Made by a program: the position numbers and the translations under genes
From: a virus
DNA length: 64,000 nucleotides
Direction: 5' to 3' (one strand)
IMG/VR virus record: IMGVR_UViG_3300044675_001894
Span: 32,858-96,857 of that record
The notes under the pieces: model-generated
The model's input: only the letters and a program-made list of their open reading frames with translations
What the model was told of the DNA's origin: nothing
Database searches by the model: none
In this document: one piece after another, positions 1 through 64,000 of the stretch
Numbering within the stretch: position 1 is the stretch's first letter
How the letters are laid out: the number at the start of each line of letters is the position of its first letter

Positions 1-462
1 ACTAATTGTAAGATGACCTGGCTGGCAGCAGGTATCTATTGAGTATTGACGGAACGTGAACACGTCACCCTCGTTGACGGGTACAGACTTGGTTCCTGTC
101 GCATTGTTCTGTTGTGTAAGCAAGGTGTATACACCGTTAACTGCGTACTGCGGTGGATCATAGACCCAACCATCATTGGTTTGATATGACCAAGTGAAAT
201 CTATTGTGTCTACATCTGCGGGAATTGTGGTCTCAATTTTGACCCAATGCGCTCCCCCACAAGGTGATCCTTGCGGCGCTAATTGATTATCAGGACCATG
301 CAGAGTTATGGCGTCGTTTACGACTTCAATGTACCCACCACAATAAGTAGACTCACTGTATGTCCATTCACCGAGAGCGTCTGCTTTAACAGAAGTGATT
401 GGCGAAATCCAAGCAAAGAGTGCTACAGGGAAGTAGATCCAAAAGCCTTTACGAAATCTCAT
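1..462 (-). CDS. secreted/exported protein, 3' end runs off the window
   Basis: Hand-translated open frame MRFRKGFWIYFPVALFAWISPITSVKAD..., with a signal-peptide-like N-terminus and upstream SD AAGGAGGG; not in the ORF track. Confidence 0.7.
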   Translation of the reverse strand, partial: MRFRKGFWIYFPVALFAWISPITSVKADALGEWTYSESTYCGGYIEVVNDAITLHGPDNQLAPQGSPCGGAHWVKIETTIPADVDTIDFTWSYQTNDGWVYDPPQYAVNGVYTLLTQQNNATGTKSVPVNEGDVFTFRQYSIDTCCQPGHLTIS

Positions 463-578
463 GTCCCTCCTTAGACACGAAAGACGGGCCGCCCGCAGGC
501 AACCCGTCCTCGTTGAGTCTCGGTAATACATTGTACTACATTTGTAACAACGTACTTATAAAATAGTTTGGAAAACAC

Positions 579-722
579 CTAATATACCCCTTCACAGCAG
601 GCGTCTCTGGACCCGCACTCAGGGCAACGGTAATGGGCATGTTCTGGGCGCATACGAGCGCCGCACCGAACACACTGCTCGCTACAGTCGGTTACTTCAG
701 TACTTGGAGTTTTACTTCCCAT
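579..722 (-). CDS. small zinc-finger protein (47 aa)
   Basis: Hand-translated MGSKTPSTEVTDCSEQCVRCGARMRPEHAHYRCPECGSRDACCEGVY; two CxxC pairs; AGGAG upstream. Confidence 0.65.
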   Translation of the reverse strand: MGSKTPSTEVTDCSEQCVRCGARMRPEHAHYRCPECGSRDACCEGVY

Positions 723-866
723 GCACCTGCTCCTACAGACCGAATGTTTAATAAAACAGACGACTTGTAGCCATGAGCCTTAGCAAGACGCATTGCTTGA
801 TCAATTGCGTCCTGCATAGCAGGGGTGTGTATCGGGTAAGTAACAATCACATGTATAGTCTACATC

Positions 867-1631
867 ATGGATTTATCTGACCTGACTATACCTGCACCGC
901 TTCCTGGTCCTGCTGATTGGAATGATGACGGCTTTGTCATTAAAAAAGGATTGCTTCCAGAAGACCTAATGGTTGCATATGAGCAGTGTTGGGTAGAACA
1001 TAATGAGGCAAGACCTGGTGGTTGGCCTGACTGTACTCCGTACCGTCGTCACCCAGAAGTATTAAATATTCTTACCCATCACATGATTAACGACACGATG
1101 GAACAATTGATTGGCGAACCTGCCGCTGTTCACTTAAACCTAACTGGTTGGGTTACTACTCGCCGTAACTGGCATCAAGACACTTATCTCAATCCATCAC
1201 ACGTTGGTGACTACTACGTTGCAATTTGGATTGCACTGGAAGACATCCATCCAGATTCTGGTCCATTTCAATTTGTTCGTGGATCACACAGGTGGCCTAC
1301 GGTTACAAGAGAAAAGATCCTTAACGCATTAGACCCATCTGAGCGTGACCATACATGGCCTAAGCACAGTGAGCGCTTGCTCACTCCGTTGTTTGAAGCC
1401 GAGATTGAAAAGCGTAATGCGGAAGTAATCACATATCTTCCAAAACGTGGAGATGTTTTGTTCTGGCATGGTCGTTTGCTACACCGTGGTTCTGAACCAA
1501 ACGTTCCTGGAATGCAACGCAAATCATTAATTGCACATTACTCAGGAGTTAATCACCGACAAGATATGCCTACTGCTGTACCCCATGGTAGTGGTTGGTA
1601 CTTTCCAATTGATGGAGGAAATGTTCAATGA
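867..1631 (+). CDS. phytanoyl-CoA dioxygenase (PhyH) family 2OG-Fe(II) oxygenase
   Basis: WHQD, WIALED..P.SGP.....GSHRW and GDVLFWHGRLLHRG motifs; leaderless behind TATAGT at 854-859. Confidence 0.9.
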   Translation: MDLSDLTIPAPLPGPADWNDDGFVIKKGLLPEDLMVAYEQCWVEHNEARPGGWPDCTPYRRHPEVLNILTHHMINDTMEQLIGEPAAVHLNLTGWVTTRRNWHQDTYLNPSHVGDYYVAIWIALEDIHPDSGPFQFVRGSHRWPTVTREKILNALDPSERDHTWPKHSERLLTPLFEAEIEKRNAEVITYLPKRGDVLFWHGRLLHRGSEPNVPGMQRKSLIAHYSGVNHRQDMPTAVPHGSGWYFPIDGGNVQ

Positions 1632-2209
1632 AACTTTTAAATGTTGGTTGTGGAACACACTACGCACAGGGTTGGGTAAACGCAGATACATGGGAAACAG
1701 ATGACACTAAACCAGATGTCAAAGTAACTCCTGGTGAACCATATCCTTTTGAAGACAATACGTTTGATGCCATCTATATGGGACATGTATTGGAGCACAT
1801 TCCTTGGTTAGAAGTATCTACCTTCCTTAAAGATATGCAACGCATTGCTAAACCTAATGCACCGATGCTTATTGTTGGACCCGACGTCCATAAAACTATT
1901 AAGCGATGGAAAGACGGACAAGAGCCATGGTGGCTAGTTGAGTCAGTTATGGAGCATTTAGATGTTCCCGACACACATGTCCCTGGTTTGGAATGGTGGG
2001 ATGGTGCACACCATCATTGGAACTGCCACGAGACAAGAGTTGAGAAGTTATTGACTTCGTTGGAGTTCAATAGCATTGTTAATCAGTTTGATGTAATACC
2101 TAATGATCCAAACGGTAAGTCATGGTTTGACGCAGACAACCAGATTGAATGGCCTGTTGTAGGTAAATACTATTGGCAATTAGCCTTTAGTTGTAAAAAC
2201 CTTATTTAA
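1628..2209 (+). CDS. class I SAM-dependent methyltransferase (Methyltransf_11-like)
   Basis: LNVGCG motif I; PFEDNTFDAIYMGHVLEH. Confidence 0.85.
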   Translation: MKLLNVGCGTHYAQGWVNADTWETDDTKPDVKVTPGEPYPFEDNTFDAIYMGHVLEHIPWLEVSTFLKDMQRIAKPNAPMLIVGPDVHKTIKRWKDGQEPWWLVESVMEHLDVPDTHVPGLEWWDGAHHHWNCHETRVEKLLTSLEFNSIVNQFDVIPNDPNGKSWFDADNQIEWPVVGKYYWQLAFSCKNLI

Positions 2210-2810
2210 TCCAAATACCAAGTCTTTCAACTTCATTACCACTGTCACTAACAAATTTAAAACCTTCTGGCATAGGGTCTGCTTCGTCAAACCACACAGG
2301 GATCATACAAGTGTTACCGTAAGCAAAGTCAGGGTTACCTCTTAAATGAACTTCTATAAGTTTGCCATTAATAAATTCACAATTTATAGTTTTGTATTTA
2401 GTGGTTAGGTGTTTTAAGAAGGTAGGTAATGGGTAAGTCTTACTGGTCTTCTCCCAGTAAATAAACCTGCTGTACGGGTGTTCTGAATGCTTGACACCAA
2501 CAACAGACAGTATTGGCTTACCTAACTCGTAATCAATGCTTAAATGCTCACCTGTAAAGATTTCACACCAAAACTCACCTGGGTGTAGATGATTTGTACT
2601 ATCTGTGAGATACTCAACACGTGCTTTAGCACCCATGCCGTTAATATTCATAACAGGCTTAACAAAGTAGTTATCAGGTTTTGGAACTGTTACACCTGCG
2701 GGACCGCAAGTATGACCAGCATGTCTTGCAACGATTAATTTATCAAAGACCCATAAGTCTTCGTTAGATACAAACCCAATCCACGCAATGGCGTCTAGGG
2801 ATGGTTGCAT
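2202..2810 (-). CDS. ATP-grasp-like protein
   Basis: FVKP, EIFTGEHLSIDY and INCEFINGKLIEVHLR resemble ATP-grasp motifs; start moved to the ATG at 2810. Confidence 0.55.
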   Translation of the reverse strand: MQPSLDAIAWIGFVSNEDLWVFDKLIVARHAGHTCGPAGVTVPKPDNYFVKPVMNINGMGAKARVEYLTDSTNHLHPGEFWCEIFTGEHLSIDYELGKPILSVVGVKHSEHPYSRFIYWEKTSKTYPLPTFLKHLTTKYKTINCEFINGKLIEVHLRGNPDFAYGNTCMIPVWFDEADPMPEGFKFVSDSGNEVERLGIWIK

Positions 2811-2811
2811 A

Positions 2812-3093
2812 CTATTCTTGGTCGTCAGGGATCCCGTTACCGTCTTTGTCTTCACTGTTACGTCCTGTGGAGATCATTAGACCTGCCAACGTACCTGTGA
2901 TAAATGTTGCTACGGAAGAAAGAACACCGAAGAACATCTTGTCATTCTCGGCTTGAGCGCCAATTGGCTGTGTGACGAATACGAGTGCCCAGAGCACACC
3001 GATGGTTGTAATCATGAGAACAAAGCCAAGCATGCATCCGATAACGAACTTAAGGCGAGCATCTAGTTCTGCTGGTGTCATACGCTTTTTCAT
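2812..3093 (-). CDS. two-TM membrane protein
   Basis: Two hydrophobic segments and an acidic DxDGNG tail. Confidence 0.7.
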   Translation of the reverse strand: MKKRMTPAELDARLKFVIGCMLGFVLMITTIGVLWALVFVTQPIGAQAENDKMFFGVLSSVATFITGTLAGLMISTGRNSEDKDGNGIPDDQE

Positions 3094-3314
3094 GGGGCAA
3101 CTGTCTCCTCTGTAGGAACGGTGTCAATAAATAAAGATCCTGAAAGCGGATCAAAGCCGAGCAATACGTCGGGGCATGCTCCATCTACTTCACATGCTGG
3201 TCTTTGGCACTGTGGCGCTTCCCAGTTTTCTGGGTCTTGGCACTCATAACGGTACTTACCGTCATAGCCACAACTTGCAAGCAAAACAACAGAAATAAAA
3301 AGTAGTTTCTTCAC
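3090..3314 (-). CDS. putative lipoprotein
   Basis: Lipobox LASC after a hydrophobic leader; Cys-rich. Confidence 0.7.
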   Translation of the reverse strand: MKKLLFISVVLLASCGYDGKYRYECQDPENWEAPQCQRPACEVDGACPDVLLGFDPLSGSLFIDTVPTEETVAP

Positions 3315-3331
3315 CTACCAATTATAGATGA

Positions 3332-3511
3332 TTAGACCTTAGAGCGCCTCTTGAAGTCCGTGTGGGTACCAAGGTATGAGTAAGTCTCATACTCTGGCTC
3401 TTCTTTAGGTGCTGGCGAGGTGTATTCGTAAGATTCTACAGAGCGCATTACAAAACGATGAAATGAACGAATAGCGAATATAATGGCGGCGGCAATAAAG
3501 AAGGTAGTCAT
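3332..3511 (-). CDS. small membrane protein
   Basis: N-terminal TM segment; TATACT upstream of the chosen start. Confidence 0.5.
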   Translation of the reverse strand: MTTFFIAAAIIFAIRSFHRFVMRSVESYEYTSPAPKEEPEYETYSYLGTHTDFKRRSKV

Positions 3512-3544
3512 AAGGGGTTTAAGTATAACCGATTTGGTCATGAT

Positions 3545-3718
3545 TCATCCTCCATTGGAATAAAAGCCACGACCGACCAGATTGACGGCTGGAGAGAAGT
3601 AGACAGGGCGTAACTGCTCACCGCAGTCTGGACAATTGATTACTTGTTGTTCGTCATAGATACTGCGGGTTTCTTCATGACGGTGGTCATTCCCGCATTT
3701 GTAAGCATATGTTGGCAT
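3545..3718 (-). CDS. FmdB-family zinc ribbon protein (57 aa)
   Basis: Hand-translated MPTYAYKC..H...CPDCG...GRGFYSNGG, the typical FmdB pattern. Confidence 0.8.
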   Translation of the reverse strand: MPTYAYKCGNDHRHEETRSIYDEQQVINCPDCGEQLRPVYFSPAVNLVGRGFYSNGG

Positions 3719-3727
3719 GACAAAAGT

Positions 3728-4096
3728 CTAGTCGTATTGAACGGGGATTTCTGAACGTGGGTTGATGTCATTGGCAACCGCAATGCGGTGGTGCCCATCT
3801 TCAATGACAGGACCTTTGTAATCGGCTCCAGGAAAGTAATCGTACATACGACCACGAACACTGAAAGGATGTTGACCTATTGTGATTGGGTCTTGTACAC
3901 CTTCACTCTTAATTTCATTGTACAAACCTTCAGTTTTTGCTTCTTGTACTTTACGAGAAGTTACTTGAGGAAGATCTTTGTACTTTTGTGGTTTATCAGT
4001 TTCTGGCTGATCTAACGGGATCATATCCATCAACTTGTGTGCAGGGATGAACATAGCCAATTGGGCTTCGTTCAGGACATGCTTCTTTTTACCCAT
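3728..4096 (-). CDS. ParB/sulfiredoxin-like domain protein
   Basis: LYNEIKSEGVQDPI and IEDGHHRIAVA; paralog of 7365-7733. Confidence 0.75.
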   Translation of the reverse strand: MGKKKHVLNEAQLAMFIPAHKLMDMIPLDQPETDKPQKYKDLPQVTSRKVQEAKTEGLYNEIKSEGVQDPITIGQHPFSVRGRMYDYFPGADYKGPVIEDGHHRIAVANDINPRSEIPVQYD

Positions 4097-4551
4097 TAGC
4101 GTTTGTAACGAGCACCTTTTTTACCGAGGTTTACACGACCTAGATTATCAGATACATCCTCACCAGTTTCTGGATCAGTCATGGATCCTGGGCGAATCTT
4201 TAGAGGCTTACCGCCACGCATGCTGGGACCAATGTTCCCTTTGACAAATGTGTTACGTGTCTTAGCACCTGTTGGACTTTCTAAATGCTTTTTAAGTTGT
4301 TGAGCATCTATTGCCATAGCGGCGCCGTCTAATGAAACATTTCGGCTGTGCCCAATAAGACGGCGAGTGTTATCAAGAATGCTGTAAATAGGCTCACCCA
4401 AGGCTTTCATAGCAGGGGTGTGCATATGGACGTTGACGGGCGTGCCTCTAAGACCAATCATGGACTCAGGACTAATAATACGGACAGGTGCTCCACGAAC
4501 AATATGCTCTTCAGAAAACTGAATGCTATTGAAAGCACGCCTACTAGTCAT
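4096..4551 (-). CDS. hypothetical protein
   Basis: 151 aa ORF coupled to its neighbours. Confidence 0.7.
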   Translation of the reverse strand: MTSRRAFNSIQFSEEHIVRGAPVRIISPESMIGLRGTPVNVHMHTPAMKALGEPIYSILDNTRRLIGHSRNVSLDGAAMAIDAQQLKKHLESPTGAKTRNTFVKGNIGPSMRGGKPLKIRPGSMTDPETGEDVSDNLGRVNLGKKGARYKR

Positions 4552-5393
4552 TATTCAATTCCTGGGAGTTTCATCTGCTCGCCTTGCATAGCAGGTCGTT
4601 TTTCACGCTTATTTAATCCAGCAAGTTTGTAGGCTGTTTGCCTACCTTCAGCAATAGTTTGATTTGACAAACGATCATGATCACTAAAGTCAAGGTGTTC
4701 TGGACGATGAGCCATACTCCACTTAGTGTCGTCATTCCTATTTAGTGTTTGCCTACCTGATTCGTTACTTACGGCTCCCTTAATGGCTCCCTTTTCTATT
4801 CCTCTACGAGCCAACCTACTGCTGTATTGCGTCATACTGCTAGGGCTGTGGAACTCCGCATCAGGGTGATCGTTCATAGCAATACCTATAAGGGTAGGTA
4901 AGGAACCACGCAATGTAGGGTGCACGAAAGCATTCTCAAATTGAACTTTACGTGGCTTACTTGTAAAAAACTCTGTAGGTACAGGAATGTCTTTGCGAGT
5001 TTCCGCAGGAGCATTGTGGTCTAATGCAGCACGTAGTTTCTTTGTAGGTTCAGGGTTACGTGTTGCAACCATGTCGGCTGTTGCTTTTTGGTTTTTGTCC
5101 CACATGTAGTGTTGGCTAATACCAGTATCTAAAGTCTGTTGGGCGTGTGGGTACCTAGGGTCATGGGTGTTTGCTTTTAGGTTGTCCATGTTTTTTTGAT
5201 CAAAGTCAAAGTTAACAATGGTTTCAGCAGGTTCAATGGTCTCTACTGCGATATGCCCATACGGTGTGTGAGTTGGGGGTTTCTTAGACATCTCATCAAA
5301 CTGGTTACCGTGAACCAACTTATCCCCGACAATGGAATACTTACTGTTTCTACCACCGTACCAGTGGCTATCTTTCTTATAAAACTTAGCCAC
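4551..5393 (-). CDS. hypothetical protein, possible degenerate GNAT fold; paralog of 5842-6666
   Basis: AFVHPTLRG segment; shares the YGG N-terminus and LPG.E C-terminus with 5842-6666. Confidence 0.65.
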   Translation of the reverse strand: MAKFYKKDSHWYGGRNSKYSIVGDKLVHGNQFDEMSKKPPTHTPYGHIAVETIEPAETIVNFDFDQKNMDNLKANTHDPRYPHAQQTLDTGISQHYMWDKNQKATADMVATRNPEPTKKLRAALDHNAPAETRKDIPVPTEFFTSKPRKVQFENAFVHPTLRGSLPTLIGIAMNDHPDAEFHSPSSMTQYSSRLARRGIEKGAIKGAVSNESGRQTLNRNDDTKWSMAHRPEHLDFSDHDRLSNQTIAEGRQTAYKLAGLNKREKRPAMQGEQMKLPGIE

Positions 5394-5404
5394 GATGCTT
5401 TATA

Positions 5405-5635
5405 TTAGTATTCTGATCCTGGGTTCATGACCATATGTGCAATGTCACGATAATCACAGCAACGTGGACAACCACAGTCACCCGCTACTGCACCAAGAAA
5501 CGCCGCCTGACGCATAGGGCGGGTTGTAGGGTTTGGCTGATCAGAGGAACCAATACGCTGTCCAGAAATGCTTGGAGCGCCCTCACTTGGAGAACTTGGA
5601 TCAGGGTTGTTTCGGTTTACTTTGCGTTTTGCCAT
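5405..5635 (-). CDS. small basic protein with Cys-rich C-terminus
   Basis: Leaderless start 6 nt after TACAAT; CGCPRCC. Confidence 0.6.
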   Translation of the reverse strand: MAKRKVNRNNPDPSSPSEGAPSISGQRIGSSDQPNPTTRPMRQAAFLGAVAGDCGCPRCCDYRDIAHMVMNPGSEY

Positions 5636-5841
5636 GTACCGATTGTACAACTAAACAAAATTACCCGCTCACCCCAAAAGTATCACTGATGTATACGAGT
5701 TGTCAAGACCTTTTAGCGAAAAAATACACATGTATATTTCGTACACACGTCAGATGGCAGTTAAACTAAGTGTGTAAAGGCTAATAAGCCTCTGTATTAG
5801 TGCCTTAACCTACAAGTTGTACTTTCACCAAAAAATTGTGT

Positions 5842-6666
5842 CTACTTGTCTTCCATACCAGGGAGTTGTGGCTGACTGAACTGAGGACTCAACGGCTTAG
5901 GGGTATTTTTACCAATACCACGGAGTTCCTTGTAGTGTTGCTTTGCCGAACGCATGGTTGAATCAGGGATCCTCTTAGTACTAGATGTACTAAACGGTGT
6001 AGCAGAAGAAACCATGTCTCTATTATCAAAGTCGTAAGAGTTTGTAACGTCTAGTCCTGGGTTATCTTCACTGCGCTTTACAGGCAGTCCTAGTTTTTCG
6101 GCATGTTCAGTCATGCGTGAACTATGCTCTGACAGGTCATCTGATGCCGTAAGGTCACCATACTTCTGATGAAGGTATGCTCCCATGACAGGGATATGGG
6201 CTTTCATGGATGTATGAGCAAAAGCCCCACGTACTTCTGTAGAGGCAGGCTCAGGGGTAAACATTTGAGAAGTTGTTTTATGGATTTCATTTATGTTTTG
6301 TGCGTAAACTAAGCCGTAATAACGACGACTGTACTGCCTCCCACTTGGGTTAGGTTTGTTTTTGTACTCTTCATGAGCCTTAGCCGCCTCTACTGCGTAG
6401 TAGTGGGCCTTGTTAGCCTCACCTGTGAGTTCATGCCTGTCAAATCCTGTTGCATCAAACACTTTTTGACCTGCTTGGCTTCGTGTAATTTCAGAATTGT
6501 CTTCTAATTGCTTGAAATTCTCACGCTCACGGGCTGGTTGGTGTCTAACGGTCATAGTTGCACGTGGGTACATACCACGAGCGTTAGGGCGGTCACTAAT
6601 TGCGTGAACTTCTTCGTAAGTCAATCGTCCGCCATAAGGAGTCTGGTCTGAGTAGTATTTAGTCAT
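5842..6666 (-). CDS. hypothetical protein; paralog of 4551-5393
   Basis: 274 aa ORF with shared motifs. Confidence 0.7.
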   Translation of the reverse strand: MTKYYSDQTPYGGRLTYEEVHAISDRPNARGMYPRATMTVRHQPARERENFKQLEDNSEITRSQAGQKVFDATGFDRHELTGEANKAHYYAVEAAKAHEEYKNKPNPSGRQYSRRYYGLVYAQNINEIHKTTSQMFTPEPASTEVRGAFAHTSMKAHIPVMGAYLHQKYGDLTASDDLSEHSSRMTEHAEKLGLPVKRSEDNPGLDVTNSYDFDNRDMVSSATPFSTSSTKRIPDSTMRSAKQHYKELRGIGKNTPKPLSPQFSQPQLPGMEDK

Positions 6667-7001
6667 TACTCGTCCTTTGTAGGAAACTGCTGGTTGGATA
6701 GGTATTCACGCCTTCTTTTGGTGTTTCTGTATTTTACTTTTGGTAATGTGATTTCACCAGAAGACAATCCGTGTAAGTAATCTTCTTGGGCGGATTGGAT
6801 ATAGTCTCCCCATTCAGCCTGATTAGGGCGGATACGACCCATATTGCGAGGACCCATTGAGATGTCGCCGTATTCTTCCTGCTCTACATCGTCTGTATAT
6901 CTGCCCATAGGTTTACGAGGCTCTGAGTCTCCTTTTAACGATGTGTAGTTAGTTACACGCTCTTTAGCCCGAGGCGGAAGTGGCTTGCGAGGATCCTGCA
7001 T
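6666..7001 (-). CDS. hypothetical protein
   Basis: Leaderless start 6 nt after TATAAT. Confidence 0.65.
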   Translation of the reverse strand: MQDPRKPLPPRAKERVTNYTSLKGDSEPRKPMGRYTDDVEQEEYGDISMGPRNMGRIRPNQAEWGDYIQSAQEDYLHGLSSGEITLPKVKYRNTKRRREYLSNQQFPTKDE

Positions 7002-7043
7002 AAACTAATTATAGACGGTCATCACCAAAAAATTATGCAGATA

Positions 7044-7361
7044 CTACTGACCCATCTTCTTTTTCCAGTTTGCACCTTCATCAGATGAGGTCGGACCAAT
7101 ATCAATTGGACCATAGTGTGACTCGGCGGCGTTAAACATTGCGGTGGCTACACCTCTGTTTTGATACCGTTTGTTTGTAGCAATACCGAACACTACGTGC
7201 TCACGCTCTTGTCCAGAATTAAAACCGAGCATGACGCCTAAGCGACCAGTAACGGTCTTACCACTGCGTGCTTCAACATCACCGAACGGGTTCGTACGGA
7301 TCGTGTGCTCTTTACCACGCTTGTCTACGAACTGGTGGCTGAGACTCTCATATGCTGACAT
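7044..7361 (-). CDS. GNAT-family acetyltransferase
   Basis: Acetyl-CoA motif A YQNRGVATAMF; SDEGANW. Confidence 0.75.
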   Translation of the reverse strand: MSAYESLSHQFVDKRGKEHTIRTNPFGDVEARSGKTVTGRLGVMLGFNSGQEREHVVFGIATNKRYQNRGVATAMFNAAESHYGPIDIGPTSSDEGANWKKKMGQ

Positions 7362-7364
7362 GTA

Positions 7365-7733
7365 CTACGCTCCTGGTCTCTGGTCTACAGAATAACGTAC
7401 AGGTACTTCCATGTTTGGGTCAATATCATGGGCTGTGGCAATACGATGGTCACCATCCCATACTCGTACACCAGAGCCATAATTTGTTAGACGCAGGTGT
7501 ACAGGGGTTTGAACCCCTTCTTTTTTAATATTGTCGTAAAGACTCTCTTTTTTACCCCCATATGGGTGTCCCTCTTTAGATTCTCGCAATTTTGTAGCAC
7601 GTAGGTTAGGAGACTCAGCCATAGGAAGATAACCTGAACTAGATGTTTCCTCACCTGCGGCGGGGTATGTCATCAGTTCCCGTGCAGGGATAAACATGGA
7701 CAACTGACCACTGAGGTGCTCTTGTGCGGGCAT
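7365..7733 (-). CDS. ParB/sulfiredoxin-like domain protein
   Basis: LYDNIKKEGVQTPV and VWDGDHRIATA. Confidence 0.75.
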   Translation of the reverse strand: MPAQEHLSGQLSMFIPARELMTYPAAGEETSSSGYLPMAESPNLRATKLRESKEGHPYGGKKESLYDNIKKEGVQTPVHLRLTNYGSGVRVWDGDHRIATAHDIDPNMEVPVRYSVDQRPGA

Positions 7734-7750
7734 TTATCTAGTATAGAGGG

Positions 7751-8137
7751 TTACTTAACTTCAAGCACATTCTCTGGAGGAATGTGACCCCAGTGCATTG
7801 CTGAACCTGTTTGGCGAAGGCTATTCTTCCAGTCACTAGAATCATCAGTACGTAGTTTAGACTCATCAAAATTTCTATTTACGCTTGTGTGTACAGGATC
7901 CTCAAAGGAGTTCCAGTCCACTTGCAGGTTTCTTGGGTTTACACGGACTTTTACGATTGCTGGGTCTTTGTGCATACTGGCGTAGTGTTCAGCCAATTCA
8001 TGGTCAGGTGTTACATAAACATTGGGCTTACCGAGTCCTGTGCGTGCACCTATCCCATGTTCTTTAATGTCTTGAGCGTTCTCTTTTGAAGTCCCATGGT
8101 ACATATGCATGTGGAACTGGTCGGGACTAAGAGCCAT
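7751..8137 (-). CDS. ADP-ribosyltransferase-like (HYE/Tpt1-like) protein
   Basis: YHGTS....I...G, VYVT....AEHYA and GHIPPENV. Confidence 0.65.
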   Translation of the reverse strand: MALSPDQFHMHMYHGTSKENAQDIKEHGIGARTGLGKPNVYVTPDHELAEHYASMHKDPAIVKVRVNPRNLQVDWNSFEDPVHTSVNRNFDESKLRTDDSSDWKNSLRQTGSAMHWGHIPPENVLEVK

Positions 8138-8275
8138 AGTTTCAAGTATAGGGCTATTTGGGCGGGTTGGGTGGTCGGTCGGATTTTTGGATGGGGCTAT
8201 TGCGGTGGAGCAGTTCGGGTGGGGCCTGTTGTCTACCCCCCGCCTCCGCTCGCCCCCTCACTTAACCATGGGGGG

Positions 8276-8375
8276 TTATCCACAGCCCGCTCCATGCCCT
8301 GTATGGCTCGCATGGGTTATCCACAGGTACCCCTGTGTACAGCCTGTGGATACTGTGGAACATCTCTGTGGAACA
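8276..8375. promoter_or_regulatory. DnaA-box cluster
   Basis: Perfect TTATCCACA at 8276-8284 and 8317-8325; inverted TGTGGATAC at 8345-8353; degenerate TGTGGAACA at 8354 and 8367. Confidence 0.7.
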
Positions 8376-8382
8376 TTGGGGG

Positions 8383-8396
8383 CGAACACCCGTTTG
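8383..8396. promoter_or_regulatory. LexA (SOS) box-like site, Gram-positive type
   Basis: CGAAC-ACCC-GTTTG versus the consensus CGAAC-N4-GTTCG. Confidence 0.5.
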
Positions 8397-8460
8397 TGTG
8401 ACGTTCGTCACGTGTGACCATCGTCACATGGATTGTTCCAATCGTGTGACATTCGTCACA
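8397..8460. promoter_or_regulatory. three CRP/GlxR-type sites
   Basis: TGTGA-N6-TCACG at 8397-8412; perfect TGTGA-N6-TCACA at 8413-8428 and 8445-8460. Confidence 0.7.
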
Positions 8461-8930
8461 AACCCTTGACAAACGCCAAAACGCCTCAGACGCACCACAA
8501 TGCGTTCTCAGAGGAGGAGGGAGGGATGTAAGGGGTCAAGGCGGGCAGTGGTACAAAGTACCCTCAGAGAGGCTCTCGTACGCCTACGAATAGGGCTATG
8601 AGCCTTGCTGGGTAAGGGTTTGCGGGGTATGGGTAGGTTACGAAGTACTCGCCACAGCGCCCCAATTGCTATCCACTGCACACTCGCTCCATATCGGCAC
8701 CTGCACGCAACACAGAGCCTCCTAGGCACCTCTCCTGCCATCCTGCGGTATTCATTGATCAATTGAATTCTGTGGGTATTCATGCCTCCTCTCTCCTGTA
8801 TCTCCTCCTCCATCCGATGGATGGCTGGTCGTTGGGGGCGCCCAATTCCAGCCCTGTCCCCGCCGTCCCGAGGCTCCAGCCCATGCTGGGCAAGGCTCAA
8901 AAGAATTCTCAGGAATTGTTTAATTGGGGG

Positions 8931-8961
8931 TTGACAGATGTACCCCATCTGTGCGTTTAAT
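8931..8961 (+). promoter_or_regulatory. candidate early sigma70-type promoter with an internal inverted repeat
   Basis: TTGACA at 8931-8936 and TTTAAT at 8956-8961 (long 19 nt spacer); ACAGATG-N5-CATCTGT overlaps it. Confidence 0.35.
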
Positions 8962-9216
8962 GGGGGTGGAGGGGGATGCGTCCCCCGCCTCGGTTCCTTG
9001 ACAAGTGGCAGGTACGGCACGCAGGCTTCGCCCTGCGCATTTTGCGTTCCTGCCCTCAGAATCAAACATGGTTCAAAATTCCTCAGCGTCACGGGCTGGC
9101 TTCGGCTGGCTCGTGGCGCTCAATGAGGGCTGGAGGCATTCCCCCTGCTTCAGCCCTGATTGAGCGCACAGCGCTCCATTGGCACACAGCCAATGCAGTC
9201 CTGAGGAGGACACACC

Positions 9217-10194
9217 ATGGATATTCAACTATCAACACTCAATCCTGTGGAACACGATTTGCTGTACATGGAGCGCCTACGGACAGCGTCCAAAGCGAAC
9301 TACCAGTACCGAATCACCAGCCACTACTTGATCAGTGCCTATGGCAAGGAGTTGCGTTGGAGCAATGGCTACGGAAGCCGTGACAGCGTTGCTGTCGTGG
9401 ACTACCGCACCGATCCAATGCCCACCGAATATGCACAAGCACGTCTCATGGAGTTGTACGGCGAAACTGCCGAGGCAATGTTCAATGACGGCGTGGTCGG
9501 CATTTACGGCTCACTGCCAACCCGTGAGGCTGAACGCTTCACTGAGGCTCGTATCGCAATGGAGGATGCACGGCGTGACCTGCGTGAGTGTGACACCGAA
9601 TATGACAGCCGTCCTTGGAGTCGTTACTTCTTGGTCACGTCATCGGATGGGCACATTCACTCCAGCACACAGTGCTCCACCTGCAATAAGGGCGTCAATG
9701 ACACTGAGTTTGCACTCGTGCCTTACCTCAGCGGATCCAGTGCCGATGTTGCGGTTGCCGATCTCGGATCGGCGCTGTGCTCGGTCTGCTTCCCTGATGC
9801 TCCCGTGGAGTCACGTGAGCAGGTCAAGATCAGCGCCAGCGTGGCGTTGACACTTGCCGAGCAGGGCGTGGAGGCATTCCAGCAAGCCCGAGCCAAGGCT
9901 CGTGCGAACGCTGTGAAGCGTGCTCAGGAGCGTTGCGAAGGCAGTGGTCAACCAACGGTCAGAAGTGATCGCTGGCATCATTGCCCAGTATGCGGATATG
10001 GACAGCGTGCGGACGGTAAGTCCCGTGCACATCGCCGTCCTCGCTTCTACGCCACCAAAGAGGTCGGCTACGACACCAAATACTGGAACGGCACCACGTG
10101 GGCGCCATCAACCAAGAAGGTTGACCTACTCACTCGTGAGCAGGCTGAAGCCGTCTTGGTGGCTCACGGTGGCTCACGAGTCATTCAGGATTGA
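9217..10194 (+). CDS. early hypothetical protein with zinc-binding motifs
   Basis: HIH...CSTC, CSVC, CPVC; strong SD. Confidence 0.8.
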   Translation: MDIQLSTLNPVEHDLLYMERLRTASKANYQYRITSHYLISAYGKELRWSNGYGSRDSVAVVDYRTDPMPTEYAQARLMELYGETAEAMFNDGVVGIYGSLPTREAERFTEARIAMEDARRDLRECDTEYDSRPWSRYFLVTSSDGHIHSSTQCSTCNKGVNDTEFALVPYLSGSSADVAVADLGSALCSVCFPDAPVESREQVKISASVALTLAEQGVEAFQQARAKARANAVKRAQERCEGSGQPTVRSDRWHHCPVCGYGQRADGKSRAHRRPRFYATKEVGYDTKYWNGTTWAPSTKKVDLLTREQAEAVLVAHGGSRVIQD

Positions 10195-10200
10195 TCATTC

Positions 10201-10259
10201 CCCCAGCGCCTAGGGCGTGCCCGTTCAATCGGGACTGGGGACTACTGGCACCCGCCAGT
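10201..10259 (+). ncRNA. tRNA-like (T-loop) intergenic RNA element, copy 1
   Basis: CCCCAG/CTGGGG closing stem, CGCC/GGCG hairpin, CCCG-TTCAAT-CGGG arm; covaries with 12098-12156. Confidence 0.55.
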
Positions 10260-10284
10260 TACAACGACCTGAGGAGGTCAAGCC

Positions 10285-10971
10285 ATGAATACAGAAGCAA
10301 TCTACGACAAGGTGCAGGCAATCCTTGATCGTGCCAATCACCCGAACACGCCACAAGCGGAAGCCGAGACGGCTCTCGCCATGGCACAACGGCTCATGAT
10401 GAAGCACGGTCTTGAAGAGTCCGCATTCGCCAAGGCTCAAGATCGTGACGAGAACATCGTTACCGATCAGATCCCAATCAGTGGTCAATGGCAACTTCGC
10501 CGTCTCGGTCTTGCTGGTGCAATCGCTAGTGCCAACTCTGTTGCCAACTACCGCTCCACATCGTGGGCGGATGGCAAGAAGTCGTTGGTGTTGGTGGTGT
10601 ACGGCACTGCTGGTGACATCTTCGCTGTCAAGACACTGTTTGCATCGGCAGACTTGCTCGCTTCTCGTGTGATCCCAAAGGGTGATCGGTCATTCCGCAA
10701 TGCGTGGTGGCTCGGATTCTCCTCGGGAGTGCGTGAGGTGTTGCGCAAGTCCAAGAACGAAGTGATCGCAGAGCAAGGTGCTGGCACTGGGCTGGTGCTC
10801 GCTGACAAGTTCAAGCGTGCAGACGCTGAGATGCGTTCAAAAGTCAAACTCAAGTCCAGTGGGTACTACAGGTACTCATCGGGTAACGGTTACAACGCTG
10901 GTCGTTCTGCTGGTCGTTCGTTCAACACTGGTGGCATCGGTAACGGTGTCGCTGGAGCGCTCGGACGATGA
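10285..10971 (+). CDS. DUF2786-domain protein
   Basis: KVQAILDRA.....AEAETALAMAQRLMMKHGL; GY.AGR C-terminus. Confidence 0.8.
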   Translation: MNTEAIYDKVQAILDRANHPNTPQAEAETALAMAQRLMMKHGLEESAFAKAQDRDENIVTDQIPISGQWQLRRLGLAGAIASANSVANYRSTSWADGKKSLVLVVYGTAGDIFAVKTLFASADLLASRVIPKGDRSFRNAWWLGFSSGVREVLRKSKNEVIAEQGAGTGLVLADKFKRADAEMRSKVKLKSSGYYRYSSGNGYNAGRSAGRSFNTGGIGNGVAGALGR

Positions 10972-11444
10972 GCATCCATGCATACATGGAGGTAGTGCGG
11001 GAGGGCGTTGCAAAGCGCTCTCCCAAAATGCCCGAACATCAAGCCACGGTGTATGCAATTGAGAATGTGGTGGAGCGTCACTTGCCATCGCAAGTGATCG
11101 CTACCAAGAACGCATTCGCTTGGCTGGATCGTGTGTGTGAGACCGAAGGCTGGGACACGCCGATGGTTGATCGCATCCGATCCACCAAGTGGGCAGGTGT
11201 CGCTAGTGCCGAAGGCAATGTCATCGGCATCAGTGGCTCCAGCACGACAGCACTGGTACTGGCTCACGAACTCGCTCACATCGTGTGTGGCGAGCGTGGT
11301 CACAATGAGTGTTGGCGTAATGCGTTCGTGAACATCGTCCGAGATCACATCTCGGTACAGCATGCGTCACTCCTGCATACCTTGTACGAGCGTTTCCAAC
11401 TTCAATCAGGTCAGTGGAGGCTGACCGACACATCACGAGTGTGA
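10968..11444 (+). CDS. HExxH metallopeptidase-like protein
   Basis: LAHELAH......GH; adjacent to DUF2786, a known pairing in Actinobacteria. Confidence 0.75.
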   Translation: MSIHAYMEVVREGVAKRSPKMPEHQATVYAIENVVERHLPSQVIATKNAFAWLDRVCETEGWDTPMVDRIRSTKWAGVASAEGNVIGISGSSTTALVLAHELAHIVCGERGHNECWRNAFVNIVRDHISVQHASLLHTLYERFQLQSGQWRLTDTSRV

Positions 11445-11509
11445 ACTCGTGGTGCTGTCATGGCTCATCGGCGCAAGTTGGTGAGTCATGACAGCATCAT
11501 CCGATGCTG
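11427..11509 (+). ncRNA. multi-hairpin intergenic RNA leader
   Basis: GUGA-capped hairpin, a 22 bp GCAA-capped stem with G-U pairs, and an overlapping third hairpin. Confidence 0.6.
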
Positions 11510-11535
11510 AATAAAGCGACCTGAGGAGGTCAACC

Positions 11536-12090
11536 ATGAAAACATCAGAGATCAAGCAGATCATTGCCAAGGATCCGAACGCCGTGTTTCGCATTGGCGG
11601 TCGTGGTCGGTACACGCACTACGGCTCAATCACAGAGATTAAAGAAAATGTCGTGGACACTTACAGCAGTTGGGGTCGCAAGACGGGCACCCGTGTCAAT
11701 GTGTTATTCACAGTGCGTTACGAGTACTTCACTAGTGGCACTGAGGCTCATTACGGCTACCCCGAGAAGTTGCCTTCAGTAACACTGGAGCGCAACACTT
11801 GGACTAAGCCACGTGACATTGAATGGCACGTGTCGGACTTCGGTCAGACCATTGAAGAATATGTGGTAACGACTGACGCCGAAGTGAAGGCTGACTGGCA
11901 GGCAAAGAAGGACAATGACAATGCCAAACAACAACTGATCAACCGAATTCTCAACGACTTCGGAATCGTGTTGAGTGTGGGTGATGAAGCCACTGACAAG
12001 CGCTGGGATCACCTAAACGATGAGTTGGACAGACTCAGCCTTGACACATTGAAAATGCTTGTACACAACTACACACCTTCACGGGTGTGA
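11536..12090 (+). CDS. early hypothetical protein
   Basis: 184 aa ORF with RBS hairpin. Confidence 0.8.
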   Translation: MKTSEIKQIIAKDPNAVFRIGGRGRYTHYGSITEIKENVVDTYSSWGRKTGTRVNVLFTVRYEYFTSGTEAHYGYPEKLPSVTLERNTWTKPRDIEWHVSDFGQTIEEYVVTTDAEVKADWQAKKDNDNAKQQLINRILNDFGIVLSVGDEATDKRWDHLNDELDRLSLDTLKMLVHNYTPSRV

Positions 12091-12097
12091 TTGGTTC

Positions 12098-12156
12098 CCC
12101 TAGCGCCTCGGGCGTGCCGATTCAATTCGGACTAGGGACTGTGAGCACTCGCTCAC
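12098..12156 (+). ncRNA. tRNA-like (T-loop) intergenic RNA element, copy 2
   Basis: CCCTAG/CTAGGG, CGCC/GGCG and CCGA-TTCAAT-TCGG. Confidence 0.55.
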
Positions 12157-12182
12157 TACAAAATACCTGAGGAGGTATAGCC

Positions 12183-12506
12183 ATGGCATATCAACTAACA
12201 GACTGGGATCTAGAGCAGATCACTGACACGCTGGACATGTATGAAGCGGGCACCGTGAGGCGGTACTCGGGTCGTGCGATGTACGGCGAGCAGTGTCTCG
12301 GCATCGTGACCGAAGATGTGGCATCAGCATTCATGATCCTCGGATCAGCACTCGCTGACTTGGGCAATGACGGTAACGCATTGACAAGAAAACTTCTTCG
12401 TGAAGTGCGCCAAGACAGCATGGGTCGTGACTCAGCCGTTGTCTACTTCCCATCCATCACAATGCCCGAGGGTTACGTGGAGGGTGACGAAGACAGCGAC
12501 AACTAG
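12183..12506 (+). CDS. early hypothetical protein
   Basis: YSGRAMYG..CLG and DSMGR...VYFP; RBS hairpin. Confidence 0.8.
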   Translation: MAYQLTDWDLEQITDTLDMYEAGTVRRYSGRAMYGEQCLGIVTEDVASAFMILGSALADLGNDGNALTRKLLREVRQDSMGRDSAVVYFPSITMPEGYVEGDEDSDN

Positions 12507-12520
12507 TCGTAAGTGGTAGT

Positions 12521-12603
12521 CGGGAGCATCACGGGTTCGCCCGTGATGCCCTCACAGTGCATCGGCGTTGTGTCGGTGCATTGTGAGGGCATACAATTGC
12601 CCG
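12521..12603 (+). ncRNA. multi-hairpin intergenic RNA leader
   Basis: GCATCACGGG-TTCG-CCCGTGATGC plus a 21 bp second stem and an overlapping third. Confidence 0.6.
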
Positions 12604-12632
12604 TTCAACTAATAAGACCTGAGGAGGTCACC

Positions 12633-12887
12633 ATGGATGCAACTATTCACAAAGTAACTGGGCTTCGGATTGAGAAGACTGGTGACTCACGACTCCACAC
12701 GATTGATCTCGTGATTGAGTACGAAGACTTGGCGTTCAGCCGTCCCCAGTGGGAGCAGGACAACGAGTCATTCGGTTACGCAAAGTTGGAGTCAACGATC
12801 ACGCTCTTCATCAGTGACACCGCTGATATTGAGACAGTGTTGTGGAAGGCGATCGCAGATCTCACTTCCGACCTTGCCAATGCGTGA
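12633..12887 (+). CDS. early hypothetical protein
   Basis: Start reassigned to the ATG after the RBS hairpin at 12616. Confidence 0.75.
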   Translation: MDATIHKVTGLRIEKTGDSRLHTIDLVIEYEDLAFSRPQWEQDNESFGYAKLESTITLFISDTADIETVLWKAIADLTSDLANA

Positions 12888-12897
12888 GTAATGAGCA

Positions 12898-12976
12898 ATG
12901 GGCAGTCATGGCGCAAGCCATGGCGTGCTCGGAGTGCACTGACCCCCATCGGTGCATTCCGAGGACGCAAGTCCAT
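12898..12976 (+). ncRNA. multi-hairpin intergenic RNA leader
   Basis: GTCATGGC-GCAA-GCCATGGC, long stem, GGAC-GCAA-GTCC; close sibling of 13746-13818. Confidence 0.6.
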
Positions 12977-13015
12977 ACTTAGTAATTCAAAACAGAATCT
13001 GAGGAGGTTCTTACC

Positions 13016-13741
13016 ATGGGTGCAATAACACCAAAACAGCAAGCGTTCATTCGCACAATGCTCCTTGAGCGTGCTTCAACACTCGGTCTTGATGAGGCTG
13101 GCGTTGATCAGTACATCATTGATCAGAAGGTGAATGAGTTGTCAAACAAGTCAGCGTCCACCGTCATTGATGCGATCAAACGCATTGAAATCAAGCGTGT
13201 GGGCACCGATCACTTGCCGAAGGCAGAGCGCACCATTGTCAACAAGTATGCGAACCCGTGCACATTGTGCGGTCATCCTGTACCTGTTGGTGCTGGTCAT
13301 GCATTGCTTATCGGTGGCAAGTGGCAGACGTACCACGCACTCGGTCAGTGCTCCAGCGAAACTGCTGTAGCGCCCGAGCGTGTGAGCAATGAGTTGTTCG
13401 GGACATTGCCTGATGGCTTCTATGCAATGAAGTCAACGGGCACCAATGACCTCGTGTTCTATGCGGTGAAGACAAACAAGGGTTTTCATGATCCGAAGTT
13501 CAAGGGTCACCGCTCCATCTACCTGATCGTAGGTGGACACAAGGACGAGCGACTCACTGGTGAGCGTGGCGTGAACGCTGTGAAGCGTCTCGTAGCGCTC
13601 AACGATGCAGAGCGTGTGCAGGCACGAGCACTGTACGGTCAAGAGATCGGACGGTGTGGTGTGTGCGGGCGTCATCTCACTGATGAGGCAACACGCAAGC
13701 GAGGCATCGGCAATGACTGCGCAAGCAGGTTGGGCATCTAG
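13016..13741 (+). CDS. DUF6011-like zinc-finger protein
   Basis: C-terminal CGVCGRHLTD..TRKRGIG.DCA. Confidence 0.75.
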   Translation: MGAITPKQQAFIRTMLLERASTLGLDEAGVDQYIIDQKVNELSNKSASTVIDAIKRIEIKRVGTDHLPKAERTIVNKYANPCTLCGHPVPVGAGHALLIGGKWQTYHALGQCSSETAVAPERVSNELFGTLPDGFYAMKSTGTNDLVFYAVKTNKGFHDPKFKGHRSIYLIVGGHKDERLTGERGVNAVKRLVALNDAERVQARALYGQEIGRCGVCGRHLTDEATRKRGIGNDCASRLGI

Positions 13742-13745
13742 CCCA

Positions 13746-13818
13746 AGGATGTCATGGCGTAAGCCATGGCGTCCTCACAACACATCGGGCAACTGGTGTG
13801 CTGTGAGGACGCAAGTCC
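13746..13818 (+). ncRNA. multi-hairpin intergenic RNA leader
   Basis: GTCATGGC-GTAA-GCCATGGC, long stem, GGAC-GCAA-GTCC. Confidence 0.6.
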
Positions 13819-13848
13819 ACTAACAATTACCTGAGGAGGTAACAGACC

Positions 13849-15381
13849 ATGAATACACAACTAGGAGAACTAAGCGCATTGCTTAGTCGTGTTGAGCGTG
13901 TAGCGCCAGCCATCACGGCTGACCCTGCGCTCCATGCGTTAAGCAGTGCTCACGATGGCGAAGTCGCTGTAGACCTCGCCCAACCTCTCTTCCCATTCCA
14001 GCGTGCTGGTGTGGCGTATGCACTCAAGCAACGCCGTGCCATCATCGGAGATGAGATGGGGCTGGGTAAGACTCCACAAGGCATCGCAGTAGCAGTGCAC
14101 GCACACAAGGAGGGACACAAAGTCCTCGTTGTAGTGCCACCATCGCTCCGCATCAACTGGCAACGCTCCTTCGCACTGTTCGCACCGTGGCTCTCAACAG
14201 CCATTGTGTCGGGCAACAAGGTGACGGCTCTTCCCAAAGCAGATGTGCTCATTATTGGTGACAGCATCATTGACACTTGGTCAGTGAGGCTCGTCAATGC
14301 CAAGTTCGGCGCACTGATCGTGGACGAGGCACACCGTGCGAAGAATGCAAAGTCAGGACGCACCAAGGGCATCGCACATATCGCAAAGTCAATCCCGACT
14401 GAAGGATATGTGACGCTCTTGAGCGGAACGATCATCGTGAACCGTCCGAACGAATTGGTCTCGCCATTGTCAATCATTGGCAGGCTTGACCGAGTGTTCG
14501 GTGGTAAGTCAGCGTTCCTGTTTCGTTACTGTGACCCGATCCACAACGGCTGGGGTTACGTGTATAACGGAGCAACCAACACCACTGAGTTGAACGACAA
14601 ATTGCGTGGCACCTGCTACGTGAGGCGTAACAAGTCAGATGTGTTGAAGGAACTACCTGCCAAGCGCCGTGCTCAGGTTGCTACCGAGATCAGCAACACC
14701 GATCTCGTGGCATATCGCTCTGCCGAAGAGAACTTCCGTGACTTCGTCATCGCCAATGGCGGTGTTGAAGCGTGGCAGAGAGCCTCTAAGGCTGAAGTGA
14801 TTACACGCTTGAATGCATTGCGCAGGTTGCTAGGCATCGCCAAGATCCCGTATGTGGTTGAGCACGTAGAAGAACTTGTCGCACAAGGCGAGAAGGTCAT
14901 CGTGTTCGCACACCACAAAGAAGTCATCGCACAACTAAGCAGTGCTCTTCATGAGCACGGCGTAGTCAAGGTGGCTGGCGGACTCAGCGATGTGCAGAAG
15001 CAGGAAGCAGTTGACGCATTCCAAACTGGTAGCGCCAAGGTGTTCATCGGACAATTTCAATCCGCTGGTGTTGGTCTCACATTGACCGCATCATCGCATG
15101 TCGTGTTCGCTGAATTGCCATGGGAGCCAGCCTCCGCAGTACAAGCCGAAGACCGTGCGCATCGCATCGGTCAAGACAACGCTGTGGTGGCATGGTGGCT
15201 ACTGGCTGTAGACAACACAAGCGAGATCCCAACAGTGGACGATCGCATGTGGGCGCTACTGAATGCCAAACACGAGACAGTCTCGGCTGTCTTGACGGGG
15301 CATGGTGAGGACATGGGCGCCGAGGGTGCGACAAGCATCACTCAATCGCTCATTGAAGGCATCATCGGCAACGGAGGTTGA
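13849..15381 (+). CDS. SNF2-family (HARP-like) helicase
   Basis: DEMGLGKT, DEAH, LSGT, GVGLTLT and QAEDRAHRIGQ. Confidence 0.92.
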   Translation: MNTQLGELSALLSRVERVAPAITADPALHALSSAHDGEVAVDLAQPLFPFQRAGVAYALKQRRAIIGDEMGLGKTPQGIAVAVHAHKEGHKVLVVVPPSLRINWQRSFALFAPWLSTAIVSGNKVTALPKADVLIIGDSIIDTWSVRLVNAKFGALIVDEAHRAKNAKSGRTKGIAHIAKSIPTEGYVTLLSGTIIVNRPNELVSPLSIIGRLDRVFGGKSAFLFRYCDPIHNGWGYVYNGATNTTELNDKLRGTCYVRRNKSDVLKELPAKRRAQVATEISNTDLVAYRSAEENFRDFVIANGGVEAWQRASKAEVITRLNALRRLLGIAKIPYVVEHVEELVAQGEKVIVFAHHKEVIAQLSSALHEHGVVKVAGGLSDVQKQEAVDAFQTGSAKVFIGQFQSAGVGLTLTASSHVVFAELPWEPASAVQAEDRAHRIGQDNAVVAWWLLAVDNTSEIPTVDDRMWALLNAKHETVSAVLTGHGEDMGAEGATSITQSLIEGIIGNGG

Positions 15382-15459
15382 TCGTGGGCGCTCGGCGCCT
15401 CATGGTCGGCGCCAGTAGCGACAGACGATGTGTTCTTGTCCTCACGAGAACCCATCACA

Positions 15460-15543
15460 GTGCATCACGGGCGCAAGCCCGTGGTGTTCTGACAGTACAT
15501 TGGCACACCGCTTGTGTACTGTCAGAACATCACCCGATGTTCA
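15460..15543 (+). ncRNA. multi-hairpin intergenic RNA leader
   Basis: GCATCACGGGC-GCAA-GCCCGTGGTGT, long stem, GAACATC/GATGTTC. Confidence 0.6.
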
Positions 15544-15567
15544 AGTAACAACGCCTGAGGAGGCACC

Positions 15568-15804
15568 ATGAAAGTAAGTCAAGCAATCAAGTTATTGAGT
15601 GAGATCAACCCTGACGAAGAGATCGCTATCTCTTGGTGGGAATCAAACTTGTTCACTGACAAAGACAACAACCAACTATTGGCAGACTCAGAACTGTGGC
15701 TCAAGGCAGTCGCAGTGTTTGACGCCAACGGTGGTTACGACAGCGTCAACCAATTGGTATGGGATTACCTCAATTACGACATCAATCAAGAAGGAGAGTT
15801 TTAA
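15568..15804 (+). CDS. early hypothetical protein
   Basis: Acidic 78 aa ORF with RBS hairpin. Confidence 0.75.
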   Translation: MKVSQAIKLLSEINPDEEIAISWWESNLFTDKDNNQLLADSELWLKAVAVFDANGGYDSVNQLVWDYLNYDINQEGEF

Positions 15805-16047
15805 ATGGACATTTCAGAAGCAATTCAAACAATGATCACTAATCGCCACCTCAAAGAACACGAAATAGTGGTGAGGTGGTCGTGGTGCGACATCCAAGCG
15901 ATGTACCCACAGTGGACAGAAGACCAATGCCGAGATGCCCTGTATGAAGTTGACGATTATGTACACGAGAGAATCGTGGAACTCGGCAACGATGTGTTGA
16001 AGCAACTTGTATACGAAATCGTTGAAACGAAATGGGAGAGTGAATAA
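15805..16047 (+). CDS. early hypothetical protein
   Basis: AGGAG SD; coupled. Confidence 0.7.
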   Translation: MDISEAIQTMITNRHLKEHEIVVRWSWCDIQAMYPQWTEDQCRDALYEVDDYVHERIVELGNDVLKQLVYEIVETKWESE

Positions 16048-16352
16048 TGAACAACATCGGAACACCAATCGGTGCATGGGCAATCATCAAGTGGTATGAC
16101 TCAGGCATTGAGAGCGAGGTATTCATCTCGTTCGGTACATGGAATGAGAACGAGTGGAACGGCGAGTTTGACTCGTTCGGGAATCGTGACGATGAGGTCT
16201 TCTTCTACTGCGAAGGTGGAGAAGAGGAACTCAAGTCGCTCATGGGTGACAGCAAGGAAGACTTCGTGGTCATCAACTACGCAGTTGACTACAGCATCCC
16301 GCTCGTGCTCGCTGACATGGACGAGCCAGTATTCAAGGAGGAAGCACAATGA
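16047..16352 (+). CDS. early hypothetical protein
   Basis: Acidic; TAATG coupling. Confidence 0.7.
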   Translation: MNNIGTPIGAWAIIKWYDSGIESEVFISFGTWNENEWNGEFDSFGNRDDEVFFYCEGGEEELKSLMGDSKEDFVVINYAVDYSIPLVLADMDEPVFKEEAQ

Positions 16353-16612
16353 TCGGTACAAAGAGTTGGCTACTGACAGGTTGTTATGTAGACGGCACAC
16401 ACGGCGTCTACAGCGCCATGGAAGCGTGCAGGATCGCACGAGAACTCGGATGGGATGGGCAACAGCCCACAGACATTGAGGACTCGTGGTACCAAGAAGA
16501 GGTAGCCACGGAATGGCTGAACGAAATGATCGCTGATGATGGTCACTCGTTCGGCTGGCATGACGCCGAATACTTCTACATGCCACAAGCATGGTGGGAG
16601 GATGTCGCTTGA
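16349..16612 (+). CDS. early hypothetical protein
   Basis: ATGA coupling; AGGAGG SD. Confidence 0.7.
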   Translation: MIGTKSWLLTGCYVDGTHGVYSAMEACRIARELGWDGQQPTDIEDSWYQEEVATEWLNEMIADDGHSFGWHDAEYFYMPQAWWEDVA

Positions 16613-16697
16613 TCGGGAGCATCACGGGCTACGGCTCGTGGTGTCCTCACAGCCCATAAATCATATTTGTGGGTTGTGAGGGCACTCAGTGCCCGAT
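16612..16697 (+). ncRNA. multi-hairpin intergenic RNA leader
   Basis: ATCGGG...CCCGAT closing stem; UACG-capped hairpin; long stem. Confidence 0.6.
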
Positions 16698-16731
16698 AAA
16701 TTAATTAATCCCTATGACCTGAGGAGGTCTT

Positions 16732-17091
16732 ATGTTAGAGCCAGTAATCACGATGACCGTTGAGCAATGGGAAGAGCAATACGAACCCTTTGTCAATCAC
16801 CTAGATGCAGATGCATCATGGGCAACCGATGACGCCAACGGCATCATGTTTGAAACGTACGGTGCCGAAGTTGATTATGTGTTTGCCCGACCGCTCAACC
16901 ACACATGGACATATGTGGATGGCGAAGAGGGCACATACATTATTGCTGGACGCCATCTCGTAAATCGCATCGGTTACTTCGTAACTGCGGTGCCATGGAA
17001 GGATGACTTCAACACCAAGTATGAAATTCAAGTAAGCGCCAATGATGATTATTACCAAACAGTGTTAGACCTTGAAGGAGGTAGCAAATGA
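16732..17091 (+). CDS. early hypothetical protein
   Basis: FETYG.E and VNRIGYFVT; RBS hairpin. Confidence 0.8.
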   Translation: MLEPVITMTVEQWEEQYEPFVNHLDADASWATDDANGIMFETYGAEVDYVFARPLNHTWTYVDGEEGTYIIAGRHLVNRIGYFVTAVPWKDDFNTKYEIQVSANDDYYQTVLDLEGGSK

Positions 17092-17309
17092 GCAAGATCA
17101 GTTTTGACAATGTGGATGAAGGTACCGAGGTAGAAGTACTCGTGCAGATATCCCCGAGGGAGACATTCCCGTACACAGGGATCGTTTCACGAGTCAGTGA
17201 CACCGAGTTGTCAATGTGGACTACAGACAGTCCGAACGACACTTACGAGACCGAGCGTGAGATTGATATTCCAATCGCAAAGATCCTTGAACTGGACATC
17301 TTTGAATAA
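17088..17309 (+). CDS. early hypothetical protein
   Basis: Coupled; AGGAGG SD. Confidence 0.7.
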   Translation: MSKISFDNVDEGTEVEVLVQISPRETFPYTGIVSRVSDTELSMWTTDSPNDTYETEREIDIPIAKILELDIFE

Positions 17310-17472
17310 TGAATCGTTAAGCGAGTCCTGAGAGGCTTGTACGAAGGGTGGCATCAGCCTCGGCTGGTGTCATCCCGTGGATGCTCTGCTTCCTATAGGG
17401 GGTCAGCGGAGCGTCCACGGGGTGAGGCAACTGTGCAACACCTGTACATAACAATGATCTGAGGAGGTCAAA

Positions 17473-17718
17473 ATGAGTAAATGGAATGTAACGGTCTCGC
17501 TCCAAACGGGCGTGTACCTAAAAGAAGTCATTGCAAATGATCCATCAACATTGATTGAGGGAGACCTCAATGAAGCAGATGTGATCAAAGCATTGATTGA
17601 GCAATTGCAGTCGGGTGATTCAACACTGGACTGGGTAGTGGAAGAAGTGCAAACACTGGACGGTCGTGTCGTGCGGTTTGACGATGAGGATCGTGTATGG
17701 CTCGGAGATGCAGTATGA
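17473..17718 (+). CDS. early hypothetical protein
   Basis: RBS hairpin. Confidence 0.7.
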   Translation: MSKWNVTVSLQTGVYLKEVIANDPSTLIEGDLNEADVIKALIEQLQSGDSTLDWVVEEVQTLDGRVVRFDDEDRVWLGDAV

Positions 17719-17921
17719 GCAAAGGCTGGGTCACACAGATCGTCATGCTTCTCGGTGTCACGGAGATGGAAGCCGAACAGATTGACAAGTACGCCCTTGA
17801 AGAAGGGCTGTACAACGAGATAGACAGCAGTGAAGCCAGTGTGGCAGAACTTAAAGGGTTCTACGCAATGGTTAGCGATGAGTACAGAAGAGCAAACAAC
17901 ATTGAAACAAAGAGCCTTTAG
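17715..17921 (+). CDS. early hypothetical protein
   Basis: ATGA coupling. Confidence 0.6.
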   Translation: MSKGWVTQIVMLLGVTEMEAEQIDKYALEEGLYNEIDSSEASVAELKGFYAMVSDEYRRANNIETKSL

Positions 17922-17932
17922 GAGGGCACAAC

Positions 17933-18229
17933 ATGGGAACAATTAATGCACTAGGCATGGCGGAAGCCGTGGAAGACGGAATGATTGAACTGCGTCAGGC
18001 GCTCGCATGGCACCTGCAAAGCAATCACTATCCAGCAGTACCACTGAACATGGTTGATCCATGTGTTATTGCAATTCAGTTAGTCACCGAAGGTGAGCAC
18101 GACAGCAATGTCTCGCTCCCCGACGGAATCTTGTGGCGAGGTCAGCCAGTTGCTCCAGCGTGGGCAGTTGTAGACGCACACCACCTTGAATCATTCATTG
18201 ACATCAGCGAAGAAGAATGGGGTTTCTAA
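17933..18229 (+). CDS. early hypothetical protein
   Basis: Variant RBS hairpin GCCTT-TAGG-AGGGC. Confidence 0.75.
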   Translation: MGTINALGMAEAVEDGMIELRQALAWHLQSNHYPAVPLNMVDPCVIAIQLVTEGEHDSNVSLPDGILWRGQPVAPAWAVVDAHHLESFIDISEEEWGF

Positions 18230-18780
18230 TGAGCGAAGAAACAGTAAACAAATGTTGTGAGTGCGAGGAGATCGTGGACACCGAAGGTGACTTCGGCTGG
18301 AGCACCGTCAAAGAGGATTACCTCTGCTGGGGTTGCTACGAGTCAGATCAGAACCACGCTTCAACTTTGCAGGTCATTGATGATGGTGCAGTACTCAAGT
18401 ACTACATCGGAGATCATGTACGCATGGATGAATACGGCGATGACATGTTTCGTACCAACATCACGGTCAATCGTGAGTATGTGCACTCCAGTGCATGGCG
18501 TGGTTACTACAACACCACGATTGAAGGCTGGACACAGGTCATGGATGGCTGGACAACGGGAGGCTGGGATGACCCAATCGCTCAACGTAAGCAGACATTC
18601 AATGAATGGGCTGAGTCATTAGTGACAGGTGACTTGGTACCGCCCGTTCCTGTAGCCATCGTGGCTGACCCCACGAGCAATGTGTTCAGCATGGGCATCT
18701 CGGTGCTCACACCTGAGCCAGCCAAACTCAAGGAATGGATCAACGGAGACTTTGACAAACTTTACGGAGCACTGTCATGA
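18229..18780 (+). CDS. zinc-finger-containing hypothetical protein
   Basis: CCEC...CWGC; TAATG coupling. Confidence 0.75.
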   Translation: MSEETVNKCCECEEIVDTEGDFGWSTVKEDYLCWGCYESDQNHASTLQVIDDGAVLKYYIGDHVRMDEYGDDMFRTNITVNREYVHSSAWRGYYNTTIEGWTQVMDGWTTGGWDDPIAQRKQTFNEWAESLVTGDLVPPVPVAIVADPTSNVFSMGISVLTPEPAKLKEWINGDFDKLYGALS

Positions 18781-19061
18781 GAGACTACACAAAGACCAAC
18801 AACAGGATCACAGGAGCGTTCTATGTGTACCTTGCGGTTCTTGTAACAGTATTCGTAGTAGTACTGTTCCGAGATTATGTAGAGCGCATGGACTCGTATG
18901 TCTGCAACACAAAGCAACACACCGTGACATACGGGGAGAGCCTGTGGGAGATCGCTCAGAGCAACTGCTCAGGCAATATCCGATCAGCCGTAGATGACCT
19001 CGTAGACACCTACGGGTCAACCATCCAAAACGGGCAGGTCATTGACCTTCCCACAAAATAG
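18777..19061 (+). CDS. membrane-anchored LysM-domain protein
   Basis: TM segment, then HTVTYGESLWEIA...IQNGQVIDLP. Confidence 0.8.
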   Translation: MRDYTKTNNRITGAFYVYLAVLVTVFVVVLFRDYVERMDSYVCNTKQHTVTYGESLWEIAQSNCSGNIRSAVDDLVDTYGSTIQNGQVIDLPTK

Positions 19062-19070
19062 AAATAGAAG

Positions 19071-19099
19071 TTGCAATTCCCAATCCACGGAGGTAGTTT
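19071..19099 (+). promoter_or_regulatory. sigma70-type promoter
   Basis: TTGCAA-17 nt-TAGTTT upstream of the DUF932 gene. Confidence 0.55.
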
Positions 19100-19150
19100 T
19101 ATCTCAGTGGTACAACAAATCAAATAAGTCAAACAACAAGGAGAAATAAC

Positions 19151-20176
19151 ATGTCAAGAGAAACCAGCCAGTGGCTCAACCAGAACGTTCTGGTGGGCTT
19201 CACATCCAAGCGTGGAAATGCATGGCACTACAAGGCAACTGAACAAGGAACCGAGCCAAACCATTATGAGCAGGCGATCCCTGTTGAAGATGTGCGCAGG
19301 CGTTTGTTCAACTGGCAGGCTGTTGAAGCACCAGTGTTCGTTCAAGTTCCTGACAACGCTGGAGTCAACCGTTACATTGCGCAGAATGACCGCAAGGCAA
19401 TTGTTCGCAACGACACCTATGAGACTCTCGGTCTCTTCAAGGACTCGTATCAGATCCACCAGTACAACGAGTGGTTGATCGGAACCATCAGCAACATCAT
19501 TGATGACAGCAACCTTCAGATCGGCTCTGCGGGCTTGCTCCGCAACGGTGGAGTTGCTTGGGTCAGCATTGAGATGCCTGAGACAGTTCAGACCAAGGCG
19601 GGCTTTGAGTTCCGTCCTCACCTACTCGGAACTACGAGCCACAACGGCACACTTGCCACCACCTTCAAGCGCACAGTCACCGCTGTGGTGTGTGACAACA
19701 CGCTTGCTGGAGCACTTGGTGAGAGCGGATCAGAGTTCAAGACCCGTCACAGCAAGTTCAGCAACGGACGCATCCAAGACATCCGTGATGCTCTCGGAAT
19801 CATCCACACCATGGCAGACGAAGTCAGCCTTGAGATTGAGCGCTTGTCATCATTGACAGTCACCCAGTCTGAATGGGATGCCATCGTTGACCGCTTGGTG
19901 CCAGTGAGTATCACTGATGATGCTCGCCCTCAAGCCGTGAGCCGTGCTCAGAACAAGCAAGAGTTGATCCGTCACCTCTACAAGAATGACCCACGCTGTG
20001 CTCCATGGGTTGGTACCCAACTCGGAGTGTTGCAGGCATTCAACACATGGACTCACCACTTCAGTGGCAAGGACGAGTCCCGTGTAGAGCGCAACGCAAT
20101 GAATGCACTCAACGGCAAGACCGATGAGTTTGACCGTCAGGTGCTTCGCATCATGAATGACGTGGTACTCGTATGA
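19151..20176 (+). CDS. DUF932 family protein
   Basis: AWH, SAG.LRNG, TSHNGT and VVCDNTL. Confidence 0.88.
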   Translation: MSRETSQWLNQNVLVGFTSKRGNAWHYKATEQGTEPNHYEQAIPVEDVRRRLFNWQAVEAPVFVQVPDNAGVNRYIAQNDRKAIVRNDTYETLGLFKDSYQIHQYNEWLIGTISNIIDDSNLQIGSAGLLRNGGVAWVSIEMPETVQTKAGFEFRPHLLGTTSHNGTLATTFKRTVTAVVCDNTLAGALGESGSEFKTRHSKFSNGRIQDIRDALGIIHTMADEVSLEIERLSSLTVTQSEWDAIVDRLVPVSITDDARPQAVSRAQNKQELIRHLYKNDPRCAPWVGTQLGVLQAFNTWTHHFSGKDESRVERNAMNALNGKTDEFDRQVLRIMNDVVLV

Positions 20177-20565
20177 CCGAAGCGCTGGTGGGGGAGCAAT
20201 CCCCCACCTATGCTCGGGACACCGAATACACAGCCTTACCATTCCCCGAAGTGATGGCGGAATGGAGATCGCAAGCCAAGTGCAAAGATGAAGACGGATC
20301 ACTGTGGTTTGCCAGCAAGCCGAAAGGCATTAACAACTCATCCATCAAAGGAAGAATTGTTAACAGCCGTAGGAAGCGGGCACAGCGTATTTGTAAAGTG
20401 TGTCCTGTTCAGTATGAATGCCTGCGCTACGCCGTCTTGAATGACTTCAGGGATGGCATATGGGCTGGTTATGAAATGGATGACCTCACACATACAGACC
20501 GTCAAGTACTTCGTCAGCGTATTAAACGAGCAGAACGAAAGTTAAGTAAGACTGTCAATAAGTGA
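20173..20565 (+). CDS. whiB: WhiB-family transcription factor
   Basis: W...A.C...ICKVCPVQYECL.YA.....GIWAG. Confidence 0.85.
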   Translation: MTEALVGEQSPTYARDTEYTALPFPEVMAEWRSQAKCKDEDGSLWFASKPKGINNSSIKGRIVNSRRKRAQRICKVCPVQYECLRYAVLNDFRDGIWAGYEMDDLTHTDRQVLRQRIKRAERKLSKTVNK

Positions 20566-21615
20566 ACTGAGGCGGTGTGCTCCGAGGCTGATGTCTCGTG
20601 AGCGCACCGCTTCTAGTAAAGCCTCTCCCTCGTCTGCTCGCCTGACTGGATCCCGAAGATCCTTCAGATGCTTGAGCCACTGCGATGGTTTACTCGCAGT
20701 ACGACCAATCCCCCAACTCTTACGCAAGCCCTCATACGCTGATAGCGATGAACCAATCCATGGAATGCCCGAGGCTGAGTACTCCAGCAACTTGATGTCG
20801 CTCTTGGCATGGTTGAATGGTGTGTCACGCAATGGTGCGATACCCACGTCCATGGTCAGCAGAGATGGGTACTCCCTAGCGTCTACAGCATTTAGAACGC
20901 TTACTTGATCTTCGTGAAGTCCAAGTTTGCTGGCAACAGATACTGCATGTGCATAATGCCCACTATGTTGAAACTTAATATCGTTATTAGCAAGCAAAGG
21001 GTTGATAACCCCCTTCATAATCTCTAAGTCACTGGAGCGATGGCTCGTGGCTCCCACCCAACCAACTACAGGAACAGAACTATCGGTGTGCACATGCGGA
21101 GTAAACCGTGCGATGTCTACGGTGTTCTCCAGCACAATGATCGGACAACGAACGAAGGACTTAATGCGATCAGCAAGGTACTGCGTGGACACTGTGACCA
21201 TATCGCTGGAAGCAATCACCTTCTTGTAATGGTCTCGGTTCTCTTTTGGGTTTGTCTTTGGGTGCGAGGAATTGAATGCGTCATTGGTTGGATCAAGACC
21301 CCAGTACCAATCGTCTAGGTCATTCACTACTATCTGACCAACGGAACGAGCCTTATAGATGTGATCGGCAAGCGAATCGTGCATGAGGCGTTGCATGATA
21401 ATCATGTCAACTTCCTGTAGTTCTTCGTACTGGTCACGAATGAGGAAGCGATCATCCTTCCATGTCAACACGCCTGTGAACACTTCTTTCTCCAAGTGCT
21501 CTAACCATTCAACGTACTGACCAAAGCGTGCCCATCCCGAGCCACCCCAATGCTCTAATCCATCTTTGGATTTCAATGCTGGCAGGTAGTCTCCACTAGC
21601 AAACCCAACCCTCAC
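20542..21615 (-). CDS. glycosyltransferase (GT-B, family 4-like)
   Basis: DLDDW, VGWVGA and DVGIAPL...FN.AKSDIKLLEYSASGIP. Confidence 0.88.
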   Translation of the reverse strand: MRVGFASGDYLPALKSKDGLEHWGGSGWARFGQYVEWLEHLEKEVFTGVLTWKDDRFLIRDQYEELQEVDMIIMQRLMHDSLADHIYKARSVGQIVVNDLDDWYWGLDPTNDAFNSSHPKTNPKENRDHYKKVIASSDMVTVSTQYLADRIKSFVRCPIIVLENTVDIARFTPHVHTDSSVPVVGWVGATSHRSSDLEIMKGVINPLLANNDIKFQHSGHYAHAVSVASKLGLHEDQVSVLNAVDAREYPSLLTMDVGIAPLRDTPFNHAKSDIKLLEYSASGIPWIGSSLSAYEGLRKSWGIGRTASKPSQWLKHLKDLRDPVRRADEGEALLEAVRSRDISLGAHRLSSLIDSLT

Positions 21616-21749
21616 TTCTTCTCCACCATTTCTACAGTGAGGCTGGTGTGCTTTTCAGGGTTAGTACACGTTGGTGGCACCGATGGCTTTACATACACGG
21701 TGACGACCTTCCCACACTGTGGGCATTCGTAGTGTCGCTTGTCGCTCAT
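21612..21749 (-). CDS. small zinc-ribbon protein (45 aa)
   Basis: Hand-translated MSDKRHYECPQCGK...PTCTNPEKH; coupled on both sides. Confidence 0.6.
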   Translation of the reverse strand: MSDKRHYECPQCGKVVTVYVKPSVPPTCTNPEKHTSLTVEMVEKK

Positions 21750-21955
21750 TGTTGTGCCACCTTCCATGGACGCCACTCAGCAAGGAATGCCTGAATGTCA
21801 CGCTTATCCCAAATTGGTGTTGATGCCAAGTTTGCGATTGGTTGTGGAAACTTCTTCTGCTTACGCAGTGCATGGATGCGCTGTTTGGTTACTCCAAGAA
21901 TTACAGCGATCTCGCTAGTGCCTGCTAAGTGTTCGGGTTGTAGTTGATTTGTCAT
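21746..21955 (-). CDS. AlpA/excisionase-like HTH protein
   Basis: EIAVILGVTKQRI....FPQP....PIW. Confidence 0.8.
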   Translation of the reverse strand: MTNQLQPEHLAGTSEIAVILGVTKQRIHALRKQKKFPQPIANLASTPIWDKRDIQAFLAEWRPWKVAQQ

Positions 21956-21987
21956 GTTTACATCCTACCTTGTTGTGTACGTTGTTG

Positions 21988-22485
21988 CTACAAACTCCAG
22001 TGACCAAGTCCTCCGTTGTCATACAGATACTTCGCTACCGACAGGTTGCAATCCACATTGAATAATCCTTTTATTTCTGTCCCGCATATGTTCCTCGTGA
22101 CCGTTTTCCATGAGGAATTAATCTGTACGAGTCCAAGGTCTTGTGAGCCGTTTTTGTTTAGAGTGCGGTTCCAAGCATTTACGTTGCACCGACTTTCTCT
22201 ATACGAGATGTACGAAAATGCAACTACTGGCAAGCCATACTCACGGAACTTGTCTTCCCATTGCGGGCATCGCTTTGTTGGGTCTTTCGGTATTCCTTTA
22301 GGCACTACCACCTCTTCGGGTGCCAATTCCTTTGCATTTACTACCTCAAGTGCTACCGACTGCACTAGTGGGGTTAATTGAACTGTTGTTACTTCGGGCG
22401 TTGGTGATTGTGAGGAAATCCCAAGTACCAATGTCATTATTGAGTACAGGATTGTCCCCGCTACTACTAGCGTGCGATCTAACAA
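21988..22485 (-). CDS. secreted lytic transglycosylase (lysozyme-like)
   Basis: RESRC, DLGLVQIN and N...AKYLY; N-terminal TM/signal. Confidence 0.8.
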   Translation of the reverse strand: MLDRTLVVAGTILYSIMTLVLGISSQSPTPEVTTVQLTPLVQSVALEVVNAKELAPEEVVVPKGIPKDPTKRCPQWEDKFREYGLPVVAFSYISYRESRCNVNAWNRTLNKNGSQDLGLVQINSSWKTVTRNICGTEIKGLFNVDCNLSVAKYLYDNGGLGHWSL

Positions 22486-22517
22486 TATTCTTCTCCTTGA
22501 TAGGCGGATAAAGCAAA

Positions 22518-22555
22518 ACGCCCACAGGATTCTGTGAAGAACTCTATGGGCGTTA
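22518..22555 (-). terminator. hairpin (terminator or 5' leader stem)
   Basis: AACGCCCATAGAGTTCT-loop-AGAATCCTGTGGGCGTT followed by TTGCTTT on the minus strand. Confidence 0.45.
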
Positions 22556-22574
22556 CCCTTCTAGTTTACAGGTG

Positions 22575-22991
22575 TTAAGGCTGAATCAACCTAAACTTAA
22601 GCATCTCTAAATCAATCTCTTTGTCACCCATCTTAGGAATCTCTTCAATATTTATTTTATTAATCTCTGCTGACTCTGCTTCCGCACACTCATTACAGCG
22701 ACAACCTTGTCTGTAACGCACCCAGGTGCCATGTTGACGCATGATGCTCGCTTTAGGATGCTCTACAGTGAGCGCTGTTCGCTCTTGTGGTGTGAGACCG
22801 CCCCACATTCCCCACTTCTCATCCACCCCATCGTCTAAACATTCTTTCCACACAGGACATTGGCGACATACTGCTTTAGAAATTATGTAGTAATTATCTG
22901 GTACGTCAGTGTCTAGCGGTGGGTACCAAAGGTCAATGGCTCGGTCTTTGCAAAGTGCGTCAACACGCCAGTCCTCTGCGAACTGTGGCAA
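22575..22991 (-). CDS. whiB: WhiB-family transcription factor with extra C-terminal zinc motif
   Basis: ALC...VCRQCPVWKECL....GMWGGLTPQER; HGT...Y..GCRC.EC. Confidence 0.88.
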   Translation of the reverse strand: MPQFAEDWRVDALCKDRAIDLWYPPLDTDVPDNYYIISKAVCRQCPVWKECLDDGVDEKWGMWGGLTPQERTALTVEHPKASIMRQHGTWVRYRQGCRCNECAEAESAEINKINIEEIPKMGDKEIDLEMLKFRLIQP

Positions 22992-23426
22992 TTAAAACTC
23001 TTCCGTTGGAACTTCATCGTGGATGCGCTTGTCACGAATCGGACGAATGGTGTTTTCAATAGCGGTGTATATCGCTGTACTCATGCGTTCTACTTGCTCA
23101 TTCATCTTTTCAATCTGTCCGAGAAGGGCAACAACCTCACCTGACAGGCGTTTGTTTTCTACAGCCAATTGAAGGATATTGTCCCAGTTGTCTAGCAAAA
23201 TCTCTGCCATGGACAACTCAGCCTGAGCCGAGAACTCTTCCAATGTAGGTGTTGTTTCTTGCTTTACAATCTGTGGAATCATGCTGAGGGCGTACGACAT
23301 ACGCTTGCGCTCACGTTCTAGTTCCTGTGCCATCGTCCAATGGTTCGGTTCACTAGGGTTATAGATGTAGCGTGGGTCTTTTTTTGACATCCACTCATTG
23401 TAATAGTCGTGGTTGTTGTGCATCAT
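22992..23426 (-). CDS. coiled-coil hypothetical protein
   Basis: Coupled ORF. Confidence 0.65.
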   Translation of the reverse strand: MMHNNHDYYNEWMSKKDPRYIYNPSEPNHWTMAQELERERKRMSYALSMIPQIVKQETTPTLEEFSAQAELSMAEILLDNWDNILQLAVENKRLSGEVVALLGQIEKMNEQVERMSTAIYTAIENTIRPIRDKRIHDEVPTEEF

Positions 23427-23797
23427 TGAAGACCCTCTTCCTGCACTTCGCAATCCCAACCGCAGGCTCCGTAACCAATAGCGTCAGTCCAGTGGTCACG
23501 CTTTTCAGGAGTCCACGAGAGTCGGGCGATCTTAAGAAGCATCATCATTACAGCAACGTCATGTGGTTTGATCTGCACTTCTTGACGGCGGTCAATGATG
23601 CGCCGAAGGTAAGTGCTCCACAAGTCCCCTGTGGTGGCAAAGTCATCAATTGGATCGCCGTAATCGGCGTCTCGGACACCATTTACTAGGTGATCGGCTT
23701 CCGCCAAGATGTTGGTACGGTTGGTGGGATTACTAGTCATGGTGCACCTCGCTGTTGGGTTGCGGGAATTATAGAGGTGCGTGAGCGGTTCTGTCAA
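23423..23797 (-). CDS. DUF6378-like protein
   Basis: IL.EA..LV.G.R..DYG.P..., VA.MM.LLKIAR and D.W.D..GY. Confidence 0.8.
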   Translation of the reverse strand: MTEPLTHLYNSRNPTARCTMTSNPTNRTNILAEADHLVNGVRDADYGDPIDDFATTGDLWSTYLRRIIDRRQEVQIKPHDVAVMMMLLKIARLSWTPEKRDHWTDAIGYGACGWDCEVQEEGLQ

Positions 23798-25230
23798 TTA
23801 TCTTCGGATAGATCCAAGATATCTGAGTACATGGAATTGGTCGCATTTGGTCCCATTCCGCCACCTTCTAGCATGCGATTGGATTCTCCAGCCTTGGCTC
23901 CAAATAATCTAGATAAAACTCCGCTGGATCCTCGTGCTTCCATCTCTAAACGGATGGTGTCACGGGTGTCTGAGATGTTCTTGAAACGGTCAATCAAGTT
24001 GAACAAGCGATCCATTTCGTTGGACAACGCTGGGTCAAGACCTTGACCTTCTAGTTCTTCAGCAAAGCGAGCGAACATCACACGACCTACTTGCATCTCT
24101 AACAGGGCACGCATCGCCGCCTGTAATTGATCCTTTGTGCGTATCTCAATCGGCAAGTTAAATGCGCATTCTGTGTTTTCTTTAAATGAAGGACATCTAC
24201 TGCTCAAATAGCAATTATTGCATTGGCGTAAAGGGTTCGCATTGTAACGAATTACGTTCACTTTTTCAGGGTCAATTTCTATTGATTCCCCTTGATTATC
24301 AACGGTTTGTGAGCCAAAGGAGGTGATCGTTTCCATACCCATTACTGGTAGCAATACACGGTCACTCTCGTGCCGCTTGTTTGGTACGTTGATAGCAATA
24401 GATGACCCCCCTGAAACCGCTAAAGTGGGGGTATGTGGTTTAGGGTCAATAGCAATTATTGACCCATCTTCAGTACTACTGATCTCTTGCTCGTCATCGT
24501 CATTCATAGGGTCATAGCCCCCAAAAGTATGGGTCTCCCACTGGCGCCATGAAGCGATAGCGAGGGTACCGATTGCGGATACGTTGTCATCCATTACAGC
24601 ATCAAAGTCAATACCGAGTCGGATGATGTCCGCTCGGTGCTTCTTTCGTGAAGACTCTTTCTGTTGTGCTGGGTATCGGCGCAAGCCGTGACCGTCCCAC
24701 ACCTGTGTCTCGCCGTAACGGATAGCGCTCGTCCATGATCCCACGATTACGGTGTCCCATGGGATGCGCTCAATCAGATCGGGCTTAGATGTAATGCCGA
24801 CTAACTTGGCACTCCAGCGCTGTTGTATGGACGCTATGCGCCCCACATTGCGTCCTGTGACCGCCTTGTCGCTGATCGCAGCACGACCGTACTTCTGGCA
24901 CAGCCATGTCAGGCGCTCCAGATCTTGCTCGTCATTCCATAGCGGGTAGTACTTATCACCCAGCCATGTCCCGTCATACTCAGGACGCCCAATCACAATA
25001 TGTATATTATCTGCGTGATCCCGTACGAACTGATCAAATCGGCTTGTGTCCTCATCGTTCTCGGATGTGTACACAATGACCTCGCCACCTCCGAAGAGCA
25101 CGCTGAGGTCTAGTTCTTTCTTCTTGGGGATCGGAAAGTGGGTCAGGTTGATGGCATGACGCTCTACCCCAGCGTCAATGAGCATCTTCCGATACGTCCC
25201 CTTTTCCGCTCCGCCAAAGAAGACTTTCAT
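23794..25230 (-). CDS. two-domain hypothetical protein (enzyme-like N-terminus, Cys4 C-terminal domain)
   Basis: 478 aa; acidic linker; CNNC....RC.......C. Confidence 0.75.
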   Translation of the reverse strand: MKVFFGGAEKGTYRKMLIDAGVERHAINLTHFPIPKKKELDLSVLFGGGEVIVYTSENDEDTSRFDQFVRDHADNIHIVIGRPEYDGTWLGDKYYPLWNDEQDLERLTWLCQKYGRAAISDKAVTGRNVGRIASIQQRWSAKLVGITSKPDLIERIPWDTVIVGSWTSAIRYGETQVWDGHGLRRYPAQQKESSRKKHRADIIRLGIDFDAVMDDNVSAIGTLAIASWRQWETHTFGGYDPMNDDDEQEISSTEDGSIIAIDPKPHTPTLAVSGGSSIAINVPNKRHESDRVLLPVMGMETITSFGSQTVDNQGESIEIDPEKVNVIRYNANPLRQCNNCYLSSRCPSFKENTECAFNLPIEIRTKDQLQAAMRALLEMQVGRVMFARFAEELEGQGLDPALSNEMDRLFNLIDRFKNISDTRDTIRLEMEARGSSGVLSRLFGAKAGESNRMLEGGGMGPNATNSMYSDILDLSEDN

Positions 25231-25481
25231 TCGTTTGAAGGAAGTTCTTCCCAGCCAGCCTTACGCCATACTGACGGGCTGTGGTTCTGCTCTACGAGCA
25301 TCGCTTCAAGATCATCTACATAAAGACGCAAGATGTGAATGCAAGGGTCATCGCCCTCGTCCCATGCGCTGTCTTCGTCCTCGGTGGATGGTAACCCGTC
25401 ATGTGTTGAACACACAGGAGGACCGACCCACTTATTCTCTAATCCCATTTTAAGCCATGAGTCAAAATCCAATTTAGACAT
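25227..25481 (-). CDS. hypothetical protein
   Basis: C.THDG.P...GDDPC.H..R; coupled. Confidence 0.7.
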   Translation of the reverse strand: MSKLDFDSWLKMGLENKWVGPPVCSTHDGLPSTEDEDSAWDEGDDPCIHILRLYVDDLEAMLVEQNHSPSVWRKAGWEELPSNE

Positions 25482-25956
25482 CGCCCCAATTCCTTTCCGC
25501 TCTTGCAAGAGCCTGCTTCTCGGTTTCTTCTACAATATCGCCCCACTCTTTCTTAAAGCGGGACTCAGACCATTCAGGTCTAACGGTGTGTGGCACCGTC
25601 ATTAGCAGTGTAGGGATTCCGTTATGGGCTACACGGGCTATGACATTCGGGTCAACGTCAATGTACCAGTTGATGCGTCCATAAACAGCATGCAGATTAC
25701 TAATTCTTGCGACCTTGGCTTCAACAGTGTTTTCAGGAATAAAATCAACCGTTGATGCTTTAAAGTTTTCACGCTTCAACCAACTAAGCAAACCCTCTTG
25801 GTTTTCTACACCATGAGCAAACACCACCATTCGTCCGCTGTATGCGGGGAACAGTGTGTTCCATAGTTTCCGACCCTCAGGTGTTGGTTGTCTTGCTCCG
25901 ACATCATCACTTACTGGGCTAGGTACCGAAAGGACATCTAGCGACAGGATAATCAT
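25474..25956 (-). CDS. HAD-like fold protein (degenerate)
   Basis: IILSLDVL start and YIDVDP. Confidence 0.5.
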   Translation of the reverse strand: MIILSLDVLSVPSPVSDDVGARQPTPEGRKLWNTLFPAYSGRMVVFAHGVENQEGLLSWLKRENFKASTVDFIPENTVEAKVARISNLHAVYGRINWYIDVDPNVIARVAHNGIPTLLMTVPHTVRPEWSESRFKKEWGDIVEETEKQALARAERNWGDV

Positions 25957-26420
25957 CAGTCGTAAAGACCCAACTCAATTCGTTGACGGTGCGTGTAGTA
26001 CTCGGCGGCTGGGCAGTACATGCAGAGATACTGGCGTTTATCTTTAGGAACACCAACCTTGCGACCGACTGTCTTGTCGTCCGCACACCAGTCAAGACAA
26101 CCTTGCTTAGGTCGGTTGTGTCGGTTAAAGCACTTGAGTGCATCTACCTTTAACTCGTCACGAGTGTCACGGATGTAGACGTCATTCTTTTCTAGTTCAC
26201 CCTTGACGGCTGTCTCGGTGTCTAGTTTCTTGGCGGTCTCTTCATCTGTGCGGAAGATGATGGCGTTACAGTCTTGTGGGTTTGGCACCTGTGCGTTGTG
26301 GCGATCGCAGAGTTCACGCAACTCTTGGTCGTACTCTGCTGGTCCGTCATACGGCTTCATCTTGTACATAACGCCGTGTGTTTTGCATACCAAAAGACGG
26401 TGTGCTTGATCATTAGCCAT
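25956..26420 (-). CDS. Cys-rich hypothetical protein
   Basis: CKTH, CF.RH..P..GC.DW and LCMYCP; AGGAG SD. Confidence 0.75.
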   Translation of the reverse strand: MANDQAHRLLVCKTHGVMYKMKPYDGPAEYDQELRELCDRHNAQVPNPQDCNAIIFRTDEETAKKLDTETAVKGELEKNDVYIRDTRDELKVDALKCFNRHNRPKQGCLDWCADDKTVGRKVGVPKDKRQYLCMYCPAAEYYTHRQRIELGLYD

Positions 26421-26461
26421 GTTGTGCTCCTAACTTCGGTCTAGCCGAAGCCTACTATAAA

Positions 26462-26647
26462 TTATTCCGTGTCTGTTCTGCCGTACAAAGGTTGCATAGT
26501 CAACAAGCCATCATTGCATGATTTACACAAATGGGCTGTGAGATGTTCAGGGCTTTCCTGCTCTGTATCGCAATGAACGCAGGTGCGCTTATAGTCCTTC
26601 TTATTGACCGAAGGGTTACCTCTAAACGCCCGATAGTCGGGACGCAT
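26462..26647 (-). CDS. small zinc-finger protein
   Basis: CVHC...CKSC. Confidence 0.55.
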   Translation of the reverse strand: MRPDYRAFRGNPSVNKKDYKRTCVHCDTEQESPEHLTAHLCKSCNDGLLTMQPLYGRTDTE

Positions 26648-26648
26648 G

Positions 26649-26852
26649 TTATTGGTGCAGGTGTGCTTCGGGAGCGTTAGCCAAAGGGGTGCGCTCTACT
26701 ATGCCGTATTGTGCTTGGAGTTCCATAGCACGCACTGAAGCGTCAGTTGGATCAAGGTCACCACCACGGTCTGGTGTGGTGCTCTTAAACTTACCGTCCT
26801 TGGCACCAAGGCGAAGGTCGTTGTTCATTGAGCGGGTTTCGTTTACAGCCAT
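26649..26852 (-). CDS. hypothetical protein
   Basis: Leaderless start after TAGGAT. Confidence 0.65.
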   Translation of the reverse strand: MAVNETRSMNNDLRLGAKDGKFKSTTPDRGGDLDPTDASVRAMELQAQYGIVERTPLANAPEAHLHQ

Positions 26853-26865
26853 AGTATTAATCCTA

Positions 26866-27534
26866 TCACGGTTTCTGGGTATTTAGAGATTCACGTATTT
26901 TGTTAATAGCGTCAGCGCCCATAGACCTACGTTGTGAGCGGGTCTTTGCTGGTGTTTTAGCAGGTGCAGTACGCTGTGCTTTCATCTGAGCCACTCCAGC
27001 AACAGCACTTTGTTGCAGTGGGGTCAATGGTGGGCGAGCAGGGGGAGGAGTTCCTGGTGCTGGGAACGCTTGGTTCTGCGATGGAGTTCCGAATGGTTGT
27101 ACTCCTGGCGCTGGTGGTGGCATTGCTTTACTAGGCAATGCTGGTGCAGGGGACTTTTGAAAAGCGGCTTGATATTGTGCTCGGTTAGCAAGTCCTACAT
27201 ACTGACTATAAAAGTTCTGACCAGCCTGCTGACTCTGTTGAGCCTGTTGGGCTTGTGCTTGACGGTTCAGGTTTCGGTTAACAAGCCCTTGTCCAATTGC
27301 ATTAACAGCATCGGCAGTAGCGCCTGGTTTGGTGCGGGTGTCACGGATTTCTCCGCCACGCCACGCCTGCTGTACGCCAGCATTTGGGGCTTGGTACTTA
27401 TTTTGCTGAGTGCGATTACCCTGCTTAAACTCACCCTGCATCCATGATGGTGTGCGGTTTAAGTAACTCGCATTCATTGACTGCCAGCGAGAGGTGCTTA
27501 AGTTACCAATGTAGTCACTGTCATTGTCAGCCAT
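26866..27534 (-). CDS. Gln/Pro/Ala-rich low-complexity protein
   Basis: 222 aa ORF. Confidence 0.7.
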   Translation of the reverse strand: MADNDSDYIGNLSTSRWQSMNASYLNRTPSWMQGEFKQGNRTQQNKYQAPNAGVQQAWRGGEIRDTRTKPGATADAVNAIGQGLVNRNLNRQAQAQQAQQSQQAGQNFYSQYVGLANRAQYQAAFQKSPAPALPSKAMPPPAPGVQPFGTPSQNQAFPAPGTPPPARPPLTPLQQSAVAGVAQMKAQRTAPAKTPAKTRSQRRSMGADAINKIRESLNTQKP

Positions 27535-27536
27535 AG

Positions 27537-27854
27537 TTACATCCCCAAACTTTGCATTGAATAGCGACTAGAACCTGAGAAGTTGTCTTCCATGAATGTA
27601 CCATCACGGAACATTACAGGAGCGCCAGAAACCCATGAACGATTTGAAGCCGCATAACGGTCAATGTTCAGTACATCCATGATGCCCATTGTCTGTTTCT
27701 CAAAGCCACGGTTTTGTGGGAACACTTGCTGTGGGTAGACAGGGCGAATCTTGCGAATGGTGTCTGGATCAGATATGGCGTTCTGCAATGCCATATCAAC
27801 GAGCATCTCGGTGTGAGACTGCCACGGGCGTGAAGGTGGGACTTGTTGAGCCAT
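27537..27854 (-). CDS. hypothetical protein
   Basis: Tightly packed ORF. Confidence 0.7.
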   Translation of the reverse strand: MAQQVPPSRPWQSHTEMLVDMALQNAISDPDTIRKIRPVYPQQVFPQNRGFEKQTMGIMDVLNIDRYAASNRSWVSGAPVMFRDGTFMEDNFSGSSRYSMQSLGM

Positions 27855-27857
27855 TAG

Positions 27858-28268
27858 TTAGTTGTACCAACCGTTTTTGTACTTATCTTCACGGCTTTCA
27901 CGCTCAGGTAACTTAGGACGTGGCATACCGTATGGGTTTGCATCGTCATTACCACTCTTCTTAGGCTTGTCTTTACCAGCATCACCAGTTTTAGTCTTAG
28001 GCTTCTTTGGTGGTTGTTTGCCACCTTCGCCTGCCATGGCTTTGTAAATGTTGCGTGGGGACAAGTCAGAGATACGTGCTTCTTGACCCGTGTACTCAGG
28101 GGTGTTGGGGTCATCCAAATCTGGATTTCCTGGACTACCCATAAGGGCGTTCTTAAGGCGACTAGCGCCTTTTTGCAGACCACCAGACGCAGGATGGTTG
28201 CGCATCTTGTATGCGTTCATGTCAACAATACGTGCACCGTTGCGTGATTCGTCATTACCTTTTGCCAT
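27858..28268 (-). CDS. Lys/Pro-rich hypothetical protein
   Basis: Tightly packed ORF. Confidence 0.7.
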   Translation of the reverse strand: MAKGNDESRNGARIVDMNAYKMRNHPASGGLQKGASRLKNALMGSPGNPDLDDPNTPEYTGQEARISDLSPRNIYKAMAGEGGKQPPKKPKTKTGDAGKDKPKKSGNDDANPYGMPRPKLPERESREDKYKNGWYN

Positions 28269-28270
28269 GG

Positions 28271-28762
28271 TTATTTCCAGTTCGGTGCTAGGGATTTGAG
28301 TTGAGAACGGCGTTGAAGGCTGATTTCTGTAGCCTCTTCACGCTTTTGGTCTCGTGAAATACCACGAGGACCGACCTTGCCATCATTAGTAAGACGCACA
28401 GGCTCTGCACCAGTTGGCGCAAACTTCAAACCTTGTGCTTGATACTGAAGAGCAGTATAAAGGTTGAACTCATCGGGCCAAATGTAATCGCCCGCATTAA
28501 TCCGTTCACCTTTATGCACACCACGTGAGTACTGGCGAGCATTCATTCGGCTGAGTGAGCCGAGGATCTTGTCTTGACGGCGGTTAGCCGACATGGTGCC
28601 AAGGTATCCGTCTGGATACTGGGTGTCAGCGCCTGTCTGGTAACCAGATAGCGCTAGGTCTTTGGCGTTGCGGAATACTGGGCTAGGACCAAAGTCGGAC
28701 TGCGTGCCTACACCGTTTTGCGCCGCTGGAGTCATCCATGATGTAAAAGTGTTTTTGCTCAT
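28271..28762 (-). CDS. hypothetical protein
   Basis: YPDGYLGT...RR.D and Y.RGVHKGERI. Confidence 0.75.
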   Translation of the reverse strand: MSKNTFTSWMTPAAQNGVGTQSDFGPSPVFRNAKDLALSGYQTGADTQYPDGYLGTMSANRRQDKILGSLSRMNARQYSRGVHKGERINAGDYIWPDEFNLYTALQYQAQGLKFAPTGAEPVRLTNDGKVGPRGISRDQKREEATEISLQRRSQLKSLAPNWK

Positions 28763-28926
28763 ATGCCCGTTTGACCTTGTCCGCTCGGACTGAGCAGACC
28801 ACCCATTATACCTCCACCTAGAGGTGAGATTGGGCGTATTGCATAGCGGGCACCGCCACGCTCACCAGTCATAGATGCAGGAGTCCTACCGATAGTAGGT
28901 TTGCGAGGCTTCTTCTTGGAAGCCAT
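28759..28926 (-). CDS. small basic Gly-rich protein (55 aa)
   Basis: Hand-translated MASKKKPRKPTIGR...; fills the gap with ATGA coupling. Confidence 0.55.
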   Translation of the reverse strand: MASKKKPRKPTIGRTPASMTGERGGARYAIRPISPLGGGIMGGLLSPSGQGQTGI

Positions 28927-28928
28927 GG

Positions 28929-29555
28929 TCACATCTCGTTAGGTTTTTTGGCTTTAGGGTTAGGAATTGTTGCCTTCGGGTAAGTCTTGTTGGCAACTGA
29001 AGGTGCATCAATGCGCTTAGTGCGCTTGCTAGGTTTGTCATTAGGCAACAATGCCATGCGCCGTTCACGCTTTGCTTTACGGGTTGCGTTTAGTTTTTCT
29101 GAAGCCATTGCTTTAACAGTTGCATTGCGCTCTTCAACATACTTGTCTCTGCCAGCCATGTACTCATCATGAGTAGCAGGGGTGCCTACAGTTCTACCCA
29201 GTAAACGTGGATGGTTCTTTTCTAGTTGCTCAGGTGACGCTGTTTTACCTGTTGACTCAAGTCTTTCAACTGTTTGGGTATTTGGGTCACGCAAAGCAAT
29301 ACGGACGTTTCCTACATCACCAATGTGGCTTGTCTTGGTTGAAGTGTTGCGCTCAATTTTAATACGGTTAGTCCACTTGACTGGATACCCAGCATCGTCT
29401 GGACCCAATGTCCCTGCTTCACGGGCAGGAGTGTGGATCATAGGAACAACAGTTTCAGTAGGTTCTTCTGAAGACTTACCAGTGTTTGGTAGATCCCAAA
29501 TCTTAAATGAAGACTCTGAACTTGCTCCAGATGCGAAGTGGTCTTTACGAGCCAT
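28929..29555 (-). CDS. basic hypothetical protein
   Basis: 208 aa ORF. Confidence 0.7.
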   Translation of the reverse strand: MARKDHFASGASSESSFKIWDLPNTGKSSEEPTETVVPMIHTPAREAGTLGPDDAGYPVKWTNRIKIERNTSTKTSHIGDVGNVRIALRDPNTQTVERLESTGKTASPEQLEKNHPRLLGRTVGTPATHDEYMAGRDKYVEERNATVKAMASEKLNATRKAKRERRMALLPNDKPSKRTKRIDAPSVANKTYPKATIPNPKAKKPNEM

Positions 29556-29806
29556 TAACGACCAGATACATCGTATGGTTTGGCGTAACCGTTCTTCATG
29601 CCCCAGTCTTTATCCATCTGTGATAAGCGTGCATCAACTTGCGGAGTTGTCATTGCTGGCTTACCACCTGATCCCAGTTTTCCTTGGGCATCAAGTTGCT
29701 TAGGAGAGCCAGTTGGGCGAGTTGTTACCCATGATGGTGGTTGTGGTGGAGCGCTACGCATACCACGATGTGGTTCGTTATTTGAAATACGGCTGTGGAT
29801 GCTCAT
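29555..29806 (-). CDS. hypothetical protein
   Basis: Coupled ORF. Confidence 0.6.
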   Translation of the reverse strand: MSIHSRISNNEPHRGMRSAPPQPPSWVTTRPTGSPKQLDAQGKLGSGGKPAMTTPQVDARLSQMDKDWGMKNGYAKPYDVSGR

Positions 29807-29811
29807 GGCTG

Positions 29812-30102
29812 TTAGTAACCTGCTTCTTTCAACCAACTATCATCTTCTTTAGCGGTTGCTTGAGGTTCAGCCGCTTTTGCACGGATTCCGTCACCCCACA
29901 CATCTCGCTTCATGTTTCCAACCTCATCTTGTTCGTAAGCCCTGTTTTGAGGAGCCAGAGGTTTTCCGTTTTTGCCATAACCACCAGATGAAAATACGTT
30001 TTGTGCACCTGGAACGTACGCTTGACCTGGTTGGGTGAACTGTTTCTTCTTTGCTGGGTACTCAGGGTACGAACCACCACGAATCTTGCTAAAAATGCCC
30101 AT
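29812..30102 (-). CDS. hypothetical protein
   Basis: Tightly packed ORF. Confidence 0.65.
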   Translation of the reverse strand: MGIFSKIRGGSYPEYPAKKKQFTQPGQAYVPGAQNVFSSGGYGKNGKPLAPQNRAYEQDEVGNMKRDVWGDGIRAKAAEPQATAKEDDSWLKEAGY

Positions 30103-30104
30103 AG

Positions 30105-30311
30105 TTAGTCTTCTACTTTCGTCAAAAAGGATTTAGAGGAATCATAATCAGGATGCTTTTCCATACCTGCTGGCATGTCAAGGTCATCACTGTCTTGTGT
30201 TACGCCGTGAGGGTCATCCCCACGACCTGCATTGTAAGCACGATGGTGCACCATTTTTGAACGGGCAGCGGCTGGAAGAGTGCCTCGCAATTTTGGGCTG
30301 ATATCTGCCAC
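30105..30311 (-). CDS. hypothetical protein
   Basis: Tightly packed ORF. Confidence 0.6.
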   Translation of the reverse strand: MADISPKLRGTLPAAARSKMVHHRAYNAGRGDDPHGVTQDSDDLDMPAGMEKHPDYDSSKSFLTKVED

Positions 30312-30313
30312 GA

Positions 30314-30604
30314 CTACCTCACAATTGGTTTGAAGGAGATAGCCGAAATGGATTCTCCGTTATCACCAATAATATCATCAAACCCAATAATGTAAGTAAG
30401 ATCCACACCACGTGGGGCAACAAAGCCTCTGGCAATTGCGGCGGCTTTTGCGGCTTGGTTGACTGCGCTTGCACCAATCGCTCGCATCTTTGGCGCTTGC
30501 CCTGCGTTCACTGCACGAGCAAGAATGGATCCAACGCTCTGTGGGTTGCTGGAACCCGAGACTTTGAGGACGTCTTCAATTGGGGAATTAAGTTCTTGTG
30601 ACAT
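30314..30604 (-). CDS. spoVS: SpoVS-family (Alba-like) nucleic-acid-binding protein
   Basis: LKVS..SNP.SV..., AIGA.AVNQA.KA.AIARGFVAP.G.DL. Confidence 0.9.
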   Translation of the reverse strand: MSQELNSPIEDVLKVSGSSNPQSVGSILARAVNAGQAPKMRAIGASAVNQAAKAAAIARGFVAPRGVDLTYIIGFDDIIGDNGESISAISFKPIVR

Positions 30605-30648
30605 GTTTGTACTCCTAATAGAACAATGAATTAAATTGTTCCCAAAGT

Positions 30649-31014
30649 TTAGAAGTACTCTGCCTCTTTCAAGAGTTCTATCAGGTCATCTAGCCTCATC
30701 ACAGCGTACGACTCACCCAACGCTTTTTCCCCTTTACCTTTCCTCTTCACTACCAACGCAGGAACGCCGTCACCTAGACGATCCGCCTGCTCTACAGTGT
30801 CATTGAGCCAACCACTGATGTTAAATGACTTGTCGTTCTTGCACTGGATCGCAACCTCACGTTCGGTAACACGGCGCACAATGCCATTGATGTCACCTGT
30901 GTCCATGGCTCCAGCAAGGGCTGTTCTGCGGGCATTACGAAACCCTGCACCGATCAAGTAGTCCTTGACCAAAGTCTCAAAGGCTGTTCCTTTGGCTTTG
31001 TGTTTGTTACCCAT
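30649..31014 (-). CDS. Holliday junction resolvase (PD-(D/E)XK)
   Basis: KAKGTAFE, D.GDI and IQCKN. Confidence 0.8.
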   Translation of the reverse strand: MGNKHKAKGTAFETLVKDYLIGAGFRNARRTALAGAMDTGDINGIVRRVTEREVAIQCKNDKSFNISGWLNDTVEQADRLGDGVPALVVKRKGKGEKALGESYAVMRLDDLIELLKEAEYF

Positions 31015-31026
31015 TACTTAACTCCT

Positions 31027-31812
31027 TTACTTATACTTTGTGATGACAGGGTACCCAGTCAGTGGGCACATTTCTAAGTCTGGCGATACTGGGCTGGTGT
31101 AACTGCGGACAAGCAAACGTTGAACCCAACGGTCGGTCCCGTCATAACTGGCTTGGAATGGCTTACGACCATGGACGGTGTTGGAGTTGTCAATAATCAA
31201 AAGGTCACCTCTAGTTAATGCTATTTCGTTAGTGTGCTTCTCTATTGCACGACCAAACTCTTCTAAAGCATCTTGAGCCGCCGCTGTAGTGCCACGCATG
31301 ACGGACTTGTCGTAGCACATGGTGCTACGCCCATCCTTAACTCCTAATACAGAAGTTGTAACAACAGTGTCAGGTTCCCCATGCGTTCTAAAACTATCGT
31401 CAACAGTTGTTTCAAATAGAGGCATTGACAATAGCGCAATACAAACGTCATCTAACTCGGGCAAGATGTTTTGCAACTGCGCATAAGTTGTAAAGGCTTG
31501 TGGATCACCACGTAGGCACAGCAACATAATGTAGTCAGGCTTGTACGGGTGAAAGGCTGTTTCAGTATGGAGCGCCAAGGTTGTTTTAGATGACGAAGAT
31601 ATCTGTGAGTACTCAGTCTTTGGGTTGGGCACAATGTTTTGAATCAGTCTGCCGTTTTGTTCTTGTTTATAACCTACTGGTACGCCAAGGTTCTTTGCGT
31701 AATGAAACAAGGTGTCACGAGCAATAGGACAAGTATCCTCAGAGATGTTTGGTGTGATTGGTGTGGTTGGTATTGGACCAACGGGCACATCTTTAAACAG
31801 AACAATGGTCAT
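31027..31812 (-). CDS. TauD/clavaminate synthase-like 2OG-Fe(II) oxygenase
   Basis: HTE.AF, PDY..LLCLRGD and DN...VHGR..F....DG.DRW..R. Confidence 0.85.
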   Translation of the reverse strand: MTIVLFKDVPVGPIPTTPITPNISEDTCPIARDTLFHYAKNLGVPVGYKQEQNGRLIQNIVPNPKTEYSQISSSSKTTLALHTETAFHPYKPDYIMLLCLRGDPQAFTTYAQLQNILPELDDVCIALLSMPLFETTVDDSFRTHGEPDTVVTTSVLGVKDGRSTMCYDKSVMRGTTAAAQDALEEFGRAIEKHTNEIALTRGDLLIIDNSNTVHGRKPFQASYDGTDRWVQRLLVRSYTSPVSPDLEMCPLTGYPVITKYK

Positions 31813-32333
31813 GGGTTATATCGTGCTTGTCTACGCTCCTGCGGAGCAATGCTGATACGGCGACTAAGTTCTCGGGACAATACCTGTGCACCACGCTCAC
31901 AGCGTTCAAACACTGAGTCCACCATCTTGCGGTATGCACGGGAGTTCAAATGTTCTTCCTGCTGTTCAATAACATCAGGGTCAACATCTCGGCGGGCTTT
32001 AGCCAATGTCACTGTGTCACCTTTAGCGGTGTCACTCCATTGTCCGATTAAGCATCGTGCTTCAACGATCCGACAATTGTTTGCTTGTCGCTCTTCGCTG
32101 ATTTCTGCTTCTACCAATTCTGCTTTGGCGTATGACACCCACGCCATGAACTCTCCATAGAGAGCCATTAGTTCAGCGTCTGATAACTCGTCCAGATACT
32201 GGGGTACCTGTGGCATCTCCCCCGCTGGTCGTGGGGGCATCGTGAACTTCTGATTGAACTTCTCCCTCACTGAGGAGTTGTCCTGTGAAGGGTTTGTCAT
32301 TGTCATCGGTTCTGGTCGCAGTATTGTTCGCAT
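31809..32333 (-). CDS. helical hypothetical protein (possible recombination mediator)
   Basis: Helical; LSRELSRR; near recA. Confidence 0.6.
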   Translation of the reverse strand: MRTILRPEPMTMTNPSQDNSSVREKFNQKFTMPPRPAGEMPQVPQYLDELSDAELMALYGEFMAWVSYAKAELVEAEISEERQANNCRIVEARCLIGQWSDTAKGDTVTLAKARRDVDPDVIEQQEEHLNSRAYRKMVDSVFERCERGAQVLSRELSRRISIAPQERRQARYNP

Positions 32334-33201
32334 CGTTTTCCTTCCAGCATGTGTTTTTGAATGGGCATTGCTTGCATGTCTTATGTTCTGAGTCCGTTAC
32401 CCACGCTGGACGCATGGGTGGGACTGATGAATCTAGCGCCCGAACTACCGTTTCGCAAGCGCTAAGAATCGGATCAACTAGTTCCTGTTGGAACTGGACT
32501 ACGAACTCTTTTACTTCTTGGGTGGCTTTCCATTCGTAGATAAACACCATGGTATGAATGCCTGTGCAGTACATGTACAACATGGCTTGACGGACATGAG
32601 ACTGAAACGGTTGACGGATGCGTTTCCACATCTCATCAGGTTTACCTTCAGACTCTTTAAATATGTCATAACTCTCAAAACGGATGGTGCCAGCGCCAAC
32701 ACTCTTAATCTCAATAAGAAATGGCTCTTCTTTCCCGTTGTTGACAATACCGTCAGCATGCCCAAGGATATGAAATTGATCGTTGGTTACAGGAACTTCA
32801 CGATAGATAGGACCAGGGGTCCCGCATGATGGGCACTTTTGTGGACTCAAATCTACCCATTTGTGACTACAAATATCGTTCTTGCACTGCCACGTACCGT
32901 GGAGAACGCCTGCGTCACGAAGCCACCCTTGCCACTTGGCATGAATAGCGTGACCTTCTGCAAAGACGTTCAAGCGTTGAAACGCAAACTTCTCGTCTTC
33001 TTTCTCATAACCCTTGATGGTGTACCAAGACGAACGAGGGCACCAATCCTTTTTAGCAATCTCGCTTGGGTGTAGGTGAGCAGTGTCTCGTGTAGATGAC
33101 AAGCGCTCTTTGATTAACTGAGCCTGCACAATAGGAATGACCTTACCTTTGCTGGTAAGAGCCTTCTTATATTCCTGTAAGTGCCATGGTGTTTCAGTCA
33201 T
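32173..33201 (-). CDS. Cas4-like PD-(D/E)XK exonuclease
   Basis: HPSE....CPR, GHADG, EIKS, Q..LY and C..CPF...C. Confidence 0.85.
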   Translation of the reverse strand: MTETPWHLQEYKKALTSKGKVIPIVQAQLIKERLSSTRDTAHLHPSEIAKKDWCPRSSWYTIKGYEKEDEKFAFQRLNVFAEGHAIHAKWQGWLRDAGVLHGTWQCKNDICSHKWVDLSPQKCPSCGTPGPIYREVPVTNDQFHILGHADGIVNNGKEEPFLIEIKSVGAGTIRFESYDIFKESEGKPDEMWKRIRQPFQSHVRQAMLYMYCTGIHTMVFIYEWKATQEVKEFVVQFQQELVDPILSACETVVRALDSSVPPMRPAWVTDSEHKTCKQCPFKNTCWKENDANNTATRTDDNDKPFTGQLLSEGEVQSEVHDAPTTSGGDATGTPVSGRVIRR

Positions 33202-33529
33202 CGTTTATCCCGCTCATCTCTAGAAAGTCATCTTCAGTAATTATCACGTACCTACGGTTGTTAAGGTCAAACTGCAATACAGGAAGGCGATCTTCCAAGA
33301 TGGCACGTTCAACTAACTCTGATAGGTCTTTATGTTTAATGGTGATTTGTTTGGTGTTGGTGGTGAACTTGTTCTCAATCAAGATATCGGCAGTGCGTAC
33401 GTCATTCTTACGCAACCAACCTGATCCTGAGCCTGCATTACGACTTCCTTTGTAGGACTTAGCGCTTCGCTGTTCCTGTTTCTTGGATGTCTTATTAATG
33501 GCTTTGCGGTCGTCACCACCAAGGATCAT
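33194..33529 (-). CDS. PD-(D/E)XK nuclease/resolvase-like protein
   Basis: QE, GSG....KNDV.....IENK. Confidence 0.7.
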   Translation of the reverse strand: MILGGDDRKAINKTSKKQEQRSAKSYKGSRNAGSGSGWLRKNDVRTADILIENKFTTNTKQITIKHKDLSELVERAILEDRLPVLQFDLNNRRYVIITEDDFLEMSGINDD

Positions 33530-34542
33530 TCAAGACCAAACTTTGCAAACACTTCTTTAGTGATCTTGTCTCGCAAGTCAAGGTCTTCACGAACTGCTTG
33601 AAGCACTCCGTCTTTACCTTGCCACTTTTGGTCTCCGTAGGAGTAGTAGGCACCTGCACGGGTAACCAACTCATAAGCAATTGCAATGTTGACAACGTCT
33701 TTTACAGTGTCATACTCACCACGACTGAATCCTGTGGTATCTGCAAAGTAGTAGTCAACTACAGCAACTTGCTGTGGTCGGTACGTCTTGTTCTTCATGG
33801 TACGAGCCTTGATCGTTTGACCTACGGTCTCGTCCTTGGCTTTGATCCACTCGTCACGCTTTACTTCAACACGGCAGAAGTAATGGAAGTTCTTAGCCTT
33901 ACCACCTGGGGTAGTGCGGTTGTCTCCCCACATCACACCAATCTTCTCACGCCACTGGTTGATCATGATGCCTGTGCACTGGCGCTCATCATGAATCAGT
34001 GAGCGCTTCTGTGACTTAGAAGACTTGCGGAAGAACTTACCTGTGAGGCGAGCACCAAGACCTACGGTGAACTCTTCCATCATCTTTTCTGATTCGTCAC
34101 TTGGTACGAGAGCAGGGAGTGAGTCAATCACGATCATGTCAACGGCACGGTTGTCCAGTGCTTTAATGACAAGGTCATAAACCTGTTCCATGATGTTGGA
34201 CTCAACGACCCACAAACGGTCAAGGTCTACACCAATGCTCTTAGCATAATCAGGTACGTATTCTTCAGCCGCAATCCAAAGCGCTGTAAAGTCTGGGTCA
34301 AGTGCTTGGTTAGCCGCAATGGTCTTGTATGCAAGTGCAGTCTTACCTGAAGACTCTTCACCGATGATTTCACTCCACTGGTTAGCAGGCCAGCCTCCAC
34401 CAAGCATGAGGTCATAAGCAAGAATGCCTGTGGTGATGCGAGGCATTAACTCACGAACGGAACTGCCCTTAACGAGCGTGCCGTCTCCGTACTTCTTGTT
34501 CATCGCATTGATGATTGAATTGAGTGATTCGTAATCAGTCAT
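33526..34542 (-). CDS. recA: RecA-like recombinase
   Basis: GEESSGKT, IDSLPAL, INQWREKIG and TPGGKA. Confidence 0.93.
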   Translation of the reverse strand: MTDYESLNSIINAMNKKYGDGTLVKGSSVRELMPRITTGILAYDLMLGGGWPANQWSEIIGEESSGKTALAYKTIAANQALDPDFTALWIAAEEYVPDYAKSIGVDLDRLWVVESNIMEQVYDLVIKALDNRAVDMIVIDSLPALVPSDESEKMMEEFTVGLGARLTGKFFRKSSKSQKRSLIHDERQCTGIMINQWREKIGVMWGDNRTTPGGKAKNFHYFCRVEVKRDEWIKAKDETVGQTIKARTMKNKTYRPQQVAVVDYYFADTTGFSRGEYDTVKDVVNIAIAYELVTRAGAYYSYGDQKWQGKDGVLQAVREDLDLRDKITKEVFAKFGLE

Positions 34543-34932
34543 TTAAACTCCCCAACTAGATCCGTCGCCTTGTGAAAACCTTCCGTTCCAACCACACGCA
34601 TAACAACGTGGTGCTGGCTGTGCTCCGTTGATCATACTGTTTGATCCTCGTCCTACACGGCTAAATACATAAATACTTCCGCATTCAGGACAAGTTGAGT
34701 TGCCTTCTTTACGAGCCGCTTCTCCACCTTTCCACAAGCGAATTGCATCACTCATGTTTAGTTGGTCAGTCGGTAAACGATTAGGGTCTAACAACTCTTG
34801 GTTACCCTGTTGTACTTGCTGTTGTGGTTGTGCAACAGGGAAATTTAGAACAGGAGAAGTTGGGGGTGTTGCATACGTGCGAGGTGTTGTTGGCTTCTCC
34901 CCTGCAATCTTTTTACTCCACCAGTCACTCAT
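34543..34932 (-). CDS. zinc-ribbon protein
   Basis: CPECGS...RCYACGW. Confidence 0.7.
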   Translation of the reverse strand: MSDWWSKKIAGEKPTTPRTYATPPTSPVLNFPVAQPQQQVQQGNQELLDPNRLPTDQLNMSDAIRLWKGGEAARKEGNSTCPECGSIYVFSRVGRGSNSMINGAQPAPRCYACGWNGRFSQGDGSSWGV

Positions 34933-35278
34933 CGTCTTCTTCCTCCATCAGGTTGTCTAACATTATTAAAATTCTCTCTGAGTCCGCAAGTTTGTTAACT
35001 GCCGCCATACCGAACACTGTCAATATGGCAACAATCTCATCTTTAGGGGACACTAGTTTATCCGATTTCTCTAGTAGATCAGCAAACCAGTTAGCGCCTT
35101 CTAAGATTTCATTGTAAATGTCAGTAGCAATAAAGACGCCCCATCGGGACAGTACATCTGCGTATTCCACTTCTCTTACATCTTCTGATGGTGGTGAAAA
35201 CCCCATAGTGCTGGCGTAGTCCTGCCCGTCAGGGACAGACAGCATAAGGTAGAAGTTACGCTGTTCTATTTCCTGCAT
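34925..35278 (-). CDS. hypothetical protein
   Basis: Coupled ORF. Confidence 0.65.
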   Translation of the reverse strand: MQEIEQRNFYLMLSVPDGQDYASTMGFSPPSEDVREVEYADVLSRWGVFIATDIYNEILEGANWFADLLEKSDKLVSPKDEIVAILTVFGMAAVNKLADSERILIMLDNLMEEEDDE

Positions 35279-37359
35279 TACTTAGCGTCTGCCCAGTTAT
35301 GTGCAACGTTGCAAGACACCTTGAGTGGTACGCCACGCAAGATAACACCGTCACCCATGGCTTCAATAAAACGTGGCATGATTTCCTCCCAAGAGTTCTC
35401 TGGTACAGCGGTCACGATTTCGTCATGAACCTGTACCAACATCCTAGTGTCAGTTCCTTGGAGGGCTTTTTCAATGTCAATCATGGCAATCTTGCATATA
35501 TCAGCCGCACTGCCTTGAACCACAGCGTTAATAGCCTGTCTCTCGGCTCTGGAGCGCTTCTCATCGTCTGTGGACTTGATATCGGGCAAACGGCGCCTAC
35601 GCCCCGTCAGAGTCGTTACGTAGCCTTTGGCACGGGCTTGGGACACAACATGGCGCTTCCACTGGGTTAGCCCTGCAAACTGCTCGTAGTAACGGTTGAT
35701 CATGTATTTGGCACGATCCTCAGGGATACCTGTAGTGCGAGCCAGTTTCATATAGCCACCGCCGTAAGCGGTCAAGAAGTTCACACCTTTACCAATTTGG
35801 CGTTCTTCGCTAGTTACCTCTGAAACGTCCTTGCCAAACAACAAAGCGGCGGCACCTGCGTGAATGTCAATGTCATTATTGAAGATGTGGATCAACTCAG
35901 GATCCTTAGAGAACATCGCCATGACTCGGAGTTCAATCTGGTCGTAGTCAGCCACCATCAAGGTGTAACCCTCGGGAGCAATAAAAAGGCTACGAATACT
36001 GGACTCACGAGGAATGTTCTGTAGGTTCGGATTAGAAGCAGACAAACGACCTGTAGCAGTTCGGTGCAGGTTGTATGACGGGTGCAAACGACCCTTGGAC
36101 AACTTAGGCAACAGTCCGTCAACATAAGTTGATTTAAGTTTCTGAGTTTCAGACCATTGCAAGAGCAACGTAATCGCTGGGTGCTTGGACTCCAGGCGCT
36201 TCAATGACTCTTCGTCTACTGATGGCGCTCCACCTTTGGTCTCCTTGAATGGTTTTAGTCCCAAACCACCTTCACGCTTCTTGTTAAACAAGAACGCTTG
36301 CTTGTGCTTTGTGGAGTCAGGGTTAAACCCAATTGGTGCGTACTTGGACAACTCCAACAGAGTGTCTCGCATCTTCCCGTCTAGTTCCTTACCAAGAATC
36401 TTTAACTGGAGATGGTCTACTGGGATGCCTTCGTTCTCCATCTGCATGAGTACACGAAGCACTGCGGAGTCTTGTTCAACAACTCGGGTCAGGTCATTAT
36501 GGTGCTGGAGGTAATTAGACAGACGCTCATAAAGCATCCATGTCCAACGGGCATCAAGGTGTACATAACGAGCCGCTGAATCAAATGGAACCTCATCAAT
36601 GATCTTGCCCAACTTACCTTCACGGGAATAGGCGTTGTGCTTGTCATAGTTATGTTGGATCAAACTTTCAAGTGAATAAGACATCAAGTTCTCATTGATG
36701 GCGTGCTGTAAGAGCATGGTGTCCCTGAATGGATTAGACGGGACTTCGTTGTAGTACTTGCTCAATGAGCGAGCATCAAACTTCACGTTGTGCCCAACTT
36801 TAATCAAGTCACTAAAAAACAAAGGGCGCAACTCTTCAAGTACAACGGAGCGAGACAGTTGCTCAGGTACTGGTGAGTATTGCGCTGGTATGTGGTAACG
36901 AGCCTTAGCGGTGGACTCTTGACCGCTCTTAAGAACTTTGCGGTAACCCTCAGGTGGGACAGTAGTACCGTCACCAATCTCCTCGGGTACCAAGATGGAA
37001 CCACGACTGTGCCCCATAGGGATTGCCCATGAGTGTCCTTTAGTAGCGATACCTAACCAAAAGACTTCGTTGCGCAAAGGATCAAGCGCAAGCATCTTGC
37101 GGTAATCGCCTTCTATTTTCTCCCGTGCTTTACGAGCGATGTCGGGGGAAGGGTTCTTGAGTTTTGCGACATGCGCTTTCCATTCCTTTTCAATGTGTTC
37201 AAGAAGGTCGGGATGGCGATCAAGGATTCCACGGGACTCAATGTCAAACGCAAAAGCCCCAACGTTTTGGATAACTTTGATGATTTCATGTAGTTCTGCG
37301 ATGGTAGACACAACATGGGGCGCTTGGCGCCCCATGTCATTGTCGTTAGTTGTGGTCAC
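35278..37359 (-). CDS. polA: family A DNA polymerase with 3'-5' exonuclease
   Basis: FDIE, HNVKFD, TATGRLS..PNLQNIP, DYDQIELR, K.VNF...YG and QVHDE. Confidence 0.95.
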   Translation of the reverse strand: MTTTNDNDMGRQAPHVVSTIAELHEIIKVIQNVGAFAFDIESRGILDRHPDLLEHIEKEWKAHVAKLKNPSPDIARKAREKIEGDYRKMLALDPLRNEVFWLGIATKGHSWAIPMGHSRGSILVPEEIGDGTTVPPEGYRKVLKSGQESTAKARYHIPAQYSPVPEQLSRSVVLEELRPLFFSDLIKVGHNVKFDARSLSKYYNEVPSNPFRDTMLLQHAINENLMSYSLESLIQHNYDKHNAYSREGKLGKIIDEVPFDSAARYVHLDARWTWMLYERLSNYLQHHNDLTRVVEQDSAVLRVLMQMENEGIPVDHLQLKILGKELDGKMRDTLLELSKYAPIGFNPDSTKHKQAFLFNKKREGGLGLKPFKETKGGAPSVDEESLKRLESKHPAITLLLQWSETQKLKSTYVDGLLPKLSKGRLHPSYNLHRTATGRLSASNPNLQNIPRESSIRSLFIAPEGYTLMVADYDQIELRVMAMFSKDPELIHIFNNDIDIHAGAAALLFGKDVSEVTSEERQIGKGVNFLTAYGGGYMKLARTTGIPEDRAKYMINRYYEQFAGLTQWKRHVVSQARAKGYVTTLTGRRRRLPDIKSTDDEKRSRAERQAINAVVQGSAADICKIAMIDIEKALQGTDTRMLVQVHDEIVTAVPENSWEEIMPRFIEAMGDGVILRGVPLKVSCNVAHNWADAK

Positions 37360-37362
37360 GGC

Positions 37363-38085
37363 TTATTTGTCAAAGCCGAGTTCTTCTGATGCAATCTGCA
37401 TCAAATCACGCTTAGAAGGGACCTGAATGATCTCCTCGGTGTATGCACTCTCTGTAAGTTCAGCAAGTTGCTCAGGTGTAATCACTGCAAGACCCCACTC
37501 TTCAAGGTCAGCCGCTTTGACCATCTGAAGCAAGGTGGACGATGTTGCGCCCTTACCTGTGCGTGAGATAGCCCAGTAGTGCTTATCAAGAGGACCTGTG
37601 CGGTCGCTGTTGTGGAAGTTCTTCAACTGGTCAATTACTCGTGGACCAATTTCCAATGAACGGAGCGCTGGCTCTTCACCTTCGGTGAGAAGTGCAACGT
37701 TGAAATTGTGACGCTTGGATGGGCGACTACCTGCTTTGCAAAGTGGGCAATCTTCACCGATACAAACGAATGACTTCTGACCAGAACGCTCAAGCCAGTG
37801 CTGACCATACGAAGCGTATGGAGCATCACCAATGAAGCGAATGATCTGAGTGTCTTCGGTCAACTTAAGACGGACGGCGTAGTTGCTGTCGCCTGTCTTT
37901 ACGGAGTCAACACCGCTCCAACCACTGCGGACAACACGGCGTGCTTTTGGAGCATCGTCTTCGTCTGCAACACGGGCTGGTCGTGGCTTGGCTGTAATCT
38001 CATCGTCATCGTTTGAGACGATTGGCTTCTTACGAACGACAGGTTGAAATTCCTGCTCGTCATCTTCAAATTCATTAAATGGCAT
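37363..38085 (-). CDS. single-stranded DNA-binding protein (gp32-like)
   Basis: QHW, C....CPLC and R.GKG..S; next to the polymerase. Confidence 0.7.
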   Translation of the reverse strand: MPFNEFEDDEQEFQPVVRKKPIVSNDDDEITAKPRPARVADEDDAPKARRVVRSGWSGVDSVKTGDSNYAVRLKLTEDTQIIRFIGDAPYASYGQHWLERSGQKSFVCIGEDCPLCKAGSRPSKRHNFNVALLTEGEEPALRSLEIGPRVIDQLKNFHNSDRTGPLDKHYWAISRTGKGATSSTLLQMVKAADLEEWGLAVITPEQLAELTESAYTEEIIQVPSKRDLMQIASEELGFDK

Positions 38086-38103
38086 CGTTTTTCTTTCTAT
38101 GAG

Positions 38104-38553
38104 TTATTTTGGATAGTTTTTTGATGTGTGATTTGCAAACCCTGCCCAGTCTGCTTGCGCAGTATCTAGTTTGAAGGTTTGTATTGCATCAAGTAGAAAC
38201 TCTACCTGTGCTCTGCTGTAAAGCCTACGACCTTTTACAGATTTATTAGGAATCTGTGCAGTCTTCGGAGCGGGAGTGCGATAGGTGGCTTTAGGTACCC
38301 ACCCACGTGTTTCCCACATACGAATTGTTACGGGCTTTCGGTTTACAGCAATTGCTAACTGACCAATAGTAAACATTTGCATGTCTTCTCCATTGATCCG
38401 ATAGACCTTGTAGCGAGCGCCATTAAAGCGATCACTTAATAATGAGTTTTGTTTCTTAGAAGAGGGGCGATTCTTAGGCGCACGAGAACCTGGGAAGTCA
38501 GGCAGGTCGCCAAACATCTCAAGTGCTTTGTCGCTCACGCTTTGAATGCCCAC
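38104..38553 (-). CDS. MerR-like HTH DNA-binding protein
   Basis: TIGQLA....TIRMWE..G..P and RRLYS. Confidence 0.75.
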   Translation of the reverse strand: MGIQSVSDKALEMFGDLPDFPGSRAPKNRPSSKKQNSLLSDRFNGARYKVYRINGEDMQMFTIGQLAIAVNRKPVTIRMWETRGWVPKATYRTPAPKTAQIPNKSVKGRRLYSRAQVEFLLDAIQTFKLDTAQADWAGFANHTSKNYPK

Positions 38554-38969
38554 GTTTCTTTCTCAACATAGAACGAAGTAACGGTCTCTTCATGGTCTTT
38601 GTGTTCCCATGCAAACTTAACAAGGTTGTCCTCGTCTACGACTTCTACAACTTTCTTGATGGTGTCCCAATAACCATTGGAACGTGCCCACTGCTCTACA
38701 GCCATGACGTCCAATGAACGGGAGATACGGCGTTCACGCTTCAATTCAAATGAACCAACTTTGAGCCATTGATGACCCTTGTCATCGGTGTAACCGAAAA
38801 CGGTAACAGCCTCGGCAAGTTGCTTCTTCATGTCGCCTAAGCGCTTCTCAAGAATGTCAACAGTCTCTTTGGACTTCTTGAACTCTTCGGCAAGGCGCTC
38901 TAAATGCACTTCATCAAAATCCTTGATGATTGATTCTTCTGCTGGTTTTTCTCTTTTTACTGTTGCCAT
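38535..38969 (-). CDS. hypothetical protein
   Basis: Coiled-coil N-terminus. Confidence 0.7.
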   Translation of the reverse strand: MATVKREKPAEESIIKDFDEVHLERLAEEFKKSKETVDILEKRLGDMKKQLAEAVTVFGYTDDKGHQWLKVGSFELKRERRISRSLDVMAVEQWARSNGYWDTIKKVVEVVDEDNLVKFAWEHKDHEETVTSFYVEKETWAFKA

Positions 38970-38978
38970 CGTTTTTCC

Positions 38979-40526
38979 TTATAGTTGTGATGTTGATATG
39001 AAGTCAGACAGGGTACCGATTGTTAATTCAAACTTACCTTGGCTGTCGTAATTCCCGTCAATGAAAGCCTCATTGATGCCACGCTTCTGTTGAAGCATTT
39101 CGTACTGGCGTTCTTCAATTGATCCCTTCATAACGAAGGAGGCAACTGTAACATGGGGGTGTAACGAAGACAACCTAATGATGCGAGCCTCTCGTTGATC
39201 CAGTTTCCCAGCACTCCATGGCAGGTCATAAGAGATGAGGTAGTTGGCATTTGGCAAGTCCACGCCATAACCACCAGCATCTGATGACAGGAATATACGG
39301 GTATTTGGATCGGTAGCGAACTGCTGTTTGGCGGCGTCACGTTCTTCGGCAGTCATGCCACCCATAAAAAGAACACTATTAGTCTGAGGTTTAAAAGCCG
39401 TTTGCAACAGTCGTAGGTTCTGTTTAAAGAATGAGAATAGAACAACCTTGCTATCAGGGTCACCCGACAAGATGTCAGTCACGTACTCAATGACTGATGC
39501 CATCTTTGGCGATTTGGCAGTTTCTGATAACCAACCAGCCTTGATGATCTTGTCTGCATACTGGCTTCCATCTTTGCCTTGTGTCTCTCGGAACTTACGA
39601 GCAGAGTCATACACAAGGGCTGGATTGTCACACAACATGCGCAAGATAGTTAGGCGGGACATGATTTGCCCCTGCGCTTCTCCGCCACCGTCTCCACCGT
39701 TGTAGTGGGACCATAGGTCAAAACCACGTCCATGTGTTGCAATGGCGTTTGCTATTTCTTTTAGAAGGTCTTTAGCAATTGCTTCGTAGGCAACTGCGCC
39801 AGCGTTATCAAAAGACACAGGTATTACTTGATGTATAACTTTTGGCAACTGATCTGCAATGTCTGCTCGTGTCTTACGAACCATGGACTCAGTGAGACTG
39901 TCTTGTAGTTGCTTAAGGTTGCGGTAGCGCATTGGTTTGCCGTAGTGATCACGAACAATGAAAGTGCGGTCAAAGATGTCAAAGCGACCTAGCACTCCCT
40001 TATCTACAAACTCCATGATGGAAAACAACTCTTCTGGTTTGTTCTCAATTGGCTGACCTGTGAGGGCAAAGCGGTAATGGCATTTAGCACCAAGACGCTT
40101 GAGCAACTTAGAACGCTTTGCTCTAGGAGACTTGATGATGGTTGCCTCGTCTATGACCATGGCATCAAACTTAAGTGCAAGAAACTCTTTCTCGTCCTTT
40201 ACCAACATCTCAGGGTTGACAATGATGTAGCGACAACGTAAAGCATTGCGCCACAAAGGTGCACGAGCGGCTTTGGTACCATCAATCACAATTGCTTTTG
40301 AGTTGGTGAACTTCTTGATTTCACGTAACCACTGGAACTTAAGTGATGAGGGAACTACTACGGCTACACGATCAATCTCCCCATCATCAAACAAACGTTC
40401 AATGGCGGCAAGCGTTGTTGGTGTCTTACCAGCACCCATGACCATGGCAAGCATCATCTGCCCACGGTCAACCATGCGTTCCATGGCTTCCTGTTGGAAT
40501 GGATAAAGGGTGCCGTTAAAAGTCAT
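38979..40526 (-). CDS. SNF2-family helicase
   Basis: MGAGKT, DEAT, LTGQPIEN, GGYGVDL and QREARI.R. Confidence 0.9.
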   Translation of the reverse strand: MTFNGTLYPFQQEAMERMVDRGQMMLAMVMGAGKTPTTLAAIERLFDDGEIDRVAVVVPSSLKFQWLREIKKFTNSKAIVIDGTKAARAPLWRNALRCRYIIVNPEMLVKDEKEFLALKFDAMVIDEATIIKSPRAKRSKLLKRLGAKCHYRFALTGQPIENKPEELFSIMEFVDKGVLGRFDIFDRTFIVRDHYGKPMRYRNLKQLQDSLTESMVRKTRADIADQLPKVIHQVIPVSFDNAGAVAYEAIAKDLLKEIANAIATHGRGFDLWSHYNGGDGGGEAQGQIMSRLTILRMLCDNPALVYDSARKFRETQGKDGSQYADKIIKAGWLSETAKSPKMASVIEYVTDILSGDPDSKVVLFSFFKQNLRLLQTAFKPQTNSVLFMGGMTAEERDAAKQQFATDPNTRIFLSSDAGGYGVDLPNANYLISYDLPWSAGKLDQREARIIRLSSLHPHVTVASFVMKGSIEERQYEMLQQKRGINEAFIDGNYDSQGKFELTIGTLSDFISTSQL

Positions 40527-41440
40527 TACATCCACCAAGGAAGCACTGATGCGTGCTTGATTGCGTAGTCCACTTCTTCGTCCGTCATGTCACCAATGTC
40601 TTTGGCATCTGTCTTACTGTAGTCCAGGAAGAATATACCGTCACGAAAACGTGGTAACGCTTTTAGCAAAGTCTTAGCGGACTCAATTCCTGCTTTGTCG
40701 TTATCCATTGCAATAATCACTCGCTCTGCTGATTCAGAAAGCAAAGTCATTTGCTCGTGACTTACATGGGCACCAAATGTGGCGAGTGCTTGCATACCCC
40801 CGAATGATGATGCAAACCTCACCACATCCAATGGTGACTCAACGAGCACAGCAGTCCTTGATTGAAAACGTTCAATACCAAAAAGAGTCTTGCTCTTCTT
40901 TATACCAACTGGGTGGTTGTTGAAATACTCAGGACCTTTTTCTTGCCAACCCATAAGTTCACCTAATGGAGAGACAATAGGAATAACCCATGCTTTCTTC
41001 ATCATGTTCCATTTGATGCCGTGAACTAACGCAACGTCTGCATCAAGGTGTCGCCTTACTAACTCTCTGTGAGGCACCTGTTCAAAGCGACTGTACGAAA
41101 CCCAGTCAACTTCTGGCTGGTACTCAACTCGTTCTGGAGCAGTGAGACGATTGATACCTGTCTCAATCAACAACTGGTTAACAGCCGAAACACTGTCAGG
41201 GTTACCTGTCAACTCTGAAACAAGACCAGCAAGTGTTCCACGAGCGCCACATGAGTGACAGATCCACAAACCGCTCTCTGCATTCATTGACCATGAAGGA
41301 GAACCATCTGCACGACCAGTGCGCTTCTCATGTACAGGACAGCATCCTGAAATCTCACGACCACTTGTTCGGCGTACATCTACGCCAAGTTCTATAAGAA
41401 CATTAGAAAGATCAGTAGTACCAGTTGTCTGTGTCGCCAT
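40526..41440 (-). CDS. DNA primase (zinc finger + TOPRIM)
   Basis: CPVH...CHSC, VES.LD and MDND.AG. Confidence 0.9.
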   Translation of the reverse strand: MATQTTGTTDLSNVLIELGVDVRRTSGREISGCCPVHEKRTGRADGSPSWSMNAESGLWICHSCGARGTLAGLVSELTGNPDSVSAVNQLLIETGINRLTAPERVEYQPEVDWVSYSRFEQVPHRELVRRHLDADVALVHGIKWNMMKKAWVIPIVSPLGELMGWQEKGPEYFNNHPVGIKKSKTLFGIERFQSRTAVLVESPLDVVRFASSFGGMQALATFGAHVSHEQMTLLSESAERVIIAMDNDKAGIESAKTLLKALPRFRDGIFFLDYSKTDAKDIGDMTDEEVDYAIKHASVLPWWM

Positions 41441-42668
41441 TGTCATTTTCATCAACCTCCGTAAAGTTCATATTTTCCCAATCCCATTTAATTCTTACTT
41501 CACCCTTAGGTGATGACCGAGACAAGATAACTCTGATGATTGCTTGGTTATCTACGTCAGGATCTGATTCCACACCGAGCACAAGGTCTGAGTCCTGTGC
41601 GAACGATGATGTGTAACCAATTGCTTCCGCCGTAATCTGTCGTGACTTCTTGTTTCCAAGTTTCCACGACAATACTTGTGTTGTCCCGATGATAGGGATA
41701 TCAAAGCGCTGTGCCAACCTCTTAAGCGAGCGTGTGATATTTGTCAATGCTTGTGGTGAACCCTTTGGTTCTCCTTGCTCATCGTCCATGAGGTACACAC
41801 CGTCAACGATAAGCAAACGTGGTCGGTGCTGTTGCACCTTTCCAGCAAGTGCACTTACTGTTGTTAGAGAGTGCGTATCTTCGGTCATGATGAACGGGTG
41901 CATGTTCTTGCGAAGTTTCAGCGCTTTTGAAATACGCTCCATGTCTTGCGCAGTCAAGTCACCTCGGATGATGCGTGTATGTGGCACTCCTGAAATGATG
42001 GCGTCATAACGAGCCGCTTGCTCTTCAATACTCATTTCAAACGAAACATACATTGGCGTGATGCCGTGGCTGTGAGCCGCATCAGCCATGATCAAGGTCA
42101 TTAATGATTTACCTTTTTTCGCTTCACCAACGAATGTAACCAACTGCTGAGGCCGAAGACCAGCAGTGATCCGATCAAGACCCAAGAAGCCTGTCGGAAT
42201 GCCACGTAGACCGTTCGGGGTGTTACGCATTTCTTCATACTTTGCTAACCGTCCTTCCCATGATTCCATGAGGTCAATGTCTCGGAGTCGTGCAACTTCT
42301 ACTGATGCCTTCTGTAGACCCTCGGAGAGTTTGTTAAAGGCTTCTTCAGTCTCGTTGTTATTAAGCGATGGGAGCGCAGATGTAATTGCGCTGACCAAGT
42401 GCTGGTGTTTGTAAGCAATATAGATCTCGTCAATGAGCGCTTGAAATGGTTCGTTCTCAGCGTTGAGCAAACGTAGGTCTGCGTACTGTTGCTTGAACAC
42501 ACGAGCGCTTGGCACCACGCTGTATTCACGCCAGTAGTCAAGAACCCATAGCCAGATGTCAGACCATTCACCACTGAAGTGATCAGGGCGAAGTCCACCG
42601 TCAATAATCTCGCTGAGGTCAGCAGTCTGAATAACCTTGCTAATTAAGAGATGTTCAGTTGATGCCAT
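41412..42668 (-). CDS. dnaB: DnaB-like replicative helicase
   Basis: IPTGF..LD....GL, GEAKKGKS, SFEM and QDSD. Confidence 0.92.
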   Translation of the reverse strand: MASTEHLLISKVIQTADLSEIIDGGLRPDHFSGEWSDIWLWVLDYWREYSVVPSARVFKQQYADLRLLNAENEPFQALIDEIYIAYKHQHLVSAITSALPSLNNNETEEAFNKLSEGLQKASVEVARLRDIDLMESWEGRLAKYEEMRNTPNGLRGIPTGFLGLDRITAGLRPQQLVTFVGEAKKGKSLMTLIMADAAHSHGITPMYVSFEMSIEEQAARYDAIISGVPHTRIIRGDLTAQDMERISKALKLRKNMHPFIMTEDTHSLTTVSALAGKVQQHRPRLLIVDGVYLMDDEQGEPKGSPQALTNITRSLKRLAQRFDIPIIGTTQVLSWKLGNKKSRQITAEAIGYTSSFAQDSDLVLGVESDPDVDNQAIIRVILSRSSPKGEVRIKWDWENMNFTEVDENDNGDTDNWYY

Positions 42669-43108
42669 TAGAAAACCCAAGCGCTTGTAGGAGATGAAAC
42701 TGTCGCACGAATACCAAGCGCAAATGCTTGTTCTTGGTGCGGGACGAAGATTGTACGGACAGATCTCTTGAAACGCAAGTCGTATTCAAGTTCTCCTACA
42801 TTTTTATAATAGAGAACAGGAAGAGACATTCCTTTACGTTGTAGCCAGTTGTCTACTGCTTCAACTGCGTCTATTGCCAAGAAGGTGTACACCTCTGCAC
42901 CAATACCTAAACGATGCGTTGTGTCATAGAGCGACTTCAACGGAAGGTCGTGTGACTCCCACAAGTTAAGAACACGGTTCCAGTTGTTGCGTGCTTTGTA
43001 CAACGAACTACCAATACCTTTAAACCCTCCAGGAGGAGAAGCAAGTAGTTCTTCAAAGATAACTCCGTATCCAACATCATCGTATGACTGAATATCGTTA
43101 CCGAACAT
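42668..43108 (-). CDS. hypothetical protein
   Basis: Coupled ORF in the replication operon. Confidence 0.65.
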   Translation of the reverse strand: MFGNDIQSYDDVGYGVIFEELLASPPGGFKGIGSSLYKARNNWNRVLNLWESHDLPLKSLYDTTHRLGIGAEVYTFLAIDAVEAVDNWLQRKGMSLPVLYYKNVGELEYDLRFKRSVRTIFVPHQEQAFALGIRATVSSPTSAWVF

Positions 43109-43740
43109 TAGTGCTCCAACCTGTAGTCAGCACCAGTTACTCCCATAATGAAACATGATTGTTTGATAATGGAATGCACTCGTGGACTGTACAGAGTTGG
43201 TAACTTGTCGGGGTTGATTTCTGTTGTAAAGATTGTTGGCAACTGCATGTCATAGCGAGACTCAATCATGCTTGACACAGTCTTGGACATGTACTCAGTT
43301 AATCGGTCGGCATTCAAGTTGTCAACAACAACGATGTCATAAATGCGGCGCATGTACTTAAGCAAGTTTGGATCGCCGTACATCTCAGGAAGTTCACCAT
43401 CATTGTTGCGTGAGTCGTGCACCATCTCAACAAAGATGTCGTAGGAGATAAACAAACCACTGAGTTCGTTCTTTGAAACAACTTCACGCAAAGCGGCTAC
43501 CGCCATGTGTGTTTTACCAAGACCTGTCTTGCCATGGATATACAAACCCATGCCGTCTTCCATACGCTTTTCAATATTGTTTGTCCACTTGATGACAGCA
43601 TCTTTGAATGCAGGAGAACCTTCGTTCTCGTCATAGTTTGCAAACGTGCTGTTCTTGTAGCGAGGTGGTATGCGCAGGTTACGAACCCGTTCTTCAACGG
43701 GGCGGTTGCGCCAGTACTTTGAACTCTTCCAGTCAGTCAT
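43108..43740 (-). CDS. DnaC/IstB-like AAA+ helicase loader
   Basis: IPPRY...F and GKTGLGKTH; R....PTIFTT. Confidence 0.88.
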   Translation of the reverse strand: MTDWKSSKYWRNRPVEERVRNLRIPPRYKNSTFANYDENEGSPAFKDAVIKWTNNIEKRMEDGMGLYIHGKTGLGKTHMAVAALREVVSKNELSGLFISYDIFVEMVHDSRNNDGELPEMYGDPNLLKYMRRIYDIVVVDNLNADRLTEYMSKTVSSMIESRYDMQLPTIFTTEINPDKLPTLYSPRVHSIIKQSCFIMGVTGADYRLEH

Positions 43741-43847
43741 GCTTTTCCATTTTGTGAGGGGGTAACGATGATACCGCACACCTGTGGTCTAAAAACGTAA
43801 CTGCATCTAAAAAGTAAAGATCACAGCAAATACAATGTATATACGAT

Positions 43848-44255
43848 CTACTCTTCGGTAAGTCTTGGGTCAATTGAGATTGAGGTCGGCTGATCGTCTT
43901 CTTTGACATAGTTTTCCTTTGCGTATTTATCCAAGTTTGCTAAGAATGCTCTCCACGGCGCAACCTCCACTGGTAACGGTCTCCGTGTTATCTCTTTTAC
44001 AAACGCCATGATCATTGCACGTATCTGGTCAGTTGTAAAGCCCTTGTCGGTGAGTTTCTTGAAACCCTTCATCAGAGCGGGACCATTCACTGGGGCGGTG
44101 ATTCTGTCCATGGTCTCGGTCGGGAGACTGGCACGGAAGAAATACACCAAGTTTCCTCGGGAGTCTTGTCGGGTTTGTTTTGGGGCGGGTTCTTTTTTGT
44201 CGGGGTCTTCACCTAAGCCGACGCCCCAGTCGTCAGAAAGTTTCTTCATCTTCAA
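43848..44255 (-). CDS. hypothetical replication-associated protein
   Basis: 135 aa ORF between the initiator and the loader. Confidence 0.65.
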   Translation of the reverse strand: MKMKKLSDDWGVGLGEDPDKKEPAPKQTRQDSRGNLVYFFRASLPTETMDRITAPVNGPALMKGFKKLTDKGFTTDQIRAMIMAFVKEITRRPLPVEVAPWRAFLANLDKYAKENYVKEDDQPTSISIDPRLTEE

Positions 44256-44718
44256 GCCTCTGATCTACTTGTGTTGAAATTTTCCCTTTCTTGTTAAATT
44301 TACTCTTGTTATATACTCTTGATTGGGTGTCACCCGTGACACTACTAGTGGTGTCTCCCGTGACACTACCTAGTGTCTCCATGGACACTACTAGGGGTGA
44401 CTCATGTGACACTACTGGGTTGTTAAAATTGACGTAATAGCGGTTCGTCAAGTTCTTGTTGTTGCGGGTCACACGGTGTTGTTTAACGATCAAGCCAATC
44501 TCTTCTAGGCGCTTCATAGAGCGTATTACGGTTCGGCGGTCACAGCCCAACTGGTCAGCAATGTGCTGGTAGGAGGTTGTCAGTTCCTGCGTATCTGGAT
44601 GGAGGTACTGAAGCATGTGGTTCAGTACTGCATGCGAGATGTAGTCCGTAGAGATGTATGGAAGCACCCATCTCGGGACAGGTAAAAAGGGTCCGCTCAA
44701 CTTATTGTTTCGTGCCAT
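44233..44718 (-). CDS. HTH replication initiator (lambda O-like)
   Basis: SYQHIADQLGCDRRTVIRSMKRLEEIGLI, N.Y; internal iterons; SD CCTGAGGAG at 44723-44731. Confidence 0.8.
   Translation of the reverse strand: MARNNKLSGPFLPVPRWVLPYISTDYISHAVLNHMLQYLHPDTQELTTSYQHIADQLGCDRRTVIRSMKRLEEIGLIVKQHRVTRNNKNLTNRYYVNFNNPVVSHESPLVVSMETLGSVTGDTTSSVTGDTQSRVYNKSKFNKKGKISTQVDQRLEDEETF
44327..44418. repeat. iteron array, probable replication origin
   Basis: Four GACACTAC cores at 44338, 44362, 44384 and 44408, next to an AT-rich tract at 44276-44325. Confidence 0.75.
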
Positions 44719-44765
44719 ACTGCTCCTCAGGTTGTTATCTAGGGTCGCCATGCTACACTCTCGCT

Positions 44766-44901
44766 AGTCGCTTTAGCACTTCCCTGATCGGGTGCTAAAG
44801 TGGGCATAGTGTTGGGGGGAGGGCGACCTCCTCAGGAAATACAGAGCAAGGGTCTTTCCCTCCTTTCTGCCCTTGCCCTTGTTAACGGCCCTCCCTTCAA
44901 C
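44766..44901 (+). ncRNA. putative anti-Shine-Dalgarno small RNA
   Basis: Extended -10 TGcTACACT at 44751-44759; 13 bp and 14 bp stems with G-U pairs; exposed GACCTCCTCAGG and CCTCCTTTCT. Confidence 0.6.
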
Positions 44902-44916
44902 CGCTAAACTATGTTC

Positions 44917-45081
44917 ATGGCATCTAAAAAAGAAGTATGGGATAAACCCAATCCAAAGAAGAAGTCAACCAAGTTGACACCTGACCAGAAGTCAGAAGCA
45001 AAGGCTCGTGCTAAAGCCGCTGGTCGTCCATATCCAAACCTTGTTGACAACATGGCTGTCTCCAAGAAAGGTAAGAAATAA
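44917..45081 (+). CDS. small basic protein (54 aa)
   Basis: Hand-translated MASKKEVWDKPNPK...GRPYPNLVDN; leaderless after TAAACT. Confidence 0.75.
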   Translation: MASKKEVWDKPNPKKKSTKLTPDQKSEAKARAKAAGRPYPNLVDNMAVSKKGKK

Positions 45082-45350
45082 TGGCTGAGAGTAAGAAAGA
45101 CCCACGACTTGCACGTGCAGGTGTGTCTGGTTTCAACAAACCAAAAGCAACACCTGACCACCCAACTAAGTCGCATGTTGTTGTTGCTAAAGAAGGCGAC
45201 AACGTTAAGACCATTCGCTTTGGGCAACAGGGCGTCAAAGGTTCACCTGATGGTTCCGCACGCAATGCTTCGTTCAAGGCACGTCATGCCAAGAACATCT
45301 CTAAAGGAAAGATGTCTGCCGCCTATTGGGCTGACAAGGTGAAGTGGTAA
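45081..45350 (+). CDS. small basic protein (DUF6321-like)
   Basis: KSHVV, IRFGQQG, R.SFKARH and SAAYWA.KVKW. Confidence 0.75.
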   Translation: MAESKKDPRLARAGVSGFNKPKATPDHPTKSHVVVAKEGDNVKTIRFGQQGVKGSPDGSARNASFKARHAKNISKGKMSAAYWADKVKW

Positions 45351-46172
45351 CTAAATAGTTGCACCGAAGCCAAACAACTGTTTGACTTCTTCCACGTTTG
45401 CAGGACGGCTCATAATCACTCCGCTAGGGAATGTTGCCGTAAGCATGCAGGTGTCATAAGAATTAGTAACTGCTCGGTCGTTTTGAGCACTACTTACAAC
45501 ATGGAATGTACCTAGATCAATAGGTGGCAAGATGTCTACTTCTTCTACTTCGGTATCTTCAATAATTGGGTCTGGCATCGTAACGTCATTGAGTATTGCA
45601 TCAACGATTTGTTCTTTAGTCATGGTCGTTCCTACTTGGATACCTTGAGCCTTTGCGTTCTTGCGAAGGACACCAATAGACATTGACAACATTTCATCAC
45701 GGCTAAACGGTTCAATCTCAACTTCTTCAGTTGGTACTGGTGCAGTCTTTTCTTCGTGCGTTATGTCAACAACAATTGGGACCAATCCATTAGTCAAGTC
45801 CAGGATTGTTACACCAGCGTCAGCGGCATCAAAACAAATCTCTTCCATTTCAGGTATCAATGTGTCATCCCAAAGAAGCAAAAGAGTTCCTTTTGTCTTT
45901 GACAAGTAGTGGATGATGTCTCTCGCTGGGTTTGCCTCTAGTCGTTCAACTGAAGCCTTTTCAATGAACTCCGCAGGAGCCTTACCATTGTGGGTAAGCA
46001 TGAAATTAACTTCCATGTCAATCAGCCAGTTGATAACTCGTGACTCTGACTCAGATGGTTTGGCACCACATGTAACAATAAAGTCGTTGTCTACACCTAG
46101 TTCATTAAGAGCATCTTCAATGATGTTCTTGCTAGTTCTACCTGTTCCTAAAATCCCATATTTCTTTAGCAT
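45351..46172 (-). CDS. hypothetical protein
   Basis: 273 aa; AGGAG SD; possible HeH/Rho-N-like motif near LRKNAK...MTKEQIVDAI. Confidence 0.7.
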   Translation of the reverse strand: MLKKYGILGTGRTSKNIIEDALNELGVDNDFIVTCGAKPSESESRVINWLIDMEVNFMLTHNGKAPAEFIEKASVERLEANPARDIIHYLSKTKGTLLLLWDDTLIPEMEEICFDAADAGVTILDLTNGLVPIVVDITHEEKTAPVPTEEVEIEPFSRDEMLSMSIGVLRKNAKAQGIQVGTTMTKEQIVDAILNDVTMPDPIIEDTEVEEVDILPPIDLGTFHVVSSAQNDRAVTNSYDTCMLTATFPSGVIMSRPANVEEVKQLFGFGATI

Positions 46173-46181
46173 CGTTTTCTC

Positions 46182-46436
46182 CTATTTTAATGATTTGCGT
46201 TGTGACATGTCCCCCACAAGCGTAATCATTCGGAGTACACCGTGGCAGGCGCCAGCCAGTGTAGCGACAACAAGACCCGAAGTCCACATGTCTTCAATAT
46301 TTAAAACAAAAGATGCGCCGTATCCAAATACAACGCCAGCAAGAATCTTGACCCAAGGCATCGCTTCCCTTGGAGTTATTACATTTAGTAGTTGAACCAA
46401 TTTGTATACCGCTAACCCAGCGATTATGTAGTTCAT
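46182..46436 (-). CDS. small membrane protein (holin-like)
   Basis: 2-3 hydrophobic segments, at the end of the tail operon. Confidence 0.55.
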   Translation of the reverse strand: MNYIIAGLAVYKLVQLLNVITPREAMPWVKILAGVVFGYGASFVLNIEDMWTSGLVVATLAGACHGVLRMITLVGDMSQRKSLK

Positions 46437-48055
46437 AAAGCCTTTCCAGGAATCCAATCAAACATCACTTGATACTTAGGCTGTCCGCTTTCAGTACCCA
46501 GCATTGTAACTGGAAGGATCTGGGGAAGCAATCGCTCAATAGCGTCTTGGGTTTTCTTTCGGTTTGTTGTATACGTGGAGTAAGACGCTTGGTCTGTGCC
46601 CGACCATAGATAGTCAGAACTAAACCCTTGATACAAGAATCCTCCAAACACGGTGTCCCCGTCAAAGAATTGACCGACCTTGTTTGGTTCAACCATCCAT
46701 CGTGACAGTGTCACAGATTGGTTTGCACTTAGTTTAAACACAAACACAGGTCGTTTAGTGCCAGAAGCGCTTGACGCCATTTGGTATGCATAACGTCCTG
46801 TTACCCCTACAGGAACGCTGGCACCAGCCGTTGTGGCAGACCAATCAGACCATGACGCACCTGATGACCAATACCCACCATAGGTAACCTCTGGGGGACT
46901 ATTTACATCAACAGACATATAGTATGAACGGTCTGTTTCCATAGGTACGGCTGTTTTACACATAACGGCTACTTTTGTAGCAGTAGCACCTGCTGTGATT
47001 GTAATGCCTTCCGCAGGGGCTGTGCTAACCGTTGTGGAGTTTTCTGAGTACACCTGCCATGTTGTTCCACTTGTTCCTGCAAAACGAGGATCAGAAATTA
47101 AGTTTGATCGTTCTGCATGAATTGCAAATGTGTAATAGGGGGCACTTGCTCCAGTAAACAGTGTGACATCACTACCACCTACCGCAGTAATGAAGGCTTC
47201 TGTAGTTTGTAAAGTCCCTTTGTTTCTGCGAAGGTGCCCAATGTCGTGGAGTAACGCACGGGTTCTAGATACGCCAATGTCAGAGACACCAATCTCAAGA
47301 CCAAGCATTTTGGCAAGTTCGTCAATGGCTTCGGCTTCTGCAAGTAGTGGATCGTATTGAACCATCATGGTGTCAACCAAGGTGCGAGTGCGGTCTAACT
47401 CAAATCCAAAAGTGTCTATAAATCTATAGAGTTGGTTATCGTTTGAAATGTCTTGCTCACGGTAATACGTAGGAATCCGTTTCCACATGTCACCACGAGA
47501 TCCGTAATCTTTAGGAACAATGATTTCAAGTTGCGCCAACATCTGATAGTAATAAGTACCACTTTCGCCTTCAGTGTTAAAGTAAGCAAACAAAGAATAG
47601 TAAGCCCATTTACCTGTCTCAGGCTCAAAAGTTGTTTCAATCCCTTGGTCAGTTGTTATTTGGATTGGCTCTTGATGTAAATAAGAGTTAGCGGTACCTT
47701 GGTAGATCAGTTTTCCATCGGTAACTGTTTGTGGGTACCCTGTTTTTGAATACACAACGGCTACGTTAAGTATTCCAGAATCACCTACTCCAATATCCGC
47801 AATATCAGAAAATGCTTCGGTCAAAGTCCAGTCAAGCAACACAGCATTGTACTCAATAGCGATTGCTTCAAATAATGATTCTGGAGTTGTTGGGACTACT
47901 GCAATAATGTCCGTTGAGCGGATAGCAGAGTCTTGGTCAAGAGAAGATGCTCCAGCAGTCGTCTGTAGGGCACTGGTACCTCTTACAAATGAACCAACAC
48001 CAACCGTATCTCCAGATACAATTGGGCGCCTAAGCCTAAAAGATTGACGTGCCAT
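46433..48055 (-). CDS. baseplate wedge/tail protein (P2 gpI-like domain)
   Basis: IP.YYR..D...L.RF...FG.ELD and R.KGT; follows baseplate J. Confidence 0.75.
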   Translation of the reverse strand: MARQSFRLRRPIVSGDTVGVGSFVRGTSALQTTAGASSLDQDSAIRSTDIIAVVPTTPESLFEAIAIEYNAVLLDWTLTEAFSDIADIGVGDSGILNVAVVYSKTGYPQTVTDGKLIYQGTANSYLHQEPIQITTDQGIETTFEPETGKWAYYSLFAYFNTEGESGTYYYQMLAQLEIIVPKDYGSRGDMWKRIPTYYREQDISNDNQLYRFIDTFGFELDRTRTLVDTMMVQYDPLLAEAEAIDELAKMLGLEIGVSDIGVSRTRALLHDIGHLRRNKGTLQTTEAFITAVGGSDVTLFTGASAPYYTFAIHAERSNLISDPRFAGTSGTTWQVYSENSTTVSTAPAEGITITAGATATKVAVMCKTAVPMETDRSYYMSVDVNSPPEVTYGGYWSSGASWSDWSATTAGASVPVGVTGRYAYQMASSASGTKRPVFVFKLSANQSVTLSRWMVEPNKVGQFFDGDTVFGGFLYQGFSSDYLWSGTDQASYSTYTTNRKKTQDAIERLLPQILPVTMLGTESGQPKYQVMFDWIPGKAL

Positions 48056-48058
48056 TTA

Positions 48059-49633
48059 TCAGCCTCCTGAGGCGATGATGCCACCACTTGGGTTAATAGT
48101 AAAGGTAGATGATGAGGCAATAGTCAACAAAGACGTGTCTGGTGCTATTACCCCAGTAAACCCACCACTACTATCAATCACATTACTGCTTGTTGTAGTA
48201 AAACGAGTAACAACGGCATAGTCAACACCTTGAATATCCAGAATTGTTCGGTAAACAGTACCTAGTGACACACGTCCACCAAAGTCCATATTGTCAAAAG
48301 AGAACAACTCACGAATGGCTGCAACCACATTGTCGTTTACTGCCTCCTGGATATACCCATCTTGTACTTGGACGTTTGCAACAAAGTTTACTTTTGTCAA
48401 ACTTACAGAAGCGCCAACGTTTGATGAAGCAAATACGATCTCTCTTGGCTCTAGGTAATCAATAATTTCTTGTTGTTTAGTGGCGCTAAGGGCAAGGGTT
48501 AATGCTGAACCATAATCTGATGGTTCTTCTAAGGCCAGTACTTGAACGATGTTACTACCGTCAACGTATGCTGTTGAACGCACAATACCAGGAATTCTCT
48601 TTACAATGTCTTTGTAGTCTTGAAGGGATACTGCACGATCTTGTGTTCTAAACGATGCAGGGATATTTGCTTTTAGAGAAGCCATTGATTCAATGTCAAC
48701 ACCACCAGAAGCCACAACAGTGTTAGGTATAACACGAATACCATCAAGTGCTGGCTTATTTAAAACGGTAGTGCTTTCTAAAGTAGTGATTGCACCAACA
48801 ACTACGTTTCCAGCAGATCCACGACTACGGCGATACTCAATAGTTATAGAAGCGTTAGTAGTAGGAATCTTCCCGTTAATACCGTTTCCAAAAGAAACAA
48901 TGGTGTAGTTGTCCGCATCAATATCTACAGTGAATATCTTAGAACCACTATTACCATCAATGATACGTGCAGAGTATGCGTATCTTACGTCTGATTCATT
49001 AGGACCTTCACCAACATTAACAAGTATGCTTCCTGTAACAACTCCACTTTGGCGAAGCGTTATTCGCTGACCAGCAAGACCTGTAGCCGTATATGTTTCA
49101 GTAAATCGTTCACCTTCAGTAACTACAGCAGAAACAGTTGTTGTCTTTGGGTATGTCGCATACGTAACACCATCTGACACAATGTTGGCACTTGCTCCAG
49201 ATACTGTTCCCACAAAGGCAATAGGGGTATTTAAAGTAAACACAACACTAGTAGCGGTATCTACTAATGGAGACGCTAAGAAACGGGTGTATTGGGGAAT
49301 AAAAATAGGAGTTGAGTCTGTAGCCGTAGTCAGGGTGGCGTCCAATTGAATGGTTGCAGTAGCAGGGCGTCGTCCTGTAGGGACGTAATCTAGTAAGTTT
49401 GCAATAGCAAGTACACTTTCACGTTGTGTGGCTGTGTCTAGAAATGACTCACCAGCGGCACGGTCTACGTAATAATGAAGGACATCCCCCATGTACGACC
49501 ACAAGTCAACCATGACCATACCAAAGTCAGAAGACTCACGTGATGTCCATTCTGGTATTTGTCTTGATGCACGTGCAAGCAAGTCTGTTTGAATAGCCGC
49601 ATAATCACGACTTGTATAGTCAAAAGTTGTCAT
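48059..49633 (-). CDS. baseplate wedge protein (gpJ/T4 gp6-like)
   Basis: DYTSRDY, PEWT....SDFG and RAVSLQDY. Confidence 0.9.
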   Translation of the reverse strand: MTTFDYTSRDYAAIQTDLLARASRQIPEWTSRESSDFGMVMVDLWSYMGDVLHYYVDRAAGESFLDTATQRESVLAIANLLDYVPTGRRPATATIQLDATLTTATDSTPIFIPQYTRFLASPLVDTATSVVFTLNTPIAFVGTVSGASANIVSDGVTYATYPKTTTVSAVVTEGERFTETYTATGLAGQRITLRQSGVVTGSILVNVGEGPNESDVRYAYSARIIDGNSGSKIFTVDIDADNYTIVSFGNGINGKIPTTNASITIEYRRSRGSAGNVVVGAITTLESTTVLNKPALDGIRVIPNTVVASGGVDIESMASLKANIPASFRTQDRAVSLQDYKDIVKRIPGIVRSTAYVDGSNIVQVLALEEPSDYGSALTLALSATKQQEIIDYLEPREIVFASSNVGASVSLTKVNFVANVQVQDGYIQEAVNDNVVAAIRELFSFDNMDFGGRVSLGTVYRTILDIQGVDYAVVTRFTTTSSNVIDSSGGFTGVIAPDTSLLTIASSSTFTINPSGGIIASGG

Positions 49634-50043
49634 ATCAAAGACTCCTCAGTAAGGCCATTAGGTGTTGCTATTTTAAAAGAAAACACTCTGCTAGTAGACA
49701 TAGCCATGCTGTACTGGACTTTAATTTCAATAACTACAGAGGGGTCTTCATCTACGTATGGGTTTTCAGAAGGTTGGATAAGCATATTGTTAATAGACGC
49801 CATGGTTAAATGTTTATTTAATTCCATTAAAGCATCTGTTTTGAACTCTCCATAAATCAGGTCGTCAACTGGTTCATAGAGTAATTGCGTGGCACCAGCA
49901 CCATATGTTGGGCGCATTACCCGTTCAAATTTAGAAGTCGTCAAAACATCTATAATTTGTTGCTCTACAATCCGTTCTGGGGTATTGGTTTTAGCAACCC
50001 TTCCCGAACTTTCAATTCTAAATGGCGTGTATATAGATGGCAT
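49630..50043 (-). CDS. baseplate gp25/gpW-like protein
   Basis: L.T...ERVMRP.YG. Confidence 0.88.
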   Translation of the reverse strand: MPSIYTPFRIESSGRVAKTNTPERIVEQQIIDVLTTSKFERVMRPTYGAGATQLLYEPVDDLIYGEFKTDALMELNKHLTMASINNMLIQPSENPYVDEDPSVVIEIKVQYSMAMSTSRVFSFKIATPNGLTEESLI

Positions 50044-50045
50044 AA

Positions 50046-50471
50046 TTAATTAAATACTCCTAAAAGAAATGCGTCTTTGTATGACTCTAGTTCAGTTATA
50101 CGACCTGTGATACTAGAGATAGATGATGTATTAGAACCTACAGTTGTTTGTAGAGTTCCTACGTCAGATTGCAATGTGTCTACATCTGAAGTTACTGCGT
50201 CTATCTGTGCCTGTATACCTGTTAACGAAGTGGTGGGATCAGGGGCTACCTGAAGCCAAAACAGGTTAGTAAGGTTGGCATCGTCAGCAGTGACTACAAT
50301 TTGTGAACCTATTGATGGAACAGCCCAGACTCCATTATACGCTGTCCGTCCTACATAAGAAATAGGCAAAGCGCCGTCAACACCTGCTAATACAGGCACC
50401 CGAACCTTTATTTCTCCAGTAACACTATTAGAGTAAATAACGGTTCCACGATAAACAGGGGCATCAAACAT
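50046..50471 (-). CDS. baseplate spike (gpV/gp5 OB-fold) with coiled-coil tail
   Basis: YRG.V, G.IKVRVP and P.IGSQ.VV. Confidence 0.7.
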   Translation of the reverse strand: MFDAPVYRGTVIYSNSVTGEIKVRVPVLAGVDGALPISYVGRTAYNGVWAVPSIGSQIVVTADDANLTNLFWLQVAPDPTTSLTGIQAQIDAVTSDVDTLQSDVGTLQTTVGSNTSSISSITGRITELESYKDAFLLGVFN

Positions 50472-51633
50472 AGATGTCACCGTATGCCTTAGAAGATAGC
50501 CAAATCCCATCAAGTAGTGTTGGGGATGGGGGGTCAACATATGCAGCAACTGGAACAACCTCGGGGTTTTTACCGCTTGTTGAATCTGTAGAAATGTTTA
50601 GTTCTGTTAGGAAGTTAGATCTAGTTACAGTATGGCGTACTGAACGGACCAACCAGTACCCATCAAAATTAGAATCGTAATTGTCAATCTTTGCAATAGA
50701 CCCTGGTACGGGATCTGGGGTTCCCGTAACAATTACTTTGGCGTTGTATGGGTAGTGCTTACGAATTGCTGAATTTGCAAACTTATTTAACATTTCTAAT
50801 GACGATACGTTAACGTTTACAGTTGTTGTGTATCGTGATGGTACTGCCTCACCTAAACGACTGTATTCCATGTCATCTGGTGATGTTGTAATAGCCCTAC
50901 CTGAGGCATCTACTCCTACATAATTAACTTTATTTGAATCACCGTCTGGGGTAACATCTCCAAAAGTACCTGTAAATTCCATAATGCGTCCTGGAACATA
51001 GTCTAAATCTCCATAAGCACCACGAACCGTAACTAGTTCAACGTATGGTAGTCCACGTCCTAACGCTTTAAATGGATCATAAACATGGATGTGGGTGCCA
51101 TTAGTAGTTAAAGAGTACCCAAGAGATGAACAAGTCTCTTGAAGGAAAGCCCAATCAGACTGTTGGTTTTGTAACAATCTTTTCCAAACAAAGTATTCTG
51201 CTGGTACAGAATATGAATAATTATAAGTAGTTGCTAAAGATTCAACAATGTTTGTAAGCGTTGTATTTTCCCAAACTTTGTTCTTGCTATTAGACATGGT
51301 GTAACTGGCGCCTAAACAAACAACAGTTGCAGATTGCACTGGGCTGTTATTAATTAAACCCTTCCTTGTAATCATCTCAGGTTCTATATAAGTGACGTAT
51401 CCATAGAAGGTTGTGACTTGTGCTGGGCTTACTGAAATAGATATGTAGACAGGGGTGCCAACATAATCAGTAATGGCTTTTGGTAATAACCCAACAAACT
51501 CAATAGTTGCCATGTCATGTTTGTTTTCAGCAATGTCAATAATGACAGTTTGAATAGATGTGTAATCAACAGATACACCACTGAACACGACAGAGACATC
51601 TGGGGAATTAGGAAAAGCACTTTTAAAAATCAT
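50464..51633 (-). CDS. baseplate hub (gpD/VgrG-like)
   Basis: Q..QSDW.FL and G.W.V.SVRH. Confidence 0.8.
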   Translation of the reverse strand: MIFKSAFPNSPDVSVVFSGVSVDYTSIQTVIIDIAENKHDMATIEFVGLLPKAITDYVGTPVYISISVSPAQVTTFYGYVTYIEPEMITRKGLINNSPVQSATVVCLGASYTMSNSKNKVWENTTLTNIVESLATTYNYSYSVPAEYFVWKRLLQNQQSDWAFLQETCSSLGYSLTTNGTHIHVYDPFKALGRGLPYVELVTVRGAYGDLDYVPGRIMEFTGTFGDVTPDGDSNKVNYVGVDASGRAITTSPDDMEYSRLGEAVPSRYTTTVNVNVSSLEMLNKFANSAIRKHYPYNAKVIVTGTPDPVPGSIAKIDNYDSNFDGYWLVRSVRHTVTRSNFLTELNISTDSTSGKNPEVVPVAAYVDPPSPTLLDGIWLSSKAYGDIYV

Positions 51634-51881
51634 GATGGAATTCTAAGGTACGTACCTACTGGAATCTCATTAGGAAACTTAACTTGAGGGTTAAGATTAG
51701 CAATACGCCAGTATTGACTAGGGTCTCTATAAATACGTGTGGCAATATTGTCAAAAGTATCACCAGACCTAGATACATATGGGGTGTACTCTTCTGATGA
51801 TATTTGTTTAGGAATAGCAAGCAACGTAGAGGTACTTGGATCCCTGTAAGTCGTGTAGCGTGATGAGGAATTAAGAGCCAT
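51630..51881 (-). CDS. LysM/tail X-like baseplate protein
   Basis: GDTFD.IA...Y.DP..YW.IA..NP...G..LRIP. Confidence 0.85.
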   Translation of the reverse strand: MALNSSSRYTTYRDPSTSTLLAIPKQISSEEYTPYVSRSGDTFDNIATRIYRDPSQYWRIANLNPQVKFPNEIPVGTYLRIPS

Positions 51882-53517
51882 TTTCTAACTCCGCTATTTC
51901 TGTGTCTCCATACTTTTTACCATTCATTGAGTCTGCCATGAACCAAATTTCTCCATAAAGCATTGACTGCTTTTCTGCTACACCTACTTGAGGCGCTGTA
52001 ACACTTCCAGTAGCACTTTCTAGTGTAAAGAAAACCGTGGCTTTTATTTTATATTTAGCATTAGACGCTCTATCAAAAGATTTAGAAGTGGTATCTTTTG
52101 GGTTTTCAATCTTAAAGGTAATCGTGTCTCTACCTTTACCCACATCGGTCATATTGCATGTTCCATTGATAGTTGTTTCAAATGCTGTTTGATTAATACC
52201 ATATGCAAGATTAGTTGCAGGATCACCTGACGTCCTACCTAAATAGGTCATCAGTATATGAATATGTGGAGTAATTGTTCCCTTTTTTTCTTTTGCCCAA
52301 GTTTTAGTAGACTCACTAAAAGAAACACTTACTTTCAAATCCGTTGTACCATCTCCGTCATCATTAAAGATTCTAAATGCATTTAAAACGTATGCATCTT
52401 TAGTAGTAAAGAATGATTGTAAGGTTTCGTAATCTTTAGTTAAGTCTTCACCTAGTTTTTTAAGAGCCTTATTTTCAGCAGTTTGATCGGTACCTGAAGA
52501 ACCATCAGAACCAAATGCAGTAGTGGCATCGTAATCTTTATACAAGGTAGTAAGGTACGTATCTTTATTAGCAAATCCAATATACATTGCTTGCATCTGT
52601 ACTGATATCTGACACTGTGTTGGAACCATTGCCGTATTAAACTTATTAAATACAACTGCCGTGCTAGTTATAAACCCTTCAACCATAAAACTAGAAGAAA
52701 ACACAACACGTATTGGTTGAGCAATTAAAAACGCTGAGTTTCCAATGTTCGTTCCTAAAAAGATTTCAGTTTTACTCTTATCAAAAGGTATTTCTTTATC
52801 CTCTTCATCCTCCGTACCCCCTCCAGGGTTTGCAAGGTTGTAAGCAGACGTAACTTCTCCTGCCCGTGTAACAATTGCTTCTATCAATCCTTTATTCATC
52901 CCTTGACCAATAATTTGATCAAAGACCATAAGGTCGGCAAGTACCCCAATATCTGTAACCCATGACTGGTCATAAGGATTGTCTTCAAATCCTATAGTGG
53001 TCTTTTTTGGCCTTGATGGGTGCCCACCACCTGAGTTTGTAATTACTTCTCTTGATATGTTTGCTGCTTTTTCATTTTTTACAACTTTTCCGTTGTTGTT
53101 TCTGTAAGAACCACTAACCAACTCTGCTTCTCTGTTGAACAGCAGATCAAATGAGAAGTTTGCATCACCAGGGATTGGTTGAGTAAATTGAAAAGGATCC
53201 TGGTTTTGCCACATTTGAATGTCATTACGGGCAGAAACCATTCTGGTTAAAGTGTCTGGATTAAATTGAAAATGAAGCCTACGATTATGTAAAAGGCTGT
53301 CTGCTCCCAAAGCGTCACCATATGCAGATGTAATCATCTTCATGTAGCCACGTTGTATTTTGGTAGTACCCTCTGGACCTATCGCAGCATTTTTATTTAC
53401 ATCGTTAGGCCATATAAACTTTGGGTTATCTTGTGTTGTCCTATTTGAGGCTTTTCCAATACCTGGCTCATAGTTTCCAAAGTTATAAAATTGGTTTGTT
53501 GCATAACGATCAGCCAT
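51871..53517 (-). CDS. tube-initiator-like baseplate protein with C-terminal extension
   Basis: FQFNP, F.LLFNR; follows the tape measure gene. Confidence 0.6.
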   Translation of the reverse strand: MADRYATNQFYNFGNYEPGIGKASNRTTQDNPKFIWPNDVNKNAAIGPEGTTKIQRGYMKMITSAYGDALGADSLLHNRRLHFQFNPDTLTRMVSARNDIQMWQNQDPFQFTQPIPGDANFSFDLLFNREAELVSGSYRNNNGKVVKNEKAANISREVITNSGGGHPSRPKKTTIGFEDNPYDQSWVTDIGVLADLMVFDQIIGQGMNKGLIEAIVTRAGEVTSAYNLANPGGGTEDEEDKEIPFDKSKTEIFLGTNIGNSAFLIAQPIRVVFSSSFMVEGFITSTAVVFNKFNTAMVPTQCQISVQMQAMYIGFANKDTYLTTLYKDYDATTAFGSDGSSGTDQTAENKALKKLGEDLTKDYETLQSFFTTKDAYVLNAFRIFNDDGDGTTDLKVSVSFSESTKTWAKEKKGTITPHIHILMTYLGRTSGDPATNLAYGINQTAFETTINGTCNMTDVGKGRDTITFKIENPKDTTSKSFDRASNAKYKIKATVFFTLESATGSVTAPQVGVAEKQSMLYGEIWFMADSMNGKKYGDTEIAELENGS

Positions 53518-56222
53518 TAGTAACTCCTCATAGCAGCACGCTTAAGATCTTGGGTCATTATCTTGGCAACTTCCTGAGCGGCACGTTGAGCATCAGCAAC
53601 GTTACTACCTGTGCTTTGGATATAAATGTTTGGTGCAATAGTAATACCACCGCCTGAAACTACTGTAGTTCCTCCCCCACCACTACGCATAGGTGTTGTA
53701 GGGTCACCTGTAGTAGGGAGGTTCATGCTTTGGGCGATCTTCTTACTTTGCGCCATAGCACCTGGATCTATTCCATTTTTCCAATCGCCCTTAACATTCC
53801 ATGGGCTTAAGTTGCCACCACCGTAAGTAATACGTGCGGCTTTAATATTTATCTTTGGATCAAACAGTTCACCATCTTCAGAGATGCCAAATTGCTTACG
53901 GCGAGCCTCTCCTAAATAGCCTTTCATGTTTATTTGGAAGAGACCGTAGGAGTCATCAACAGGTCCAACGTTTCTTACAGAAGGGATCCAACGTGATTCT
54001 CTGTTGGAGATAGCAAGCATCTTCCAAATATCTTCTCTTTTAAAACCACGGCGTAAAAGGATCTCAGCAATAGATCGTGGGTCCATAGGACTACCAGTCG
54101 TAACAGACCCTGATGTTTGAGTTGATGTACTAGCGGACCCGATGTTACGAACACGCTTACCAGTCATCATGCGTCCGCCGCCACCACCCCCTCCACTTAG
54201 TCCTGTAGCGGCTTTAAAAGCCATGACTTGCTCACTAAGCCCCATTTGGCTAAATGAAGGAACTGCGCCACCACCGCTTGATTTCATTAAAGCATCAGAA
54301 ACACCACCATCTGAAGACATTCCTTCAAACTTGCTGTTTGGGTCAAACTGTTCTGCACCAGCAATAGTTCCCCATGGAGCGCCTGCTTTTTCGTATTGCC
54401 TTCTACTGTTTGGTAGTTCTGCTGGCTGTACGTGCCAAGGTTCATCGTTAACATCCGCAAATGTCTTTAGACCATACTTAGCCGCATTTTGTTGAACCCA
54501 TGCAAGGTCACCCGTAAGGTCAGCCGCAAGTCCAATTTCGTGCATAGACATTCCTGGAGGAGCCGCATCGGCTACACCTGAGTTTTTCTTCCAGTATGCA
54601 CCATCCCAGAAAGTCCCTGTCTTTTCTGATGTGCGTGAGTAACGTGACAAGAACAAAGTCCGCTGTTGTGCACTTGAACGAAACCCACCACCAACAGAAA
54701 CGTTGGGGTTATCTTGCATCATCTTTTCAAGACGCTGTCTAAAGGTTGTATTTAAACTGTTTAAAGAAGATGAAGTCTTTCTAGTGGTGCTTACAGTGGC
54801 ACCTTTATTATTACTCTTTGTTTCAGTACCATCACCTGTAAAAGCACTACCAAACATGGTAAGTCCACTAGCCGCTAAACCAAGACCTAGTGGGGCACCA
54901 GCACCAGTAAACCCAATTGCTGCTCCACCACCCATCATTGCCAACCCAGCAACGCCTTTAAGTGCACGCATACCAATAGAACCACGTGTAGAAATACGCT
55001 TACCAATAAGACCTGACGCCATTTCTTCCATAGCGGTCTTTAACTCAATCAGCGCTTGAGTGTTCTTTTCCATTGTTGCAAGGTTGTCTTTTTGACGGTT
55101 GTAATACTTCTCATCACGCAGTTCTGACAAGCGAGTAGTCTCTTCACGCTGTGTAGCAAAGTTGGCTTCAATACCCATGGCTTGGCGTTGTGCTTTGTTC
55201 TCAGGGTTATACATACCCTGACGACCGCCAGTTTTCTTTTGGAACTGTACGTTTGACTGAGCGTACTGAAGAACAAGGTCTTGCATGTCCTCAGGAACAC
55301 CCATAGCGCTCAAACGAGCACGGGTCATAGATCCTTGTTGCATAGCGCCCTGTACAGTTCGTGCATTGGTTAAACCAGCACCACGGGTAATACCTTGGAA
55401 TACCTCGGTCATTGAACGTTGTTTACCACCAATGCCATACAAGCCTGTACCAAGAGTCATGGTCATACGGTTGTTTACTTGTGGTGATGCAAGTGTTTGA
55501 AGCATCTGAGCCATTTGGTCAGTGCTAAATGAATAACCAGATACGGCTCGCATACCTGCTACGGCATTGGCTTGTGTGCTTGCTTGAATACCTGTACGTG
55601 CCTGTAAGGCTAAAAGGCTATTGATACCGCCAGCACCTAAACGTGCACCCTGTATTCCTTTTCTATAATCGTTGTAATACTGCTGTTGGCTGATACCTTG
55701 TGTCTGCTGGTACAGAACAGCCAATTGATCGTTCTGTAGCATTCGTGGGTATGCAGAGTTAGTGCGGGCATCAATACCACCCAGTATCTGCCCACCCACT
55801 TGCATTGCAGTATTTGCGGCACTTGCATAACCCGCACCTCCACCACTGCCAAGAGCACCACGCATGTTGGCAAAGAAGCCACCACCGCCACCACCCATAG
55901 CGGCGGCAGAAGCAATAGGAGCACTACCAACTTGTGCTTTGGATGAAGCGATCGCTTGAGCGATAGCCCCGCTTGAAGACATTGCGGAAGTAGAAGAAGC
56001 ACCAGTCTTACCAGTTGCATTTTTAAGTGCGTTTGCAAAAGCATTAATTTGTGCAGTTGCTTTATCCAAGCGTGCAGAGAACTTATCAACAAGTTTAGGA
56101 ACTTGGGCAAGTGTTAAAGCGGCATCACCTTTACCTGCTGTTGGGGCAGGGACAAACGAGTCAACAGCAGAGCCACCAAACGCCCCACCACCAATGTTCG
56201 CTTCATTAGGCATTTCCGCCAT
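53517..56222 (-). CDS. tape measure protein with M15-type peptidase and lysozyme-like domains
   Basis: Ala/Gly-rich; GFRS..QQ, PPG.SMHEIGLAAD, EPWHVQ; RES, SYGLFQIN. Confidence 0.88.
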   Translation of the reverse strand: MAEMPNEANIGGGAFGGSAVDSFVPAPTAGKGDAALTLAQVPKLVDKFSARLDKATAQINAFANALKNATGKTGASSTSAMSSSGAIAQAIASSKAQVGSAPIASAAAMGGGGGGFFANMRGALGSGGGAGYASAANTAMQVGGQILGGIDARTNSAYPRMLQNDQLAVLYQQTQGISQQQYYNDYRKGIQGARLGAGGINSLLALQARTGIQASTQANAVAGMRAVSGYSFSTDQMAQMLQTLASPQVNNRMTMTLGTGLYGIGGKQRSMTEVFQGITRGAGLTNARTVQGAMQQGSMTRARLSAMGVPEDMQDLVLQYAQSNVQFQKKTGGRQGMYNPENKAQRQAMGIEANFATQREETTRLSELRDEKYYNRQKDNLATMEKNTQALIELKTAMEEMASGLIGKRISTRGSIGMRALKGVAGLAMMGGGAAIGFTGAGAPLGLGLAASGLTMFGSAFTGDGTETKSNNKGATVSTTRKTSSSLNSLNTTFRQRLEKMMQDNPNVSVGGGFRSSAQQRTLFLSRYSRTSEKTGTFWDGAYWKKNSGVADAAPPGMSMHEIGLAADLTGDLAWVQQNAAKYGLKTFADVNDEPWHVQPAELPNSRRQYEKAGAPWGTIAGAEQFDPNSKFEGMSSDGGVSDALMKSSGGGAVPSFSQMGLSEQVMAFKAATGLSGGGGGGGRMMTGKRVRNIGSASTSTQTSGSVTTGSPMDPRSIAEILLRRGFKREDIWKMLAISNRESRWIPSVRNVGPVDDSYGLFQINMKGYLGEARRKQFGISEDGELFDPKINIKAARITYGGGNLSPWNVKGDWKNGIDPGAMAQSKKIAQSMNLPTTGDPTTPMRSGGGGTTVVSGGGITIAPNIYIQSTGSNVADAQRAAQEVAKIMTQDLKRAAMRSY

Positions 56223-56225
56223 ACG

Positions 56226-56372
56226 TCAGTCTCCAGATTTACGCCATTTGCCCATTGCAGACCAGTAGCGCCTTTGGCGTACCGTCATATTTTGTAAGTC
56301 AGTGAGCGTGAAGCCCTTGTAAACCGTGGCGATCAGATCGTATTCCCAGTATATATGAGTTAGATTAACCAA
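56226..56372 (-). CDS. tail assembly chaperone downstream (gpT-like) ORF
   Basis: Hand-translated (L)VNLTHIYWEYDLIATVYKGFTLTDLQNMTVRQRRYW...; no ATG start; overlaps the end of the chaperone gene in the +1 frame. Confidence 0.6.
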   Translation of the reverse strand: MVNLTHIYWEYDLIATVYKGFTLTDLQNMTVRQRRYWSAMGKWRKSGD

Positions 56373-57147
56373 ATAAAAGGGATGCCCAATCAAGCGCTAG
56401 AACCATTGGTTCACCACACGTGGCGCATTGGGCATTCACCTCCCCTACGACAGGTCCTGGCTGGTTGTCCAGTAGGAGTTTGACGAGGTTGGCTCGGTCT
56501 TTTAGACCCAATCCCTTCGCCCAATTCTCAGCATTTTTAATGTGAGTGCTGGTGACACAGCGAGCAATCATAAAAGTGTTTTGCTCTGCTGTGCTTTTTG
56601 CTTTCTTGGCTACAAACTGGCTATCGCCACCTGTAGGAAGACGGAACTCTATCTCAGAACCATCGGACAACTTACCTAGCAAAGGTTTGTGTACGTCTAG
56701 ATCAGTCTTCTTGTTTTCAAATTCATCCATAGAAACAATAACGTCATTGGATGCACCGCATGCATTACAGGTAACTTGGTACTCACGGTTTTTTCCATAG
56801 GTGGCTTCAACAACCCCTAGAAAAAGCAAGTCACGATCACCAATAATAAGGTTGTCAATAACTGATGGGTGATTGGCAATTACCATAGAACCAATAGATA
56901 CAACTGCTCGCTTTAACAGCGTTGACATGTACTCGGCGTAAACCAGACTGCGGTTATCTAAGGAAGCCAATGCTTCTTCATCAAAACCGTTCAGTTCACG
57001 AACAATAGCCGTGGTGTCCCATGACCCAAGTTCGTCATTGAAAACACCACGGATAAGTTCAACTACCGTGTTTGGCGCTGGCTTCATTTCTGGAATGTCA
57101 TCTTGAATAGCCGAATTGATGGCGTCAGCCTGTTGTTTTGCGTCCAT
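56365..57147 (-). CDS. tail/baseplate assembly chaperone (T4 gp26-like)
   Basis: VRELNG.DEE, L..GDRD, C..C and RLPTG; between tube and tape measure. Confidence 0.75.
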   Translation of the reverse strand: MDAKQQADAINSAIQDDIPEMKPAPNTVVELIRGVFNDELGSWDTTAIVRELNGFDEEALASLDNRSLVYAEYMSTLLKRAVVSIGSMVIANHPSVIDNLIIGDRDLLFLGVVEATYGKNREYQVTCNACGASNDVIVSMDEFENKKTDLDVHKPLLGKLSDGSEIEFRLPTGGDSQFVAKKAKSTAEQNTFMIARCVTSTHIKNAENWAKGLGLKDRANLVKLLLDNQPGPVVGEVNAQCATCGEPMVLALDWASLLFG

Positions 57148-57184
57148 TTGTGCTCCTACTTTGTTTGACTTAATTTAACGAGTG

Positions 57185-57820
57185 TTATTTGGTATCAATG
57201 TTAGCGATGTCTGTGTCGCTCCATGCGATGTAGAAACCTTCGTGGTGAACTGTCATTGATTGGATCAGGATACCATTGTCTCCAGCGTTCAAGTCAGTGA
57301 GTGCGTAAGCGCCAGGCCATGCGTTGAAAAGTTTAAATGCAAACTTAACGTTACCTGGGGTGATGGAGTCACTCTGGGTGCCACCGTCATACTGGTACTT
57401 CAAAGCACCGCTGTTCAATTCACTTGCGGTATGTGGGTGATCATAAACACGAACCACGATGTCACAACGGTAGTCTCCGTCGCCCATTGCAAGTCCCTGT
57501 TCTCCAGAAATGCCGCCGCCCAACCATGCATGGATGAACTTTTGCCACTTCCACAATTGGTCTTGCCCAGCAAATGCTCCACGTGCAAAAGACACAGGAG
57601 CAAAGTCTGACTGAGCAACCATCTTGTGTGGGTGGGTGTTCATTCCGCCTTCACGGTAGGAGATGACTTCGTTGGTTACTGAGATACCACTTACCTGAGC
57701 AAAGCCGAGTTCGCCAATTTGGCTAAGGTTATTAGCCAAGTTGCCATCAGCCGACTTTGGCGAGATGCTCACTCGGAACTTAAAGTTACGGAGTGGATCA
57801 GTGCGTAGTGTAGTTGCCAT
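57185..57820 (-). CDS. tail tube protein (T4 gp19 family)
   Basis: DPLRNFKF, F..VSG, YREGG and NAWP. Confidence 0.92.
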   Translation of the reverse strand: MATTLRTDPLRNFKFRVSISPKSADGNLANNLSQIGELGFAQVSGISVTNEVISYREGGMNTHPHKMVAQSDFAPVSFARGAFAGQDQLWKWQKFIHAWLGGGISGEQGLAMGDGDYRCDIVVRVYDHPHTASELNSGALKYQYDGGTQSDSITPGNVKFAFKLFNAWPGAYALTDLNAGDNGILIQSMTVHHEGFYIAWSDTDIANIDTK

Positions 57821-57838
57821 TTTTTAAATGCTCCTTGA

Positions 57839-59416
57839 TTAGAGAGTTCCAGCGGAGTTTCCGCCAGCCCACTGAGTGAGGTTGATTACAACGAATTCGG
57901 CTGGGTACTGCAGTGCAATGCCAACCTCAATATTTACGTAGCCATCTTCAATAGACGATTGTGTGTTATTTGTAGAATCACAAAGGATGTAGAACGCACT
58001 GTCTGGGTTTGAACCCTTCAAGTTGCCCTTTGCCCAGAAGTCGGTCAAGGTGCTTGACAAAGCAATCTTGATACGGCTCCATAGACGCTCATCGTTTGGC
58101 TCAAACACAGCAAATTGTGTTTGATCCGCAAGAGCAACACGCAAGTACGAAAGGGTACGGCGGATTGGGATGTACTTATCTGGACGATTCTTTGCCAAAG
58201 TGCGAGCACCATTGATAATGGTTCCGCCTCCTGCAATCGTACGGATGCAGTTAACATGGTTAACGTTGTACAAGGTTCCTTGATCAGCATCTGTAAGAGT
58301 TGCTACAAGACCAAATACGTTCTGTAGATCCAAGAAGTAACCAGCAGGTGCTTTAGCAACACCACGGAGACTTTCTGAACGTACATACGCACCAGCAACT
58401 GCTCCACCTGTGTAGGTGTCACGAATAGCCGTTGGACCACTCTTCGCTGGGTCATACATCTTCAATGCTGGGAAGTACACAGCACCGTAGCCACCGTTGG
58501 TGGTGCTGTAACTAGCAATGGCAGTCTGCATGTCAGCCTTAGTTGCCGCATTCAAAGGGCAGTCAATGATAACAAAGGCGTCTGCACGTGCTGCAGCGTA
58601 AGAAAGGGCTTGGTTGATACGGGTGCTGCTGGTTTGTCCAACGAGGTTAATCAACAAAGGACCATTTACAATGTCCAAGTTGGTTACGCCAGTTGCCCAC
58701 TCAGTGTCATCGCTTACAGCACCTGGGGTAACTGCGTCCGAACCACCAGTCAATGCGAAGGAAGTCTCATAGTCATTAAGACCAATTCCCGAAACGGTAA
58801 GTGTAGCGTTGCTTGCAATCGTTGCAGGTGTTCCTTGCAGTTTTACATACGAAGAATAAAGTTCAAGAACAGTCTTGTAGTAGCGACTTGATGAAGCATC
58901 AAACGATAGTTCTTGCCAGCGTTCTACTTCTACTGTTGAACCAGAACGTGTCTGACTTACAGTAAGTGCAAACAAAGTGTTTGCTCGGATTTTTGGTGCT
59001 GTTGACAAATCTGCCAAAGTGTTTGGGTCAAATGAAATGCTTACTGAGAGGTTGTCTCCCCATGCACCCTTTGAAGCGGCTTCCAAAACAAACATTGTTG
59101 AAGCGGCTGATGCGCCAGTCAATGTTCCTTGGAAAGTGTATGACGATGCTACTGCGGTAGTATCAAGCACTCGTGACACATAGGCGTCACGTCCACCGTT
59201 AGCAAAGTAGTGGTAGATGGCATAACCAAGGTCATAAGTATTTGAGATTTCTCCATACTTAGCCTTGTAGTCGTTCCAAGAGGTGATCAATGTTGCTGAT
59301 GCTGGACCACGTTCTGCGTAGCCAACAAAGGCAGCGGCAGTAGTAGCGGCACGAGGGGTTACATTGCTGGTAAATGGAGTCTCACGTACGTAGACTCCAG
59401 GGCGGTCGTATGCCAT
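57839..59416 (-). CDS. contractile tail sheath protein
   Basis: PGVYV.E, GV.KAPAG, GARTL, VFEPND..LW and PAEFVV. Confidence 0.95.
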   Translation of the reverse strand: MAYDRPGVYVRETPFTSNVTPRAATTAAAFVGYAERGPASATLITSWNDYKAKYGEISNTYDLGYAIYHYFANGGRDAYVSRVLDTTAVASSYTFQGTLTGASAASTMFVLEAASKGAWGDNLSVSISFDPNTLADLSTAPKIRANTLFALTVSQTRSGSTVEVERWQELSFDASSSRYYKTVLELYSSYVKLQGTPATIASNATLTVSGIGLNDYETSFALTGGSDAVTPGAVSDDTEWATGVTNLDIVNGPLLINLVGQTSSTRINQALSYAAARADAFVIIDCPLNAATKADMQTAIASYSTTNGGYGAVYFPALKMYDPAKSGPTAIRDTYTGGAVAGAYVRSESLRGVAKAPAGYFLDLQNVFGLVATLTDADQGTLYNVNHVNCIRTIAGGGTIINGARTLAKNRPDKYIPIRRTLSYLRVALADQTQFAVFEPNDERLWSRIKIALSSTLTDFWAKGNLKGSNPDSAFYILCDSTNNTQSSIEDGYVNIEVGIALQYPAEFVVINLTQWAGGNSAGTL

Positions 59417-59454
59417 TGTTTACTCCTAAATCAGGGGTGACAGGGTTTCAATAA

Positions 59455-60090
59455 TTAATTTGTCTGTTCAAGTGTAGTTGATACAGACGATACTTTCTTG
59501 AGACCAGTTAGTGAAGACGTTGGGATCTCCGACGTCATTTGTAGTGTGTATACCTTACGGAAAATACGCTTGCGGTAGCCCGCCTCAGGGTCTAGGAGGT
59601 CTGCTGTAGACCAATCTAAGAGGTCCAAACGACGAGACGTTCCATCCGCCTCAATCATTATGGAACTGTACCTGTAGGGAACTATGCTCGCAAGCATTTG
59701 TGAAGCCAGTTGTCGGTCATGTATAGCACTTCTTGTAAACGTAGAAACTTGGTATAAAAGGTCTACAGGGGTAAATTCCGTAGTCCTGAAAGAGTCAAAC
59801 CCTGCAACATTAGGGGAACTAGCCGAAGAGGTGCTAGGCCAGTAGTCAAGGTTATTTGGGTGACCTGCACGGTGGGTGTCCAGATAGGTGTCAGAATGCT
59901 GACGGTTTTTGGCATGGACAATGTCAATAAGTTCAATCGTAATAAAAGGGTATTTACGCTCAGTTTCACCTTCTGGATAACGAAAGAAAACTTGTACGGG
60001 GCGCTGTGCGTCACGATCATCAGAGACAGTCAGGTCAGAGAAACGCTTTTTAATAGCCTCGTCTTCAGCGAACAGAAACCCTTGTTTCAT
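59455..60090 (-). CDS. tail completion/terminator-like protein
   Basis: YPFITI, PVDL.YQV; position upstream of the sheath. Confidence 0.6.
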   Translation of the reverse strand: MKQGFLFAEDEAIKKRFSDLTVSDDRDAQRPVQVFFRYPEGETERKYPFITIELIDIVHAKNRQHSDTYLDTHRAGHPNNLDYWPSTSSASSPNVAGFDSFRTTEFTPVDLLYQVSTFTRSAIHDRQLASQMLASIVPYRYSSIMIEADGTSRRLDLLDWSTADLLDPEAGYRKRIFRKVYTLQMTSEIPTSSLTGLKKVSSVSTTLEQTN

Positions 60091-60217
60091 TTAGGGGCTT
60101 TTACACAGACGGCAAAACTAGAACTCAAAGGCAACACAGATGACAAGCCGATCATGGCACATCCTTAAGTTCTAGGCGTTGGACCCCTTAGCGCTCGCTA
60201 AGATTGATCTAAGTTTA

Positions 60218-60754
60218 TCAAATAATAGGCAACGCTGTAGGCCAAGGTAGGTTTTGAGTACCCATAGATTCAGGACCTACGTCAAACGGCATTTCTTGAT
60301 TTATGTAAACTTCAATACCTTCAACCACTACCATGACGTCATCACGAAGGCGACCACGAACACGGTAGGTGGCAATAGCAAAGTAACGACCGTCATACAA
60401 GAACATGTCGTTTAGGTGTCTCTGGTACTCAAACGGGTCGGTAACCCCTGCCGTTCTAAAGTCTTCAATAGATGCCACAAAGTTAGTAAGTTCTACAGGC
60501 TGACGACCTTCTGGAATGGCTCTCTTTTGGTCTTCAGTTTCCGTAACCATCAAGGTAGGAATGACTACACCAGCCTTATACCTACGCCCACCTGTTCCCA
60601 CAATGCCTTCGTCGTAGACATCATCGTAGATAGATCCTGCACTGGCTGGGGTAGTTTGTGGGATGTACTCAAACCAAACTATTGATTCACCGTAGTTCCT
60701 CGTGTATTCACGGTAGTGACGGCGTATCTGAGATAACTCACGTCTAATATCCAT
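60218..60754 (-). CDS. neck/head-closure-like protein
   Basis: D.VYDEG motif; position. Confidence 0.55.
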   Translation of the reverse strand: MDIRRELSQIRRHYREYTRNYGESIVWFEYIPQTTPASAGSIYDDVYDEGIVGTGGRRYKAGVVIPTLMVTETEDQKRAIPEGRQPVELTNFVASIEDFRTAGVTDPFEYQRHLNDMFLYDGRYFAIATYRVRGRLRDDVMVVVEGIEVYINQEMPFDVGPESMGTQNLPWPTALPII

Positions 60755-61566
60755 TAGAAAAACGAATTGTTGACGTAGCCCTCTTGAGGAGCCATATCAA
60801 CAAATACGTCCTCACGCAAGTTGTCAATCGGGGCTTCTTCCAATTGAATAACCTCTTTGTCAGGGTTCGGGAAGATACGCTCGGTAGGACTGTAGTCACC
60901 AAGTTCTTTAGCCTTGAACATCGGTACATAACGGTTAGTCGTTCTGGAGACACGACGCAGATTGAATATTTCAATTCTGTCAACACCAATATTGAGGGAA
61001 CGAGCCTGTGTCTCATATTGGTTGCTCCAATACGCAAGGAGGCTCTGTACCATGCGGAAACGCTGGCTGGCAGGAATATGGATGGACTCTGAGGTCATGA
61101 CGTCAATGTCACGGCTGAACTCAGACATCAAAGCACCAAGGGCTTCTACAATGCACCCAATACCAATGGTTTCAATAATTAGTTTAGCCATGTTTTCTAA
61201 AGGAATGTCAAGGCTAAAAGTATGTTGGTTAATGGCTTGCTTGGCGTAGAACTCTAGATCCTGTGGGGAAACCCATTCGTAGTGGTATCCCTCAATCATG
61301 ATCTTGGCGCCAGATGCAGGCGTGGTAGCCAAGCGCAGGATTCCATTGCGGGTATCCAAGGAGTATTGAGCGGTAGTTAATTCGCTAACTGAAGCGCCAA
61401 CATTACTGGCAATCCACAAAGTATCAGGATCAATGTTAGGATGACCTAATTCGTAAGTCCTGCCTACGGAGTCAAAAGAAACCTGAAAGAACTTAGGGAA
61501 GTCTCGTAGGTATGTCCGTGCTACTTCTGTGACTTCATCAAGGATGCTCTGGGCGTAGATTGACAT
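60754..61566 (-). CDS. head-tail adaptor-like protein
   Basis: Position; leaderless after TAAACT. Confidence 0.55.
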   Translation of the reverse strand: MSIYAQSILDEVTEVARTYLRDFPKFFQVSFDSVGRTYELGHPNIDPDTLWIASNVGASVSELTTAQYSLDTRNGILRLATTPASGAKIMIEGYHYEWVSPQDLEFYAKQAINQHTFSLDIPLENMAKLIIETIGIGCIVEALGALMSEFSRDIDVMTSESIHIPASQRFRMVQSLLAYWSNQYETQARSLNIGVDRIEIFNLRRVSRTTNRYVPMFKAKELGDYSPTERIFPNPDKEVIQLEEAPIDNLREDVFVDMAPQEGYVNNSFF

Positions 61567-61585
61567 GCTTACAGTTTACTTCAAA

Positions 61586-61741
61586 TTACTGATCTCCTGA
61601 GCCAGCCCCAGGAACAGTGTCACGTGATGGCTGGTTTATCTCGGGTTGTGTCTCCCTATGGCGGTGGGACATAGTTCCACGAAGACGGGTTATGTCTTCT
61701 ACGGTGCCTGTTGGTTTAGGGATTGGTCGCTCTAAGGTCAC
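61586..61741 (-). CDS. small hypothetical protein (51 aa)
   Basis: Hand-translated from GTG: MTLERPIPKPTG...; GTGA coupling. Confidence 0.5.
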   Translation of the reverse strand: MTLERPIPKPTGTVEDITRLRGTMSHRHRETQPEINQPSRDTVPGAGSGDQ

Positions 61742-62052
61742 TTAAACCCACCTTCTGCTTTAGCCCGTTGATAACTAGCCCAAGGACCATTAATAAAGTT
61801 ATTAAACATAAAAGCCGCATTTGTATAGGCGTTGAGAGACGGTGATAGATGAGGTATACCACCTTCAAAGGCTTCACATAAACCTTCAATAGAAGAACGA
61901 AGGTTTTCTGTGATGTGCTTTTTTATGGCTGGTATAAAGTTTGGGTCAGCCTCAGCAAGTTCAATTAATAAATGAGGCTCTTGTATTGTGATGTACTGAG
62001 CACCTTGTTTAATTAAAGGTCCATTTAACGTTGCAATTAATTCATATTCCAT
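61738..62052 (-). CDS. hypothetical protein
   Basis: 104 aa ORF. Confidence 0.65.
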   Translation of the reverse strand: MEYELIATLNGPLIKQGAQYITIQEPHLLIELAEADPNFIPAIKKHITENLRSSIEGLCEAFEGGIPHLSPSLNAYTNAAFMFNNFINGPWASYQRAKAEGGFK

Positions 62053-62056
62053 GTTG

Positions 62057-62212
62057 TTACCATTTTCCTATCGGGCACTTTGACCCTTTGAGTTGTGCTT
62101 TTACTTTCATGAAACAACCACACTCTTTACAAGTCATGGTTGGTGTAAATAGACGAGGGCACTCACGACAAATGTCCAGCCGTTGTTCTGGAGTAAGTTC
62201 TTGTGGGCTCAT
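62057..62212 (-). CDS. DUF6171-like Cys-rich protein (51 aa)
   Basis: Hand-translated RLDICRECP.....TCKECGCFM.VK......CPIGKW. Confidence 0.75.
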   Translation of the reverse strand: MSPQELTPEQRLDICRECPRLFTPTMTCKECGCFMKVKAQLKGSKCPIGKW

Positions 62213-63171
62213 GCTGGAGAGTATATAAACCTTTCCATACTATTTGCTTGTGTTCCTGTAGTTGTTGGCGCCAGTATAAACCCATGTCGTTTAGCCGTAA
62301 TAGGGCTAGACGGAGTGTTAGTCAGAGTTTCAATAGTAGTTCCGCCATTCATTTTAGCGGTTGCTGTAATAACTCCAGCCTTAGACACACTTGCCTGTAC
62401 ATACTCAATTGTAGAATTAGACGTTGTTGTTGTTTGTATGTTCTTTGTGGCTACTTCAGTGACTGTTCCAGCAACTGACTTAATTAACCTTATTTTATAT
62501 GTGTATTGTGTTGTTGCGGTGTATGACGCACCTGTAACAGTGTTGTAAATAGTGTAAGGAGTACATGCAGCATCTGCTGAACCAACATAAGACAAACTAG
62601 GTGAACTACAACCATATGTTAAACCCATTCCAGCCCCAGGAATATCGTATAAACAACCTCCCCATATCGCTCCATCAATAAAAGTGAAACAAAGTGTGTC
62701 AGTGTAATAAGAAAAAGGGCCACATGCGTAATACCCATAACAGCCAGTTCCCGATAAAATAAGACCTCCTGGACATGAGTAAGTACAAGACAGTCCTGTA
62801 GTTGTAGTCGTAGTGTCTGGTTTCTTACAAGTTGTACCTGTCAATGTGTCGCCAGGATCACAGACATAACCAAATGTTTTATCAGTAACTACAGCCCACC
62901 AGTTGGCTGTATCTTTAACCCAAAATGCCACACCCCACCCATGCGTGTCCGCTGCTCCATAATCAACACGAACGTTTACAGCAGGTGTATTAGAGTTAAA
63001 AGAAGCAAGAGGGTATGAAGAAGCCGCAGTCGCTGTAGATGACTTTCCTTCTACAACAGACCATGAGCCACGTGTGCTAGTCCAGCGTTGTGCTAAAGAA
63101 CCTGTTCCCGAAAACTCGTCGGTAAAAGCACGAGCGGCTGAAACTGCGGAATCTACAATTCCTGGAATCAT
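62209..63171 (-). CDS. putative tail fibre/receptor-binding protein
   Basis: Thr/Ser-rich beta domain with a Cys-rich insert. Confidence 0.55.
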   Translation of the reverse strand: MIPGIVDSAVSAARAFTDEFSGTGSLAQRWTSTRGSWSVVEGKSSTATAASSYPLASFNSNTPAVNVRVDYGAADTHGWGVAFWVKDTANWWAVVTDKTFGYVCDPGDTLTGTTCKKPDTTTTTTGLSCTYSCPGGLILSGTGCYGYYACGPFSYYTDTLCFTFIDGAIWGGCLYDIPGAGMGLTYGCSSPSLSYVGSADAACTPYTIYNTVTGASYTATTQYTYKIRLIKSVAGTVTEVATKNIQTTTTSNSTIEYVQASVSKAGVITATAKMNGGTTIETLTNTPSSPITAKRHGFILAPTTTGTQANSMERFIYSPA

Positions 63172-63174
63172 AGA

Positions 63175-64000
63175 TTAATCCGTAAGGTTTCCGATAGCCA
63201 CCCAACTATTTGCACCACGTTTAATCAACGTGCAAGCAGCCCATTGGTTAAGGAGTTTACGCTTACCACTGTCAGTGTTTAGGGTAACGCCCGCTCCAGG
63301 AACCAATGTTACTTGACCTAGATCCGTTTGAATGATGTCAATGCGATCACCTGTAGTAAACGCAACAGAGTCAGTAGGGATGGTGAGGTTGCATGCTGAA
63401 CCGCTTGCTACTTCAACTAACTTACCCAAGTCACTTGCTACCAAAGTGTATGAACCCGCTACAGCATTAACCGTTGAGTTAAAACCTGCACGAGGAGCAC
63501 CCGTTGCAAGTTTGGCGGTTGTAATTGAAGCATCTGCAATCTGTGTGCTACCTACAGTTCCAGCAGTAATTGCTGAACCAGCAATGTTTGTTAGTGACGC
63601 ACCCGATCCTGAGAAAGTAGTTGCAGTTACAGCCCCTGCGGTGAAATTACCGCTTGCGTCACGTTGAACCAAAGTGTTAGCCGTGTTGGCTGAAGCCATT
63701 GCTACATAGGTAGCAAGGTTGGTCCATGTAGACGCCCCAGTCTTCACATAGACATGAGACTGACCAGTGTTAGATGGGCTGGTGGTAGTTACATAAGTGT
63801 CACCTACAGAACCCGTACCGCCAGCAGGCGCACCAGAAGCCACACGGCTTAGTGAGGACGAAGCAAATGCTCTCTTATCTACAACCAACTCTGTGGTGTA
63901 GGTGGTATTAAAAGTATTCTTTACATAGACGGCATACAGCGGAATTTGTGTGTCAGCCAGCGTTGGGAACACTGGGTTAGTTGCACTAGATGTTCCCTGT
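63175..64000 (-). CDS. tail fibre-like protein, 5' end off the window
   Basis: ANTLVQRDASGNF, YTLV.SD.GK and W..IGNL. Confidence 0.7.
   Translation of the reverse strand, partial: QGTSSATNPVFPTLADTQIPLYAVYVKNTFNTTYTTELVVDKRAFASSSLSRVASGAPAGGTGSVGDTYVTTTSPSNTGQSHVYVKTGASTWTNLATYVAMASANTANTLVQRDASGNFTAGAVTATTFSGSGASLTNIAGSAITAGTVGSTQIADASITTAKLATGAPRAGFNSTVNAVAGSYTLVASDLGKLVEVASGSACNLTIPTDSVAFTTGDRIDIIQTDLGQVTLVPGAGVTLNTDSGKRKLLNQWAACTLIKRGANSWVAIGNLTD

Follow-up and report, generated by a model that had tools for sequence, protein, structure and literature searches.

The closest described counterparts of the element analysed here are the start-associated sequences (SAS) of actinobacterial phages, which have the consensus GGGATAGGAGCCC in cluster K mycobacteriophages (PMC3203893) and GGGAAAGGACCCC in cluster EF Microbacterium phages (PMC7302621), and whose function was described as unknown as late as 2024-2025 (PMC11373665, PMC12699233). 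SAS are conserved asymmetric motifs with about 10-19 copies per genome in phages of actinobacterial hosts; they carry a Shine-Dalgarno (SD) core, lie 3-9 nt before the start codons of non-structural genes, strongly favour ATG and are conserved beyond what 16S pairing explains. Their outer bases are symmetric (GGG...CCC), and they are linked to an upstream 'extended' element (ESAS) that is reported to hold promoters. K1 phages have, in addition, a single reversed copy away from gene starts; Anaya has 16 forward SAS and 1 reversed, and in the Microbacterium phage AnnaSerena SAS is present and no reversed copy was found. The motif described here shares the asymmetry, copy number, position, ATG bias, excess conservation and single reversed copy, and the likeness to cluster K SAS drawn in an earlier note on this DNA is indeed close. 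Unlike SAS, which is invariant, the present motif has a covarying stem; its sequence is unrelated, matching neither consensus at up to 2 mismatches, its phage family is different, and its upstream partner appears to be an RNA-processing module. Judged by sequence, it is a functional analogue of SAS and not a sequence member.

A second point of comparison is provided by hammerhead arrays, self-cleaving ribozymes between the genes of long phage transcripts, which flank phage and prophage genes and have been proposed to cut these transcripts into single-gene mRNAs; no standard SD hairpin coupled to the natural ribozymes is described there (Perreault et al. 2011, PMC3088659). The arrangement found here is similar, but in the DNA studied here other structures take the place of the ribozyme.

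Number and placement of the motif

We examined a window of 64,000 nt from the 96,857-bp genome of a 97-kb myovirus of freshwater or wastewater, which encodes WhiB and is therefore an actinophage. The 9-mer CTGAGGAGG occurs 11 times in the window compared with 0.39 expected, a number reached in none of 100 shuffles, and there are no further copies in the rest of the genome. Ten copies lie on the + strand between 9.2 and 17.5 kb, all in one orientation and none among the structural genes, and one is reversed, at 44.8 kb. The ten forward copies listed in the earlier note and its variant are all present as described (Table 1). Each hairpin precedes an ATG by 4-9 nt and is restricted to the first gene behind a long structured gap, whereas genes of the same block that follow short gaps have plain SDs (10968, 15805, 16047, 16349 and 17088). 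Alignment A1 brings together 105 distinct copies, taken from the window and from viral contigs related to it, and has the consensus (G)ACCTGAGGAGGT(C); the start codon is ATG in 99 of these copies and the spacing from GGAGG to the start is 4-8 nt in 96. The earlier description of 'ten early genes' stands as far as the hairpins are concerned; the block that bears them is presumed to be early.

Table 1. Positions in the window of the SD hairpins, the structured gaps ahead of them and the features at 44.8 kb
Feature	Positions	Strand	Structured gap upstream	Start codon and remarks
SD hairpin GUCCU-GAGG-AGGAC	9198-9211	+	9093-9197	ATG 9217; dG -7.4
SD hairpin GACCU-GAGG-AGGUC	10266-10279	+	10195-10265	ATG 10285; DUF2786 protein
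SD hairpin GACCU-GAGG-AGGUC	11518-11531	+	11445-11517	ATG 11536
SD hairpin AUACCU-GAGG-AGGUAU	12163-12178	+	12091-12162	ATG 12183; 6 bp
SD hairpin GACCU-GAGG-AGGUC	12616-12629	+	12507-12615	ATG 12633
SD hairpin AGAAUCU-GAGG-AGGUUCU	12994-13011	+	12888-12993	ATG 13016; DUF6011 protein; 7 bp, one U.G
SD hairpin UUACCU-GAGG-AGGUAA	13827-13842	+	13742-13826	ATG 13849; SNF2 helicase
SD hairpin GCCU-GAGG-AGGC	15553-15564	+	15382-15552	ATG 15568; 4 bp
SD hairpin GACCU-GAGG-AGGUC	16716-16729	+	16613-16715	ATG 16732
SD hairpin UGAUCU-GAGG-AGGUCA	17455-17470	+	17310-17454	ATG 17473; one U.G
Variant hairpin GCCUU-UAGG-AGGGC	17914-17927	+		short gap; read directly
Replication-initiator RBS CCUGAGGAGC	44722-44731	-		4 nt before true start ATG 44718
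Candidate extended -10 TGCTACACT	44751-44759	+		putative promoter of 44.8-kb RNA
Conserved structured RNA	44766-44908	+		leader of small + strand operon 44911/44917-45350

Fold and covariation of the hairpin

The motif folds into a 5-bp stem, composed of an invariant CCU/AGG and two covarying outer pairs, with a GAGG tetraloop. Predicted energies are uniform across copies (-5.7 to -7.4 kcal/mol), and across 133 native contexts of 200 nt stem formation has a median probability of 0.95-0.97, with the loop unpaired at 0.98-0.99; for the copy ahead of the DUF2786 gene, pair probabilities in the 200-nt context are 0.97-0.99. The ten window copies are all complementary at pair -2/+1, and nine of them at pair -3/+2. 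Across the 105 copies 95% of cells are paired, pair -2/+1 being AU in 65, GC in 22, UA in 8 and CG in 6, and pair -3/+2 GC in 49, UA in 18 and AU in 12; from pair 4 onward pairing is at background (24%). The alignment contains 68 doubly changed cells compared with 18.1 +/- 3.3 in shuffles (0 of 500 reach this number), bearing out the earlier proposal that the outer pairs change together, and sliding the partner column by one lowers pairing to 45-53%. Compensated switches also occur at the same gene between phages (GAC..UC versus UAC..UA, AAU..UU and UCC..GA), and at the gene starting at 16732 the pair is G-C in the window, G.U in the relative L008 and A-U in L085. In a flank that is 47% A, position -1 nevertheless carries C in 92 of the 105 copies and U in 12, so that a pyrimidine stands opposite G in 104; the motif is therefore a sense-strand RNA hairpin. 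Covariation of the stem demonstrates the hairpin, which is selected at the RNA level.

Cluster A stoperators, and T4-type promoter-early stem-loops (PeSL) as mobile regulatory cassettes, act on DNA and transcription, and the present motif resembles them in being a short oriented repeat between non-structural genes whose cassettes mark mosaic boundaries. The only public runs with the phage are contig assemblies, probably of DNA. In these metagenomes the points at which contigs are joined or part ways coincide with the motif (a joint from 15548 to 12615, loose ends at 9219 and 12635) and identical cassettes precede different genes in relatives, which would suit a stoperator-like repressor site or a linker serving only as a cassette recombination boundary. 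Such a DNA-level element is nevertheless very improbable, since position -1 allows U.G and not A.C, G-C and A-U are bridged by a G.U intermediate, the central GAGG is non-palindromic and the distance to ATG is fixed; the sense-strand signature and this fixed position also set the motif apart from stoperators and PeSL. Recombination at conserved cassettes is likely a consequence and not the selected function.

The SD is unusually long, forming 8 bp with the 16S tail at about -12 to -13 kcal/mol. The earlier statement that CCTG is not complementary to 16S rRNA was essentially right, as only its G is able to pair, by a G.U wobble; CCU is invariant all the same, so that conservation extends beyond 16S pairing, and one loop G that is dispensable for this pairing is also invariant. 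Upstream of the hairpin the linker is 47% A, 24% C, 19% U and 10% G, in agreement with the A/C-rich spacer noted previously.

An invariant loop combined with covarying stems is typical of protein-bound hairpins, and the motif is regulon-wide and includes GGAG, recalling T4 RegB and CsrA, whose action at GGAG or GGA, within or close to the SDs of early or target mRNAs, also extends over a whole regulon. The hairpin could accordingly be the site of a translational repressor, from phage or host, or of an endoribonuclease, in the manner of T4 RegB or RegA. We consider this unlikely: no candidate RNA-binding protein was identified, and the fixed distance to ATG and the full SD need no protein. The analogy with CsrA and RegB made in the earlier note was not supported. 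A CsrA site has A(N)GGA within the loop, whereas here GGA is divided between the GAGG loop and the stem, and the phage genome has neither a CsrA homologue nor, in the case of RegB, a match to PF10715.

Structured gaps upstream of the hairpin, and hammerhead ribozymes in relatives

Each of the ten gaps contains long perfect hairpins or a three-way junction followed by the A/C-rich linker and folds strongly (MFE -37 to -95 kcal/mol); sigma-70-like promoters and terminators were not found in any of them. Searches for ribozyme families gave no match in the window, even at E up to 10, and its gaps lack the hammerhead (Rfam CL00010) core CUGAnGA...GAAA...UH around three stems. In relatives, the same slot holds type II hammerheads (RF02276) in 8 gaps of the complete genome G013 and in 1 of L069; these matches end 14-24 nt before the hairpin core and score 28-36 bits, just under the gathering score of 37 (E 1e-4 to 2e-2). 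Type I hammerhead cores, called from a sequence pattern together with very weak RAGATH-1 matches, are present in L097, L089, L075 and L020, and their cleavage is predicted 14-19 nt upstream of the hairpin core. Because hammerheads occupy the gap in relatives, the hairpin appears to form the constant downstream part of a cassette for RNA processing, a position, common to every copy, that the earlier note had missed.

The reading we favour, to which we give slightly better than even chances, is that the motif is an RNA-level start-associated SD hairpin that serves as a standardised, insulated ribosome binding site and has probably been co-opted as the target of an anti-SD RNA. The cassette would comprise, in order, an RNA-processing module, an A/C-rich, G-poor linker, the SD hairpin and ATG. 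The processing module is a putative hammerhead in relatives, and in the window the long perfect hairpins or tRNA-like three-way junctions presumably act as host RNase sites. Most likely, a long transcript spans the block and is then processed into messages that are short or carry a single cistron, the 5' end of each lying a few tens of nucleotides upstream of the hairpin. By tying up the 3' half of the SD and showing its 5' half, GAGG, in the loop, the hairpin would supply the same context-insulated ribosome binding site to every processed cistron and keep the purine-rich SD from mispairing with the upstream module, which is rich in CCUC; a 30S subunit could begin binding at the loop and then melt the weak stem. 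The insulating role is argued from the design of the cassette, and an SD hairpin could instead lower translation. In this role it would act as cluster K SAS do, and in the manner of RiboJ, the engineered ribozyme-plus-hairpin insulator (Lou et al. 2012), which has the same order of ribozyme, small hairpin and RBS, giving a defined leader.

New 5' ends predicted this close to the core (14-19 nt for the type I cuts) and the unusual length of the SD also fit a role in protecting messages, in which the hairpin itself, or a ribosome held at the very strong SD, mainly blocks 5'-end-dependent decay by RNase J or RNase E, in the manner of Gram-positive STAB-SD elements and 5' stabilisers. We give this explanation little chance. 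It leaves about 10-15 unpaired nt at the 5' end, ribozyme products bear a 5'-OH, which by itself makes them poor substrates of these nucleases, and the covarying stem is unexplained if ribosome binding alone sufficed.

A conserved RNA complementary to the hairpin

The reversed copy of CTGAGGAGG (44827-44835) is not at a gene start but inside a conserved structured RNA. In this RNA a hairpin occupies 44769-44802, and an outer stem of 17 bp encloses both GACCUCCUCAGG (44825-44836), unpaired except for a 3-bp mini-stem, and a second hairpin at 44853-44868 with the loop UCUUUCCCUCCUUUCU; one of its loops mimics the 3' end of 16S rRNA. Over 12 nt the unpaired segment is perfectly complementary to the consensus hairpin, a match that extends 3 nt past the 9-mer by which it was found, and duplexes with the ten hairpin regions are predicted at -23 to -30 kcal/mol. 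The consensus fold reaches -48.7 kcal/mol on the + strand, with all pairs kept through G.U, versus -34.4 with A.C breaks on the - strand, and among 9 distinct sequences 100% of cells pair, with 9 doubly changed pairs compared with 3.7 +/- 1.2 when shuffled. TGCTACACT is kept in all homologues and also in G013, which is without the anti-SD domain. On the opposite strand, CCUGAGGAGC at the replication initiator is a non-hairpin variant of the hairpin core; in the relative G001 the upstream ATG frame is closed, and G013-type relatives carry CCUAAGGAG at the site.

SD-region-binding antisense and C-rich-loop RNAs include the c4 RNA of P1 and P7, the kissing CopA/CopT pair of plasmids, RsaE/RoxS and the actinobacterial 6C RNA. 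Like these, the 44.8-kb RNA has C-rich unpaired segments complementary to SDs, and a loop-loop match is possible. It differs in having no sequence or Rfam relation to them (the Rfam 15 covariance models, for example 6C, gave no match at E up to 10), in the loop that copies the 16S 3' end, and in having about ten potential trans targets with one standard site. In this lineage only, pairing of the RNA with the 12 nt, loop GAGG against CCUC, probably forms a second layer that would shut the hairpin genes off together.

Alternatively, the hairpin may be mainly the operator of this RNA, one of two options in the earlier note: a GAGG/CCUC kiss would spread into the 12-nt duplex over the SD and silence the ten messages together with the initiator RBS, perhaps with RNase III cleavage, the stem being kept because kissing needs a presented loop. 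The exact complement exposed in a covarying + strand RNA speaks for this, as do its extension beyond the search 9-mer, duplexes more stable than those with the 16S tail and the invariant loop G unneeded for 16S pairing. The comparison covered complete genomes, the low-GC group being represented by fragments only. Forward copies number 10 in G000, 6 in G011 and 4 in G012; each of the three also has a single reversed copy, which in every case falls within the 44.8-kb RNA, and this RNA is present in G001 too. The single reversed SAS of the cluster K phage Anaya likewise lies in a 10-nt hairpin loop in a conserved structured gap. Against it, the complete relative G013 has 15 hairpins, no reversed copy and no 16S-mimic loop (CCTCCTTTC), and the reversed copy may act in cis on the adjacent operon. 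The hairpin is therefore not dependent on that RNA; the pattern in G013 fits an autonomous role and weakens the anti-SD layer. The RNA of the earlier proposal is real and conserved; the operator reading as a whole is possible but, in our estimate, has clearly less than an even chance.

With an SD hairpin at gene starts that is exactly complementary to a loop in a conserved RNA of the phage, the start-associated sequences of actinophages, so far unexplained, become open to test.

A covarying hairpin at the ribosome-binding sites of the plus-strand block

The nine-base core of the Shine-Dalgarno (SD) hairpin, CTGAGGAGG, occurs ten times on the plus strand of the window (9201-17467) and once on the minus strand (44835-44827), compared with an expected count of 0.39 from a dinucleotide-preserving shuffle, and no further copy was found in the rest of the 96,857-bp virus record. 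Each plus-strand copy lies 4-9 nt upstream of an ATG, with NN-CCU closing on AGG-N'N' round a GAGG loop; the sequences and positions reported in the earlier note, including a UAGG variant at 17914, were correct. These copies belong to a plus-strand block of small genes of unknown function (9.2-20.6 kb), flanked by minus-strand blocks, within which only genes directly downstream of a long gap (90-190 nt) carry the hairpin and closely following genes have ordinary SDs. Calling this block 'early' is a reasonable guess only. The approximately 1.1 kb at 8137-9216 contains no convincing gene, its ORFs being without family match, and is likely to be the control region of the block; it includes three TTGACA boxes (8467, 8932, 8999) and a terminator-like hairpin (9020-9037).

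As judged from its gene content, the phage is a myovirus of an actinobacterium: it encodes a WhiB-like factor, a family A DNA polymerase, DnaB, two SNF2 helicases and a lambda-O-like initiator, and its structural genes include those for a tail sheath and baseplate J. It has no cultured relative, since a megablast search with the block found no match among 50,697 phage records and tblastn with the SNF2 helicase recovered relatives at 36% identity or less only. Contigs of close strains derive from wastewater and freshwater sequencing runs, and the runs with related strains consist of assembled contigs, probably of DNA. A 14-mer scan of viral contigs identified many relatives with 4-12 copies of the motif each, which together with the window provided an alignment of 105 distinct copies.

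In this alignment, the pair adjoining the invariant CCU/AGG is AU in 65 copies, GC in 22, UA in 8 and CG in 6, and the second outer pair is GC in 49, UA in 18 and AU in 12, while the third is paired in 24%, equal to background. Doubly changed cells number 68, compared with 18.1 +/- 3.3 in shuffles (0/500), and the signal is lost when the partner column is slid. The base facing the last core G is C in 92 and U in 12 of the 105 copies even though the flank is 47% A, so this position is limited to pyrimidines able to pair with G in RNA. When the same gene is compared across phages, compensated switches are observed, including the series G-C, G.U, A-U. From these aligned sequences we conclude that the element is a sense-strand RNA hairpin of 5 bp, at times 6-7, which bears out the proposal in the earlier note that the hairpin itself is selected. 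The G.U evidence speaks against a site acting at the DNA level, and this explanation is therefore disfavoured. Folding of 133 native 200-nt contexts predicts the hairpin with a median probability of 0.95-0.97 and a free loop with 0.98-0.99.

Probable RNA-processing modules and the possible role of the hairpin

The gaps of the block fold as long perfect hairpins or, in two cases, as a compact three-way junction (see table), and each gap module is followed by an A/C-rich, G-poor linker, in agreement with the A/C-rich spacer noted previously. A scan for sigma-70-like promoters and terminators revealed no enrichment and none within the gaps, and Rfam searches of the window gave nothing at gathering scores, with chance-level hairpin matches only at E values up to 10. 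A PyrR binding site at 17310-17423 (+), comprising a AGUCCUGAGAGGCU hairpin, was rejected as a weak match below threshold; a match to the same site in a related contig, L008, scores 38.8 bits (gathering score 54).

The relatives carry ribozyme-like elements in this position. G013 is a complete relative of 94,948 bp, in which type II hammerhead ribozymes, their catalytic cores complete, are present in eight gaps of the homologous block and end 14-24 nt upstream of the motif core; contig L069 has one further type II hammerhead. Gaps in a lower-GC group of contigs (L097, L089, L075 and L020) contain type I cores, consisting of CUGAUGAG, a stem, CGAAAC, a stem and GUC, with a predicted cut 14-19 nt upstream of the motif core. 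Type II matches score just below the Rfam gathering threshold and type I matches are weak, but the recurring position and intact cores make these putative hammerheads credible. There is one per gap between early genes, each followed by an SD hairpin, and other gaps in these genomes hold hairpin modules of the window kind. Hammerheads and hairpin modules thus share a single slot, with linker, SD hairpin and ATG coming next in every case.

Arrays of hammerheads around phage genes are on record, the proposal being that they divide long transcripts into messages of one gene each (PMC3088659). We infer that the window gaps are processing sites too, placing the SD hairpin in the short leader of each cut message. 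The long-hairpin modules, many of which are built on CCCUCACA...UGUGAGGG, are likely RNase III substrates, and the three-way junctions are candidates for RNase P-type processing or for an undescribed ribozyme. Among contigs of related strains, divergence, joints and deletions of whole genes fall exactly at the motif or at the borders of gaps, showing that the cassettes are also mosaic boundaries.

Coordinates of features in the window and in related or comparison genomes
Feature	Position	Strand	Remark
Compact three-way junctions with T-loop-like UUCAAU hairpin	10195-10240, 12091-12140	+	In the relatives' hammerhead slot
Two- or three-hairpin modules, stems long and perfect (13-26 bp)	11445-11517, 12507-12615, 12888-12993, 13742-13826, 15382-15552, 16613-16715, 17310-17454	+	
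Contig breakpoints	9219, 12615-12635, 15548, 12091-12519, 15804-16056		
WhiB-like factor	20173-20565		
Replication-initiator gene	44233-44718	-	
Conserved structured RNA	44766-44908	+	Leader of two-gene operon
Hammerhead arrays, type II and type I cores	L165 (G013:90000-94948) 877-4099; L069 2442-2501; L097 8900-13450		Relatives
Sole reversed start-associated sequence of Anaya, hairpin loop	L167 34871-34883 (JF704106 59870-59882)		Cluster K

The stem has a predicted cost of -5.7 to -7.4 kcal/mol, to be set against about -12 to -13 kcal/mol predicted for the eight pairs between the SD and a Gram-positive-type 16S tail, so that net SD strength would be ordinary and uniform. The loop would always display the 5' half of the SD, and the purine run would be barred from invading CCUC-rich upstream structures. 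This design suggests an insulating role, and engineered ribozyme-plus-hairpin insulators follow the same logic. Rival explanations are that the hairpin is a stabiliser of the message or a protein operator. The latter has no candidate protein, and the CsrA and T4 RegB systems invoked previously as analogues are not supported, as both profiles are absent from the phage.

A conserved RNA complementary to the hairpin

A structured RNA at 44.8 kb, which matches no Rfam family, contains the single reversed core copy; it lies in the gap from which the initiator gene and a small plus-strand operon diverge. On the plus strand every base pair of this RNA is kept across nine distinct homologue sequences, via G.U and compensatory changes, whereas the minus-strand fold suffers A.C breaks. 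A 17-bp outer stem surrounds GACCUCCUCAGG, which is unpaired save for a 3-bp mini-stem, and a hairpin with the loop UCUUUCCCUCCUUUCU; in some relatives this loop is UUUACCUCCUUUCU, the 3' end of 16S rRNA. The RNA includes the segment CCUCCUCAGG, and a conserved upstream TGCTACACT could be an extended -10 element. In the RNA, the first exposed segment is perfectly complementary to the consensus hairpin over 12 nt, and duplexes with the hairpins are predicted at -23 to -30 kcal/mol.

The complete genomes G000, G011 and G012 contain 10, 6 and 4 forward copies, respectively, and exactly one reversed copy each, always in this RNA, which is also present in the related genome G001. A covariance model of the RNA had no match in five contig fragments, which lack that region. 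However, complete G013 has 15 hairpins and neither anti-SD segment, so the hairpin must serve a function independent of the RNA, which is best regarded as a second layer specific to its lineage. The exact complement in a conserved RNA supports the suggestion in the earlier note of a trans-acting RNA at 44.8 kb, which does not account for the hairpins of G013. The reversed variant CCTCCTAAG, located in the loop of a hairpin within an early gap of G013, was discarded as a stand-in anti-SD segment, since chance alone should yield such a 9-mer, with its one free position, in 95 kb.

In lineages with the anti-SD RNA the dinucleotide before the ATG is mostly CC (49 of 99 copies), and in G013 and the low-GC group it is mostly UC or UU; shared descent may account for this, or additional pairing to the RNA's G-run. 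Besides early messages, the RNA could target host SDs or the ribosome-binding site of the adjacent initiator gene, CCUGAGGAGC. The true start of this gene is the ATG at 44718; an upstream ATG at 44751 was rejected since that frame is closed in G001. Four to five GTGACACTAC iterons (44325-44415) are present in its 3' half, an arrangement of iterons inside the initiator gene like that of lambda O/ori.

Relationship to start-associated sequences of actinophages

Knowledge of start-associated sequences (SAS) in actinophages goes back to 2011, and their role was still called unknown in 2024 and 2025 (PMC11373665, PMC12699233). Those of clusters K and EF resemble the hairpin in position, number, gene class, ATG bias and excess conservation, as anticipated for cluster K in the earlier note, but the hairpin motif is not a member of either by sequence. 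It has been remarked in print that K1 phages carry one reversed SAS. In phage Anaya we located it in a 10-nt hairpin loop, CCUCCUAUCC, of the highly structured gp96-gp97 gap (z = -7.3), which is kept in 128 cluster K records with plus-strand G.U pairs and two compensated pairs, and is possibly an anti-SAS RNA. No reversed SAS was found in AnnaSerena (cluster EF). A partner loop therefore recurs in two unrelated phage groups and is not universal.

Overall, the original observation is confirmed, and its interpretation is supported in part and carried further. We regard the hairpin as a variant of a class of element already described but still unexplained, and it comes with demonstrated pairing, a defined position in a ribozyme-type processing cassette and a testable RNA partner. 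Three points go beyond what cluster K had provided. Covariation is proof that the motif works at the level of the message, as an RNA hairpin. Its fixed partnership with RNA-processing modules, including hammerhead ribozyme arrays, ties it to the leaders of cut messages, and hairpin plus module form a natural counterpart of the ribozyme-plus-hairpin insulators of synthetic biologists. Finally, the conserved RNA is a concrete candidate for the partner, as it exposes a sequence exactly complementary to the site together with a copy of the 16S 3' end. A broader and, in our estimation, rather unlikely scenario is that standardised SD hairpins and a single phage anti-SD RNA constitute a general actinophage translational switch, in which one RNA, exposing a perfect complement to the shared site and in this phage a 16S 3'-end mimic as well, would silence a whole class of processed early messages through pairing between loops. 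It would also account for the SAS of cluster K, whose single reversed copy lies in the loop of a hairpin within a conserved structured gap. If it is true that this RNA silences the set, the phage would possess a device for turning off a whole gene class via one common ribosome-binding site.

Follow-up and report, generated by a model that had tools for sequence, protein, structure and literature searches.

The question raised by this locus is whether a short gap between two divergent sets of phage genes contains a gene for a small RNA and, if so, which messages that RNA might control. The window (the whole 64,000-nt stretch of DNA analyzed here, to which all positions refer) comprises bases 32858-96857 of a 96,857-bp IMG/VR virus record. 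The element under study (44766 to about 44906, plus strand) is a noncoding, structured segment of ~140 nt. It sits within a 190-nt gap between a minus-strand replication module, which lies to its left and begins at ATG 44718, and two small plus-strand genes (phrog_34011 and phrog_7595; 44917-45350), after which come minus-strand baseplate genes. The replication module contains an O/DnaD-like winged-helix initiator (44233-44718, minus strand), a DnaC-like loader, and a DnaB helicase. Inside the initiator gene there are four iterons at a spacing of 23 nt, each a GTGTC-N6-GACAC-type palindrome (44327-44415), and an A/T-rich stretch with short repeats (44289-44321) adjoins them. The layout of this internal, origin-like region (44289-44415) resembles that of lambda, in which ori lies within the O gene.

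The phage GenBank collection contained no near relative; the only distant matches in that collection involved the 89-aa small gene and came from Roseobacter and other phages. A tRNA/tmRNA search found none, and no lysogeny genes were seen in the annotated parts of the phage. The phage carries two WhiB-family genes (20263-20478, plus strand; 22770-22970, minus strand). In addition, many operon-first genes have a TAnAnT hexamer 5 to 7 nt before the start codon (6 to 7 nt at 867, 7001, 7733, 8137, 51633, 61566, and 44917) and no Shine-Dalgarno (SD) sequence; these genes are probably leaderless, and the phage seems to use two translation modes, leaderless and SD-led. Leaderless mRNAs are common in Actinobacteria (PMC12274833), and the two WhiB genes together with the many leaderless genes point to an actinobacterial host. 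A search of bacterial genomes with the phage WhiB returned only 20-residue matches in Saccharibacteria MAGs, which we consider spurious because those genomes have neither WhiB nor a matching 16S tail pattern. The region's sequence is present in four wastewater sequencing runs from one study, which are probably DNA runs.

Structure and conservation of the element

The plus strand of the element folds with a free energy of −57.7 kcal/mol (z −3.2), which was matched by 0 of 200 shuffles. The first-pass annotation of this DNA had proposed a 13-bp hairpin and a 14-bp stem here, and its stems, both loops, and an extended −10 motif all lie where it placed them. In the MFE fold, a 5′ hairpin spans 44768-44803 and is kept in relatives despite changed sequence. 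Its proposed position (44769-44802) is confirmed, whereas the proposed count of 13 bp becomes 11 clean pairs, or up to 14 in the MFE fold. The outer stem pairs 44811-44824 with 44888-44901 (14 bp, including two G·U pairs), and a 4-bp extension (44807-44810 with 44903-44906) lengthens its arms to 44807-44824 and 44888-44906. An internal loop contains seed 1 (GACCUCCUCAGG, DNA GACCTCCTCAGG; 44825-44836), and the segment ACAGAG (44841-44846) lies at the base of the middle and inner stem. The inner stem (GCAAGGG/CCCTTGC, 44846-44852 with 44870-44876) and its apical loop of 15 to 17 nt together occupy 44846-44876, and the loop carries seed 2 (CCUCCUUUCU, DNA CCTCCTTTCT; 44859-44868). Seed 2 is predicted to be essentially always open (unpaired probability 0.96 to 1.0). 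Seed 1 has a predicted mean unpaired probability of about 0.5, since it can fold into a 3-bp mini-hairpin whose loop is CCUC and which leaves it half-closed.

No ORF is conserved at the element on either strand. The frame of a plus-strand 35-codon ORF (44800-44907) is broken by 1-nt indels among relatives, and the ATG (44807) of a candidate minus-strand leader peptide of 22 codons is lost in relatives L004-L009. Nor is there a conserved minus-strand ORF that uses the two seed motifs as ordinary SD sequences, a reading that the first-pass annotation had set against its own. A cmscan of positions 43500-46000 on both strands (E up to 10) returned only a chance mir-263 match elsewhere, and the element matches neither the C4 nor the 6C (RF01066) covariance model of Rfam.

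We searched IMG/VR with the initiator protein and a DNA pattern and found about 20 element-bearing contigs with initiators 65% to 100% identical; the element occurs in them as 15 distinct sequences. The structure is paired in 89% of the cells of the alignment (A1), compared with 40 to 55% after sliding of the partners. Both sides have changed in 14 pairs, a number reached by 0 of 500 shuffles. Across the 15 distinct relatives, every cell of the outer stem is paired (100%), and six of its pairs covary. The inner stem has four covarying pairs within its 7 bp and takes the forms CAAGGG/CCCTTG, CGGGGG/CCCCCG, CAGGGG/CCCCTG, TGGGGG/CCCCCA, and CGCAGG/CCTGCG. The unpaired segments ACCTCCTCAGG (ACCUCCUCAGG), ACAGAG, and CCTCCTTTC (CCUCCUUUC) are invariant in the 15 sequences while stems and linkers vary; the conservation in related genomes on which the first-pass annotation had made its seeds depend is thus present for both cores. 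A second pattern scan, made via seed 2 so as to include variants with an altered seed 1, gave only chance hits among the matches listed.

The departures from Watson-Crick pairing identify the strand. All 21 such cells in the outer and inner stems are G·U on the plus strand and none is A·C; they fall at seven positions, in different lineages. The 4-bp extension of the outer stem behaves in the same way, and the 5′ hairpin has G·U pairs on the plus strand only (44770/801, 44775/796, and 44776/795). That the G·U pairs of the stems work on one strand alone was already proposed from the single sequence, and on the minus strand these cells would indeed be A·C. Because single transitions of both kinds are equally reachable, the pattern is good evidence for selection on a plus-strand RNA. 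The fold lies far beyond chance, since it is conserved with covariation in relatives, and from this comparison of sequences we consider it very probable that a conserved plus-strand RNA exists.

Promoters and linkage to the initiator gene

The element lies behind a candidate promoter, P1, with an extended −10 (TGcTACACT, 44751-44759, plus strand) and a predicted start at about 44766, 2 to 3 nt before the 5′ hairpin. The sequence TGnTACACT is conserved in all element-bearing relatives, all of which also have a purine 7 nt downstream, and P1 fits the TAnAnT −10 of the phage's leaderless genes. This predicted layout is typical of a stable small RNA. Comparison of relatives supports the proposal of a structured plus-strand noncoding RNA behind this candidate promoter, with two open anti-SD-like segments that do not vary.

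On the minus strand, the initiator start region (44718-44755) contains a candidate −10 (TAGCAT, 44755-44750), the ribosome binding site (RBS) CCUGAGGAG (44731-44723), and ATG 44718. TAGCAT is likely the initiator promoter, placed back to back with P1: the TAGCAT hexamer on the minus strand and the TACACT hexamer of P1 on the plus strand overlap by 2 bp (44750-44759). With the predicted starts at about 44766 (plus) and about 44743 (minus), the RNA and the initiator mRNA would not overlap. Even distant lineages without the RNA conserve the block GTGTAnnnT, which may therefore have a further role in the initiator promoter or in regulating it.

At the other end of the element, a second promoter, P2 (44905-44919, plus strand), consists of the −10 hexamer TAAACT and a 6-nt spacer before the leaderless ATG (44917) of the small-gene pair. 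In relatives, the hexamer (TAAACT, TAAAAT, TACACT, or TACAAT) and its 6-nt distance to the ATG are kept while the letters of the spacer vary, which marks P2 as a leaderless promoter. The PHROG profile begins at residue 3 of the 44911 ORF. We found no plus-strand terminator after the element and no U-tract past the outer stem. Because the stem abuts P2 and no terminator was found, the transcript may read through into the small genes, or the RNA may be processed. In the L039/L069 clade another gene replaces the small genes, yet the element and the promoter that follows it are kept, which indicates that the element is tied to the initiator side and not to the downstream gene. One relative (L013 / L070, contig 3300008261_002026) is missing a stretch of 27 nt that covers the P2 hexamer and the outer stem's 3′ arm; the deletion lies between two TTTATGG repeats, so that it reflects either natural slippage or a collapsed assembly.

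Predicted partners and competing explanations

Ten early genes (9198-17472, plus strand) carry RBS hairpins of the form nnCU-GAGG-AGnn and are candidate targets. The motif CTGAGGAGG occurs in 10 copies, all on the plus strand (9201-17459) and each 5 to 11 nt before an ATG; its reverse complement has a single copy in the 96.9-kb genome, in the element. There are four perfect copies of CCTGAGGAGGTC, also on the plus strand, at 10268, 11520, 12618, and 16718 (the first-pass annotation gave positions 2 too low). When both seeds were scanned against both strands of the genome, eight of the nine best partners of seed 1 after its self-match were early RBSs (−23 to −26.5 kcal/mol; scan background −8.9 kcal/mol, sd 3.2). 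The early RBSs had been expected to be its top partners, and they are, with the limit that CCUCC pairs with any SD and the target list therefore follows partly from the design of the scan. Complementarity of seed 1 extends over 10 to 12 bp with the early genes, through their CUGAGGAGG tag, and over 9 bp with the initiator, whose RBS (44723-44731) contains the 9-nt match claimed for it. The initiator gene, which the first-pass annotation treated as secondary, may be the target that is conserved.

The same RBS tag occurs in four related genomes (G001, G002, G003, and G005). Genome G004, of a sister lineage, has 15 CTGAGGAGG sites, mostly gene RBSs, without the element RNA. A check for covariation between seed and RBS found no variation in the core of either partner, and copies within a genome differed in their RBS-hairpin flanks; only one seed flank has changed (G to A, L039 clade), and the RBSs show no matching change. 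The early SD sequences are caged in 4- to 7-bp hairpins with a GAGG loop, and because seed 1 can form a mirror hairpin with a CCUC loop, a loop-loop contact with the RBS hairpins is conceivable. Upstream of each early gene (9085-17470) there is also an extensive leader of several hairpins, at −43 to −66 kcal/mol for every 119 nt, and G001-G005 keep both the leaders and the caged SDs. A likeness between the loop of the element's 5′ hairpin and the early-leader hairpins (ATCGG) was too weak to use.

The scan of both genome strands with seed 2 gave no convincing phage partner; the best was a G-run at 8508, in a long early leader. The G-run lies in a stretch of ~700 nt without convincing genes that follows TTGACA at 8466 (8466-9200) and holds GGAGGAGGGAGGG and then an ATG-TAA start-stop mini-ORF (8510-8532). 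As the first-pass annotation suggested, seed 2 could instead have AGAAAGGAGG-led host mRNAs as its targets.

Our preferred reading, to which we assign a probability of roughly 45%, is base-pairing repression of CUGAGGAGG-tagged messages, those of the early genes and the initiator. A plus-strand noncoding RNA of ~140 nt would be transcribed from P1, back to back with the promoter of the initiator operon, and its long irregular hairpin would display two invariant, pyrimidine-rich single strands, ACCUCCUCAGG from the internal loop and CCUCCUUUC from the apical one. The displayed segments would most likely pair with SD regions and block 30S binding, with the CUGAGGAGG(U)-tagged messages (ten early genes and the neighbouring initiator gene) as preferred partners. 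Since the open segments mirror the early RBSs and copy the 16S tail, the RNA probably turns translation down, a function that we infer from sequence alone. Because the RNA gene adjoins the origin and the replication module, RNA dose would rise with replication, and the rising dose would bring early-gene shut-off, negative feedback on the initiator, or both.

Pairing repression of the tagged messages is consistent with the uniqueness of the anti-motif in the genome, with the lead of the early RBSs among seed 1 partners, and with the retention of the element next to the initiator where the downstream gene has been exchanged. It also has a precedent in the 6C sRNA, whose C-rich loops pair without a chaperone (PMC6486639). 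Several observations argue the other way: G004 has the early RBS tag without the RNA, the stem abuts P2 and no terminator was found, seed 1 is half-closed and the target SDs are themselves in 5- to 7-bp hairpins, and any CCUCC pairs with any SD.

The locus is occupied by another RNA in a sister lineage. In L023 and L024 (also L022), in which the initiator is about 50% identical, an unrelated 109-nt RNA lies between the same two promoters; this RNA (L023:3815-3985) ends with a 12-bp hairpin and a U-rich tail. The L023 RNA is predicted to pair over 13+3+8 bp with the SD and AUG of its own initiator, in a duplex of −35.3 kcal/mol (shuffles, −19.9 ± 3.8 kcal/mol; about 4 sd beyond), and it is not complementary to the early tag. 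On the initiator strand, the complementarity takes the form of a direct repeat of the start region. The corresponding L024 duplex is weaker, at −28.5 kcal/mol (z about −2.5), because of two or three changes without compensation. The more distant lineages L025 and L141 have a short gap and no RNA. This comparison suggests, as a lead and not as proof, that RNAs at the locus act on the initiator start region. For pairing repression of the tagged messages it counts on both sides, the L023 complementarity in favor and the uncompensated changes in the L024 start region against.

The sister lineage also bears on the first of the alternatives, in which the RNA would be a dedicated feedback on the initiator only, like plasmid copy-number RNAs, and the early-RBS matches would be a by-product of a shared SD tag. 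The constant linkage to the initiator and the back-to-back promoters fit such a role, as do the origin iterons about 350-440 nt away and the sister-lineage RNA, whose complementarity is with the start region of its own initiator rather than with the early tag. The element's seed, however, matches the initiator over 9 bp and the early genes over 10 to 12, and its invariant ACC pairs with GGU, which the initiator RBS does not have; the uncompensated L024 changes weigh against feedback on the initiator as well. We consider an initiator-only function unlikely.

Ranked next, and a little less probable, is a role in cis, with the element acting as a structured leader of a P1 mRNA for the small genes or modulating the overlapping leaderless P2. 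Such a role would agree with the absence of a detectable terminator, with the overlap between the stem extension and the P2 −10, and with the presence of a promoter directly after the stem in all relatives. The exchange of the downstream gene in the L039/L069 clade, with the element kept, does not favor it. Moreover, the small gene is served by a leaderless promoter of its own and lacks an SD for anti-SD loops to sequester, and the invariant open loops suggest a contact in trans.

Third in rank, and doubtful, is a decoy or sponge that mimics the 3′ tail of 16S rRNA. It would titrate a protein that recognizes the anti-SD, for example a host toxin that cleaves the anti-SD or a ribosome factor, or it would soak up SD-led host messages, whose bulk removal would favor the leaderless genes of the phage. 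The apical loop, fully open, equals what we take to be the last 9 to 11 nt of a mycobacterial-type 16S tail; seed 2 has no specific phage target, and many operon starts of the phage are leaderless. The CCUCCU anti-SD lies within the last 11 nt of 16S rRNA (PMC12274833), and actinobacterial MazF and RelE toxins that cut at the anti-SD are known (PMC12274833, PMC12620021). On the other hand, stoichiometric titration of mRNAs or ribosome factors would need very high RNA levels. We also considered a decoy for MazF-mt11 in particular and rejected it: the exact CACCU site is absent, and the loops have CCCUCC or UACCUCC. A combined reading, in which the CCUCCUUUCU loop acts as a global sponge or decoy while seed 1 shuts off the tagged early regulon and the initiator, is more doubtful again.

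Very improbable, finally, is a functional minus strand, either as a replication-operon leader with decoy SDs (for ribosome standby or as a 5′ stabilizer) or as the fossil RBS of a gene since lost: the motifs do read as strong SDs in gene orientation and the minus strand also folds stably (−54.6 kcal/mol, z −2.8), but every wobble position becomes an A·C mismatch, no start codon is suitably spaced (the sole ATG is not conserved), no conserved minus-strand promoter was found upstream of the element, and a fossil RBS would not stay invariant while the stems covary.

Implications and comparison with known systems

If pairing repression of the tagged messages is correct, its logic is simple and testable: one RNA matched to a private RBS tag of the early genes and the initiator. 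It would amount to RNA-based timing of phage gene expression in Actinobacteria, would link origin gene dosage to early-gene shut-off, and would provide a natural design for an anti-SD RNA, open to reuse as a tool. To our knowledge, regulatory RNAs of lytic phages, and especially of actinophages, are almost unknown, and we know of no Hfq in Actinobacteria.

Several known regulators share the position or the logic proposed for the element. CopA of R1 and RNAII of pMV158 are small structured RNAs beside an initiator gene that block its translation in a dose-dependent manner. Both are cis-antisense RNAs that overlap the rep leader, whereas the element is divergent, has no overlap with the initiator mRNA under the inferred promoters, and is complementary to the initiator over only 9 nt. 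The lambda OOP RNA is a short RNA transcribed away from the initiator gene (O), beside the origin region; its transcript overlaps the end of cII in antisense and stops at a terminator. The element recalls OOP by its position but has neither an overlapped gene nor a terminator. T4 shuts off its early messages at their SD regions by means of two phage-coded regulators, RegB and RegA; these are proteins, whereas the regulator proposed here is an RNA.

The closest analogies are with c4 and 6C. The c4 antisense RNA of phages P1 and P7 is, like the element, a phage-encoded structured RNA; its exposed loops pair with a target mRNA, and one of them occludes an RBS (PMC5320573). The c4 RNA is excised from a longer transcript and is not ended by a terminator of its own (PMC5320573). 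The element likewise has two open, invariant segments, with predicted RBS complementarity for seed 1 only. It differs from c4 in fold and host group and has no match to the Rfam model; c4 serves lysogenic immunity and has one target, whereas the element has about 11 putative target genes. The actinobacterial 6C/B11 sRNA (RF01066) shares with the element the host phylum and the C-rich loops, which in 6C need no chaperone to pair with several mRNAs at G-rich or SD regions (PMC6486639). 6C consists of two simple hairpins with C-rich apical loops, whereas the element presents an apical loop and an internal-loop seed within one long hairpin, the loop of its 5′ hairpin is not C-rich in all relatives, and, unlike 6C, it is borne by a phage. 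By analogy, we suggest that the element works like c4 and 6C while being homologous to neither.
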